The position numbers were made by a program, and so were the translations under genes. The notes under the pieces are model-generated. The model had not been told where the DNA came from. It saw nothing but the letters and a program-made list of their open reading frames with translations, and searched no databases. This document shows, piece after piece, positions 1 to 64,000 of a DNA stretch of 64,000 nucleotides. Positions within the stretch are counted from its first letter, which is position 1. Each line of letters begins with the position of its first letter. The stretch covers positions 27,528,001 to 27,592,000 of the forward strand of contig NW_026262626.1 of the NCBI RefSeq assembly GCF_021869535.1, in the 5' to 3' direction. This stretch comes from Mytilus californianus (taxonomy: Eukaryota).

Positions 1-189
1 TAAAGGAGAAGGAACCAACACTACAGTGTGGATGAAAAGAAAGACACACTTGCAAAACAGTAGGTCACACTAAAAACTATCGCTTAGACCAATTCGAAAG
101 TTCACCAGACTTGAAGAGTAACGTATGTTTGCTGTTCAACATCATATTCCAAATCCACGCATTAAATAATAATTTTACTCATTTTGTAT

Positions 190-310
190 AGGGGCCCTCG
201 GTGTCCGGGTGGTCCGGGATTTCCAGCTTCCTCCACAAATACAAACTGGTCGCCATGATATAGCCAAGTGAACAGAAAGTTGCGTATAACACCAACGATC
301 AATCTATCAT
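190..310 (+). mobile_element. tRNA-derived SINE fragment (V/Meta-SINE-like)
   Basis: ccggg..tcc.g.ttcctccac.aata.aactg.tcgcca.gatat ... caccaacgatcaatc pattern with a short repeat tail; family assignment is from memory. Confidence 0.45.
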
Positions 311-3300
311 TATTTGGATAGTGTTTTGGCGATTATTCTTATCACAGATTTTTAAATAAGCTTAGACTGATATGTACTGGAAAAATGACATAGAACGTTG
401 CTGAACTTCAAGAAAATTAGCAAACGGATAATTGATTTAACAAGAATTTACAATTACCTTAATCTATAATGAATTCGTTTCAGGTATGTATGTTATCAAC
501 ATGAAATGCATACCAGCAGGAAAATCCTTATAAAACAACGAAGGATCAATAAAAACCGAATGGATATCAATAGTGTTATACGTAAAGTTGACACAGAGAA
601 AGCATATCGATACATGAGGGTCTGGAAAGGGGAGGGGGGGGGTCTTCATTTCTGTATTCTTTAAAAATGGTAAAGCTATTTTTGTCTATTCTTTACTTTT
701 TGGCTATGCTCACAATCCCTCTATTCATTATATTTTAGTTCCCCATTATTCTCTGTTTTGTTACTTTGAGTCCGTTTTTCTCTATTCGTTTTTCTACCAT
801 TATGCCTTATTCGATAATTCCCATGCACACATCCTCATCAAAGGAGAAATGAAGCTCACTTTTTACTCAATTCCAGTTGAGAAGGAAGTGATTTGTGCGT
901 ATTACAACATAAGCACAACCTATAAGGAAACATTTTTTTGTAGTTAAGGCGATCAATCACATAAAAATGTCATGAGTATTCTTTTAATAATGGTTAAGTA
1001 AAGATAAAGTCTGGTAATTATTATAACATTGTTAAACTAGACCAATGAATAATGCAAGCAGATTACTTTTTTTTTATCAAAGAATATAGACCAATTATCA
1101 ATATTGCTTTTGATAATATTCTTGTTTGTGTAATGGTTTTCTTTGTGTATAGGAATGTACATATGTTATTACCACCTAAATAGTTATTATATACAATACT
1201 TTACGTCATCTTTTAAAACAGTACATACTACCATACGGTATGGGTTTTTCTCATTGCTGAAGGTCGTACGGTTGCCTATAATTGCTTACATCCACTTCAT
1301 TTGAACTTTGGTGGATAGCTGTCTCATTGGCAATCATACCACGTCTCCTTATTTTTTTACTAGATATATTTAAGATTCAAATTATATCATCAGATATATA
1401 TCAATAAGAAATGTATTCTTCGACATAAAGTATTAAAGCAGGTTTTAGCGGCAACTAACTGACAAAGTTTTTCATTTCTAAATGAAGATACAAACTTTTT
1501 GTCATTACACAAGTTATAAAATTAATCCTATGTTTTACTGCTACAATGTACAATATATATATTTCGATGGTGCGTGAAATATTTGCCGCTTGACGTTAAG
1601 CAAAATGCAATCAATTAATCATATGATTTTAGTTAAAATTTGAAATTTTTATTCATATGAACTTATGTACGTACATTTACTCTCTTATTAAAAAAATCAT
1701 TATTGTTTACTTATATAAAAATTAAGTGGTATGATTGCCAAAGAGATATCTATCCATTAGAGTTCAAATAACTTGTATATAAGCAAATATAGGCCACCTT
1801 ACGGCCTTCAACAACGAGAAACCCCATACCGAATAGTCAGTTTTAAAAGGCCCCGATATGTGTAATGTGAAACAATTCAAACGAGAAATATAACAGCCTA
1901 ATTTATACAGGCGGAAACCCAGTTGAAATAGAACAAAAGAATCGAAGCTCTTTGTTAGAGAAGGCGATAAATGCTTACTGTAATGTTTACTGTAGTAACA
2001 CAAATTTTAAAAGTTAATAGAAACAAATAAAATGACAGTTTTTTGCTAAATTACGAAATATTTTATCATAAAAACACAATTTGCATAAGTTTTCAATTTA
2101 TCTATTACATAATTAAGCAGAACAATTAGATATCAAGTCGACGACATGGGTGTCTATTAAGTTGGATCTAAAAAATGCATAACCTCCGATTTTTCAAAAA
2201 ATTTTACCACGGACGGAAAACATATCAATCTATTTGTTCCTTAATTTTCGTTTCTGCCCTTCCATTATGTGACTCAAGAAAAAATTCCAAAAAATGGGCA
2301 ACAATTGCATCGAAAAGAGAAAATCGAGTGCACCTTTTTATGTTAGGGCGTGTTTGAGTTGAATATTTTGTCTTGAAAACGTAAAAAGCAAAAGTATTTG
2401 ATACATCATCTCGCTTCAGATTCTATCATTTTTATATATCAAGGCTACAGGTTGACTTTATAACATCGAAAATTCACAGTACTAAAAAAATGAAATATAT
2501 AGGTCAAGTGAAATACCTTTCTAATGAATCATAATAGCAGAGTAGGTGTGTTCGAATAGCAAATTTTTACTAAAAGTACTTGACGACAGACTTTTAAGTT
2601 GGATCTTAAAAATGCATATCTTCGAAAAAACTTCATTTTTTGTGTGTGATATCTAGGGTTTATAGTCTTCAACCACTGAAAATTTTTAGTCTGCCCTTCC
2701 ACGAAATATTGAATTAGAATTTTTTTAAATGTTTATGAATTTTCGAAAATTCCACCTGACAACCGATCAGACAATAGTTATAAGTAGACTGAATGCAGAC
2801 ACTAACTGATGTTCGTTAGCTAGTAGATACATTTGTCTTTTAAAATACAACTGGCATATAAGGATCGTAATGGTGCTATGCGGATAAATTTATCGGTTTT
2901 CAAGAGCTAAATTGGCAGCGCGTCATCCCTACAATGGCTTCCATTTTTACGATTGTAAAAATGAACTGGCGTAATGGGGAGATAATTTTGACGAAGTAGA
3001 ATCCTGACTGTATAACAGTACAATATACAAAAACTATTATGATAGGCATTCAACAACGACAACCATTGAATAACAGGCTCCTGACATAAAGAATGTGGCG
3101 GATTTAAACATGTCTGTGAGCCTTCAACCCCCATCCCCACTAGCCTAGGACAGTAGTGTACATGTAACAGCACATCATAAGAACAATCTGTAAATTTTTT
3201 TTAGTTACAAATGGATTTTTATGTCTTGTTTTATTCTTATAAGACATAGAGAAATATTTCAGAAAAATAGGACAGAGTCGTGTTCGCGTGTATTTTTAAT

Positions 3301-4471
3301 GTTAATATAATATTTATTTTCTACCAGATATTTAATTACCATCACGTGGTATTTAAAATCCAGAAGGCAAAGATAACAAATGTTATGAATTTAGCATTTA
3401 TGACGTTTATAAGGGATAATTAAATATTTTATAGTCATTGAAACTTCTCATCTTAATGGATTGTATAAAACCCTAGAACCATGCCAATCAGGACTCTAAT
3501 GATTTTTTAATCCAGTTCTAACAGGATTCCCAATACATTTACATTACAGTTGATAAGTCTTATACTGAACATTCACAAGAAAACGAAACTTTTTTTTAGA
3601 ATTATCAAGAATTTCTTTTTGGAACTTTTTCAAGAATGAAAAAGAATTTCCTTTCGGAACTTTTTGAGAATGAAAAAAAATTCTGCACAAGATTTTTTAC
3701 CAGAAAAAATTATCCTAGTGTGTATGTACCACCTTTAATAAGTTGAATCAAGTTTAAATTTCATAACTGGTGTGATTTTTAATGACCCCTCTGTGATCCG
3801 TCGTCAACAATCAGTAGTTAAAACATTTTAATATTTATACTATTACAGGTTCAAAAGTGGGATGAATAATTGAAAGATTTTAAATGTCTACATTGATGTA
3901 AAGGTTAACTACCATTTTATTTGTATAAACTACATATTTGGATGGATATAACTTTCATTTAATTTTAAATTTGATTTAATAATAGGAAGACGTAATTCAA
4001 TCGTGCATATATATATATATATATATAAAACTCAATATAAAAGAAGCCCCCTGGCCATTGAATACATAAAACGTATCTGCAACATGCTTTTGGTGGGGTT
4101 TATGTCGCTAAATCTTTAGTTTCTATAGCCATACTGTAGTGTTTTGTGGATATGTTCGTCTTTTCGTCGTTTTTCATTGTTAGCCATGGCGTTTTCTGCT
4201 TCCGAATGTCCCCTTGGTATCGTCCGCCTCTTTTTTACGAGGAATACATAGAAAGAATAAGAATACAATGAAAGCTGATTCGGCATATTCCGAAACTCAA
4301 ACAGCTGTTTCTCATGTCAACGTTTTTATTTAACAGAATAGGTGCTGTCCTTGCAATCCGATATGCAAATTGATACCATTCACTTTTATAAAATCGATTT
4401 GACAAAGTGTGTCAAATTCGAAAGTGACAGGTAAAAATACTAATCCAAGATACCAAGCTTATAATTTTGTC

Positions 4472-4515
4472 CGCCAGACGCGCGTTTCGTCTATACAAAT
4501 GACTCATCAGTGACG
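4472..4515 (-). ncRNA. Type I hammerhead ribozyme, intact core (retrozyme fragment ~4440-4540)
   Basis: Minus strand reads CGTCA-CTGATGA-GTC(atttgtata)GAC-GAAAC-gcgc-GTC^-TGGCG. Confidence 0.85.
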
Positions 4516-5646
4516 CTCGAATAAAAAAAGTTAAAAGAACAGACAACCAAACATTGAATCAACCGTGTGCTTCCTCAACATTTCACACAAGACAAACTTT
4601 CTGAGACTAATACTAGTAGCCTACTGTCTTTGATTCTGTGGGTTGAGGAGCATTAAATCATTAGTTTGATATAAAATACTATCGTTGAAATTCCATATTA
4701 AACTACTTAGGGGCGATCCTCTTAAAGTTAGCCCTCTTAGAGAGACCGTTGCAGACATACTTACAGAGCTTCTTATAACATTTAATTGACCTTTCTTGAG
4801 TTTTTCGAAATAAACATACGCTCTTTGTCATTTGATTGATTTTACTGATAATTAGTATATTTATCTTGATTTGAATTCCTTGCAAAAAAATTTAGTTACA
4901 ATATTAAAAATAAGTTTTTTTTTTCTTTTTTGTTTTTTTTTTTCAATACATGTTATGGAGTTATGATTTTTTTAAATTAGTTACGGTTATCTTTGATAGC
5001 TGATCTAATTTATTAATGATCATGTACGGCATATTTGATAGCCATCTTAAAAATATACTATAAATCAATTTCTGTTGAATAAATTAATCTGTTAAGTTCA
5101 GAAAAATATTTAAAAGGTGTGACGTCATTAACATTGTTAGCTCAAGTGTCGGACAATGATTTAGTTGCTAGCCCCAAAGTTAAAATCTGTGATTGGTATT
5201 TTGAAGTCAATATTAGAAATAAAGATTAACACAATCCATTCGATCCTCCTTGAATGGTTTTAACGTATAAGACTCTAAGACATATGAAGATCTAAGGCAT
5301 GCCATGTTTATTGATATATTGTGTTAAAATTATCAGTTTTAAGCTTGTTTAGTGAAAAAAAATTTATATATTTATTTTGTAATACCAATGTTTGAAATAT
5401 TGTTGCAAAAACATGCCATACCAGTTTAACAAGAAGAAACAGTATTTTACATCCTTAATGGCAATCATGTTTTATATGTTTATTGATTGATATACATTCT
5501 CATTGTTGAGTTGCTATAACAGTGAAAGCTGATTCGGCATGTTCTACGGTTGCCTATAATTGCTTACATCTATGACCACTTAATATGAACTCTGGTGGAT
5601 AGTTGTCTCACTGGCAATAATTCCACATATTTTTATATATATATTT

Positions 5647-5919
5647 AGGGAGCAACCATTTAACTTCAAGGGGGGGGGGGGGGGGGTATGGTTTTTTTTT
5701 GAGTCAGAAAATTTTCGATGCTATCAATCAAATTATTTTTTTTTTCAAAATTGAACACTATAAGGTATGGGGAAAATCTGGATTCAGAATATTTTTTTTT
5801 TGTCATCTGCTTGACCAGAATATTTTTTTCATCAAATTGGGGATCAGAATATTTTTTTAGGAAAAACCATACCCCCCCCCCCCCCCCCCTCCCCTTTTGA
5901 AGTTAAATGGTCGTTCCCT
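5647..5919. mobile_element. MITE with ~30-bp TIRs and poly-G/poly-C subterminal tracts
   Basis: AGGGAGCAACCATTTAACTTCAAGGGGG ... CCCCTTTTGAAGTTAAATGGTCGTTCCCT. Confidence 0.75.
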
Positions 5920-6315
5920 TATAGTCTTTCATAGTTCTTTAAAGAATGGCACCTTCAAATATTTTACATGTTTTATATATGATTGCTGTATATATAAGTA
6001 TCTTGTTATAAATGTTTGTTGAAAGTGGTGAGACTTTAATAAACTATTGAATCTGAATCTATTGAATCTATAAATTGTAATGAAACTGGTCTGTCAATTG
6101 AAACGTCACAAATGACAAGATAATTTATTTTCCTATTTAACTAAATGAAAAAAGAAGAATTATTGTATAAAGCATTAAAAAGTTTTTAAAACATACTTGT
6201 GCACATGATAAAATTAATAAATAATTTTTTCATGTCAGGCTATACATTTTAACATGGGTTGGCATATAATGAAAAAAATATTTCGTTTCTAATAGGAAAA
6301 TTCAGAACCTTTTTC

Positions 6316-6512
6316 TTTCGAAGCGGTCCTATACATTCGTAGCGACCCTATACGACACGTTTGAAGAGACCCTAAGACACTTTCGTGGCGGCTATACGTA
6401 TAAGACACTTTCGAGGCGGCCCTGTAAGACACTTTCGTAGCGGACCTATAAGACACTTTCGAAGCTGCTCTATAAGACATTTTGATAGGGGCCCGATAAG
6501 ACACTTTCGAAA
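6316..6512. repeat. 24-bp minisatellite, ~6 clear plus ~2 degenerate units
   Basis: taagacactttcg(a/t)..cggc.cta repeated; it generates the SYRAASKV-type ORF 6289-6504. Confidence 0.8.
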
Positions 6513-6761
6513 GGCAGTCATTTTAATTTGATAAAGCGAAAACTAACCGTTTCACAATAAAAAATGTACAAACACACAAAGATTTACTTTTTAGAAGTAT
6601 TATTGAAACTAGCGAGCAACATCCACACCGATGCTCATTTGATTTTCCCGTGTCGTTCAAATACAACAGATGTATCAATTTTCAACTGGGACGCAACTCA
6701 CGCGTACCAAGATTGTTATTGCAATTAAAACTTGAATATCTATACTACATTTGTACTAAAA

Positions 6762-6816
<55 letters not shown>

Positions 6817-6859
6817 AATTTGTGATATGACGTATAAATGTAGTGTTTTGTACTTCTTA

Positions 6860-7160
6860 AATTTGTCGTTCAAACAAAAATATTGTCCTGCCTATTTATT
6901 TTTCCCTCTATTCGGTCCTGCCTTTTTATTTTCCCCTCTATTCGGTCCTGCCTTTTTATTTTTCACTCTATTCGGTCCTGCTTTTTTTTTTAAAGTTCAT
7001 CCTGACTTTTTTTTTACATACATTGTCATCCTGCCTTTTTTTTTTGCAAATAATCCCATCCTGCCTTTTTTTTACTCAAAACTCCTGTCCTGCCTATTTT
7101 TTTCAAATTTCATCCTAGCCCCCCCCCCCCCCCCCCTAAAAATCAAATGGTAGCTCCCTT
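6860..7160. mobile_element. Truncated relative of the 5647 MITE with internal ~30-bp tandem repeat
   Basis: Right end poly-C-taaaaatcaaatggtagctccctt; three copies of cctgcc...ctctattcggt at 6887-6982; no left TIR found. Confidence 0.55.
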
Positions 7161-8002
7161 ATACGCTTTCGCGCATGATCAGTTGATCCCTTTCGGTAAT
7201 GTCAACGGATTTTTATGAGTTAAAAGGGTAAAAAACTACTGAAAATCACACTTTGCCACACTTTTCTTAGGGTATTTAATATTTTTATTTTCCAACCGAG
7301 AGGAATGGGGTCTTTGCATTATGTTCTTCATTTTCATCTCTTTAAAGAAATAGAATTAACTGCATTAACCGTGTCCAAATCCTTACTGTGTCTACCTTAT
7401 TACTAAGTCCACACTCTTTGTTTCAACACTTGCCCAATTGTACCGCGATTTCGCGGGCATCTTCTAGTGTTTACTACGCTAAAGAAATCGTCATATTAGA
7501 ATATAATATAAAAGGAAGATAGATTTATTCGTATGACGTGTTTTTGCAATGTACCTTTTCAATATAAGTATAAAAGACATTTTCGATCTCTTCAATATTT
7601 ATTTTATCCGATTTTGAAGTAATAATTATCATGAATAATCTTTGTAACAACTCTTTGGAAATTCCTATTTCATCGATTAAACAATGGCCTTTCAACGTTA
7701 CTCGCTTTAAACATACTGTAAACATGGAAGTCTTTTGTCTAAAATTGATATCAAATATGCATACCGTCTAGAGTAAACTAGCGTAAAAATTAGAAAGTAT
7801 AATTTTAAGTACAATTTAAATTTTACAACAATCTAGGATAATAAGGTTTGCAGAAACTTTAAAATGGCGTTTAGATGTCAACTCTTTGTAGGAGAAGGCA
7901 ATAACAAAAGAAATTTTTGTTTTTAGATGTTTTGCGTTTCTATATTTTTATGTTCGACGGGCGATGATAAAGCGAAGCTAAATTCGAAGAATTAAGGAAG
8001 AA

Positions 8003-8150
8003 TAAAATTGAGAATGGAAATGGGGAATATGTCAAAGAGACAACAACCCGACCAAAGAGCAGACAACAGCCGAAGGCCACCAATGGGTCTTCAATGCAGC
8101 GAGAAAATCCCGCATCCGGAGGTGGTCCTCAGCTAGCCCCTAAATAAAAT
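8003..8150 (-). mobile_element. Solo 3'-end copy of the element at 12893-14287
   Basis: Near-identical to 12893-13040 (aaattgagaatggaaatgggg...gcccctaaa). Confidence 0.8.
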
Positions 8151-8509
8151 TGTGTGCTATCTAAGTCTATCTAAATGAATAATAGTAATAAAAAAACCAA
8201 TACAAGATTACACAGAAAGTTCAAAAGATTTCTTGCAAATGATATATTCCTCACCACTATGGATGTTTTGTGGCATATTTTTGTGGGAAAAAAATTATAC
8301 TGTCATCACCCTGAAATCTTTCGATATCAAGATAAAACAAACAAAACCTTAAGTCTAAAATTTCAATGACAATAGAGGAAATATGTGTGTTAGAGTTGTG
8401 TGAACACTTAACAACAATATCATGCTTAATGAAGTTATTGTCTTGTCTTACCTACCAAACAAAACAATAATTTCAAAAGAACGATGATTTCGTTTCATTT
8501 CTTCATGTA

Positions 8510-8680
8510 GAACCGGATCTGCTTACCCTTCCGCAGCACCTGAGATCACTCCGGTTTTTGGTGGGGTTCGTGTTGCTTAGTCTTTAGTTTTCTATGTTGT
8601 GTTTTGCATACTGTTGTTTGCCTTTCGTTCATTTTTTGTTTTTTTGGCTACGGCATTGTCAGTTTGTTTTCGACTTATGA
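8510..8680 (+). mobile_element. 3' end fragment of second PLE-type family
   Basis: ggatctgcttacccttccgcagcacctgagatcac...ggtggggttcgtgttgcttagtctttagttttctatg is the reverse complement of 57385-57540. Confidence 0.6.
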
Positions 8681-9873
8681 CTTACAACAAGGTCAACTCA
8701 ACACCTAATGTCGACGTATGAAGGTAGACAATCGTGACAAGGGGTTTTCTGACTTTATCTGCCAGTAAGTAAATTATGCTTAGTTCTGCTAACGCCTGAC
8801 AACACTGAAACTCCAACCTGTTTCAATGTACAGCAGCTGACCTATGATGAGATCCGTAATACTGTTTTCAATCTAAGTCAATTGTCTATAAATTCCACAA
8901 TAAATACACCTGTTGCCAGGATACAAACCCAATACATTTAGCGATGTTATCTTAATTAATGCAGCAATAGAGTTCAATCGAACAGGTTGTGTCATTGTAC
9001 GATGCAGGCTTTAACTCAAGACCCAAACTTCAGTACACAATCTAATAATTGATATTGTTTTGATTATTGTTTCTTAAGATAATAAACTCCGTGCTGAAGG
9101 TTGTACTTTGACCTATAATTGTTTACTTTTTACACATTGTGACTTGGATGGATTGTTGTTTCATTGGCACTCATACCACATCTTATTTATATATATATAG
9201 AATGCTAATAGTACTGTTATATATTGAATGTTTGATTTTAAAGCCACTTTCAGGACTCTTGGCATAACGTGTTCGTCAGTTTTTATTGGTGTGGGAAACC
9301 AGTGTGAACCACTCACCTTCGGCGACTGTTATATAGATAATCACTTAAAATAGGATTTAATTCATTTTCCAAACAGATGATTTATTATCACACTTCTTGT
9401 CAATTCTTAAAAGAAGATTTTGCAAAAACACGTAACCTAAACATTTAAATTTACCACTTAGTATGATTAGTGTAATAAATATAAACTTTTAAGTTACGAA
9501 TGTCAAATATTAAATTGACTTCTAAATCAGTATAAACTACAAATTAGAAATGTTAGCTCTGTCAAACATCGATAAGGGACATTATACATTTATTTCCCGT
9601 GCCTGATGGATATATGAGAATTTGTTCACCATAAAAAAATTCTTATTTCCCGAGGGTTTTGCTGTACCTACTTTTTAACCCAATGGTACGTTAGTGCCAT
9701 TTTAAAAACATATTCTTAACAGATTATTTTCATTGTGCGTCACACTACTGATTTACCGAGTTGTCTCCCTTAACCATATTCTTTCCCACCAAAGTAACCC
9801 GAATAATGTCAGTCGTTATATTCCGCCGATCTCCGTCTAATCTCCGATTGCTACATTAACGATAGGCTATAGG

Positions 9874-9887
9874 CCGCTAGAGGGCGC
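9874..9887 (+). promoter_or_regulatory. Candidate CTCF-binding site
   Basis: CCGCTAGAGGGCGC closely fits the CTCF core consensus CCASYAGRKGGCRS, in a small CpG-richer patch. Confidence 0.4.
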
Positions 9888-10532
9888 AGAATTATTCGAG
9901 TTACCACCAAAGAAGACATATATATATAAAATACAATCTTCATCGATAATCGCTACGTATGTAAAAACATATATATGCGAGACAATAACTAATAACAAAA
10001 ACGGTTCGTTGTATTGCATGAATAATTTTGATTGATTTATTAATATAAAAATAAGGAGATGTGATATGACTGCCAATGAGACAACTATCCACCCAAGTTC
10101 AAATGAAGTGCATAGTGGAGTTCAGAAAAATGACAGTTATCGATAGATTTATATGAAAATGTATATGGTTGCTTATGTAGAGATTGAGTGTCTTATTAAA
10201 TGGTTTATTGTTTCATAGCATGTTTAATATTTCAGACCCTGGTCTCAATAGAGTTATTTATGTCAATAGTTACTTTAAAATTCAAAACTTTTGAATAATG
10301 TAGGTAAACAAGTAAATTTAAATCTCTGATGAAGAGACGTAAACACGTTAATATGATAGATATATATACCAAAGTTGAACATTTTTCATATTCGATTTCG
10401 CATCGGTGTCATTGTTCCGTTTCAGTGTTTAAAGTTCTCTTGTTTCCAGGTAGTTATTTATTTTTGACCCCCGTATCTTTTGAAAGAAACATCTTTAATT
10501 CACGTTATTACAATTAAATTTTGATTGTACAC

Positions 10533-10568
<36 letters not shown>

Positions 10569-12892
10569 CACAAACAACATTTTCCAAAAGACCAAAAAGT
10601 GAAAAAGTATATTTTAACAAAACGCATTTGACTAGCAGGTCGAACAACGGATGTTCTTAAACCCTGCTGACTGTCATGGCGATTGCCAAATAATTTCACT
10701 TTTTGGTCTTTTGGAAAATGTTGTTTGTGCTGTAATTAGACCCCTCTACCAAGAAATTTGTTTTGCATGCACACGTATAAAAATTGCGGTTTTTATCCAA
10801 CGCAATCATAGGTTTGAACGTTGTTTTCAATTTAGACTTGTATATATATATATATATATATATATGTAATTATGCATTTCATTAAAGTTGAATGAAAGAA
10901 GATATTCATATGATATATAATTTTAAGATTTGACTGAATACTTCGACCTATTTTAATTGTATATTTCTTCACGTGTTATCTATACTAATATCGTAAAGGA
11001 ACTTACCTGAATTTGAACCTGTAACGATAACAATTTTGTCGCGTGGTTGACTAACCATTGGAATACTCTTCGAAGTTCCCATATTAGAAGAAAATTTTGT
11101 ATAACAACATTAGTAAAATAAACTACGTGCACTTGATCTTAATCCACTGCATATTACTACAGGTTTCTAAGTCAAATATATTAGACAATTCCGAATAAAC
11201 CTATCAATTCTTTAAGAGAAAAACATTCTGTCAAAACACTACAATCGATCTGAACACCAGAATAAAAATGCTATAATTAGCTTTAAATAGCTAACCGCCT
11301 GAATGGCTATTTTCAATACCAAATATGATTACAAGTATGTATATAGATTTTAAATTCCTTTGACTGTTGTTCGAGCATGTTTGACTGACATGCTGGAAAG
11401 AATCTGATAAATCACTTGGATATTTTAATTAATTTGTAATATTGATTAGGTATTGTTTCCGTATTACGGATATTTCACAGAATGTCGTTTGCAATAATTT
11501 ATTGCAGGTGTATGAAGCTGTATATATGGTGTCTAAGATATATATAAGAATTCAATACTAAACTGCAGGTGTTACGTGTAAACGGAAACTAAGATAATAA
11601 ACACTTTCAATGCAATCAAATTGCATTTCTCTAAGAGTGCTACTTTTTAATCTAAGGAAACATCATATTATGTATCTGAAAGAATTTTAGTTGATATACC
11701 AGCTAAAGGTCCGCTTAACCAAAAACTCTTTTTAAAGCATTATCTACTCACCTTGATAGATGAGAGAGGGTTGCCTCCCCTGACTTACTGCGACATAAGA
11801 TGATGCATAATTGAATTAGTAAATTATTATTTAACCCATCTTGTATGGTCAAGGATTTATATAATCAAATCCCTTAAACTTGATTAAAAATAAAAATTGA
11901 ATTGAAGAAAAATACCTGTTTACTGTATATTTGTTGTAAAATAATCATAACTGAAAATTTTTGGATACATGATGTAATTTCAAAATTTTTTATTTTTGTT
12001 TGTCACAAGCAGTACTTCATATACTTTACGACAATAAAGATTGCTATTAATATAATCATAATAACCTATTACTAATTGACAGGAATCATTTTGTGAAAAC
12101 TTCATGCTATCATTATTATCAAAATAAAATAAAAAAAACATGCGTTAATTCATCTATGAATGAATACATTGTTTTACCTAACAATGAATAAAGTCAAAAG
12201 AATAAAGTAATTTGAGCAATATGTTCTATTCGTTCTCTTTCAAAGAAATCAGTCACAATAAAAAGTAATTTTACTCTTGTGTAAGTCATAGTTCTAGGAA
12301 TTCAAGTTCCGACAACATGCTTGTAGAATATGTATGAAAACTTTAATATCGATCAAAGATCAGACAACGTAGATATCTTGAATTCACCATACAGATCTTA
12401 GAAAAAGATTAGGCATACACTCCTTTATTAGATTTCGGACGTTTGGGAAATATTTATCTAAGGAAATTCCCATCATTGTTTAATTTCAAAAGTGCTTTAT
12501 ATTTATTCAGATTAATGTACAAACATTCCATCTGTTATTTTTATCGACAAGTGCCGAGAAAGGGAGAACAAACATTGTTTTGTATATTTTTGCTGGTTTC
12601 CCCGTCTTAATCTCCTCTTTTCAACAAACAGTTAAAGCATCTTGTTCACGATGAACACAAACAACGAAATCTTCGTTTTATTTGATTATGATAGGTACGA
12701 ATACTGTATGGACTGATTACTAATAGCTCAATAATATATGTTTTAAATTTGCTGGTTGGTCTTTTTCATATCAAGTGAGGAAAACGCAAAATAGATATTA
12801 TAAGTTCAAACAAAAATTGATTAGATAAATGAGCTACAAAACAGTGGATCGCATTCGTTAGACACCAAATCTCTTGAAAAGATTAAATGACA

Positions 12893-14287
12893 TAAAATTG
12901 AGAATGGAAATGGGGAATGTGTCAAAGAGACAACGACCCGACCATAGAGCAGACAACAGCCGAAGGCCACCAATGGGTCTTCAATGCAGCGAGAAACTCC
13001 GCACCCGGAGGCGTCCTTCAGCTGGCCCCTAAACAAATATGTATACTAGTTCAGTGATAATGGACGTCATACTAAACTCCAAATTATACACAGGAAACTA
13101 AAATTAAAAATGATACAAGACTAACAAAGGCCAGAGGCTCCTGACTTGGGACAGGCGCAAAAATGCGGCGGGGTTAAACATGTTTTTTGAGATCTCAACC
13201 CTCCCCCTATACCTCTAGCCAATGTAGTAAAAACAAACGCACAACAGTACGCACAGTAAAACTCAGTATAAGAGAAGTCCGAGACCGATGTCAGAATAGG
13301 AAACAAAAGAAAATAAACAAAATGACAATAATACATAAATAACAACAGACTACTAGCAGTTACTGACATGCCAGCTCCAGACCTCAATTAAACTGATTGA
13401 AAGATTATGTCTTCATCATATGAATATCAGGCACAATCCCTCCTGTTAGGGGTTTAGTGTTATACCGTCATAAAATATACGAGAAGAACATAACCCGTGT
13501 CATGCCAACAACTGGTTTTAGAACAAATGTGTTTAATTCCGATGCAAAGACCCTATAAGTGAATCAATGTTAAAGCCAAAATATGCAATCTTTAATGACC
13601 TGACAACAGTTTCGTAACTATATCCCCTCTTAATAAGTCTGTTTAAAGGTTTTGTTAGCTTTTGAGGTGAATACTGACATTTTTGTGCTTTGTAAAGAAT
13701 ATTACCATAAAAGATTGGATGTGAAATACCCGAACGTATAAGATGTCTGCATGTTGAGTTATATTTACGAATGATGTCCTTGTACCGATGATAAAATTTA
13801 GTAAATGTTTTGACTAGTTTATGATATCGAAAACTCTGGTGTAATAATTTTTCAGTAATACATAAATTTCTCTCGCTAAAATCTAATACGTTGTTACATA
13901 CACGAGCGAATCGTACAAGTTGAGATATATAAACACCATAAGATGGTGACAAGGGAACGTCACCATCTAAAAATGGATAATTAACGATAGGAAATGAAAA
14001 ATCATCTCTTTTATCATAAATTTTTGTATTAAGCTTCCCGTTAATGATATAGATATCAAGATCGAGGAAAGGACAGTGGTCATTGTTAGTATTAGCTTTA
14101 TTTAAAGTAAGTTCAACAGGATAAATTTCTTTAGTATACATACTGAAGTCGTCATTATTGAGAGCCAATATATCATCCAAATATCTAAAAGTATTGTTAA
14201 ATTTTTGTATCAGATGTTGTTTCGATGGGTCTTTGCTGATTTTAGTCATAAATTGTAACTCATAACAATACAAAAACAGGTCCGCAT
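12893..14287 (-). mobile_element. 5'-truncated Penelope-like (PLE-type) retroelement: RT C-terminal half plus thumb region and ~640-nt 3' tail
   Basis: ORF 13533-14348 contains ADLFLYCYE, FRYLDDIL, FLDLDI, IYDKRDDFSFPIVNYPFL, YGVYISQLVRFAR and KLLHQ..F.KFY.R. Recognisable homology starts at ADLFLY (~14285). The ORF ends with no GIY-YIG domain. The tail ends CCATTTCCATTCTCAATTTTA, matching several solo copies in the window. Confidence 0.85.
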
Positions 14288-17200
14288 ACTTGTATTGATC
14301 ATGACGTCTGTTTGAGAGAGGGGCCAATATCCTTTTAATGTACCTCAAAGTGAACTTGAAATATCATTGATATTTAATAAAATAATTGACTTAGCTTAAT
14401 CATTTGTGCTGTTTTGAACCACAGAGGACCATAGAATAAAGATGTGAAAACTATGGAGTTATTAAATGTTTCCAAAAAACTTAATTTCCAGCATGATGTC
14501 AAAATAGGGATTTTTCATTCGAAGAAGCACCTTCATAAAGAGCCCGACATTATGTAATGTATGTAAAAACGGTGCTGTAGAAAATAGAAGTAAAGCTATG
14601 TTCGCATTACTTTTTTCCTGTTTCGTAGCGAGTACAAAAACATCTTAAACATTCAGAGATCGACATTGCTGGAACGAAGATTGCGGAAAGGATATCTACA
14701 CAGTCATATAAATACATCATTCTATCATATCATGTTGCTTATGAATGTAATAGAAAATGATTCTATTTGCAGGTTAATCTTAGAAAAACATAGAAATTAT
14801 AACACTAATCTAGAAAACTGTAGACATTTAGTCTTTTCACATTGTCTTAATACACATACTACATCTCTAAATATTCAGATTTTGGACTCATGTTGTGCTA
14901 CTATACAATGTCTAATGTATTTATAGTTGTAATTCTTGTAGAATTTGTTTTTATCAAACGGCATGGTAATATTGTAGCTACATTCAAGTAATCAAAATTA
15001 ATATTTAAATATTAAGTAGGTTTTTAATTTCACGGACAACTTAACATTTGCGATGATGGAATAATTGATGAAAAAAGAAAAATGAACAAATTAAATACTG
15101 TTTATAAATTAGGAGATAACTGTATTGTATTTCAAAGCTTGGTCTATATAAAACGTAGGTTTTACTGTCGCAAATTGAGACGTCCTGGCGTGGCCTATGC
15201 AAATGCCACATTGCAAACTGCACATACACATACATCATACAAAGCCTATGATATTGCGTTGACAGAACTAGAACCTAGTACAATCTAAACTAAAAAGATG
15301 TATAAAGAATCTAAAGAATCAAGGAAATGAATTCAATGTAAATGTGATTATAATGAGAGAAAAAGGTGTTTTTGCAAAGGACGTTGAACAACTGGAACCC
15401 TATTCTTTGTAACTCTTTCACAAAATAAATTCTAGCAGCTTAACTAATTTGATTTGGTTTGATGACTTAACCTAAAAGAAAAATAAATTAAAAAAGAGAT
15501 CATCGCTCTTAATATTTATGAAATACTTGTCACTGAACGTTGAGCAAAAACCTATAATCAATCAACCCAAATCTTATGATAATAATGTAACATAAAATAT
15601 TTGGAAATTCTGAAAGCTTTAACCAATGACGGGCATATATGGCTAGTCTACGCTACTAAAAGGGCAAATCATATGAAACGGTCAACCAATATTCGACTCA
15701 TGTGTCTTTGAAGAAAGATCCAGTGAATAATTCGCGATGTATCGGAATGGTGTTTTGAATTAAATACAGTGTAATGTTACAAATGCCACCGAAGGCACAA
15801 GAGGGGGCCGGGATACATGGATATGTAAAGTTTATAGAGCATCAGTATATACATTTCATGGTTTATTTGAATTCACACTTCCTGAGTTTCCGTTCCCAGT
15901 TTTGTATGCTTGTGTACGTCGCATTTGCGCATGGTTTCGGAATTTTAATAATTGCAGGCCTTTGGAATTTTCGAAAAAAAAATATTTGGTAAAAGGTGGG
16001 AAAGGGGGTTGCCTCGACGTTTTATGAACCATAGATTTTTTAATTTTCAATTTTTTCTCATGAAATCTCATGAAAAAAAAAACCTTAAAAAAGTTTTTGT
16101 AACTTTTTGAAATAGTGAATTTTACCTTGATAAATGTCACAGTCTACGGTATTGCAAAAATAAATGTAGAAAAGAGCATTATATTTCAGGGAAATTAAAT
16201 CAATTACAAAGGTTGAATGAACTAAACTTGGGCATTGTTTCATATTGCTTCATCCGAATAATTCAGTCTTTTTATACAACTGCTATACGATAGCTACATT
16301 AACGCCTGAATACACAGACAATTAAAAAATCGTTAATTAATCATTCGGAATTAGCTCTGGGTTTACCTATCTCGATAAAATTTCCTGCAGGACATTAATC
16401 AAAATCCAGGATTCGTGAAGAGTTTTAAGTCGAATAGGAAATCAAGCCCCCGCAAGTAGGAAAGATCGATTACGGGGAGGGACTGAATTATTCATTTTAC
16501 ATATTCCTAAAAGGGGAAATGTTTTTATTTCAACTTGGCAAAATGCGTCCGATAAATCAGAAACACATATTGATCTTCTCTCTTAAAAATTAATATTCAT
16601 GATCATTTTCTGCCATTAAACATATTTGAAGCACAAACTAATTGAGTTTCTATTTATTCAAAATCTTCTAACATTTTATGCCAACATATACATGCATAAC
16701 TATTTACAATGAACATTAGTCCATTTACCACACAAAAAAGATATAATGGGCAAACATTTTATTATGGTTTGCAACATAATATATCCCACAGAGCGTAACA
16801 GAAATATAAGCGTGCAATATTATTTGATAATCACTAGTGCAAACATACTATTAGTTTCAAATTACCGATGCCATTCGTGACAAAAATATGATATCAACAG
16901 TTTTTCCAGCTGTCTCGCTCCTTTCGGAGTTCCATCAGTTTATGTTTTTTTTTACCTTGATTTGTCTCTTTAACTACTCAATCAATTTACGAGATTTGAA
17001 CATCGATAAACTTCTGCAGCCTTAATTGGACACTTACACTTTACAAGATTCTGTCAGGTTTACCAAACTTCTGCAGCTTTAATTGGACATTTGCACCTTA
17101 CAAGATTCTGTCAGGTTTACCCTTTAACAGATTCTGACAATCCTGCCCTAAAAAAATTTTGTAAAGTTTGACCCAAGAACAGTTTTAGAGAATTCTAGCT

Positions 17201-17982
17201 TTGAACTGATTCCAGATTTATAATTTATTGAAAATTCAAACATTTTTGCGTGCATTTATCATTGCAATTACCAAAATGATAGATTGATTATTGGGATTTC
17301 AGGAAATGCTACACAAATAAAGCTTTTAAAATTTAATGTTCGAAATTTTATTTTTGCGAAACCAATCTAATGACGTCGCTTCTCACAATATTAAAAAAAC
17401 ATCGCAAACATTATGAATTAAAAATGGCTTGCCGGGAGCGTTTTGTCTAAACAAAACTCCGCGGTGAGTGCTGGAATCATTAATAGTTGAAACGCCAAAT
17501 CAGAAAGGAAGCTGCAGAGCATTGAAAACCACAAATTCCAAAAATAAATTGTACTAAATCTGTCATTATAAATCATCTCTGCCTTGGCGTAAAAAACCTT
17601 AGCATTACGAATGATTTTGCGCAAAGGGGTTTTGTTTTCATGCTTCAAATGCTTTATATAAAAAAAATATAAAAACCATTATGTCAAGATTTCTTTTGTT
17701 TTATGTAAAAGCATCGCTTTGTATTTAAACTGTTTAGGCTTCAGTGAACAACACTGAATGAGGAAGAACACTGTACAAGTTGAACTCGTTGTTTTGCACT
17801 TGGAATCTCCTCTTTAAATAGAGGTTTTCACATTTCTAAATAATTTTATTTTGGATGTAACACGTCTTCTGATTGGCTGAAAGTGTAATCAGCTCATAGA
17901 CATAATTTTGTGATGTGACCGTGACGTCACCAAGGTTTTATTCAAAACTTACTACTTAAAAATGGAATTTAAAATTAAATTA

Positions 17983-18138
17983 TAAGGAATGACTGTAATA
18001 TTTTTTCTGTCTATTCGAAATAACCTAAAAAATGTGATGCACACTTATAAATAAGCTGTTACGCGGGTTATTCAATGTGCACCACATTTTTAAGGTTATT
18101 TCTTCATAGACAGAAAAAAATATTACAGTTATTCCTTA
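17983..18138. repeat. ~155-bp imperfect palindrome, probably a transposon end
   Basis: taaggaatgactgtaatattttttctgtctat ... atagacagaaaaaaatattacagttattcctta. Confidence 0.7.
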
Positions 18139-20092
18139 AATGCATTTTGAATGTGCTTTTGAATGGGGAAGTCTCCCAACACTAGACTATTCTGAAATTC
18201 CGTGACGTCACAAAATTTGTGATTAATTCAGAAACACATATTAATTTAATGTCATACAGGGTGTTTAAGTAATCCATGTTCTATCGTAGTATAACATTGT
18301 CTAATAGACATTTGCGGAAACTGGTCTTTACCTAGGATTACACTTAGACTTACGATTACAGTTGACGAAAACCAAGGGGCTCTCTCAAAATAAAAAAAAA
18401 AAAAAATAAACCCATACATCTTTTCGACGACACATGAATGTTTTTAATTCTCCGAATGCGTGTTCAACCTCTACTTTATAGTGTGTAATATTCTATTTAA
18501 TTTTCTACACTTCCTCTGCATATTCTGGGGTTTGTCTCATGTAAGGTGTCAATACTGGATATCTGTTCGAATACATTTTGTCGCCTAGCAAAAACAACTC
18601 AGTCGGGAAAGGTAATTCTTGTACTATATTTCAACATATATTGCTTATGCCAAAGGAATTCGCACTCAACATAACATATCTTGTCTTCGTTCAATATTAC
18701 AACTTGAGTGTGAATGCAGTGACAATGTCTGTGTCCTGGGAAATACTGTTCTTGTAGTTCCGTTATCGGCAACAAACTTTCTGTCGATAGCACTTCTGCA
18801 AACGGAATTTGTGGTCAACCACCTTGTAAGTTCTGCCAATAATCCAAAGAAGGCCAATATATAAGACAGTTATATGTTTCTTGAAATTGGTATACATGTA
18901 TGTGTTTCATCTTTGGTAGTCGAAACACTAAGGTCAACTATTTCAGAAATCATATGATAAGACGGGTACAATTGTAACCATAACATAAAGGAAGAATTCT
19001 GTTTCCCGGGGAAAGCTTATGATCCCGACCGGTTCTCTGTCTGAAGAGACCATTAGAGACGGAGTTTCACCGGTAAAAGGAAAATCGTTTACCTGCAAAA
19101 CAAGTGAACACATTTCTCCCATTCCAAAAGTATACCAGATCATGGCCTATAATATTTTCCTGATTGTATAAATTTTGGTTTGTCGGTGGTCAAGCTAGGA
19201 CTACCAGAGTTAGAATCAGATGATAAATGAAATGTGTACCTTACATTTGGTGGAGTCTGCATCAGGGCTGGCAGCTAATGCTGCCATGGTAAATCTGTGT
19301 CCCTCATCCATAACGGGAAAAAATAAAATAAATGCACGAAATACACTTATCATTTATTAATTTTTCCGTATTAATAGTTCCACTCGCTTTACTAAAGCGG
19401 GTGGTAGGGTGGTATATAGTACTTGGGAATCATACATCTTTTATACGATTACACTTTTGTATCCGCAAATGCTCCCTAACCGACTTAAATAGTGTGTATT
19501 TTTTTTTAAATAAGTTTAGATCTTGCCAAATAATATAAACGTTATTTTTCTACTGTTTTTTGACGTTAACGATACATGTAAAATTAAAAGATGCGTTGGA
19601 GATTTTTTCAAAATATCAGCTTATAATTTATTCTTAATGAAATATAAAAAAGATCTCGTTATAAATGATGTGTCATGTGTTTGATTAAGATGAGGATCCA
19701 TTTAATATTCGTGTGCATTCATATATCTATACAAGCAAAGAGCATTTAAGTCAAGAATGATGTAATATAGTTTTATTTGATAACATATATTAACTACTTT
19801 ATTTCTAAAGAAATAAAAAAAAAAAAATCATCGTTTAAAAAACTTGTTTGACTTTTATTAAATCTAAAATTGGGTTCACAGACATCCGTGTACGTTAAAA
19901 GACAACCTAAGTGCTTTAAGAATATTTAAACGAAGTTCTTGGGAGTCTATACTTTGAAATTCTTGATTTAATTTAAAATGTAATGCGTGTATATGTTTAA
20001 TGCAACTTAAATTACTTTTAAACGAAGAAATGATGCAAAGGGGCATTTAGAACCCATAAGTCGAAGAAAAAAGACTCCACGATGGCAAAAAG

Positions 20093-22107
20093 AACAAGAG
20101 GCTCATGAGAGCCTGATATCGCTCACCTGTAATTTCAGTTTCAGGCATTTGACTTATTTGTAGATCTTACTTTGCTGAACAATTTTGTCATTAACTCTTT
20201 CTCTCTTTCTATAATAATATCAAAGATGATACATAACCCAAAACTGTAAAATTTCATAAAAATTAACTATTTCTGGACAGTAACCCAACAATAAGTTGTC
20301 CTATTAGTCTAAAAATTACTTGACAGGTAGATCGAAACCTGTTTATCACTTTCAGTTTCGCTATTACTGCTTTAGTTTTTGAGATGAAAGCCAAAAACTT
20401 CATTTGACCCCTATGTTCTTTTTTTAGAAACTGCCGCCATGTTTTTGAATGGATCAAATCCCCGAATACAATCTATAAACTAGATACCCTAAGGAACATT
20501 CATTTAAAGTTTTTAAGTATTTGGCCAAGTAGTTTCAGAGAAGAAGTTTTTTGAAAAAGTAATTAGACTTTCACAAAAAATGTAAAAAAAAGACGTTTTA
20601 ATAACTCCTTAAGGGGTCAATTGACTCTTTTGATCATGTTGACTTATTTGTAGATCTTACTTAGCTGAACATTTATTGCCATTTATACTTTCTCTCTATC
20701 TATAATAATATTAAAAAAATTAACCTTAAACAGTAAAATTTAATAAAAATAAACAATTCCAACAGTAAACCAACAATGGGTTGTCGCACTTGTCTGAAAA
20801 TTTCATAACAGATAGATCATGACCCATTTATCACTTAAACTCCCTTTCACTTTTGCTCTAACTGTTGTAGTTTTTGAGATATAAGCTAAAACTGCTTTTG
20901 TCCCCTATGTTCCATTTTTAGCCATTACGACCATGTTTGTTGATGGATCAAAACTTCGGATACAATTTATAAACTAGATACCCTAAGGAACATTCAGTTA
21001 AAGTTTGGAAGTATTTGGCCGAGTAGTTTCAGAGAAGAAGATTTTTGAAAAAGTAATAGACTTGCACGAAAAAATGCAAAAAAAAATTAAACGTTTCAAG
21101 GGCAATAACTCCTTAAGGAGTCAATTGACTATTTTGATCATTTGACTTATTTGTAGATCCTACCTAGCTGAACATTTTTGCCTTTTACACTTTCTCTCTA
21201 TCTATTATAATATTAAAGATAATAACCAAAACAGTAAAATTTCATAAAAATGAACTATTTCCGACAGTAACCCTACAATGGGTGACTTATTCATCACTTT
21301 AACTCCTTTCACTTTTGCTCTAACTGCTATAGTTTTTGAGATATAAGTCAAAAACTGCATTTGACCCCTATGTTCTATTTCTAGCCATGGTGGCCATGTT
21401 TGTTAATGGATCAAAACTTAGGATACAATTTATAAACCATTTACACTAAGGAACATTCAGTTAAAGTTTAGAAGTATTAGGCCCAGTAGTTTCAGAGGAG
21501 AAGATTTTTAAATGTTAGCAAACCTGATGAACAAATTGTGTAAAGTTGTCTTTAAAGGGCAATAACTCCTTAAGGGGTCAATTGACAATTTTGGTCAAAT
21601 TAACTATTTTGTAGATCTTACTTTGCTGAACATTTTTGCAGTTTACAGTTTATCTTTATCTTCAATAATATTCAAGATAATAACCAAAAACTGCAAAATT
21701 TCCTTAAAATTACTTATTTAGTGGCAGCAACCCAAAAATGGGTTGTTCGGTTCGTCTGAAAAGTTTCTGAAAAAGGGATGATAGATCTTGACCTATAGAA
21801 CATTACTACCTCTTGTCAGATTTGCTCTAAATGCTTGTTTTTGAGATATAAGCCAAAAACGGCATTTGACCCCTATGTTCTATTTTTAGCCATGGCGGCC
21901 ACGTTTGTTGATGGATCAAAACTTCGGATACAATTTATAGACTAGATACACTAAGGAACATTCAGTTAAAGTTTGAAGGTATTTGGTCCAGTAGTTTCAG
22001 AGGAGAAAATTCTTGGAATTGTTTACGACGACGACGACGGACGACGACGGACGCCAAGTGATGGCATAAGCTCACATGGGGCACTTCGGGCCCAGGTGAG
22101 CTAAAAA
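20093..22107. mobile_element. Helentron-type non-autonomous element (HINE-like) with ~4 internal tandem repeats of ~460-500 bp
   Basis: Starts AACAAGAGGCTC..GAGCC..GCTCACCTG and ends with (GAC)n microsatellite, then AGCTCAC..CAGGTGAGCTAAAA (subterminal inverted repeat plus hairpin). The marker aactccttaagg recurs at ~20603, 21107 and 21563. Confidence 0.7.
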
Positions 22108-22889
22108 CGTCCAGATTCTACCTCAAGCTCCCAATATGCCATTTTGTATCGAAATCCCGTTGTTCAACTAGAAAAACGTCATAGGTGTTAGTCTTTTTTT
22201 TTAAACCGAAGGTTTATATTTACACTTTGAAACGACCCAAGATTTAAATGCTGCCTGTAAGTGTAATTGTAATCCTAATCGTAGGTGTATGACATTTCCC
22301 GCAAATGTCTATTAAGAACATCATATCAACACACAATTTTATAAAAAGACCAAAATAGTCACTACAACGTCCAACAACAATACAAAATTAATACAGTAAG
22401 CTCATTTTTAGATGCTTGAAGGAAATAATATATGAAAATGCTTAGTCAAAACGTTTTCCTGCATTATAGATAAGAAAAATAAAATGAAGAAAACTTCGAC
22501 TAACAAACTAAACGAAAGACAAAAAGTGAAGTGGAACACATTAGGAAATTATCTCAAGAATATATACACATTTACTGTAAAACTCAAATGTATACGTCAT
22601 TACTCCTGTGCGGGTTACTATCCATTAACGACACAAACAAACTGAAAACTTCGTTGACTAAAGCTTTTGACAATAGTAAATAGGTGACAAAAAACAAGAC
22701 TTAACCACACCGAATACAAATTTAACTAAATACCTAGACTAAATCGGTTTTGATAACAATAAAAAAGCGGTAAGCATATTCTGCTTAGACTGCGACAAAA
22801 ATAATATTTAGTGATTCAAATCGATAATATTTCCATTTTGTCATGCAAAGATCAAATCCATAGAAACTTCAGCACTTGGAAAAAGAAGT

Positions 22890-24079
22890 TTGAGATTAGA
22901 ACAAGAGGCTCTCAAGAGCCTGAATCGCTCACCTGTATATCACAGAGGAGAAGATTTTTAAATGTTAGCAAACTTGATGAACAAATTGTGTAAAATTGTC
23001 TTTAAAGGGCAATAACTCCTTAAGGGGTCAATTGACAATTTTGGTCATATTAACTTTTTTGTAGATCTTACTTTGCTGAACATTATTGCTGCTTACAGTT
23101 TATGTATATATCTATGATAATATTCAAAATAATAACAAAAAACTGCAAAATTTTGTTAAAACTACCAATTCGGTGGCAGCAACCCAACAATGGGTTGTTC
23201 TATTCGTCTGATAATTTCAGGGCCGATAGATCTTGACCAATTCAACAATTTTACCCCATGTCACATTTGCTCTAAATGATGTAGTTTTTGAGATATAAGC
23301 CAAAAACTGCATTTGACCCTTATGTTCTATTTTTAGCCATGGCGGCCATGTTTGTCGATGGATACAAACTTCGGATACACTTTATAAACAAAATACCCTA
23401 AGGAATATTTATTTAAAGTTTGAAGGTAATTGGCCCAGTAGTTTCAGAGGAGAAGATTTTTAAATGTTAGCAAACTTGATGAACAAATTGTGTAAAATTG
23501 TCTTTAAAGGGCAATAACTCCTTAAGGGGTCAACTGACAATTATGGTCATATTAACTTTTTTGTAGATCTTACTTTGCTGAACATTATTGCTGCTTACAG
23601 TTTATATATATCTATAATAATATTCAAAATAATAACAAAAAACTGCAAAATTTTGTTAAAACTACCAATTCAGTAGCAGCAACCCAACAATGGGTTGTTC
23701 GATTCGTCTGAAAATTTCATAGATGATAGATCTTGACCAATGGAACAATTTTACCTCATGTCAGATTTGCTCTAAAAGCTTTAGTTTTTGAGATATAAGC
23801 CAAAAACTGCATTTGACCCCTATATTCTATTTTTAGCCATGGCGGCCATGTTTGTCGATGGATCAAAACTTCGGAAACAATTTATAAACTAGATACCATA
23901 AGGAACATTTAGTTAAAGGTTGAAGGTATTTGGCCAGTAGTTTCAGAGGAGAAGCTTTTTTTACGACGACAGACGACGACGACAGACGACGGACGACGAC
24001 GACAGACGACGGACGACGACGGACGCCAAGTGATGGCATAAGCTCACATGGGGCTCTTCGGGCCCGGGTGAGCTAAAAA
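22890..24079. mobile_element. Second HINE-like copy with 2 internal repeats, inserted just downstream of FReD gene 1
   Basis: Same termini as 20093-22107; internal marker at ~23007 and ~23509. The paralogous locus 41446-41490 (gtttgagattagaaaatgggaag) is the empty site. Confidence 0.75.
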
Positions 24080-24205
24080 GGGAAGTAAAAATTCCTTTGT
24101 GTTACTCTATTTTTCCGTAGATGATAAGTTGTCATGGTAGAGAAAAGTAGTTAAATGGCTTATATTTTTATTGATTATTTTTTGTTCATAAAAAATAAAC
24201 TTCGT

Positions 24206-30449
<6,244 letters not shown>

Positions 30450-30673
30450 TGTGTTCCGATGAATTCTGTAATCTTGACTACATATGTCGCCCTATATCTA
30501 TGAACTTTTAAATAGGTGTTAGCGTGATACATGCGATTTCAGTGGGAGTGTTTTTTGTGATCATAATTTTAACTCAACTTAATTCTGCAAAGTTACTCAG
30601 CTTGTTTTTAAAAAAAAAGGAAACAAAAAGAAAGCGAAAGAAGAATATTGCAAGGGCTAATTAAACCTGTTAA

Positions 30674-30857
30674 GGATGTTCGTTTGTCATGTTTTGGAAT
30701 TTTTGTCAGATTTTCGGAATCCTCTGGCTTTTATCTCGAAAACAAGCACACGGACCCTTCATTTTTTTCTGCTTTTTTAGTTCCTTTATTTATATACTAT
30801 CATTTTAGAACAGTCTTTTAAAAAGCTTGTTATTTTGAAATAGAGTAGCGAACATCC
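30674..30857. mobile_element. MITE with TTAA target duplication (Kolobok/piggyBac-like)
   Basis: TTAA|GGATGTTCG...CGAACATCC|TTAA. A partial relative ends at ~24786. Confidence 0.75.
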
Positions 30858-32095
30858 TTAAGTGGTAAAAAAGACCTTCATCACCATGGCTAAAGGAAAA
30901 GAATCAAACATATAAGCCGTAGTACACAATACACAGAACACTGTATATAACCAAAGAATTTGTTAAGCGCTCAAATCAATTGGCTAAGTCATACAATTTT
31001 TGTGTCATTAACTAACTTAAAGCAATACAAACCCATCCTAATTCAAACACTTAATTAATTGAATAAGCTTTATAATTCTAATGTTGTATGTTCTATCTAA
31101 TGTCATAGGTAAGTTTCATAGCCGTCAAAAGTTTATACATGTATAAACCTACCTTATGACATCAAGTGTATGAATTTCTCACTATACAGGCAAAAAAGTT
31201 GAGTATTAATTTTATTATGATATGATAAACATCTTCAACACTTAGAGAACGTATTCGCATACACCGATTTGACTTACTAAGGCATTCATACTACTGTGGA
31301 TTCATTTTAATTCGTGGTATACCAATTTTCGTGGGTTTCGTGGGTCACAGCGAACCACGAATTTAGGAATTCAACGAAGAATAATCCCGAGAAATGTGTA
31401 TAAATTCGGATTTTTATTTCCGGTTATGTTATGCAGTTCTAGTATAGTGTTGACTAGCGATACACATTGTAACATAGCACGTGTTTTTATTGAATGAAGA
31501 TACAAGTATTTTGATTAAATCAATCATAAAAATATCGAATATCAGTGATAATTTACTTTTTAAAATTGATTAAAACTGTTCATGGAAAATAACTGCAAGT
31601 TGTTAATTACCGTGTCATAGTTTGGTTTACTGGTGACAGGAACATTTATTTTCACACCTTTTACTTATACGACTGTTTATTATATCGTGATTAGGGAAAT
31701 GAGCTTTCAATCATAGAGTTTTGAATGTCTTATATAATTCCGACAAGAAATTATATATTGTAAAACAAACAAATAATTAGCTGTCTCTGTTCATTATTGT
31801 AATAGAAGTTTTCAATGAACACTTTAACCTAGAATGACCAAACGAGGATTTTGACAATTCAAAACTTTTTCAATGAATTCCTTTTTTTTGGTTTGTTTTA
31901 TTATTGATCAAACCAAGGAGATTATATGATCTCCTAAATCAAAAAGAAATCCACGAATTATGTATCTGATTTTTTTTTTGTAATCAGCGGTCCACGAATT
32001 TACGTATACATACCACGAAACGTCTTTTTTTCTCTATCCACGAAAATTCATACCCACGAAAATAAATGAATCCACAGTACTTAATTTTATTATAA

Positions 32096-32690
32096 AAACA
32101 AGAAGATGTGGTATGATTGCCAATGAGACATCTTTATCCAGAGACCAAATGACATAGAAGTTATCAACTTTAGGTCACCGTACGGGTTTCAACAATGAGC
32201 AAAACCCATACCACAGAGTCAGATGTAAAAGGCCCCGAAATAACAAATACAAAACAATCCAAACGAGAAAACTAACGGCCTGATTTATGTACAAAACAAT
32301 AAAATAAAAAAACAAATATGATAAACAGCAACAAACGACAACCACTGAATTACAGGCTCCTGACTTGGGACAGGCACATACATAATGTGTCGGGTTTAAT
32401 CATGTTTGCGGGTGACAACCCTCCCTTAACCGGGCACTGTGGTGTAACAGCACAACATATGAGCACACTTCATAAAATCAGTCGAAAAGGGCTTAACTCA
32501 TCAGATCGATACAAAGCAGAAAAATAGTAACAAAAATTATAGACCGGAGTAGGCGGGGTATTTATACATCACAACAACAAAAAAGACACTAAGTACAGAT
32601 GTGAGAGTACTCGCAGTAACTGACAGCTATTTCAAAGCCAATAACAACAAATAAGGAAAAATGTATTTAAGACTAAAATATCAATCAGTA
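32096..32690 (-). mobile_element. Long copy of the abundant tgtggtatgattgccaatgagacaac family (probable retroelement 3' end)
   Basis: Shorter copies lie near 1250-1360, 1725-1910, 5545-5630, 9100-9190, 10050-10110, 25190-25250, 26910-27080, 33265-33305, 37740-38010 and 44555-44730. It shares the caggctcctgacttgggacaggc block with the tail at 13133-13160. Confidence 0.6.
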
Positions 32691-33346
32691 CTAATCCTTA
32701 CTCAATTCATGTATTATTCCAATAAAATATGTCAAACATGTTAAGTTCAACATATTTCTATACTCATAAGTAGTACAGAATATTTTTACGGAGTCTATTG
32801 ATGGGTTTACTCCGCCTCTCACTCACATACTTCGGAATTTATCTAGTTTGTGAGTTAATCGGCCGAGTTTACCTATCTATAAACTCGTTCAAAATCACCT
32901 TCTACATAAATCTATAGACTTTTCAACATGAACCCCGTGAAAATATAAACACTAAAATAAATTGAGTAGGATTTAATATTATCTTACCTCCTATACGTTT
33001 CTAGGAATATGATTGGCTAAAAGTGTCCGCGAGGAGACCGTGTATATTCCATATTAGGTTAGTAGGGAGGCGGGGCTTATTTCAATACACGGTTAGTAGT
33101 GGAGTTACGACTTTTGCACTATTAGATTATTTAAATGTATTGAAAGTTTTGTTTAATATTGTTATACCAAGGTTGTTCATATTAAATTGTTATTGTTGAC
33201 ATTATTTTTTTTGTGCAGACCAATGGAAGAAGTTCTTAAAATTGAACACTTGAACACTTTAATATAAAAATAAAATGTGGTATGATTGCAAATGAGACAA
33301 CTCTAATCTAAAATCAACAAATAAAGATAGTCGGTAAGATAAATTC

Positions 33347-33407
33347 GTTACATAGTGTGCTAGTGACCCAGTATATATCGTATTAGGTCACTAACACACT
33401 ATGTAAC
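33347..33407. repeat. Isolated hairpin, 22-bp stem with 1 mismatch
   Basis: gttacatagtgtgctagtgacc / ggtcactaacacactatgtaac. Confidence 0.75.
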
Positions 33408-34330
33408 TAATAGTTCAGGTATATCTATAAACTTGATGATTGAGCAATTCGATCCTTGCAAAATTCATACGCTACATTGAGTAGGTTTTAATAGTTTGTT
33501 TATAAATTCACCTATTTATTTACCAACACGAACCCTGTCAAACAATCTGACTGAAATACAGACCCTGTGTCTGAGCTCCGTCTATAGCACATAATCTGTA
33601 TGTTAATCAGATCGCCCGTGAAAATATGAAGTCAAAAATTGAGAACGTTAATATTATAGTTTTAGCCTTTACGTATTCAAATTATCTTATTTAAAAGAAC
33701 CAAAACTTTCACAATAAATTACTATCTGCAAAAACTACGTTTCTTAATTGTACACAAACATCGTATATAGCTGAAGAGAAAGTTCCTCAGCAATTACTCA
33801 TCTAAGTAATAGTATATGTTTGGAAGTCCTAACTCCATGCATATCAAGTCCACATTTAACAGCAAACTTTATTACACATATAAAAATACCATTCATAGAT
33901 CAAAAAAGGTACATTAATTAAATGTATCATATTTGAACAAAAAAATAATATATAGATATCATTAGATTTTTAATGTCGAACATAGTTAAAAAAAAAGAGT
34001 ATAATTTTGTTTCAAAAATCATTTGTAAACTACCACATATTTTTTCTATTGTGAATGGTAAATCCTGCCACACCTTGATTGTAGAGGAATACGAAGATTT
34101 CTTTTAAAATCATAATTTGTTGTTTTTAGTAAAAATAAATTTGTAAACAATCAGTGGAAAGTCCATTTACAATGCTATACATTAGAATAGATTTATTTTT
34201 TTATTTCAATCTTTATGTAAATAATAAGCCTTTAAAAAATTAAAAAATAAAAGTTGATGGAACCAGAACATCAATTCAAGATAGAACAATTATAATTCTT
34301 GTTTCTTTTTTCTGGAGTTTTGTAATTCTG

Positions 34331-34357
34331 CCCCCCCCCCCCCCCCCCCCCCCCCCC
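34331..34357. repeat. Poly-C tract (~27 nt)
   Basis: Direct reading. Confidence 0.85.
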
Positions 34358-35000
34358 AAACTGAACTACGATATATAGTCAGTGTGTCTGGTCTCACTAT
34401 TTTTAATATGTACCACCTTTGATAATTATTTATTATGACGATTAATTTTCACTTCTGTATTCGTACTGTGAACAACAAATTTATCAATTTGTAGAAAATG
34501 TTTCCGTTCTCCTAACAACAAAATTATTATATTTAAATTTAACTGTGTACGTTATTTTATTTTACGCCATTTTATCCCAGGTTAAAGTTTTCTTTTTGAC
34601 ACTGTTGCCACATCTTTTTTTATTAATATTGTATTTATATTGTGTCATAGATCAAACTTATTCGTTCAGTGTATGTTGACTTGTTTTTGTTTATTTGTCT
34701 TTTTGATCGAGTTAAGCCATTTCAATTGACATTTTATAGTGTGTCTTTTTATATTGAAATGTTACACTACTATCTCAGGTTAGGGTGAAGGTTGGCGCCT
34801 GTTAAAACGTTTAACCCGTTGCATTTGTATGCACCTGTCCTAAGTCAGGAGCATGTTGTTCAGTGGTTGTCGTTTGTTGGTGTGGGTCATAAGTGTTTCT
34901 CGTTTCTCGTTTTTGTGTATAGACAAATATTTTTCAAGTGACATTTTTTTATGAGACAATCTTACATATATTTGATCAACATGTTCTCCCCTGCTGTAAC

Positions 35001-35420
35001 TTAATCAATGTCACTTCCAAGTACTTCAAACGACTGAATATTCTTAATACAGATTTCATTAATGGTAAAAGCGTATCTGATAGTTTTGGAAGTAGTTAGA
35101 ATTAGATCATTCGAAAAACCTACCGTCAAAGCATAACCTCGTTGTCTACCTGTTTCTGTGACTACCAATGCATTATATAATATTTTGCGACAATGTATAG
35201 TTTGTTTGAATATATCCCGGTCCTCTTATGACCACGTTGTCAAATATGGTATGTAAAGATTTATCTAATAAAACATGGTCTTTATCATTTCTGTATGTAA
35301 TTGGTAGGTACCAATTAAGTTTCGTATTATTACAGTTATGATAGTAATCACAGATGACCACCGATATGATAAACTTGTTGTAGCCACATTCTCGTCTTTC
35401 GTCATCGATTGTGACAGCAC
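35001..35420 (-). pseudogene. Exon-like remnant of ~140 codons with one frameshift, unidentified
   Basis: GAVTIDDERRECGYNKFIISVVICDYYHNCNNTKLNWYLPITY..GPGYIQTNYT / CRKILYNALVVTETGRQRGYALTVGFSNDL..EVLGSDID*; preceded by an AG acceptor. Confidence 0.4.
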
Positions 35421-38400
35421 CTACTGCAACTTATCACCGGATGTTTACTGAAATACCTTGAGTAACATAACAGACAGGAATCGGAACTGTTTATCTTTCC
35501 ATTCCGGGCACTTTATAAAACAAGAAGATGAGGTATGATTGCTTACGAGACAACCCTCTATCACTGGACCAAATGAAGAAAAAGGTTAGCAACTTTAGTT
35601 CACTCCCCGGTTTTTTCATGAAACTCGTGTTGCTTTATCATTATTTTTTATGTAGTATTATTTAGACTCTTATTTTTGTTTCGTCTTGTTTTTGCAATGG
35701 TGTTTTTCTTCAACTTTATGCTTTATGATTGTTCTTGTTGCAAAACATGAACTATGAATCTTCTTCATTTGGGGTTAAGGTAATCCTCTTCCTCGATTAC
35801 CCGTTTGTCAGTGAATCGTTTCCAAGAAAATGTTTAGTATCTTATGAACATTAACTGCAAAAACATAACGACGAAGTCCTTGTTTCTTAATGTTTTTAGC
35901 TGAAAGCCTAACAAGGAAAGTATTTCATTATACATCGGTATTAAGTATGGTAAATGTTATTTGCTTTTCCTACCTGTCCACATTTTTAACCATTGTTATT
36001 AGAATTAAAACCAATTGTTCAGAGATCAATTGAAGGTCTTTCTACCTCAAATGCACATGATTGATTGATTGAAAAATTAACTTCTAGTTTTGAATATCTT
36101 TCGTTGTCAGATAATAGCTTTTTTTATGCTGATTGCAAAAATATATGGTTCTAGTAACTTTTACGTGAATATAGTACACGAAATGGCTACTTCCGATTTA
36201 CAAAAGGTCTCATATGGTTGACATTTTTCAAGGTTTAACTTTGACCTTGACATCAATTTCATGGTTATGAAACAAGGACCTCAAAATTAAAAATACAAAA
36301 ACACTAGGTCTTTACTAATGTAAATTCAGAAATTAATGCGTGTATTTATTATTGCGATTTTTGGAGAGAGGGCAAACATTCGAGAATCTGCATACTGATA
36401 TATGTATCTTATATCAGAATTTGAGTTCTTGTTATTGCGACATCACCCAGTCACATTATTGGCATTAATAAAAACCTTGAAATAATTCGAATTTACAGTA
36501 TATATAGTAAAAAAAAAATGAGTCATATCACCATGCAGCTAATTTTTAATATTAGAGGGAAGAAACCACCCATTTAATGTCAATGTATGCTTTGAACCGT
36601 TCTGTCATGTCACAACTAATAATTAAGTAAATATATCTTGTCGATATCTTATACGGTTTCTCAGGAGAAGCGATAATAAGGAAAAGTCAAAATTCAGAAA
36701 ATAAACTGTGATCTTGTCCTCATTTTCTTTTTAGTGGACCAAGGATCTCAAATCAAAACACCCTAGGTATGTATCACTTATAGTTTGCCAGTTACAAATA
36801 CATATCATTTAAATAAAAAAAACAAGAGAAATTACTCTCATATAGAATCATAAAGAGTCTCCGTATCACTTTAGTCAAAATCTTTTATAACATGCTGAGG
36901 AGCAATTTGGAAAAATAAATTTGTCGGTTTCTTTTACGGTTGCGAAGAAGTAGCGATAACAAGAAACACTGTGTTCTGGAAGGTAACTCTTACAAAAACA
37001 GTATTGTGGTTAAAAGGTTTAAAAAGCAGAGTTTCAAAATCACAATAACTGTTCGATATCATATACTAAGCAACATCTTTCGAAACCAAAATACTACGCA
37101 AGAAATAAAAAGCGGCGGAAGGAAAATAATAATTCGAACAAACAATATAAGTCTTTTCACTGAATAGTGGGAAGACCTTGATATGCATGTAATATATTTC
37201 ACTGGACAAAAAACATATAAATGCTGCTTTAAATTCAATAGGAGAAAATTGTACCTTGCTTAAAAATACAAGAATATCCTCATAATTTAAATTCAGTACA
37301 ATATTTTTGGTCGTTTTTTCGGGTCATTTCAATCCGCACTGTAATCACAGTTGACAAAGCTATAGAAAAAAATCCATATTGAAAGAGGTGATGACTTCGC
37401 ATTTCGTCAAAACAAACACTAAAATATCAGCCTAAAACACAGATCACTGAAATTAAAATAAAAAGTCCAATTACATAGACCAAATAAAGAGCGAATTTAC
37501 CTGCCCTGATAACTTTGATCGAAAAAAAAAAATCCACAAAATTTTTGCAATCACAACAAAAAAGTTGCATACTTATGGGTTACATTTGAGAAATATAATC
37601 TTTATCTACATCTTTCTAGTTCTACACTTGATGATCTTTTATCTATACTTAAAAAACAATAGTAGGCATCAATTATTATGCAAACCGGGTCAAAAGCCAG
37701 TTAGTAAATTACATAATATATATTACGAGTATAAGTAATATAGTTTTTGTATTGTTCAATAAGACAAATTTCCAACTCTGTTGTGGTTTATTGCTATAAA
37801 TCATGTTTTTTGTTTGTTTGTTGTTTTGCACATAGATCGGGCTGTTTATTTTCTTGTTTGAATTGATTAACATTTTGACATGGGGATTTTTGTGGCTTCC
37901 TTTGTGGTATGGGTATTGCTCGTTGATGAATGCCGTCTGGTGATCTATTGCTGCTTTCATTTCCATCGTTTCTGGTGGACAGTTGTGACATTGACAATCA
38001 TACCACATATTTATATTTTTATATGTAACAATGATATCAATGACTACTCGTTTGGTAATAACCTCGAGGACGAAATGTCTATCACCATTGGCATCGACCT
38101 AGTTGTTGTAAAAACTAATGAGATAAATATTAAATTGTCTCCACTGTGAAACATAGGACCAATAACCATTTTGGAAAAAATACTGGCACATTTGTGAGAG
38201 AGCTGTCTACCGTTAGTTTTTATTGTTACAATTGTTTTATTTCCCTAAATATGTAAGTTTATTATATTTGTCCCCTTCAATGGTTTTGATAAGAATTCTT
38301 ATATTTTCTGTATATGCCCTGTATTTGTTATATGTTTGTTATATTTTGCTCATGTGTTAACGTCGGGCATTTAACTACAGTTTTTATTAGAACTTTTCGA

Positions 38401-39109
38401 CTGCAGTACCTATTGTCTCTCATTCCGTAATTTGGATCCTAATTCAAAGCTTTCACTGTATGCTTCATTAACCTATCTACTGTTATATAATAGTGATAAC
38501 CATAATATGAAGAAATGGAAAAAAATACAAAAATCTCTCCACAATTCAAATATCCGCGTGCTTAAAAAAACGCATTTCTACTATATATTCAACTGCCGCT
38601 AATCGAAATTCTGCCATATCTTTAAAATTTCTATACAGATATTATTGAAATTGTTTTATTAGAGCGCACAGCTTTTCACAATAAATGTATATTTCTAGGT
38701 AGAATTAGACAAAAATAACGACGATCCCTACACATACGAAGTTTTTCTGCAAGACCTGATGAGATTTTTATCTTGATATATTTTTAGTACGGTGTATTGA
38801 ACTTGTAAGTGCAGTAAAGGTTATTTTTTATGGATTGTATAAATTGTGAAAATAAACTCTTCATAGATACCAGGATTAGAATTGTGAAAACTCCGCCTTT
38901 CACTCATAAACTTAACCAAAAGTCTTTCGGCTGCAGTTTGTGAACCCTTTTTTTTATTACTAAAATTGGAATCAGTTCTAACCTCTTGAAATGTGTCATT
39001 ATTTGTGAGGAGAACAGTTCTCCTCAATCATTTAGAAAATTGTTAAACAGAATTTGTTCTACCTTAGAACAGTTATTTCAGTTAAATAATACTTTAACCT
39101 CATGCATGT

Positions 39110-39300
39110 TTGCACTGTACGGCATTTGTACGGAATTTTCATATAACAGGTGTGTGCTCCTTACACACAAAGTGCTCCAACAAATGTAAGAAGGGAGGAC
39201 GACTGAAATCGACACGTCATAAGTTTTACAGTCACCATCACGAATTGGTTGACCGATGCGATGTGTCGATGTCTCAACTCACCAGCAACATGTTTTCGGG
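39110..39300 (+). mobile_element. Decayed PLE-type RT thumb fragment
   Basis: Two overlapping frames give CTEFSYNRCVLLTHKVLQQ and RLKSTRHKFYSHHHELVDR..SMSQ..NMF, matching the C-terminal motif pattern of the 13533 ORF class. Confidence 0.6.
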
Positions 39301-39834
39301 GTCCTAGATCTTTAGATACCAGTATAACCATCTGATCTGGAATTTTACCGATTGATTCATATTCCCGACTGTGATATTCTTGCTGAGTGTGAATTTGCAT
39401 GGTAAATGATGCATGCATAGATGTAGACGTTTATCATCCTGTCGACGCATCCTATCTCGCTTCTTTTGAATTTCATACGATTACCTCAGTTTCTGTTTTT
39501 ACGTTGATTTGTCTCTTAAGCTACCTAATCTTTTTACGAGATTTGAACTTCGGCAAACTACTATTGCCTTAATTAGACACATACACTTTATAAAAGATTC
39601 TGGCAGATTTGTCCTAGAACAGATCTGCACTTCGGTGTTGACATGAATATCAATTATATGGTCATTTTCATAAATTTCCTGTTTACAAAAGTATGAATTT
39701 TTCGAAATACTAAGGATTTTCTTATCCCATGCACAGATTACCTTAGCCGTATTTGGCACCATTTTTGGGAATTTTGGGTCCTCAATGCTCTTCAACTTTG
39801 TACTTGTTTGGCTTTATAACTATTTTGATCTGAG

Positions 39835-39876
39835 CGTCACTGATGAGTCTTATGTAGACGAAACGCGCGTCTGGCG
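39835..39876 (+). ncRNA. Type I hammerhead ribozyme (minimal stem III), intact core, within retrozyme fragment 39628-39910
   Basis: CGTCA-CTGATGA-GTCT(tatgt)AGAC-GAAAC-gcgc-GTC^-TGGCG. Stem I CGUCA/UGGCG, catalytic boxes CUGAUGA and GAAA, GUC cleavage triplet, palindromic GCGC loop III. Confidence 0.88.
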
Positions 39877-40444
39877 TATTAAATTATAAGCATGGTACCT
39901 TTGATAACTATCTGACAGTTCAACTTTTGAACAGATTTGTAAAGTTTGACCCTTGAACAGTTTTAGACAGTTCTACCTTTAAACAGATTTCATTATAATT
40001 TACTGTTAATTCAGAAATTTTTGCGTGCATTTATCATTACAAGGAACAAAAGTGAGAGATAAATTATTGGGAAGAAAGGAAATTCTATACAAATAAAGCC
40101 CAATAAAAATTTAAAAAGACGTATTTTACGAAACCTACCAACTGACGTTACACATTTCACAATATTTAAAACATCGAACTTTATGAATAAACAATCTTGT
40201 TTTCACAAGGTTTCCCGGTGAAGCTAGAATCATAGCAGTCAAAATGCTTAATCAATACGGAAGCTGAAAAACATTGAAAACCACAAATTTCGAAAATAAT
40301 ATATACCAAATCTGACAAGGGCAATCTTTGTCTTGGCGTAGAAAACCTTAGCATTTCGATATATTTTACCCATATGGAATTTATTATATACTTTAAGACC
40401 GTCGAAAGATACCAAAGGGACATTCCAACTCATAAGATGAAAAT

Positions 40445-40795
40445 AACCTGACAACGCCATGGTAAAAAAAAGAAATAGACCACCAGACAAATAACAGTAC
40501 ACAAAACACAACATAAAAAACTGAAGACTGCGCAACACGATCCCCACCAAAAACTTGGGGTGATTCCAGGTGCGCCGGACGGGAAAGCAGATCCTGCTCT
40601 ACATGTGGAACCCATCGTGTAGCTCATGTTAGTACAAACCAGGTGATAAGTCTAATTCGGTAGGTCAAATTCGGAGGAAAGAGGACGGGATTATAGTTAC
40701 GACAATTGGAACATATCCGTTGTCATCTGTTAAACGGAGATTCCTTAACGGTCAACCAACTCCTGATGTCGTCCGTAAAACTTACGAAGGGATGA
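40445..40795 (-). mobile_element. 3' end fragment of a second PLE-type family
   Basis: Contains ggtcaaccaactc..., agcagatcctgctc and ccccaccaaaaact; shared with 57380-57700, 8510-8680, 4080-4220 and 43160-43360. Confidence 0.6.
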
Positions 40796-42040
40796 CGTAA
40801 CTCATTTCTATAATGTTTAATAGTACAAACTTGTAACTGATGCTATAGATTCTAAAACTTGGGAGCAAAAATTCTACCCATATTTTTTTATACGACCTTT
40901 TGGAATCACAACTACGAAATGTGATACGGGGTACTTCAGGAATCCATGTTCCATCGTATTATAACATTGTTCATTATAAATATCATATCAACTCAAAACT
41001 TCATGAAATTACAAACACAGTCACTGCAACAAATAAAAACAATACAAATTAATACAGCAAGATAATTGTAAGATGCTTGAATATTCTATAAAGTTATTTT
41101 GTTAATTATGGTAAGCCATCAAGTCATATTAAAAAACAAAAATAAAGGTAATTTCGATTTACAAACTGACAGAAAGAAACAAAATAAAAAAGAACACATC
41201 AGGAAATTATCTCATGAATAAATACACCTTTACAGTAAAAACTCAAATGTATACGCCATCATTCATGATAAAAAAAAAAGACTTATCCACACCGAAAAGA
41301 GATACGAGCAAAGCCCTGGACATAATAGAGTTAAATAAAAAAGGGGTTCAAAAGGGTTAGCATTTCCTGCATAGAATTATTATAGTGATTCAAAATTGCT
41401 AATGTGTCCAGTTTGCTATGCAAATATCAATCCATAAAAACGTATGCACTTGGAAAAAGAAGTTTGAGATTAGAAAATGGGAAGAAAAATGCCTTCATGT
41501 TACTTTTATTTTTCCGTAGATGATGATTTGTCATGGTAAAGAGAAAAATAGTTAAATGGTTTATATTTTTATTGAATATTGTTTGTTCATAAAAATAAAC
41601 TTCGTTTAGGCTCTCCGTATCATCATACGTGTTGCCTTTAGTGAGTAGTAGTATCCTTTCCACTGACGCCAATTAATACCGTCAGCATAAGTTTTATGTG
41701 TTCCCTTTAGGTATCTTCCATTAAGATTGGCATGATGACAACCATTATACCACCATCCTCCTTTATAATTCGCAGCACATTTATTAGAAGTTGATTCTTT
41801 GTCCCTCGTAGAAAATCTATGTCCATTATGATGAGCTTATGCATCGCCTGTATATTAAAACATTACAATGTTTTAATTAAATATACCCGTAGGTGTCAGA
41901 AATAGAGAAGGATTGACTATTTCTTATCTAATGTAATAAAATATAAATACCAAGAAACCTACCGTCACCTGTGAGTAGAGCTGTAGCTATTATTGTTTGA
42001 TCACTAAGATCAACAAAACTGTTACTTTAAATATCGTATG

Positions 42041-42289
42041 CGAGGGTCTGGTTTGGGGTGGTGTGTCGGGAGTGGTGTCTTCATTTCTGTATTCTTTAAT
42101 TTTCTAAACCATTTTTCTATATTCTTTAATTAATTTGCCCATTATTCCATATTCTTTACATTTTAGCACACCAATATACTCTATTCTTTATTTTAGTAGC
42201 CTATTTTTCTCCATTCCTTTATTTTTCGCCCTTTATTCTGCACCTTTTGACCATTATTCTCTATTCTATATACTCCATCCAGACCCTCG
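42041..42289. mobile_element. MITE (CGAGGGTCTGG TIR); related copy at ~615-838
   Basis: cgagggtctgg...ccagaccctcg flanked by TATG on both sides. The internal gtcttcatttctgtattcttta is shared with 643-663. Confidence 0.65.
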
Positions 42290-42887
42290 TATGTTGTATG
42301 GCCGAATGAAAACGATCGCAAAACAACATATCTCCATTTGTTCACTAGTATAGTGTAACACAGACGTTCCTGTTAAAGTTTTGACGTAACACAAGACAAA
42401 AACCTGACACAATGCGCCAAACGATTGTTGTATGAAGTCAGTAGGTTAAATAAACGGAAAATAAGCATTTTTGACAAAAATAGAACTTTATAATGTTGTA
42501 GGTCTTTATTTCAATGATTATGTAAAGATGTTGTTATGATGACAGTTTATTCTAAAATGCAGAAAGTAAGAAGCTCAAAAGAAAAACTCTTTAAGAAATT
42601 TGATTACAAAGATATTATATGTGACTGGAAAGTATCATCTCTGATTGAAATGCAGATCATGTGTCCGTGATTCCAATAAAAGGATCAAACAACAACAGGT
42701 TCTACTTGGGTTTTAGAATTATAAGCTTGCACAATAAATGTGTTTTTTATGTAGGTGCTTGACATAAGGTTTTTCGAATTTTGAGTTGTTGCCTGCATGG
42801 TGCGGTGGTCAAAATAAAGAAAGAACGTCGTAATTTCGTGAATATTTGAACATTGTTTTGTTATTTGACGTCATCAATACTCACAAT

Positions 42888-43067
42888 ATAAAATTGAGAA
42901 TGGAAATGGGGAATGTGTCAAAGAGACAACAACCCGACCATAGAGCAGACAACAGCCGAAGGTCACCAACAGGTCTTCAATGCAGCGAGAAATTCCCGCA
43001 CCCGGAGGCGTCCTTCAGCTGGCCCCTAAACAAATATATATACTAGTTCAGTGAAAATGAACGCCAT
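42888..43067 (-). mobile_element. Solo 3'-end copy of the same PLE-type family (in FReD pseudogene intron)
   Basis: Near-identical to 12893-13065. Confidence 0.8.
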
Positions 43068-45223
43068 ATATACTGACCCCTCAATTTTTTATGGTCAGAT
43101 TTTGTCGTTGTGCCAAATTGTCTTCTATTGACATACACGTATAAATGGGCCGGGTTAAGATAGCCAAGTAAATAAAAAGAGAGGCGAAAGATACACAAAG
43201 AACATTCAAACTCATCGAATAAAACAAAAAAAGTCGAAAATAAACTGACAACGTAATGGCAAAAAAAAGGAGTAAAAGACCAAAAAGACAAACAACAGTA
43301 TACAAAACACATCATAGAAAAAGACTGAGAAACACAATCCCCACCAAAAACCAGGGGTGATTTAGAAATGTCCTTGTGTAAATTCCAGTGTTTCCCTGGT
43401 TTACCTAATCCGACTTATGCCACCCAATTCAATAGAACATTTATCGGTCAACTTTGACGGATTTGGATGTTGTTTGTAGGTCACATTTAGTCAAACGGTT
43501 CTGCACGTGTTTTGGTTCGTTAAAATGCTTGGCTTTCAAGTATTTGAGCGTTCTTGATAAAGGTAAATACAGAAAAGCGCTTCGGACGCAGCAGGTTTTT
43601 AAAGTGTTCTTTACCTTTTTTGTTAGTTTGATTTCTGTAACGATTGTATTGCATAGCATTAGATTCAAGTTTGCAGTATAATGTTATGCTCTGATATTTC
43701 TGTTGTATTCTATTCCATTTTAATTATTCTAATTTTATTACCTGCATTTCCAGCATAACCAGCTACCTCCAGTGTGTATCCTGACTCCTCGTTGTTAACG
43801 ACAAATGTGTCGTAGATGGCATATTTGTGATTACTTTCGAAGTCCCACATGTCTATCCGCAGTATGTAATATCCTTGTTCGGTCAGTTTGTTCAAGTATT
43901 CATTCCCTAGAGTATAAACCACATTTATATTAAAGTTTTTTTATATCTCCAGAAACAAAGTTTTGGTTTTACAAAACGTAGGTACAATACTAAGCGATAT
44001 TTTGATATTAGTTTTATAGAATAGAAATTCCTTATAATATAAGTAAAAATTGAAGAAATAATCTAGAATATATCTACTGAAAAAAAGAGAATACAAACGT
44101 CCTTGGGTTAAATATACCCCCCTCGTAATTCAAAGTATCTGAAAAACAGGAAGAAGGTGTCTGACAGATCCTAAAAGAACTCACACGTTATGATTTATCA
44201 CTGTCAAGCTGCTGAATAAGTATATGAAGAAGTTCTGTTCAGTGGTTCGTGAGAAAAGTGTGACGAAAATATTTGTTAGACGAAGGACCGGAAGGACGAA
44301 GAGATAGACGGACATACAGACGGACAGACATACAAGGTGATGATATATAATCTACACGATCCCACTATTTGTTCCTGATGACGAGAAAGAGACAAATATA
44401 ATAGAATTGTTCATTACAAAGTTTCCATAGCAATTTGGAAAAAATATGCTTGCACATTCTCATTCTGGGTAACCACATTTTTGGATTATATATATAAAAA
44501 AAAAATTAAGCATTTCCGAGTTGGTCAAATGATAAGTAAAAATGATTATATAAATAAGAAGATGTGGTATGATTGCCATTCTCGACCAAAGATCAAATGA
44601 TGTATAATTTACCAAATATAGTTCACTATATGGCTTTCACCAATCCGTAATAGACATACCGCATAACAAGCTATAAAAGGTCCCGATATGACAAATGTAA
44701 AACAATTCAAACGAGAAAACTAGAGGCCTAATGTTAAGAATAGGTTGGAATGTTGCACTGATAATAAATACACGAAAGAAAACAAAAGCGGAACGAGATA
44801 TGAAATTGCTATTTTGCAATGCAGTCTGGCAGGTCTGAGGAATTGATCTATCGTAATGGTTTAAAATCAAATTATAATAGGATACTATAAAATAATATTT
44901 GGTGCTATATAATGCGAGAGTAATTGCTCGAATAATAAGGAATATTGTCAGTTTTCACTTTATCATATTACACTCTTAATCTCGCGCAATATGATGACTT
45001 TTCGGTACGATAGAATATTTGTTTCATTACCATTTCTAAACATTTAGACTCTTGTTATTCTAACTATTTATTTAAAAACGTCATTAACCAACATCATCGT
45101 CTGAACTAACAATGATTAGCATATAACAAAATACATCTTAACGGAATTTGCTGATCTATAAACACTATAACGATGGCTGTTTGAATCCTGAGAATATTTC
45201 CATATATGGTATTGTATTTTTTA

Positions 45224-45475
<252 letters not shown>

Positions 45476-45587
45476 TTAATTTATTGTGGATAACTATACA
45501 TATATATATATGAGTTCGAATCCCGGCGAGGGAAGAACAAAAATTTGCAGATTTAACATTGTTGTGCTGATATTTAGAGTAATTATT

Positions 45588-45652
<65 letters not shown>
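45588..45652. repeat. Compound (TA)n(GA)n microsatellite; the paralogous intron has (GA)n at 27995-28032
   Basis: Direct reading; both lie at the equivalent position upstream of the FReD exon-4 acceptor. Confidence 0.9.
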
Positions 45653-45657
<5 letters not shown>

Positions 45658-45829
45658 AATCGTGCAAGACCCTCACGACCTATAATTGCAAACATCTTGA
45701 AGACAACAGCATCATATTCGTTTTCATTGGTACCTATTTTTATGGCAGTCTTTCAAACACAATACTTCTTTAGGAAAGATACAGATATGAAGCAAACTGC
45801 CAGGAACCTATGGCCTTTGTAAGTCTGGT

Positions 45830-46054
45830 ATGTTATTTTTTAATTTCGTTTCATTTATATGTTTTGAGTTTAGTGTGACGTCCATTTTTTCTGAACTAGT
45901 ACACAATTTTGTTAAAGGGCCAGCTGAAGCCCGCCTCCAGGTGCGGGATTTTCTCACTGTGTTGAATACCCATTGGTGGCCATGGGCTGTTTTATGCTCT
46001 TTGGTCGGGTTGTTGTCTCTTTGACACATTTCCCGTTTTCATTCTGAATTTTAT
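45830..46054 (+). mobile_element. Solo 3'-end copy of the same PLE-type family, opposite orientation
   Basis: Reverse complement of 12893-13110 (gggccagctgaag...ttcattctgaattttat). Confidence 0.75.
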
Positions 46055-49000
46055 GCACTAACATTTCGTATACATCACGCATATAAGTTTCCATTTAAAG
46101 TTCCAGTACACTTTTAAACTAGCTTATGAGCATCTGTTTCCAACTGGTCTAAATTGAACATGTCAACACCAAGGCTGTAAGTACAAACCCCGCTTCTGCA
46201 AAGTTAGTTCGACACCGACCTTAAATAACAAGAATTGCCAGTTTTACTGTTGGAGGTCGGTTCCTCCACCTTGACTTTGTTTTTATGTACATGATAAAAT
46301 ATATTCAAATGATTGATTTAGGACCACCATCGTGGTCCACTCACAAATCTATTGTATTTTGTAATAAGTTGTTCTCGTCCTGAATATGCATGATATATTT
46401 GCAACACGACGTTAGCCAGATAACAATATGTAATAACAAATCGATATGTTTTAACAACGGTTTCTGTGTATGGCCTTCCATATTATTTGAATCTAGTATA
46501 CCTGGAAAATATGCCATGTAGGTGTATCCTATTTAGTATTGGTTAAGTTATATGTTTATGTGTATAAATTTGTAACATTCTGGGTTTAAAAAATGATAAT
46601 GTCTATTTTCATAACCGTATTAAAGTTATATTTGTCATTTTAACACAACGTGTACCTGTCTTATGCCCTCAATTAAACAGTGATATTCAATATTTGCGAC
46701 ATTTTTGCAACATAATCCTTAAGACTGTGTTACCCATATATTAAACATTCTGATCTAAATCCTTAGTTTACATGTTTATTTATTATACTTACCGTCCAAC
46801 CACCTTCGTAGCTCTTCATATCACAAAAAACTTGAAAACCGGAAGTTCTAGAAGGGTAGATTTTATAGACTCCACTTTTGTGTTTTCCTTTCCTCAAATC
46901 TCCACAATCAGAAGGTTGGAAGTCTAAATCTATATTGTAAAATACAGGAAATGGTGCAATTTACAATACATGCTCTTTATTTAATTTAATGAAAATAAGA
47001 CTTTATAAATTTTGATGGTCTGAGGGGCTTTTTTGATTTACCTTTATGATGAACGGTCAAACACATGCATTGGAAACAATTGAAACCAATGATGTTTAAT
47101 TACATGAATACATGTACGGTGTGGCGTATATGGCGTTAGACCACCAAGTCACCAACTATAATTTAGAACATCTGCAAAAGTAGCCCTTCCCTGACAAAAA
47201 TAGTGCTTTCGATGTCATTGATTATTTAAACTAACAAACACATTTGCAGAAATGACACTTTTGGTGAAAGTGAAATATATGTAGACCATTTTGAGTCAAA
47301 ATTTACTTGTCCATGATTTTAAATTAACAATATAGGATCAATGCGCTCCATAGTATACTTATTTAAGATTTCCAGAAAACCAGGGATTATTAGTTCAGAA
47401 TATACCTTGTTTCTATGAAGATAAACATAAGATAAAATATAAAGAAAAGTGCGAATTTTATTTTGCTGATATGAATCTATGTTCACCTATCAGCTGTGAT
47501 ATAGTCTGTTCAGAATGATGAGTACACCGCGATATGCAATAATTAGTTTCTTAAAAAATTTGAAAATACGGCATTTTTAGCATAAACGAGCTTAGCACAT
47601 TCAAATAACATATAAGTAAGATTTTCATATTACCATTTAGAGGGGTCAAAGTGCATTCACTCCTTGTTTCGGTGATAAGATTGGCAACTTTGTCTGCTAC
47701 GTCTCTGACACATTTCTTTACAATAAACACATGAAAGTTATTATTTATGTTAGTTTATTGATTTTCATCTGAAACAGTCATTTTGATAGACGCTTTCTCA
47801 ATAGATTGAATCGTGAATAATCAAGTCCTGCTCAGTCGTTTAGTCCATTTTCAGACAAGTCCGTCAAGATGTAATCAGTACGGTTACACTTCCGGTAAAT
47901 TATGATTCGTTCAGTCTATTGTTAGAATGTTCGTTGATTGATATTTATCTTCCAAAAGCAACAAATACCGAAAAGCAGCAGACTGGACTGAATAATTCTG
48001 AATAGACTTATTTTAACTGTCGTTTTTAAACGTATGAGATGAATTATACCTAAAAAGTTGTTGGTTTAATTAGACATATTGGACAGTACGAACTCATGCA
48101 TAAATATATAAAGATCATCAAAGACTTGTTACTCATTATACGGTTATCATGTATTTCAAATTTGTAAATTCTACATTTTGTACTTGTCAATATGTTCATT
48201 ATTCAAAAATTATATGCACCGTACCTTTGTTTATTCTATGGCAATTGATTTGTCCAAAACCGAGAAGAAAAGCAGTGAACAGCCATTCTCCATACATGGT
48301 ATTCTGATGAATTTTGCAATGTTGACTACATATGTCACCCTATATCTACTAGTATAATCATTTAAATAGGTTTTAGCGTGATAGGTGTAATTTGAGTGGC
48401 AGTGTTTTTCCTGATCATAATTTAAGTTTGATTTATTTCTGCAGTGTTACTAAGCTTGGATTTCGATAAAAAAAAAATAAGAAAAAAGAAAAAGTAAAAA
48501 AAAAAAGAAAAAAAAAAGTAGATTGCAGGAGCTTAATAAACTTTTATAGTCGTTATAAATACATTTAAGACCATGGCTAAAAGAAAAGAGCCAAACAAAT
48601 AAGCAAAGTAAACAAAACACAGACAACTATATAGAACCAAAAGAATTTTTAAACACACATTTTAATTGGATTAGTTGTAATATTTAGTGTGTAATTAACC
48701 TAAAGCGATACAAACCCGACATAAATTGAGTTATTTCAATGTTGCTAATGTTGTATGTTCAGACTTATCTAATATCTAAGTTTCATAGCAGCCAAAAGTT
48801 ACTACATGTATAAACACTTCATGACGTCACTTGCATGAATTCCTAACTATACAAGCGAATACCGTCCATCAGTGTTTAGTATTTTTTTTATCTTGAAATG
48901 ATAAAAACATTTTTTTTAACTCTTACAGAAATTATTTACAAATATATACCGACAAAAATGACTAAGGAATTCTTCAGACGAATAAAAGTTATAATGTATT

Positions 49001-50732
49001 GTTTTCATTTTTTAATATTCAGCAACAATGGCAAATTATTTTGTACGAGATTTCAGATTTATTGTATTATTCCTGCTTGAATTGTTTTACATTTCTCATG
49101 TGAGAGCATTTTCAAGCATACCATACGGTATGAATTTAGCACAATATTGAAGGCCGTATGGTGAAAAGTAAAATAGTAAAAATGCCAAACTCCAAGGAAA
49201 ATTCAAAACGGAAAGTCCTTTATCAAATGGCAAAATCAAAAGCTCAAACACATCAAACGAATGGAAAACAACTGTCATATTGCTTACTTGGTTCAGACAT
49301 TTCCGTATGTAGAAAATGGTTGATTAAACCTGGTTTTATAGCTACAGTTGGTAACATTAACGTCATTTGGGCTCTGGTGGATAGTTGTCACATTCACAAT
49401 CATTACATAGCTTCTTATTTTTCTTTAGCTGTACAGGCAATTATACACCAGACCAAAATATCATTACACATAATATTATCTATGACGTTAAATGGTACAA
49501 ATCTGATTATTTTGAAATGACCAGACCACAGGCATACAAAAAAAAAAAGGTTAAAAAACAACGCATTTAACTAACAACATTTTTTGTTAAAATAAGAGGA
49601 TGTCCTAGTTATTTAAAATGAATGATGTTCAACTTTGAATGCTTACAAGTAGAAAAGTCCAATAGCACAATTCTTTTGTTAGGACAATTATCATATATGT
49701 AAGAGGTTAAAAATGACACAACAATCTCCAATACATAGTGAAACCGTGGGCACCGTTCAACATATTACTGATGGTAACTGTTTTGTAAATCGATGGATTA
49801 AACACTAAATCTGTTGTTGTGGTAGACGTCTTTGCTATTTATGGGGCAAAGCTTTATACAAATTACTGTGATTTTTAACATTACTTATTGTACTCTTTCA
49901 CGTAAACGACGACCAATTAGGCCATAGATATGTTCAATAGATGATTTATTTTAAGCGTCTCACTATGAATTGTATAGACTTATAAAATAACAAGTTCGAC
50001 GTTTGATTCATAGAATGAGACTGTGGCATCTGTGATTGATGTGAACCGCAGTTCTACTTTCTACGATTTTTGTTCTTGTTTGACAGAATTTGTACTTCAT
50101 TATAGATGTAACTTTCTTCAACTTAAAAAAAAACAACAACATTTTTTTTGCATAGTTTATATAATTCAAGCTGCCGCTGCCATAAAAGATATTACATGTT
50201 ATACAATGTTATATTAATAATAATATTTTTTTTTAGAAAAATCAGGGTGGTACGACACTTTTTCCAGGTTTATGTATTTCCCTGTTGATACAATATGCAA
50301 GGGCTTGTGTCATCACGATTTCCTAACTTAATGATTGCGGCATACAAGAAAATGTTTTGTCAAGAGAGTAGACTATGAAAAAGTTAGTGTCAATCTTAAA
50401 GACGCTATCATGAATGGTTGACCGTTATGAAATACCATTTACAAAATGATATGTTTTACTTCTAGTAGTCACGTGCACAATCTCGCCCTCTTTTCCTGGT
50501 TAAGGCCATCAACGCATACAATTTTATTTTGCAGAAAGTTACCATGAAAGTAGTAAAACGTCAGATGACACTTGTGGATAAGGAACTGGTTATTCTTCTG
50601 AAGCAATTAAATATTCTCCCATTAATTGCGAGGTTCAAGTCACTTAAACTTTTTGTTTTCTGTGAAGTGTTTTGTCTAATTTATGTTTTCTTTAAATTTT
50701 CGTCCCTTTTTTCCAGCAGTTGCGTTGGTCTC

Positions 50733-51360
50733 TGTTTAGCTGACCTCACCCGAAAGTTAAATTGAGCTAATCTCAGAACAGAACTTGGTGTCAGTCGTCA
50801 GCTAACTTTTCCAAAAAGCGTTAAACTACATGGCCAATATGGAACCAAACTTGGCCATTATATACGATCTTTGGGCTATCTAGTTGTGTTGGGCTATCTA
50901 GTTGTGTCCGATGACCCTCGCCTACCAACCAACATGGCCAACATTGCTAAATATAGAACTTAGAAGTAAAAGTTTTGTCTACAATTTTGAAAACCACTTC
51001 AGACAGAGAAAAATCAGACAAAGGCGTATAATTAAGAATGCTGAGATCTACCTACTGTCCAACATTATAAAAACTGTTAGACGATTTCATTAATGAGTTA
51101 TTGCCCTTAAATAACAAATTTTCTCTTTTTTTCAGGAATAGCAAAAATATGCAGCCAGATATACACTTAAGTAGAAAAATGAATTCGTCAACTGACTCCT
51201 TATAGAAGTTATTGTCCTTGATGACATTTTTATCAATTATTTGCCCATTACTTTGAAAACTATATTATAAAAGACGAGAAAGAATTTTTCAAAGGCAAAC
51301 ATTACATGCAGGACAAAATCTACATGTAAATGGCCAATATTGTCAGTCAACTTTATATTG
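50733..51360. mobile_element. Decayed HINE-like fragment in reverse orientation (duplicate at ~60062-60680)
   Basis: tttagctgacctcacccgaaag..gagcta start, and ccaacatggcc..ctaaatatagaac resemble the reverse complement of the HINE end and internal repeat. Confidence 0.45.
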
Positions 51361-53113
51361 AGTTTTTCTCTGAGGATTTTTATCCATTTTTGCATTTCAG
51401 TAGGGAAACATAATGTAAATAAAGAAAAAAAAAACTACAAACAACAAAAATTATAAATGAATTTACTATGCTTTTCGAAAACTAGAAATAATTTGCAACT
51501 ATATATCAATAAATGCCGAAGTTGATATTTAGAGCTACACCCCTAGTTTTTTTAAACTGTGAATATTTGAGGCATGATAAATATGAATCTTAATGTCTCA
51601 TTGTTATAGAAGACCTTAAAAATAACGGGAGTTTATGGATATTTTGAAAAAGAACCTAGAAAATATTCCAACATCTAGAATAAGCATGACGTATAAGCAA
51701 TTCATTTCGAAATAGTTTAATTCGCTCAAGTCGCCAATATAAAAAGGTAAATCCCCTACTTGAAATTTCCCATTTCTGCCAAACCATTGACATGATTGAT
51801 GCAGTCGATAAACATTTCTTTTATCCCTTGGTAACATTTATGTCCAGCGAATGACGAGAATTCAATTCTAATTTCTTTAATAAATTTTCAACAAATATTA
51901 AATGAATACAAAAAATGAAATAAATATTACATCGTTCAACAAAGAAGCTTCCATTTTCTTCTAGGGTCTAATTATATAAACAATCAAAAGTTAATGTGGC
52001 AATTGATGGAAACAAAATGTAAATAAAAAAAAAAATATGAAAATGCATGTTAGAACTATCTGTCTTAGAAAATGGCAAACAATAGACTAGTTTCAAAAGT
52101 AAAATCTGACTGGTCAATTTCATGATGCAGGTCTTATAGAAATTGTTAGTCAGCGTGCGACCGTTATCATACGCAACGACCGTTTTCACTGCTACTAGTG
52201 ATAATTGTTAAACCTTTACGAACCAATGGGTGACCGTTGTGACTACAAGCAGCATACTGATATTTTTGACAATTTACTAATATTAGTAGGTGATAATATA
52301 AAACAGTAAAAACTAAAAATATGCCAAAAAAATTTCAATGTTAAACTGTTGTTGTTTACATTTTTCGTACGTTTTTCAAGTTTTTAACACCATTCGATTT
52401 CTTTCTAAAAATAGAAGTTTTATATGATACAGCTCCAACTTGTTATTAATAAACTACGGATTTGCGCTACAAATACCGGACTCGATAAAATCACGTGACT
52501 GTTAAAACATTCAAGATAAAAATTACAACCGCGATTTCACAGATAGAAGCCGAAAGGGTCTTGCCGCTGAGACAATGATTCGATAAATCCTATGACTTAT
52601 GTACAGAGTTCTGCAGGTCATTGATATATGCTAATTAATCGTTGTTATTCCTTTTAAACAATGGGTCGAGAAAGGGATAAATTGTCAATAAATAAGAAAA
52701 ATATTATTTCACCAATTCGGCTGATCTCCTCATACAACAGATATTTAATATGAAAAAAATACAAATATATTGTCAATTAAAAATGATCAAGATATATTAA
52801 AAAAACAGTTCTTGCTATTTATAAAATTTTGTTGTTCGCTTTAATTCTTTGACAGAAAGTTAATAAAATCATGACTACTTGTCTAGACAGTTGTTGTGTT
52901 AAGTTACAGAGAGAGAGAGACGAGATATACTAAATGGATATTAAAACTCAAACTGACAACACCATGGCACAGATATAAAATTGAATCAATCAGAGCAAGA
53001 ATTATATAACGGAAAGGAAGTAAACAACCTAAATCTCCGACCCAGATCTCTCCGTTTAAACTAAATTCCTACCATAATGACAAAAACGACCATAGCATAA
53101 ATGACAACTTACC

Positions 53114-54709
53114 TTAAAATTGTGTGAAATGCCGAAGCAAATTGCACAAGAGAAAAATAATAGATGTATACTGTGTCGTTTCAAAGTATATACTACGTTC
53201 CTCTACTATTTTTTGGAAAATGATTTTCCAATTTATCTTTTCCTTTTTATTAGAATTATTTCATATAAATATATTTAAAATCTCTGTTCCGTTCATCAAG
53301 CTTAAATGAAGTTCCAAAATATCACGACATGAATCAGTTATCAGCCATTTGTAGCTTGAACCTAACGTATTACATGTATATATATTTTAAATACAGAATT
53401 TTGCCTTTTAAATTTGATGGTCGTATCAAAAGCGAGGTATTATCCTCATTTGTCTACATTACGCTACATTACTTTTCCAACAGCGTCTGGAAAATCCCAT
53501 ATTATAAAAATCATCTGCCAAACAACTTTTGTCAACTAGAACCAAGCTCTGCAGGAATCTTTGTCTGTAAATACCTGAATGCATTTGGATTGTTTGTGTG
53601 TATCTTGATATCAAAATGAATACCATGGCCAAAATGTATTCCGATTGGCTGAAATTGCAAAGATATTCTGACGAATGTCCTGGCATATCGTTAGAACGAT
53701 TCACAAAAAGTGCTTTAATTATTTAAAGGTGTTGATGCCAATTCAAATTCACATAACCACCATCATTGATCATAGTTTAAAATAGAACCGCATGAACAGT
53801 TAATACAGTAACACTTAGTTTCTTCTCAGAAACTCTCTCACACATTGAAACCAAATCTTGCAAACAGAAATCCGACTGATCCGTTTTTGTTGCCAAACAA
53901 TTTAAGAAATGACCACTACGGTAAAGCATAATACAACCATACAGAAAATGCGTACAAACAGAAAACGTTTCAAACATCGTTGTATCAAATCATGTAAAAA
54001 GACACGTAAGGTGTTCACATACAAATTTCGATGCCTATCTGAAATCTAAATACTTATCAAAATTACCACGTTTATCAATTGACACTCCAGACGCGTGTGT
54101 CGTCTACATCAGAATTATCAGTGGTGCTCGAATCAAAAAGTTAGCAGACCAAGTCAAATACGAAATTGAAAACCAAAAGTTTTGAATAATTGTTAAAAAA
54201 CGGCTAAGTGTATATAAGCTTGTGAAAAAATCTTAGTGTTTAGAATGTTTCTACATTTTATAAACAATCAATCTACAGAAACGGCACGTTTCAATGATAG
54301 TTCATGTCAGTACAAAAGTGTTGAACATTTGGCTGCTTACGTCCATCAGCAGTTGCATCAACCCAGTGGTTGAAAAAAATCTATAAAAGATACATATATT
54401 GTCGCCACTGTAAAGCATAGTTTAACATTGGACCATATTTGAAATACATACAACAATTTTAATTTAAAACCGTCTCAAACATTGTCAAATCGTGAGCAAT
54501 TGATACTATACTAGTTTTCATTTTTTCTGTGATCTGAAATTAAAGAAGGCATTCAACATGAAACAAAGTTTAACATTTATACCAGGAGATTTATACAGGA
54601 GATTATATTTCCATATATTACTATCTAAATCATATGAAATACAGTATGAGAGTCCCCATGTACCATGACTCAAACATACTAATATAATTCCAACAATTAC
54701 TATCCACAT
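53114..54709 (-). pseudogene. Decayed gene-like unit: signal-peptide-like first exon plus a long disrupted exon-like block; product unidentified
   Basis: 54709-54583 reads MWIVIVGIILVCLSHGTWGLSYC.. and ends at a G|GT donor. Block 54039-53114 is bounded by ttcag and aag|gtaagt, is Cys/aromatic-rich, but has stops in all frames. Confidence 0.35.
54050..54395 (-). mobile_element. Roughly full-length (~350 nt) decayed retrozyme monomer with mutated hammerhead
   Basis: Hammerhead relic at 54085-54125 reads CTGATAA..GACAC acgc GTC, so both core boxes are mutated. The element begins and ends with related tatcaaa..tac sequence, consistent with one permuted monomer. Confidence 0.65.
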
Positions 54710-55124
54710 TTATATGTGTCCACACTGCTTCATGTTATAAGATAAATTAAGTACGGTTTCATTTAGACAAACTGTTTTGAGTTTAAGAAATCAGAGCTAC
54801 TTAACCTGTTTCATAATTGCAAAATTGGAAAATCCGAATCATGTGATATAGAAGTGCTTTCAAGTAGAAAAGTCCGTAGAAATGTATACTTCTTAACGAT
54901 TAACCAATTAAAGAGGGCGTTTGCTCAAAAGTAATGAATACACTTCTGGTTAAATTACATTCAGTAATAAATGACAGATCTTCAAAATTATGCAATGTCA
55001 AGGACATAAGCAAATATAATTCATTGATCAAAACTGAAGGCAAACACAAAATTTCTTTACTTATGCAGGAATGCTGTAATCAGTGAAGTTCGGACAAAAT
55101 TAGCACAAGGATACAAAGAACACA

Positions 55125-56153
55125 ATGAAAAAAATACTCGTTTGTTTTACTTTGATGTTTTTGTTGGAGGTACAATGTAAATGCCAGTGGAATTCATTTG
55201 GCCCTGGTGATAAAAGCTGGTACGAACAAGCGGATGGAAGATGGTCAGAATTTAGCTACAATCGTAACATGAAAACTTTTGACCATATACATACAGTATA
55301 TTCTAGTGAAAAAGCCGTTGTCATACAACAAGATGGGTTACTTCCTTTGATTTTAAATTCAAATGCAGCATACTATGGCAAGAACAAGTTTGCTTCTGGA
55401 AGATGGACTTCAACTGGGCGTTGGGAGGGTAATTGGTTTCCACAATATGGAGGCGGATCCGGATATTACTTACAATCGAATGACGATTGGAAGGAATACA
55501 GAAATGGATATTATGAGAAAACATTTCGACATATACAAACAATTAACGTTTCTGAATTTGCAGTTATTTTACATCAGCGTTTTATCTGGGCGTTCGTTTT
55601 GACTGATGACTGTGCCTATTACAATGGAATTCAGCAATTCTATGGAGAATGGAGACATTCTTGCCATTGGAAAGGTAAACGTAGTAATGGCATTGAACTA
55701 TCAGAGTTCAGAAGAATTTCACCTAATTCATGGCACGAATATACAAATGGGGACTACCTTAAAACATTCAATCACATTCAAACTGTTCAGAATGAAGGAG
55801 TTGTGGTGGTTATTCAACAAAATTTTCAATGTTTGAAACCCTTGATTTTGAGCCAAACGTCTGCTTATTATGATAATGTAAAATTTGCAAACGGACATTG
55901 GGACGATCAAAACACTCGATGGGTTGGATACCGTTTTAGTGGAGGGTCAGTTAAATTTGAAAAATTTGGGACAAATTGGAAAGAATATGAAAACGAAAAT
56001 TATTTAAAAACTTTCAATCATGTCAAACAGATTCGAAGTGATCGTGCAGTCGTTATTATGCAACAATACTGTTTTTGGCCGCTTATCTTAGATGAATTTG
56101 GCGCATCCTATAATGGTCTCGAATTTGCCTTGGGGAACTGGATCAATCAATAA
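55125..56153 (+). CDS. Uncharacterised secreted protein with four tandem ~82-aa aromatic-rich repeats, single coding exon
   Basis: 342-codon ORF in AT-rich DNA. N-terminus MKKILVCFTLMFLLEVQC is hydrophobic. KTF motifs fall at aa 50, 132, 213 and 295, each within W.EY.NG.Y.KTF.H(I/V)...VV(I)..Q...LIL....A.Y....F..G.W. A pyrimidine-rich acceptor (ttctttacttatgcag, ~55053-55068) suggests a 5'UTR intron. AATAAA overlaps the stop codon. Confidence 0.88.
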   Translation: MKKILVCFTLMFLLEVQCKCQWNSFGPGDKSWYEQADGRWSEFSYNRNMKTFDHIHTVYSSEKAVVIQQDGLLPLILNSNAAYYGKNKFASGRWTSTGRWEGNWFPQYGGGSGYYLQSNDDWKEYRNGYYEKTFRHIQTINVSEFAVILHQRFIWAFVLTDDCAYYNGIQQFYGEWRHSCHWKGKRSNGIELSEFRRISPNSWHEYTNGDYLKTFNHIQTVQNEGVVVVIQQNFQCLKPLILSQTSAYYDNVKFANGHWDDQNTRWVGYRFSGGSVKFEKFGTNWKEYENENYLKTFNHVKQIRSDRAVVIMQQYCFWPLILDEFGASYNGLEFALGNWINQ

Positions 56154-57189
56154 AAAAAAAATTAAATGCACAAAGAAAACTCTGACGAGTAAGGCATGCA
56201 AAACAAAACATTTATAAGTGCCAATTTTATTTACAAACATTTTATCATTATATTCATATAGTGACATTAACCATAACATTTTATTTTTTTAATGCACCTA
56301 CCTAACATACGGCTAAATCATATACCATTCGAAAGCACATCATCTGTACTATCTTTTTTGCCCGGTGTCAAATATTCGTGTATGGTGCAGTTTTCGTCAA
56401 ATCACGATGAAAATTCTTTAAGTTTGTCCGTTTTAGAAATCAATGAAACCAAAACGAACTTAAATTATCATACCTTTGACGAGATTTGTGATCTCCTATA
56501 ATTTTTGTTATAGTGATATACATGTAATTAAAACTTACGATTGGGGTCATTTATTCAAAACTCAATAATTAACTACTTTTAAAGTTTTCAAACATTTAAA
56601 GTGGTCTTTAGTATTATGTTTACTAAAAAAGAGTTTTTAATGTTACAAAATGGTCTCATTCCTCATTTCATAATTTCTCACCGATTCTCTACATCCCCAT
56701 CCCAAACACCCGACAAAAAAAGAAATGTGATTGACAATAATATAGGAATTCATAAAATTTCGAACAAGTTGATAATATATAATTATGTTAGCACATTGTG
56801 CTCGTATGCATGTGTGTTTGTGTGTGTTGGGAGGGTTCTTCGTTTATTTCTTGAGCCAGACTTTTTTCAATACATATCTGACAATTGTTATAATTTTTAA
56901 AATTTAAATAAATCTTCTAAATTTTTATGGCTCTTGACTCAAGAAAATGTAACTCTTATGGAAAAACTGGGCTGTTATATTTGTGACTGTTTTGAATTAA
57001 GGAGATCAGGTATGCATATTGACACTAAGTCAAGTAAATGATTTGAGAATGAATGCTCATAATGTAATTTTATTCTTTTATTCACAATATATATGTGGTT
57101 TTTGGCTCTGATTCTGACCAATGCTAATATACTAAATATATATATATATTCAAGTGATTATTATTGTTGTTGTTACCAATTATGTAAAT

Positions 57190-57265
57190 CAATTGTATCT
57201 GATTTTATGCCCTTTATGGGCCCTGTAATTTGGGAAATAAAAATATTCTATTCTATTCTATTCTA
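57190..57265 (+). mobile_element. Probable LINE 3' tail fragment ending in (ATTCT)n
   Basis: aaataaaaatattctattctattctattct: a polyA-signal-like motif followed by a short tandem tail. A similar architecture occurs at 6030-6070 with (GAATCT)n. Confidence 0.35.
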
Positions 57266-57379
57266 ATTTGATTCCTATCTTCATAATGGACTAATGAGAT
57301 ATTTGACAATTTCGAGTTCAGCGAATATTAAATGGCAAAAGCGTACCTGATAAATACATATATACATATCTCCATAAGT

Positions 57380-57700
57380 GAAAACAAACTGACAACGCCA
57401 TGGCCAAAAATAAAAAGACAAACAGACAAATAATAGTACAGATGACACAACATAGAAAACCAAAGACTAAGCAACACGAACCCCACCAAAAACTGGGGGT
57501 GATCTCAGGTGCTTCGGAAGGGTAAGCAGATCCTGCTCCACATGTGGCACTCGTCGTGTTGCTTATGTTATTACAAATCCGGTAAATAGTCTAATTCGGT
57601 AAGTCACATTCATGAAAAGGGAGGGTAGTGTAGTTACGACATAAGGAACATATCCGATATCATCTGTGAAACGGTTATTCCATAACGGTCAACCAACTTA
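57380..57700 (-). mobile_element. 3' end fragment of second PLE-type family
   Basis: Aligns by eye to 40445-40795. Confidence 0.65.
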
Positions 57701-57735
57701 TAAACATGTATCTAGAATAAGAGTTTATATTCCAA

Positions 57736-58115
57736 TAGGTCTGCATGCAGACAGACCTGAATGAAAAGTGCAAAAAAAAAATAAACAACTTAGGTCTACA
57801 TACAACAGGTTTGTATGCAGGCATACAGACCTGAAGTATTGCCAAAATAAATTATTTTGAAGGTTCTACATATACCAGATTTGTATGCAGGCATACAGAT
57901 TTGACAAATTCTAGTATACGCATAGAGTGAAAGTTTAGCATACGCCAGGTCGGTATGCATGCATACAGACTAAGAAATGCCATTTATTATCTCAAATTAA
58001 AGTTCGGCATACACCAGATTAGTATGCAAGCATACAGACGTAAGATATGTAAATTTATTAGGTAGATGAGATTTCAACATACACCAGGTCCGTATGCAGG
58101 AATAAAGACCTGACA
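57736..58115. repeat. Array of six 28-bp palindromes at 69-70 bp period with variable AT-rich spacers
   Basis: Unit starts at 57736, 57806, 57876, 57946, 58015 and 58085; consensus CAGGTCTGTATGC-AG-GCATACAGACCTG. Confidence 0.8.
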
Positions 58116-58203
58116 AATACAAGTAAGTGAAAAAATACTTAATTTAGCATAACATTCACTTAAACATCTATAATAAAGATGGGTAATTGATATGTTATAT
58201 ATA

Positions 58204-58994
58204 TGTTCCAGACCATATGAGTATTTGAACCGTACGCGTACGGTCCGACCAAACGCGTACGGTCGGACCGTATGAGTATACTCATATGGTCTAGAACGAG
58301 CTGTACCATACATGTATTTAGACCGTATGGGCTAATTTTAGACAGATATTTATCAAAAATCTTTTATTGAGTTTTACAAATGAATATAATTACAATTAGA
58401 TGAATAAAGTGAATAAATCAACATGTTTTGTTAAGGCATGTTCCTTTGCATTTCCATCTCTTGCTAGCAAGAGAAAAACTTGAGGCAATGAAATTCCTTC
58501 TGTTTTTGAATGTGCAGTTTCAATTTTGCGTGTCAAAAGTTCTATATCACCCATATCGTAACAAGAGTTTAATATGCCAAATTCACATGATAGTTTGATC
58601 AAAGTTGCATCTTGACCAATAATATCATCAACCCTACATAATAATCGGGGAAAATCCTATAAACAACTGGTATTCTTACAGTAACAAAGCAACCTTTCAA
58701 TTTCATGTATTACTGACATGTTAAATACAGGAGATTAACAAATTAAATTAACGTGACTTTTTCACATAGTTAAAATATTAAGTTTTTATTTCAATTACAA
58801 TTGGACTATTTATAATAATTCGAGATTTCTGTTATGTTGATCCGTAATATACATTGTATCTTATAAACTTGTCCGACTTCTTAAAATTAGGCAGACCGTA
58901 CGCGTAACAGTCCGACCGTATGCGTATTTTGAAAAAGTACGCAAACGGTCCAGATCGTACGCGTACGGTCCAAATACTCATATGGTCTGGAACA
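58204..58994. mobile_element. MITE with long TIRs, TA flanks and subterminal CCGTACGCGTACGG palindromes
   Basis: TA|TGTTCCAGACCATATGAGTATTTG ... CAAATACTCATATGGTCTGGAACA|TA. Confidence 0.8.
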
Positions 58995-59559
58995 TATATA
59001 TTTCAAAGATGACATAAAAGTATAACAAAAATGCAGAATAAGTAATGTATGAAGGTTTTATTGTCTCAACTTTTTTCTGATTGTTGAAATAGTTTATTCT
59101 AGCATCATATGAAAAAGGGTAATGCTAAAATGATGTGGTTTTGAATTTGCATTAACGAAAAAAGACCCAAAATCTTGCAAAAAAATGACAAGCAAATATA
59201 AATAATGCAATACAGAGACTTTTTAACGCGAATTATGACAATCAAGCCAAAAGATGTAGCTTTTCACACAAAAATGAGTTAAGTGGCATATGAGAATTTC
59301 TAATTTTAGATGAGAAAGTATTTGTTATAATCTTAATCACTATGAAAACAATCATTTATGTCAACAAAGAAAAACAAAATTGCATATAGACATTCTATAG
59401 ACAAAGCACATAAGCAAAAATGACGGAAATTAAAGAATATCAAACCTGACCATTGCACAAAAACGCAAAAGCGGGATATATAAATACAAAGCCACGTCAA
59501 AAGAATAACACTCAAAATAGACTTAACGGTAAACATGTTATATTTATAATATTTTTTTT

Positions 59560-62500
59560 TTTTTAAAAAACCAGGGTGGTACGACACTTTTTCCAGGTTT
59601 ATGTATTTTCCTGTTGATACAATATGCAAGGGCTTGTGTCATCACGATTTCCTAACTAAATGATTGCGGCATACAAGAAAATGTTTAGTCAAGAGAGTAG
59701 ACTATGAAAAAGTTAGTGTCAATCTTAAAGACGCTATCATGAATGGTTGACCGTTATGAAATACCATTTACAAAATGATATGTTTTACTTCTAGTAGTCA
59801 CGTGCACAATCTCGCCCTCTTTTCCTGGTTAAGGCCATCAACGCATACAATTTTATTTTGCAGAAAGTTACCATGAAAGTAGTAAAACGTCAGATGACAC
59901 TTGTGGATAAGGACCTGGTTATTTTTCTGAAGCAATTAAATATTCTCCCATTAACTGCGAGGTTCAAGTCACTTAAACTTTTTGTTTTCTGTGAAGTGTT
60001 TTGTCTAATTTATGTTTTCTTTAAGTTTTCGTCCCTTTTTTCCAGCAGTTGCGTTGCTCTCTGTTTAGCTGACCTCACTCGAAAGTTAAATTGAGCTAAT
60101 CTCAGAACAGAACTTGGTGTCAGTCGTCAGCTAACTTTTCCAAAAAGCGTTAAACTACATGGCCAATATGGAACCAAACTTGGCCATTATATACGATCTT
60201 TGGGCTATCTAGTTGTGTCCGATGACCCTCGCCTACCAACCAACATGACCAACATTGCTAAATATAGAACTTAGAAATAAAAATTGTGTCTACAATTTTG
60301 AAAACCACTTTAGACAGAGAAAAATCAGACAAAGGCGTACATTTAAGAATGCTGAGATCTACCTACTGTCCAACATTATAAAAACTGTTAGACGACTTCA
60401 TTAATGAGTTATTGCCCTTAAATAACAAATTTTCTCTTTTTTCAGGAATAGCAAAAATATGCAGCCAGATATACACTTAAGTAGAAAAATGAATTCGTCA
60501 ATTGACTCCTTATAGAAGTTATTGTCCTTGAAAACATTTTTATCAATTATTTGCCCATTACTTTGAAAACTATATTATAAATGACGAGAAAGAATTTTTC
60601 AAAGGCAAACATTATATGCAGGACAAAATCTACATGTAAATGGCCAAAATTGTCAGTCAACTTTATATTGAGTTTTTCTCTGAGGATTTTTATCCATTTT
60701 TGCATTTTAGTAGGGAAACATAATGTAAATAAAGAAAAAAAAACTACAAACAACAAAATTTATCAATGAATTTACTATGCTTTTCGAAAACAAGAAATAA
60801 TTTGCAACTATATATCAATAAATGCCGAAGTTGATATTTAGAGCTACACCCCTAGTTTTTTTAAACTGTGAATATTAGAGGCATGATAAATATGAATCTT
60901 AATGTCTCATTGTTATAGAAGACCTTAAAAATAACGGGAGTTTACGGATATTTTGAAAAAGAACCTAGAAAATATTCCAACATCTAGAATTAGCATGACG
61001 TATAAGCAATTCATTTCGAAATAGTTTAATTCGTTCAAGTCGCCAATATAAAAAGGTAAATCCCCTACTTGAAATTTCCCATTTCTGCCAAACCATTGAC
61101 ATGATTGATGCAGTCGATAAACATTTCTTTTATCCCTTGGTAACATTTATGTCCAGCGAATGACGAGAATTCAATTCTAATTTCTTTAATAAATTTTCAA
61201 CAAATATTAAATGAATACAAAAAATGAAATAAATATTACATCGTTCAACAAAGAAGCTTCCATTTTCTTCTAGGGTCTAATTATATAAACAATCAAAAGT
61301 TAATGTGGCAATTGATGGAAAAAAATGTAAATATGAAAAATATGAAAATGCATGTTAGAACTATCTGTCTTAGCAAATGGCAAACAATAGACTAATTTCA
61401 AAAGTAAAATCTGACTGGTCAATTTCATGACGCAGGTCTTATAGAAATTGTTAGTCAGCGGGCGACCGTTATCATACGCAACGACCGTTTTCACTGCTAC
61501 TAGTGATAATTGTTAAACCTTTACGAACCAATGGGTGACCGTTGTGACTACAAGCAGCATACTGATATTTTTGACAATTTACTAATATTAGTAGGTGATA
61601 ATATAAAACAGTAAAAACTAAAAATATGCCAAAAAAATTTCAATGTTAAACTGTTGTTGTTTACATTTTTCGTACGTTTTTCAAGTTTTTAACACCATTC
61701 GATTTCTTTCTAAAAATAAAAGTATTATATGATACAGCTCCAACTTGTTATTAATATAAACTACGGATTTCCCATAGGTGCGCTACAAATACTGGACTCG
61801 ATAAAATCACGTGACTGTTAAAACATTCAAGATACCAATTACAACCGCGATTTCACAGATAGAAGCCGAAAGGGTCTTGCCGCTGAGAGAATGATTGGAT
61901 AAATCCTATGACTTATGTACAGAGTTCTGCAGGTCATTGATATATGCTAATTAATCGTTGTTATTCCTTTTAAACAATGGGTCCAGAAAAGGATAAATTG
62001 TCAATAAATAAGAAAAATATTATTTCACCAATTCGGCTGATCTCCTCATACAACAGATATTTAATATGAAAAAAATACAAATATATTGTCAATTAAAAAT
62101 GATCAAGATATATTAAAAAAAACCAGTTCTTGCTATTTATAAAATTTTGTTGTTCGCTTTAATTCTTTGACAGGAAGTTAATAAAATCATGACTACTTGT
62201 CTAGACAGTTGTTGTGTTAAGTTACAGAGAAAGAGACGAGAGATACTAAATGGATATTAAAACTCAAACTGACAACACCATGGCACAGGTATAGAAATTG
62301 AATCAATCAGAGCAAGAATTATATAACGGAAAGGAAGTAAACAACCTAAATCTCCGACCCAGATCTCTCCGTTTAAACTAAATTCCTACCATTATGACAA
62401 AAACGACCATAGCACAAATGACAACTTACCTTAAAATTGTGTGAAATGCCGAAGCAAATTGCACAAGAGAAAACTAATAGATGTATACTGTATCGTTTCA

Positions 62501-64000
62501 AACTATATACTACGTTCCTCTACTATTTTTTGGAAAATGATTTTCCAATTTATCTTTTCCTTTTTATTAGAATTATTTCATATAAATATATTTAAAATCT
62601 CTGTTCCGTTTATCACCCTTAAATGAAGTTCCAAAATATCACGACATGAACCAGTTATCAGCCATTTGTAGCTTGAACCTAACGTATTACATGTATATAT
62701 TCTAAATACAGAATTTTGCTTCTCAAATTTGATGGTCGTATCAAAAGCGAGGTATTATCCTCATTTGTCTACATAACGCTACATTACTTTTCCAACAGCG
62801 TCTGGAAAATCCCATATTATAAAAATCATCTGCCAAACAACTTTTGTCAACTAGAACCAAGCTCTGCAGGAATCTTTGTCTGTAAATACCTGAACGCATT
62901 TGGATTGTTTGTGTGTATCTTGATATCAAAATGAATACCATGGCCAAAATGTATCCGATTGGCTGAAATTGCAAAGATATTCTGACGAATGTCCTGGCAT
63001 ATCGTTAGAATGATTCACAAAAAGTGCTATAATTATTGAAAGGTGTTGATGCCAATTCAAATCCACATGACCGCCATCATTGATCATAGTTTAAAATAGA
63101 ACCCCATAAACAGTTAATACAGTAACACGTAGTTTCTTCTCAGAAACTCTCTCACACATTGAAACCAAATTTTGCAAACAGAAATCCGACTGATCCGTTT
63201 TTGTTGCCAAACAATATAAGAAATGACCACTACGGTAAAGCATAATACAACCATACAGAAAATGCGTACAAACAGGTTCCCAAAAAACGTTTCAAACATC
63301 GTTGTATCAAATCATGTAAAAATACTCGTAAGGTGTTCACATACAAATTTTGATGCCTATCTGAAATCTAAATACTTATCAAAGTTACCACGTTTATCAA
63401 TTGACACTCCAGACGCGTGTGTCGTCTACATCAGAATTATCAGTGGTGCTCGAATCAAAAAGTTAGCAGACCAAGTCAAATACGAAATTGAAAACAAAAC
63501 GTTTTGAATAATTGTTAAAAAACGGCTAAGTGTATATATGCTTGTGAGAAAAATCTTAGTGTTTAGAATGTTTCTACATTTTATAAACAATCAATCTACA
63601 GAAACGGCACGTATCAATGATAGTTCATGTCAGTACAAAAGAGTTGAACATTTGGCTGCTTACGTCCATCAGCAGTTGCATCAACCCAGTGGTTGAAAAA
63701 AATCTATCAAAGATAGATATATTTTCGCCACTGTAAAGCATAGTTTAACATTGGACCATATTTGAAATACATACAACAATTTTAATTTAAAACCGTCTCA
63801 AACATTGTCAAATCGTGAGCAATTGATAATATACTAGTTTTCATTTTTTCTGTGATCTGAAATTAAAGAAGGAATTCAACATGAAACAAAGTTTAACATT
63901 TATACCATGAATTCCAACGAGGAACAAATACAGGAGATTATATTTCCATATATTACTATCTAAATCATATGAAATACAGTATGACAGTCCCCTTGTACCA
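59560..64000. repeat. Copy 2 of the recent segmental duplication (runs off the window)
   Basis: As for copy 1; differences are scattered substitutions and short indels. Confidence 0.95.
63374..63715 (-). mobile_element. Duplicate of the decayed retrozyme monomer
   Basis: Same sequence as 54050-54395, inside the segmental duplication. Confidence 0.65.

What the first reader, a model, noticed from the sequence alone, without database searches (positions are those of the whole stretch)
55125..56153. Orphan secreted protein built from four ~82-aa repeats in a single coding exon
Seen: a clean 342-aa ORF with a signal-peptide-like N-terminus and four repeats sharing W..G...F......W.EY.NG.Y.KTF.H..T.....VV..Q....LIL....A.Y....F..G.W, with few Cys and many Trp/Tyr/Phe. 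I do not recognise it as DM9, tachylectin, jacalin, C1q or FReD. Inference: an all-beta multivalent binding protein (lectin-like or immune effector). The intronless CDS next to intron-rich genes raises retroposition or horizontal origin as options. It sits in an immune-gene, duplication-rich neighbourhood.
Basis: partly seen in the sequence, partly recalled or inferred. Interest (0 to 1): 0.75.

Follow-up and report, generated by a model that had tools for sequence, protein, structure and literature searches.

The report
Mussel-only secreted four-repeat beta-barrel protein
This is a real, transcribed mussel gene for a secreted protein built from four aromatic-rich all-beta repeats of an unnamed family seen in only a handful of sequences; it is a shortened, recently duplicated and apparently dispensable copy whose function is still untested.

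Summary
Window 55125-56153 (+) is an intact 342-aa ORF with a signal peptide and four ~80-aa repeats that are 30-41% identical.

Stranded RNA-seq covers it on the sense strand only, with no splice joints.

It matches no Pfam family and no solved structure by sequence. A profile of the repeat, scored against 1.84 billion proteins, found only six real relatives:
- A Mytilus edulis protein at 82% identity and a 45%-identical protein. Both carry the four repeats, then an RxRR site and a further ~170-aa domain. That domain is absent from this gene and this genome.
- A few one- or two-repeat proteins.
- No bacterial hit.

So it is nearly an orphan, and it is a truncated member of a tiny unnamed family. 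Neither horizontal transfer nor retroposition is supported.

A confident AlphaFold model (pLDDT 86.9, pTM 0.79) is all-beta with eight strands per repeat. It is not a propeller. Its lobes resemble generic eight-stranded up-and-down barrels (lipocalin, avidin or PliC-like) at Z of 7.9 or less, which is background level.

The gene lies in a 9.3-kb tandem duplication, and the second copy is a pseudogene. Other individuals carry nonsense and frameshift versions, and pN/pS is about 1.

Most likely it is a dispensable, lineage-restricted secreted binding protein. The ligand is unknown.

The parts
55078..55124 (+). 5' untranslated leader; transcript contigs of two runs begin at 55078 and 55085
   Evidence: table 8: X2 record 9 starts at 55078 and X1 records 1-2 start at 55085. 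RNA depth is zero over 52400-54960. An AG with a pyrimidine tract at 55053-55068 leaves a non-coding 5' exon possible.
55125..56153 (+). Complete coding sequence, 342 codons plus TAA, with no intron
   Evidence: Stranded RNA reads lie on one strand only and show no joints.
55125..55178 (+). Predicted signal peptide (residues 1-18); the mature protein starts at KCQW
   Evidence: Sequence read. The KCQW start is conserved in P0002 and P0004. The cleavage site is inferred, not predicted by a tool.
55185..55415 (+). Repeat 1 (residues 21-97)
   Evidence: domain score 123 bits
55416..55661 (+). Repeat 2 (residues 98-179)
55662..55910 (+). Repeat 3 (residues 180-262); it starts with the conserved Cys180, which is equivalent to Cys20 of repeat 1
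55911..56150 (+). Repeat 4 (residues 263-342); the ORF stops here, where relatives continue into an RxRR site and a C-terminal domain
56154..57324 (+). Transcribed 3' region (long 3' UTR or read-through) that runs into a highly expressed repeat at 57325-57718
   Evidence: table 2: depth 0.5-4 on the same strand. X1 contig spans 55426-56887.
56260..56412 (.). High-copy ~150-bp interspersed element inside the 3' region
   Evidence: 893 first-look candidates genome-wide, 90-93% identical over query positions 107-259.
50206..59384 (.). Unit A of a tandem segmental duplication; it carries the intact gene
   Evidence: four collinear blocks, 96.1-96.9% identical to 59535-71484.
59535..64000 (.). In-window part of duplication unit B. 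Its gene copy lies just past the window end (equivalent to 64899-65935, L002:1501-2537) and is a pseudogene.
   Evidence: The copy has ATG changed to CTG, a 1-nt deletion at the equivalent of 55884, a stop inside repeat 4, and a ~430-bp insertion just upstream of the gene.

Best explanation
What it is. Window 55125-56153 is a genuine, expressed, single-exon-CDS gene of a Mytilus mussel. It encodes a secreted, aromatic-rich, all-beta protein of four ~80-residue repeats.

Family. The repeat defines a tiny, unnamed, lineage-restricted family. The ancestral form is signal peptide, four repeats, a dibasic RxRR processing site, then a ~170-aa C-terminal domain. This copy is a derived short form that ends right after repeat 4.

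Predicted structure. Each repeat supplies eight short strands. The strands assemble into small eight-stranded up-and-down barrel-like lobes that straddle repeat boundaries, with a two-repeat super-period.

Evolutionary state. The gene sits in a recent 9.3-kb tandem duplication whose other copy is already dead. Nonsense and frameshift versions occur in other individuals. It therefore behaves like one of the young, dispensable, birth-and-death genes typical of mussel genomes.

Inferred mechanism (not shown). Once secreted, its four barrel lobes act as a multivalent binding scaffold for an extracellular ligand, most likely a carbohydrate or other repetitive surface, probably in defence or surface recognition. 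Each lobe displays the same conserved aromatic-plus-polar set: W.E[YF], KTF.H, QQ, AYY, G.W.
For: Shown:
- Intact ORF and repeats.
- Sense-strand-only RNA-seq over 54961-57324, zero depth upstream and no joints. The expressed allele carries an in-frame 3-nt deletion.
- Only two copies in the 1.65-Gb genome.
- Relatives: P0002/P0003 from M. edulis at 82% identity, and P0004 at 45%, both with RGRR/RKRR plus a shared C-terminal domain. P0006, P0007 and P0009/P0010 have one or two repeats.
- The C-terminal domain is absent from the window and from the genome.
- No Pfam or PDB sequence match.
- AlphaFold model with pLDDT 86.9 and pTM 0.79; all five models lie within 85.8-86.9; eight strands per repeat.
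- The lobes at 61-141 and 223-306 match eight-stranded barrels.
- The tandem copy is a pseudogene.
- A Q117* allele appears in runs of two studies, and P0005 is a frameshifted version.
- Between species, family-conserved repeat positions change less than other positions: 10/88 against 52/234, p = 0.027.

Background: mussel dispensable genes are younger, more often duplicated and four times more often taxonomically restricted than core genes (PMC7653742).

Inferred: the signal-peptide cleavage site and the binding function.
Against: - Constraint within the species looks absent. The listed variants give 22 nonsynonymous to 5 synonymous changes, pN/pS about 1.0, and include a stop. The list is incomplete and may mix paralogues.
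- Fold matches are no better than the tool's stated background (Z of 7.9 or less), so 'barrel' describes a topology and is not a family assignment.
- No ligand, tissue or induction data exist.
- The exact pairing of half-repeats could not be read, because no coordinates are returned.
Confidence: 0.6

Rival explanations
1. It is a gene on its way out. This short form lost the family's C-terminal module and is now drifting neutrally. It is transcribed but has no maintained function, and the intact frame in this haplotype is a survivor by chance.
For: - pN/pS is about 1.0 among the listed variants, including Q117* in runs of two studies.
- The frameshifted contig protein P0005.
- The tandem copy is dead, and window-versus-copy dN/dS is about 0.94.
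- The C-terminal domain is missing.
Against: - A 342-codon frame stays open in AT-rich DNA.
- The expressed allele differs at many sites and by an in-frame 3-nt deletion, yet shows no frame break in the parts covered.
- Family-conserved core positions are preferentially kept against M. edulis (p = 0.027).
Confidence: 0.25
2. It is a carrier or sequestering protein for small hydrophobic molecules or vitamins. It would work like lipocalins or avidins, with each barrel holding one ligand.
For: The VIA-align wide search lists avidins (shwanavidin 3szh Z 6.0, bradavidin 2y32 Z 6.0, zebavidin 4bj8 Z 5.5) and lipocalin-like proteins (4inn Z 5.9, 4gzv Z 5.5, 2joz Z 5.6) on lobes 61-141 and 223-306. 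The protein is rich in Trp and Tyr.
Against: - The Z values are at background level.
- Barrels of about 80 residues are smaller than lipocalins or avidins (110-180 aa) and may have no cavity.
- The model has no lipocalin C-terminal helix.
- There is no sequence match to either family.
Confidence: 0.15
3. It is a proteinaceous inhibitor of an enzyme such as lysozyme or a protease, working like the bacterial PliC/MliC barrels. It would be deployed extracellularly.
For: PliC from Brucella (4mir, Z 6.3), PliC from Salmonella (3oe3, Z 5.8) and PhiA (7dpy, Z 6.0) appear among the barrel matches.
Against: These scores are tied with dozens of unrelated barrels. There is no sequence similarity and no Pfam hit. 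Nothing explains why a mussel would need a four-fold inhibitor of its own abundant lysozymes.
Confidence: 0.07
4. It is an intronless arrival by retroposition of a spliced parent gene, or by horizontal transfer from a bacterium.
For: The coding sequence is unspliced. An A-run follows the stop codon and overlaps an AATAAA. The protein-atlas feature search listed Bacteroidota hypothetical proteins, but at 0.77, below the tool's own noise level.
Against: - No parent or other copy exists in the genome.
- Transcripts run more than 1 kb past the A-run.
- HMMER read 1.84 billion proteins and found no bacterial relative.
- The G+C of the ORF (0.35-0.37) is close to that of its flanks (0.28-0.34).
- The relatives are long eukaryote-style secreted precursors on contigs of 0.28-2.8 Mb.
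Confidence: 0.05

Closest known systems
Lipocalin-like C-terminal beta-barrel domains of penicillin-binding-protein homologues (Pyrococcus abyssi Pab87, PDB 2qmi; Ulm16, 8fek; D-aminopeptidase, 1ei5)
   Same: These are the best structural matches: small eight-stranded antiparallel up-and-down barrels. Values are Z 7.9, 7.2 and 6.9, rmsd 2.4-3.7 A, with 67-78 residues aligned.
   Different: Sequence identity is 6-10% and Z lies within the tool's background. Those domains are single appendages of bacterial or archaeal enzymes. They are not tandem repeats of a secreted animal protein, and their barrels are contiguous rather than built across repeat boundaries.
Avidin/streptavidin family and bacterial or animal lipocalins (calycin-type barrels)
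   Same: Eight-stranded meander barrel topology, aromatic-rich, secreted. Z is 5.3-6.0 on lobes 61-141 and 223-306.
   Different: There is no sequence or Pfam match. The lobes are about 80 residues against 110-180. The model has no lipocalin helix. Biotin-site residues were not identifiable.
PliC/MliC periplasmic lysozyme inhibitors
   Same: A small eight-stranded barrel of 85-100 residues, the closest in size. Z is 5.8-6.3.
   Different: They are bacterial and single-domain, no shared motif was detected, and the scores are tied with unrelated barrels.
Beta-propeller lectins and WD40-like propellers (for example Photorhabdus PLL, tachylectins)
   Same: Repetitive runs of short antiparallel strands. 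Foldseek ranks propellers first by local 3Di similarity.
   Different: TM-scores are only 0.11-0.17. A second look aligns single blades only (35-42 residues, Z of 3.5 or less; best row Z 4.3 is OspA, not a propeller). It is not a propeller.
Dispensable, taxonomically restricted genes of the Mytilus pan-genome (Gerdol et al. 2020, PMC7653742)
   Same: Young, restricted to mussels and a few unknown relatives, recently duplicated in tandem, modestly expressed, with disrupted versions in other individuals.
   Different: Presence-absence or hemizygosity of this locus was not tested here. That class is defined by population behaviour, not by protein family.

Membership tests
Any Pfam family (including DM9, jacalin, C1q, fibrinogen-related, tachylectin, lipocalin, avidin, MliC) | A match to the family profile at or above the gathering score | tested here: not met
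   the only row is IceA2 at E 1.3, 9.5 bits against a cut-off of 25; relatives P0002, P0003, P0004 and P0010 have no family.
Beta-propeller lectins | Five to eight four-stranded blades arranged radially, giving a global structural match | tested here: not met
   Foldseek TM 0.11-0.17 with rmsd 16-24 A. VIA second look: single blades only, Z of 3.5 or less.
Calycin superfamily (lipocalin, avidin) | An eight-stranded up-and-down beta-barrel | tested here: inconclusive
   Z 5.3-7.9, with 67-82 residues aligned on four parts of the model. The tool states that a best Z of 7-8 is typical for models with no true match.
Calycin superfamily (lipocalin, avidin) | Lipocalin hallmarks: an N-terminal 3-10 helix, a C-terminal alpha-helix packed on the barrel, and the structurally conserved regions | tested here: not met
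   The DSSP string of the model shows a single 3-residue helical turn (residues 106-108) and no longer helix. There is no Pfam lipocalin hit.
PliC/MliC lysozyme inhibitors | Family sequence motifs and a lysozyme-inserting loop | not tested
   Only fold resemblance at Z 5.8-6.3. No profile hit.
Processed retrogene | A spliced parent gene elsewhere in the genome | tested here: not met
   Six-frame searches of the whole assembly with P0001, P0003, P0004, P0007 and P0010 found only the window gene and its tandem copy.
Processed retrogene | A poly(A) remnant at the end of the copied mRNA, and flanking target-site duplications | tested here: inconclusive
   An 11-A run starts in the stop codon, but transcripts continue more than 1 kb beyond it. 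Target-site duplications were not sought.
Horizontally acquired bacterial gene | Closest relatives in bacteria | tested here: not met
   seven hits in 1.84 billion proteins. One is the query itself, one (P0008) is a spurious leucine-rich-repeat protein, and none is identifiable as bacterial. The atlas lead of 0.77 is below noise.
Mussel dispensable (presence-absence) genes | Absent or hemizygous in some individuals | not testable with these tools
Nonsense and frameshift versions were seen.
The unnamed four-repeat family itself (P0002, P0003, P0004) | Signal peptide, four W.G...W.EY..KTF.H...QQ..PL.L...AYY.G..FA.G.W repeats, and conserved Cys at the start of repeats 1 and 3 | tested here: met
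   four domains at 123-130 bits in P0001, 96-116 bits in P0002 and 56-86 bits in P0004.
The unnamed four-repeat family itself (P0002, P0003, P0004) | An RxRR site and a ~170-aa C-terminal domain after repeat 4 | tested here: not met
   The ORF stops six residues after the last G.W. tblastn of the C-terminal part on the window gives nothing below E 3.8, and there is no match in the genome.

The most novel reading that the evidence does not exclude
The repeat is a new extracellular binding domain. Consecutive repeats exchange half-barrels, so that two repeats build an interlocked double-barrel module. The family would then be a previously unrecognised mussel or bivalve recognition-protein family: a lectin or pattern-recognition scaffold, whose long form is a furin-processed precursor that delivers a second, equally unknown C-terminal domain.
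Probability: 0.25. Interest if true: 0.6.

Novelty: new variant of a known kind. Interest (0 to 1): 0.4.

Why it matters
Mussels are known for a very large set of young, dispensable, lineage-restricted genes, and almost none of their products have been characterised. This one is a clean test case for three reasons:
- It is a compact, intron-free gene that is easy to express.
- It has a confident all-beta model.
- Its repeat domain belongs to no named family.

Together with its dead twin and its disrupted alleles, it also shows gene birth and death in progress. If the domain proves to be a ligand-binding module, it would add a new family to invertebrate recognition proteins. If it does not, it is one more uncharacterised taxonomically restricted gene, and the wider consequences are modest.

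Tried and rejected
- Pfam on the protein and its relatives: nothing.
- PDB sequence search with the single protein, the repeat profile and P0004: nothing meaningful.
- Protein-atlas look-alikes: 0.77 for P0001 (noise) and no usable hit for P0004.
- Word-based homologue searches:
  - The whole protein found only M. edulis.
  - P0004 whole found only itself.
  - The C-terminal region of P0004 found only itself.
- First AlphaFold run on a near-identical alignment: poor (pLDDT 66.8) and superseded.
- Propeller reading: rejected.
- Internal duplication of a 40-residue half-unit: rejected; hhalign of the a-halves against the b-halves gave probability 0.6%.
- P0008 (2845 aa) is a leucine-rich-repeat NLR-type protein. 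It matches only the AVV.LQ stretch of the profile, so I treat it as spurious.
- Truncation by the nearby high-copy element: not supported, because the element starts 107 nt after the stop.
- Literature: no paper mentions the M. edulis accession, and keyword searches found no description of this family.
I therefore could not read the DNA, introns or neighbours of the relatives, nor name their organisms. Cluster look-ups gave no names.
I replaced it with the reference-based search and left the C-terminal-piece-only genome search out.

Full report
**Observation**

It is the longest ORF in the window. The next are 271 aa (a retroelement), 120 aa and 110 aa. In DNA of about 32% G+C an open frame of this length is far beyond chance.

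Self-comparison peaks at offsets of 82 and 163 residues. Cutting at residues 21-97, 98-179, 180-262 and 263-342 gives four repeats. They are 30-41% identical and share 15 invariant columns.

The mature part holds 16 Trp, 23 Tyr and 21 Phe, and only 4 Cys. The N-terminus MKKILVCFTLMFLLEVQC has the layout of a signal peptide. The mature start KCQW is conserved in relatives. The cleavage site itself is inferred.

**Is it expressed, and is it one exon?**

A stranded RNA-seq run kept as raw reads (X16) covers 54961-57324 only with pairs whose first mate lies on the minus strand. In the usual stranded libraries this means a plus-strand RNA. Depth is zero over 52400-54960, and no joints were found.

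Contigs of two other runs begin at 55078 and 55085. The coding sequence is therefore unspliced and transcribed, with a 3' region of more than 1 kb.

A pyrimidine tract followed by AG at 55053-55068 leaves room for a non-coding 5' exon that I could not see.

The expressed allele differs from the assembly at many sites and has an in-frame 3-nt deletion at 55796.

**Relatives**

Pfam gives nothing. PDB sequence searches with the protein and with a repeat profile give nothing.

The whole 1.65-Gb assembly holds only this gene and one tandem copy.

The word-based search found one other protein: M. edulis CAG2190738.1 (P0002), 82% identical and 492 aa. A 524-aa contig version (P0003) belongs to the same cluster.

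The 'orphan' claim rests on absence, so I spent the full HMMER search on a profile of the four repeats. Seven of 1.84 billion representatives scored at E of 0.001 or better:
- the query itself;
- P0004, 45% identical and 524 aa;
- P0005, a frameshifted Mytilus-like fragment;
- P0006, P0007 and P0009/P0010, which have one or two repeats;
- P0008, a leucine-rich-repeat protein that matches only a short AVV.LQ stretch and is spurious.

None is identifiable as bacterial. The taxonomic range beyond Mytilus is therefore unknown.

**Architecture of the family**

P0002/P0003 and P0004 share four repeats, then RGRR or RKRR, then a ~170-aa domain that is conserved between them. That domain has no Pfam, PDB or word-search relative.

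It is encoded nowhere in the window and nowhere in the assembly. The window protein stops six residues after the last G.W. It is therefore a derived short form of the family.

The tandem copy ends the same way, so the truncation predates the duplication.

A high-copy ~150-bp element lies in the 3' region, but it begins 107 nt after the stop. It is not the evident cause of the truncation.

**Structure**

With an alignment of near-identical sequences the model was poor (pLDDT 66.8).

Adding P0004 and the short relatives (alignment A4) gave pLDDT 86.9 and pTM 0.79. All five models lie within 85.8-86.9. The model is entirely beta, with eight strands per repeat.

Foldseek ranks beta-propellers first, but TM-scores are only 0.11-0.17. 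A second look aligns single blades only, at Z of 3.5 or less. It is not a propeller.

The search that does not lean on Foldseek gives Z of 7.9 or less. The matches are a broad mix of eight-stranded up-and-down barrels:
- the lipocalin-like C-terminal domains of PBP homologues (2qmi, 8fek, 1ei5);
- avidins;
- PliC;
- Atu4866;
- designed barrels.

The tool warns that such Z values are typical of models with no true match. I take this as a topology, not as a family assignment.

Contiguous lobes at about 61-141 and 223-306 each fill a barrel, and they straddle the R1/R2 and R3/R4 boundaries. The remaining half-repeats are matched in discontinuous combinations (19..178, 180..342, 16..341). They evidently pack together, but I cannot read the exact pairing without coordinates.

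Four observations support a two-repeat super-period:
- the lobe pattern just described;
- the stronger self-match at offset 163 than at 82;
- the conserved Cys at the first position of repeats 1 and 3 only;
- the existence of two-repeat relatives.

The two halves of a repeat are not detectably homologous to each other.

**Evolutionary state**

The region 50206-59384 is duplicated in tandem at 59535-71484, with 96.1-96.9% identity.

The second gene copy lies just past the window end. It has four defects:
- ATG changed to CTG;
- a 1-nt deletion at the equivalent of 55884;
- a stop inside repeat 4;
- a ~430-bp insertion immediately upstream of the gene.

Variants listed from four runs give 22 nonsynonymous to 5 synonymous changes, pN/pS about 1.0. 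They include Q117* in contigs of two studies. The list is incomplete and may mix copies. P0005 is a frameshifted version.

Against M. edulis, positions conserved in the other family members change less than the rest: 10/88 against 52/234, Fisher p = 0.027. This is modest evidence that the fold has been kept.

The overall picture matches the young, duplicated, taxonomically restricted dispensable genes described for mussels (PMC7653742). Presence-absence of this locus was not tested.

**Origin**

Horizontal transfer has no support. There is no bacterial relative, the composition is ordinary, and the relatives are secreted precursors on long contigs.

Retroposition has no support. No parent gene exists, and transcripts run past the A-run at the stop codon.

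**Function**

Nothing tests function directly. Three things are shown or confidently predicted: the protein has a secretion signal, it is made of four similar barrel-like lobes, and each lobe carries the same conserved aromatic and polar residues (W.E[YF], KTF.H, QQ, AYY, G.W).

From that I infer a multivalent extracellular binding scaffold, most likely for carbohydrate or another repetitive surface. I put the odds at about one in three.

The rivals are a small-ligand carrier, an enzyme inhibitor, or a decaying gene with no maintained role. A fibrinogen-related exon 31 kb away is weak contextual support for a defence setting.

**Verdict**

The finding is real and largely as described. However, it is a truncated, recently duplicated and probably dispensable member of a tiny unnamed mussel family, with a generic small-barrel architecture. 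It is not a transferred or retroposed gene.

It is worth a structure and a binding screen. It is moderately interesting rather than striking.

Noticed in passing
window 24209-24538 (-): A 110-aa ORF that is the C-terminal exon of a fibrinogen-related domain gene (Pfam PF00147, E 1.1e-23). This confirms an immune-type lectin gene in the neighbourhood.
   Followed up: partly
window 13533-14348 (-): A 271-aa ORF with a YLDDILAL-type reverse-transcriptase motif and no Pfam hit at E of 0.01 or better. It is probably a decayed retroelement fragment.
   Followed up: partly
window 57325-57718: A repeat with very high RNA depth on both strands in all four runs (up to thousands in contig depth) and many loose ends at 57380 and 57698. 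It abuts the palindrome-repeat transposon noted earlier at 57736-58115. In duplication unit B this spot carries about 2.3 kb of extra sequence (67453-69792).
   Followed up: partly
window 56260-56412: A ~150-bp interspersed element with at least 893 first-look candidates in the genome at 90-93% identity (SINE- or MITE-like), sitting in the transcribed 3' region of the gene.
   Followed up: partly
P0002, P0003, P0004 (relatives, not in the window): The long-form relatives carry an RxRR site and a conserved ~170-aa C-terminal domain with no relatives in Pfam, PDB or the word search. It ends near HDEL-like letters (HDELK, HDEFRK). This is a second unknown domain worth modelling.
   Followed up: partly
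L002:1501-2537 and window-equivalent 64375-64808: The pseudogene twin has a ~430-bp insertion right at the point where the intact gene's upstream region meets its transcript start, in addition to its coding lesions.
   Followed up: no

What the first reader, a model, noticed from the sequence alone, without database searches (positions are those of the whole stretch)
57736..58115. CRISPR-like geometry in an animal genome: six palindromic repeats at a 70-bp period with non-repeating spacers
Seen: a 28-bp hairpin (CAGGTCTGTATGC-AG-GCATACAGACCTG consensus, preceded by a semi-conserved CATACAC) starts at 57736, 57806, 57876, 57946, 58015 and 58085. The ~33 nt between units are AT-rich and largely unrelated, while the spacing is held to within 1 bp. 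Ordinary minisatellites decay evenly; here only the palindrome and the period appear conserved. Inference: a phased array of dimeric protein-binding sites (transposase/Rep or transcription factor) or a multi-hairpin RNA. No cas genes are present and I do not call it CRISPR.
Basis: partly seen in the sequence, partly recalled or inferred. Interest (0 to 1): 0.7.

Follow-up and report, generated by a model that had tools for sequence, protein, structure and literature searches.

The report
Palindrome repeats inside a mussel transposon
The six evenly spaced palindromes are real, but they are the repeat block near one end of a broken copy of a roughly 5.4-kb non-coding jumping gene found about 70-130 times in this mussel-like genome, so this is an ordinary transposon feature, probably docking sites for its enzyme, and has nothing to do with CRISPR.

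Summary
In register, the roughly 43-nt motif is 73% identical between units and the spacers 38.5%, against 32% expected by chance.

The "unique spacers" are not unique. The whole block, spacers included, recurs at 85-90% identity in other copies of one interspersed element. Between copies, motif and spacer decay equally (89.8% vs 88.7%, p=0.5).

The host is a cut-and-paste DNA transposon:
- It has 33-bp terminal inverted repeats.
- 13 of 14 copies carry identical 4-bp target-site duplications of varying sequence.
- It is about 5.4 kb long with no coding capacity.
- TIR pairs give about 70 copies, and some are 98-99.8% identical.

The 5' end carries three of the same 70-bp units in inverted orientation. 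The arrays are therefore subterminal repeats at both ends, the classic layout of transposase-binding sites. That function is inferred, not shown.

The window copy is a remnant. Its 5' part is missing, and a 789-bp element is nested at 58205-58993. The tail and 3' TIR lie at 58994-59322.

The superfamily is unresolved: the features fit Sola and rule out piggyBac, Kolobok, Ginger and Helentron/HINE. No autonomous partner was found. Interest is low: a new member of a known kind.

The parts
57702..58204 (+). Segment of the transposon copy that carries the array (3' subterminal repeat block). It holds six 70-bp units plus the start of a seventh. Its 5' edge is a truncation point.
   Evidence: Aligns at 85-88% over its whole length to copies on other contigs, and at 97% to a local duplicate. 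It corresponds to positions 1501-2003 of the reverse-complemented L003 copy.
57724..57793 (+). Unit 1, a degenerate unit with a shorter palindrome, AGGTCTG..CAGACCT.
57794..57863 (+). Unit 2, the best-preserved hairpin: CAGGTTTGTATGC-AG-GCATACAGACCTG.
   Evidence: DNA fold -8.5 kcal/mol, z=-4.9.
57864..57933 (+). Unit 3. This unit type is the one amplified in the younger subfamily.
57934..58002 (+). Unit 4 (69 bp).
58003..58072 (+). Unit 5.
58073..58142 (+). Unit 6, the last full unit. The start of a seventh (TTTAGCATA) follows at 58143.
58205..58993 (.). An unrelated 789-bp TIR element nested inside the transposon, inserted into its (TA)n tract. Its TIRs are about 40 bp (GTTCCAGACCATATGAGTATTTG...). 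This accounts for the large palindrome at 58205-58297.
   Evidence: Other copies run straight from 58204 to 58994. TIRs shown, inverted repeats.
58994..59322 (+). The 3' tail of the transposon copy.
   Evidence: 87-93% identical to at least 40 other copies. Collinear with L003 and L005.
59290..59322 (+). The 3' terminal inverted repeat, ...GAGAATTTCTAATTTTAGATGAGAAAGTATT.
   Evidence: It is the reverse complement of the 5' TIR seen in full-length copies. The TIR pattern hit at C46:27587302-27587322 is window 59302-59322.
59323..59326 (.). The 3' copy of the 4-bp target-site duplication (TGTT). Its 5' partner was lost with the 5' part of the element.
   Evidence: Position deduced from the 4-bp TSDs of 14 full-length copies. 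Sequence.
57376..57698 (.). Fragment of an unrelated, very abundant young repeat that abuts the truncated 5' edge. It is not part of the array element.
   Evidence: 98-99% identical to dozens of scored places out of 5012 candidates. It is absent from the 12-kb-downstream duplicate, which keeps more of the transposon there.

Best explanation
The array is the 3' subterminal repeat block of a decayed, 5'-truncated and interrupted copy of a non-autonomous cut-and-paste (class II, TIR) DNA transposon.

Full-length copies are about 5.4 kb. They have perfect or near-perfect 33-bp terminal inverted repeats (AACACGTTCTCATCTAAAATTAGAAATTCTCAT), make 4-bp target-site duplications of no fixed sequence, and encode nothing.

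They carry roughly 70-bp units at both ends, each with a conserved core of about 43-48 nt: GCATACAC, then the bipartite palindrome CAGGTC-N-GTATGC NN GCATAC-A-GACCTG, then ACAAATAC. There are three units about 230 bp inside the 5' end. At the 3' end, 6-9 good units plus about 5 degenerate ones end about 420 bp inside the terminus. The two arrays point in opposite directions.

Inferred mechanism (my estimate about 0.55-0.6): the units are cis-acting binding sites for the transposase, or an accessory protein, of a still unidentified autonomous partner. The protein would bind each palindrome as a dimer and help pair or mark the two ends. This is how subterminal repeats work in En/Spm, Ac and P elements.

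Selection for transposition in master copies would keep the motif while the spacers drift. Once a copy is inserted, everything decays neutrally, and the window copy is in that state.
For: Shown directly:
- The whole array, spacers included, is one piece of an interspersed repeat. Copies on other contigs are 85-88% identical. The array query gave 127 first-look candidates and the tail query 76.
- The element has defined ends. The 5' end AACACGTTCTCATCTAAAAT... is the reverse complement of the 3' end. The TIR pattern hits 69 forward and 72 reverse places, against 4-6 for the control. Most hits lie in inward-facing pairs 4.6-5.6 kb apart.
- 13 of 14 copies with both ends have identical 4-bp flanks: TTAA, TTAT, TACT, AAAA, AGAG, CTAT, ACAG, GTAT, CGCT, GTAA, TTTG, TAAG, CGAT. 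One differs at one base.
- The 5' subterminal region carries three units at 70-71 bp spacing in inverted orientation. It aligns to the 3' array at 71-75% over about 220 bp, through the spacers.
- There is no ORF over 102-172 aa and no Pfam hit in five long copies.
- Some copies are 98.3-99.8% identical, which indicates recent mobility.
- Between units the motif is 73% identical and the spacers 38.5%. Between copies the figures are 89.8% and 88.7%, p=0.5.
- The palindrome pattern has 702 genome hits against 0 for the control. Most listed hits lie at family copies already located.

Inferred: that the units bind a protein, by analogy with subterminal repeats of well-studied TIR transposons (my own knowledge).
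Against: - No autonomous partner or transposase was found, so neither the binding protein nor the superfamily is known.
- The motif has no similarity to the TIR itself.
- The two arrays sit at unequal distances from their termini, about 230 bp and about 420 bp.
- A 70-bp period is 6.7 helical turns, so neighbouring sites are not on the same face of the helix.
- Higher motif conservation between units could come from repeated unit turnover or gene conversion rather than selection. Array remodelling is seen: units 4 and 5 are lost and unit 3 is amplified in the young subfamily.
- I could not check Repbase or Dfam.
Confidence: 0.85

Rival explanations
1. The array is a functionless internal minisatellite that the transposon merely carries. 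The palindromic part looks conserved only because of recurrent unequal crossing-over or gene conversion, or because palindromes promote slippage. No protein reads it.
For: Unit number and composition change between subfamilies, with one unit type amplified to 6-7 near-identical copies. Spacers retain traces of common origin. There is no post-insertion constraint. Tandem repeats carried by bivalve mobile elements are common (PMC7492417).
Against: The same units occur at both ends in inverted orientation, and the motif is kept there too, including the flanking GCATACAC and GAAATAC. Simple turnover would homogenise spacers as well as motifs, yet in the older subfamily the motif is 73% identical and the spacers are near chance. 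The unit length stays 69-71 bp despite spacer divergence.
Confidence: 0.3
2. The array has been taken over by the host as a cluster of transcription-factor or insulator sites that acts on neighbouring genes.
For: The sites are palindromic, dimer-type and regularly spaced. The copy lies about 1.6 kb from a gene-like exon noted at 55125-56153.
Against: Palindromes in dispersed copies decay exactly as fast as spacers and flanks. In the window copy five of six hairpins are already degraded. The copy is truncated and interrupted.
Confidence: 0.03
3. The array is transcribed into a multi-hairpin RNA, for example a small-RNA precursor.
For: The units can form hairpins on paper.
Against: Stems are at most 13 bp, too short for miRNA-type precursors, and are mostly broken in this copy. 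No Rfam family matches the array; the only two matches in 57000-59500 are far below gathering score and lie in the nested insert. The left-arm position 7 varies (G, A, C, T) while its partner stays A, so there is no compensatory change.
Confidence: 0.03
4. The element is a Helentron/HINE-type rolling-circle element, the known carrier of satellite-like arrays in bivalves.
For: Bivalve HINEs carry short central tandem-repeat arrays between two flanking modules, and have palindromes near the 3' end (PMC7492417).
Against: This element has perfect 33-bp terminal (not subterminal) inverted repeats and 4-bp target-site duplications. Rolling-circle elements do not make such duplications. Repeat arrays sit at both ends in inverted orientation, not in one central array. 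I saw no microsatellite-ended left module or 3' terminal palindrome of the HINE kind.
Confidence: 0.02

Closest known systems
Subterminal repeat arrays of TIR DNA transposons, such as the En/Spm (CACTA) TNPA-binding 12-bp motifs, the Ac/Ds subterminal AAACGG repeats and the P-element internal repeats (from my own knowledge)
   Same: A short motif is repeated many times just inside both ends, in opposite orientation at the two ends, separate from the TIR itself. It is kept in mobile lineages and decays in dead copies.
   Different: Here the unit is long (70 bp, with a conserved core of about 43-48 nt), the core is itself a 28-bp palindrome, and the spacing is strictly regular. Protein binding is not shown. 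The TSD is 4 bp, against 3 bp for CACTA, 8 bp for hAT and 8 bp for P.
Sola superfamily of DNA transposons (DDD transposase, 4-bp TSD, 2-9 kb, TIRs 11-1124 bp; PMC10741241 citing Bao et al. 2009; present in bivalves, PMC10294476)
   Same: A 4-bp target-site duplication, element size and TIR length within the reported ranges, and a host group in which Sola1 and Sola2 elements are known.
   Different: No transposase is linked to this family, so the defining protein is untested. I could not compare the termini with Sola1/2/3 termini because the papers and Repbase were not available.
Helentron-associated interspersed elements (HINE: Cg_HINE, pearl, DTC84, MgE) that carry satellite-like arrays in bivalves (PMC7492417)
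   Same: A non-autonomous bivalve mobile element that carries a short tandem-repeat array dispersed through the genome. Array copy number varies between copies.
   Different: HINEs have subterminal inverted repeats, a left-module microsatellite, one central array, a 3' palindrome and no TSD. This element has true TIRs, 4-bp TSDs and arrays at both ends.
Foldback-type and other mussel transposons with end-motif arrays noted earlier in this genome (s1-342912, s1-302588; AI notes, not checked by me)
   Same: The same genome and the same general layout, with regularly spaced motifs or palindromes lining both ends of a TIR element.
   Different: They are different families: a 20-mer motif in a 7.9-kb foldback, and 21-bp-phased palindromes in an IS3EU-type element. 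Periods and target-site duplications also differ.
CRISPR arrays
   Same: Regular alternation of a partly palindromic repeat with dissimilar intervening sequence.
   Different: This is an animal genome with no cas genes. The 'spacers' are fixed parts of a multi-copy transposon and are related to one another. The repeats are only about 73% alike.

Membership tests
Class II cut-and-paste (TIR) DNA transposon, non-autonomous | Terminal inverted repeats at the exact ends of the repeated unit | tested here: met
   33 of 33 bases match between the two ends of L070. The same termini occur in at least 14 copies. The genome has 141 TIR hits against 4-6 for the control, mostly in inward-facing pairs.
Class II cut-and-paste (TIR) DNA transposon, non-autonomous | Target-site duplication of fixed length flanking each copy | tested here: met
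   13 of 14 copies have identical 4-bp flanks and 1 of 14 has one mismatch.
Class II cut-and-paste (TIR) DNA transposon, non-autonomous | Multiple dispersed copies with unrelated flanks | tested here: met
   Copies lie on many contigs.
Class II cut-and-paste (TIR) DNA transposon, non-autonomous | No transposase gene in the element, and an autonomous partner with the same ends elsewhere | tested here: inconclusive
   Lack of coding capacity is shown.
Sola superfamily | 4-bp TSD | tested here: met
   Criterion taken from PMC10741241.
Sola superfamily | Sola-type DDD transposase | not testable with these tools
   No autonomous copy is in hand. Earlier notes report Sola-like transposases in this genome (s1-282038, s1-328215), but nothing links them to these ends.
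Sola superfamily | Termini that match those of Sola1, Sola2 or Sola3 | not tested
   The reference termini were not available.
piggyBac / Kolobok | TTAA target-site duplication | tested here: not met
   Only 1 of 14 duplications is TTAA.
Ginger | TG...CA termini | tested here: not met
   The termini are AA...TT. Criterion taken from PMC10741241.
Helentron / HINE | No TSD; subterminal inverted repeats with a 3' palindrome; a single central tandem array after a microsatellite-ended left module | tested here: not met
   4-bp TSDs, true terminal IRs and arrays at both ends. Criteria taken from PMC7492417.
CRISPR array | Near-identical direct repeats separated by unique spacers of foreign origin, with cas genes, in a prokaryote | tested here: not met
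   Repeats are about 73% alike. The spacers recur in every copy of the transposon and are related to one another. The genome is a 1.65-Gb eukaryote.
Satellite / minisatellite DNA | Head-to-tail copies derived from one unit | tested here: met
   TRF reports a period of 70. Spacer homology. Homogeneous expanded arrays in the young subfamily. The array exists only as a short block inside the transposon, and no long arrays appeared among the listed hits.

The most novel reading that the evidence does not exclude
The 70-bp units are a true docking platform, with a dimer bound at each palindrome and arrays at both ends, for the transposase of a recently active 4-bp-TSD (possibly Sola-type) transposon of Mytilus. 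That would give the first cis-element map for that little-studied superfamily, and a candidate active element in a bivalve.
Probability: 0.4. Interest if true: 0.35.

Novelty: new member of a known kind. Interest (0 to 1): 0.2.

Why it matters
The main value is as a correction. A pattern that looks CRISPR-like in raw sequence is a standard transposon feature, and the 'spacers' carry no information.

There is modest positive value as well. The family is now fully delimited: TIRs, 4-bp TSD, arrays at both ends, several subfamilies, and some copies 98-99.8% identical. That makes it a usable entry for mussel repeat libraries. It also points to a possibly still active DNA transposon system in a bivalve, with an unusually clear candidate set of protein-binding sites.

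Tried and rejected
- CRISPR-like system: rejected (see the membership test).
- LTR or LINE 3' end: considered because the 3' end is constant and some copies look 5'-truncated. Rejected once the 5' TIR and the TSDs were found.
- Helitron/Helentron: considered because of the bivalve literature and the palindrome at 58205-58297. That palindrome belongs to a separate nested element, and the TSDs and TIRs argue against it.
- Apparent left ends at L003 position 470 and at L051r position 5034 were indels or insertions, not the true terminus.
- The longer TIR pairs examined (11.5 kb and 7.5 kb) are ordinary copies with nested, non-coding insertions. They are not autonomous elements.
- ORF scans against Pfam gave nothing, and Rfam gave nothing relevant.
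- The papers by Bao et al. 2009 and Yuan & Wessler 2011 are not held. Superfamily criteria come from secondary sources and my own knowledge.
- Earlier-findings look-ups by sequence and by some word sets returned nothing.

Full report
**The observation.** The region 57724-58142 holds six head-to-tail units with start-to-start spacing of 70, 70, 70, 69 and 70 bp. TRF reports a 70-bp period. Each unit carries GCATACAC, then a 28-bp palindrome with consensus CAGGTCTGTATGC-AG-GCATACAGACCTG, then ACAAATAC. The 18-nt core occurs 8 times in the window at up to 3 mismatches, all inside the array, against 0.02 expected. In register, units 2-6 are 73% identical over the motif and 38.5% over the spacers, where chance for that composition is 32%. 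In this copy only unit 2 still folds as a strong DNA hairpin.

**The array is part of a repeat, spacers included.** A search of the window's own genome (1.65 Gb, 175 contigs, 32% GC) found window 57702-58204 at 85-88% identity on other contigs, and at 97% in a duplicate 12 kb downstream. In the multiple alignment every spacer is conserved between copies. The array query gave 127 first-look candidates. Between copies, motif columns are 89.8% identical and spacer columns 88.7% (Mann-Whitney p=0.5); the adjacent non-array flank is 90%. After insertion, then, the palindromes are under no more constraint than anything else. The spacers are neither unique nor foreign.

**Finding the host element.**
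- Homology continues to the right for 329 bp after a 789-bp interruption (window 58994-59322) and ends at a sharp, shared 3' terminus...GATGAGAACGTGTT.
- To the left, several apparent ends proved to be indels or nested insertions.
- Coordinate bookkeeping showed that an upstream module keeps a fixed distance of about 4.4-5.1 kb from the 3' end in many copies. Sequence further left in that copy belongs to other repeats.
- Alignment of the copies that reach furthest gave the true 5' terminus, AACACGTTCTCATCTAAAAT..., which is the reverse complement of the 3' terminus.
- A full-length copy, L070:101-5478, is 5378 bp with a perfect 33-bp TIR.
- The TIR pattern has 69 forward and 72 reverse hits in the genome, against 4-6 for the control. 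Most are in inward-facing pairs 4.6-5.6 kb apart.
- Of 14 copies for which I could read both flanks, 13 have identical 4-bp duplications of varied sequence and one differs at one base.

This is a cut-and-paste DNA transposon. Five long copies have no ORF above 102-172 aa and no Pfam hit, so it is non-autonomous. Two copies are 98.3-99.8% identical, so at least one subfamily moved recently. The window copy belongs to an older subfamily.

**Arrays at both ends.** About 230 bp inside the 5' TIR there are three units at 70-71 bp spacing, reading CAGGNCTGTATGCC-N-GCATACGAACCTG-GTGTATGC. This is the 3' unit in reverse complement, including the flanking GCATACAC and the GAAATAC that follows the palindrome. 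BLAST aligns the 5' block to the 3' array in inverted orientation at 71-75% over about 220 bp. The 3' array holds 6-9 good units, preceded by about five degenerate ones, and ends about 420 bp from the terminus. Unit number varies at both ends. One copy has a fourth 5' unit. A younger subfamily has lost units 4 and 5 and amplified a unit-3 type into a run of similar copies (7 in L070), whose spacers are alike. The palindrome pattern has 702 genome hits against 0 for the control, and most listed hits fall at family copies already located by other queries.

**Origin of the units.** On the family's majority sequence, spacers u1-u2 (z=7.1), u3-u6 (z=4.2) and u4 with a 5' unit (z=3.6) align significantly. 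The units therefore arose by duplication of whole 70-bp units, and the spacers then diverged while the motif did not. The arm position I call L7 varies (G, A, C, T) while its partner stays A. There is thus no compensatory change that would point to selection for a hairpin as such.

**How it most likely works.** What is shown: a TIR transposon with regular, oppositely oriented motif arrays inside both ends; motif conservation within the element but not after insertion; and array turnover between subfamilies. What I infer, by analogy with En/Spm, Ac and P-element subterminal repeats (my own knowledge): the units are binding sites for the partner transposase or an accessory protein, probably bound as a dimer on each palindrome. 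I put about 0.55-0.6 on this. The main rival, at about 0.3, is a passively carried minisatellite whose motif similarity reflects turnover or conversion. Host exaptation, a hairpin RNA (no Rfam match over the array) and a Helentron origin are each unlikely.

**Superfamily.** A 4-bp TSD that is not TTAA rules out piggyBac and Kolobok. AA...TT termini rule out Ginger, which has TG...CA (PMC10741241). From my own knowledge, the TSD length also argues against hAT, Mutator, P, Merlin, Transib, PIF and Tc1/mariner. Academ is reported with 3-bp TSDs (PMC5199201). Sola elements are defined by 4-bp TSDs, are 2-9 kb long and have variable TIRs (PMC10741241), and Sola1 and Sola2 occur in bivalves (PMC10294476). 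Sola is therefore the best fit, but without a transposase membership is untested. I cannot exclude the Chapaev-type CMC elements.

**State of the window copy.**
- Only the last 15% or so of the element survives: 57702-58204 plus 58994-59322.
- The 5' edge abuts a 323-bp fragment of an unrelated, very abundant young repeat (57376-57698). The 97%-identical duplicate downstream keeps a further 0.7 kb of the transposon at that point.
- A 789-bp element with TIRs of about 40 bp sits in the transposon's (TA)n tract at 58205-58993. It accounts for the large palindrome at 58205-58297.

**Limits.**
- The species is not given. An earlier AI note calls it the California mussel. The assembly size and contig count agree with my memory of that genome, but I did not verify it.
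- Expression could not be examined.
- Repbase and Dfam were not available.

**Verdict.** Earlier notes on other DNA of this genome describe different transposon families with motif arrays at both ends (s1-342912, s1-302588). I have not checked those notes, and they are not evidence for this one.

Noticed in passing
window 57376-57698: The 3' part of a very abundant, very young repeat: 98-99% identity to dozens of scored places out of 5012 first-look candidates. It ends sharply at ...CGGTCAACCAAC. It replaces about 2.3 kb that is present in the downstream duplicate.
   Followed up: partly
window 58205-58993: A 789-bp non-coding TIR element with TIRs of about 40 bp (GTTCCAGACCATATGAGTATTTGRACCGTACGCGTACG). 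Its left end forms a 93-bp foldback and it contains ACCGTACGCGTACGGT palindromes. It is inserted in a (TA)n tract, and its TSD is not resolved.
   Followed up: partly
window 54666-59384 and L055:1-7484 (C46:27592001-27599484): A tandem segmental duplication with a period of about 12 kb and 96.6-97.9% identity. It includes the gene-like repeat exon noted at 55125-56153 and the transposon remnant. The two copies differ by the replacement at 57376-57698.
   Followed up: partly
L057:2523-5244 (C99:113497322-113500043): A 1.36-kb tandem duplication (98.3%) that spans the 5' TIR and 5' array of one transposon copy, so that copy has two 5' ends.
   Followed up: no
G000 C1:92566291-92571661 and C1:92571863-92577229: Two full-length copies of the transposon in the same orientation, only about 200 bp apart. 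This could be a local hop or a duplication.
   Followed up: no
L067+L068 (C110:51545422-51556948): A young copy of the transposon that carries a 6.1-kb nested insertion. About 13 bp of the host element is duplicated at the two junctions, and the insertion has no ORF above 117 aa. The inserted element was not identified.
   Followed up: no
L070 and listed hits: In the young subfamily, perfect palindromes alternate between two variants (GTATGCAGGCATAC and GTATGCTGGCATAC) at 140-bp spacing. This suggests the array grew by duplication of a 140-bp dimer.
   Followed up: no
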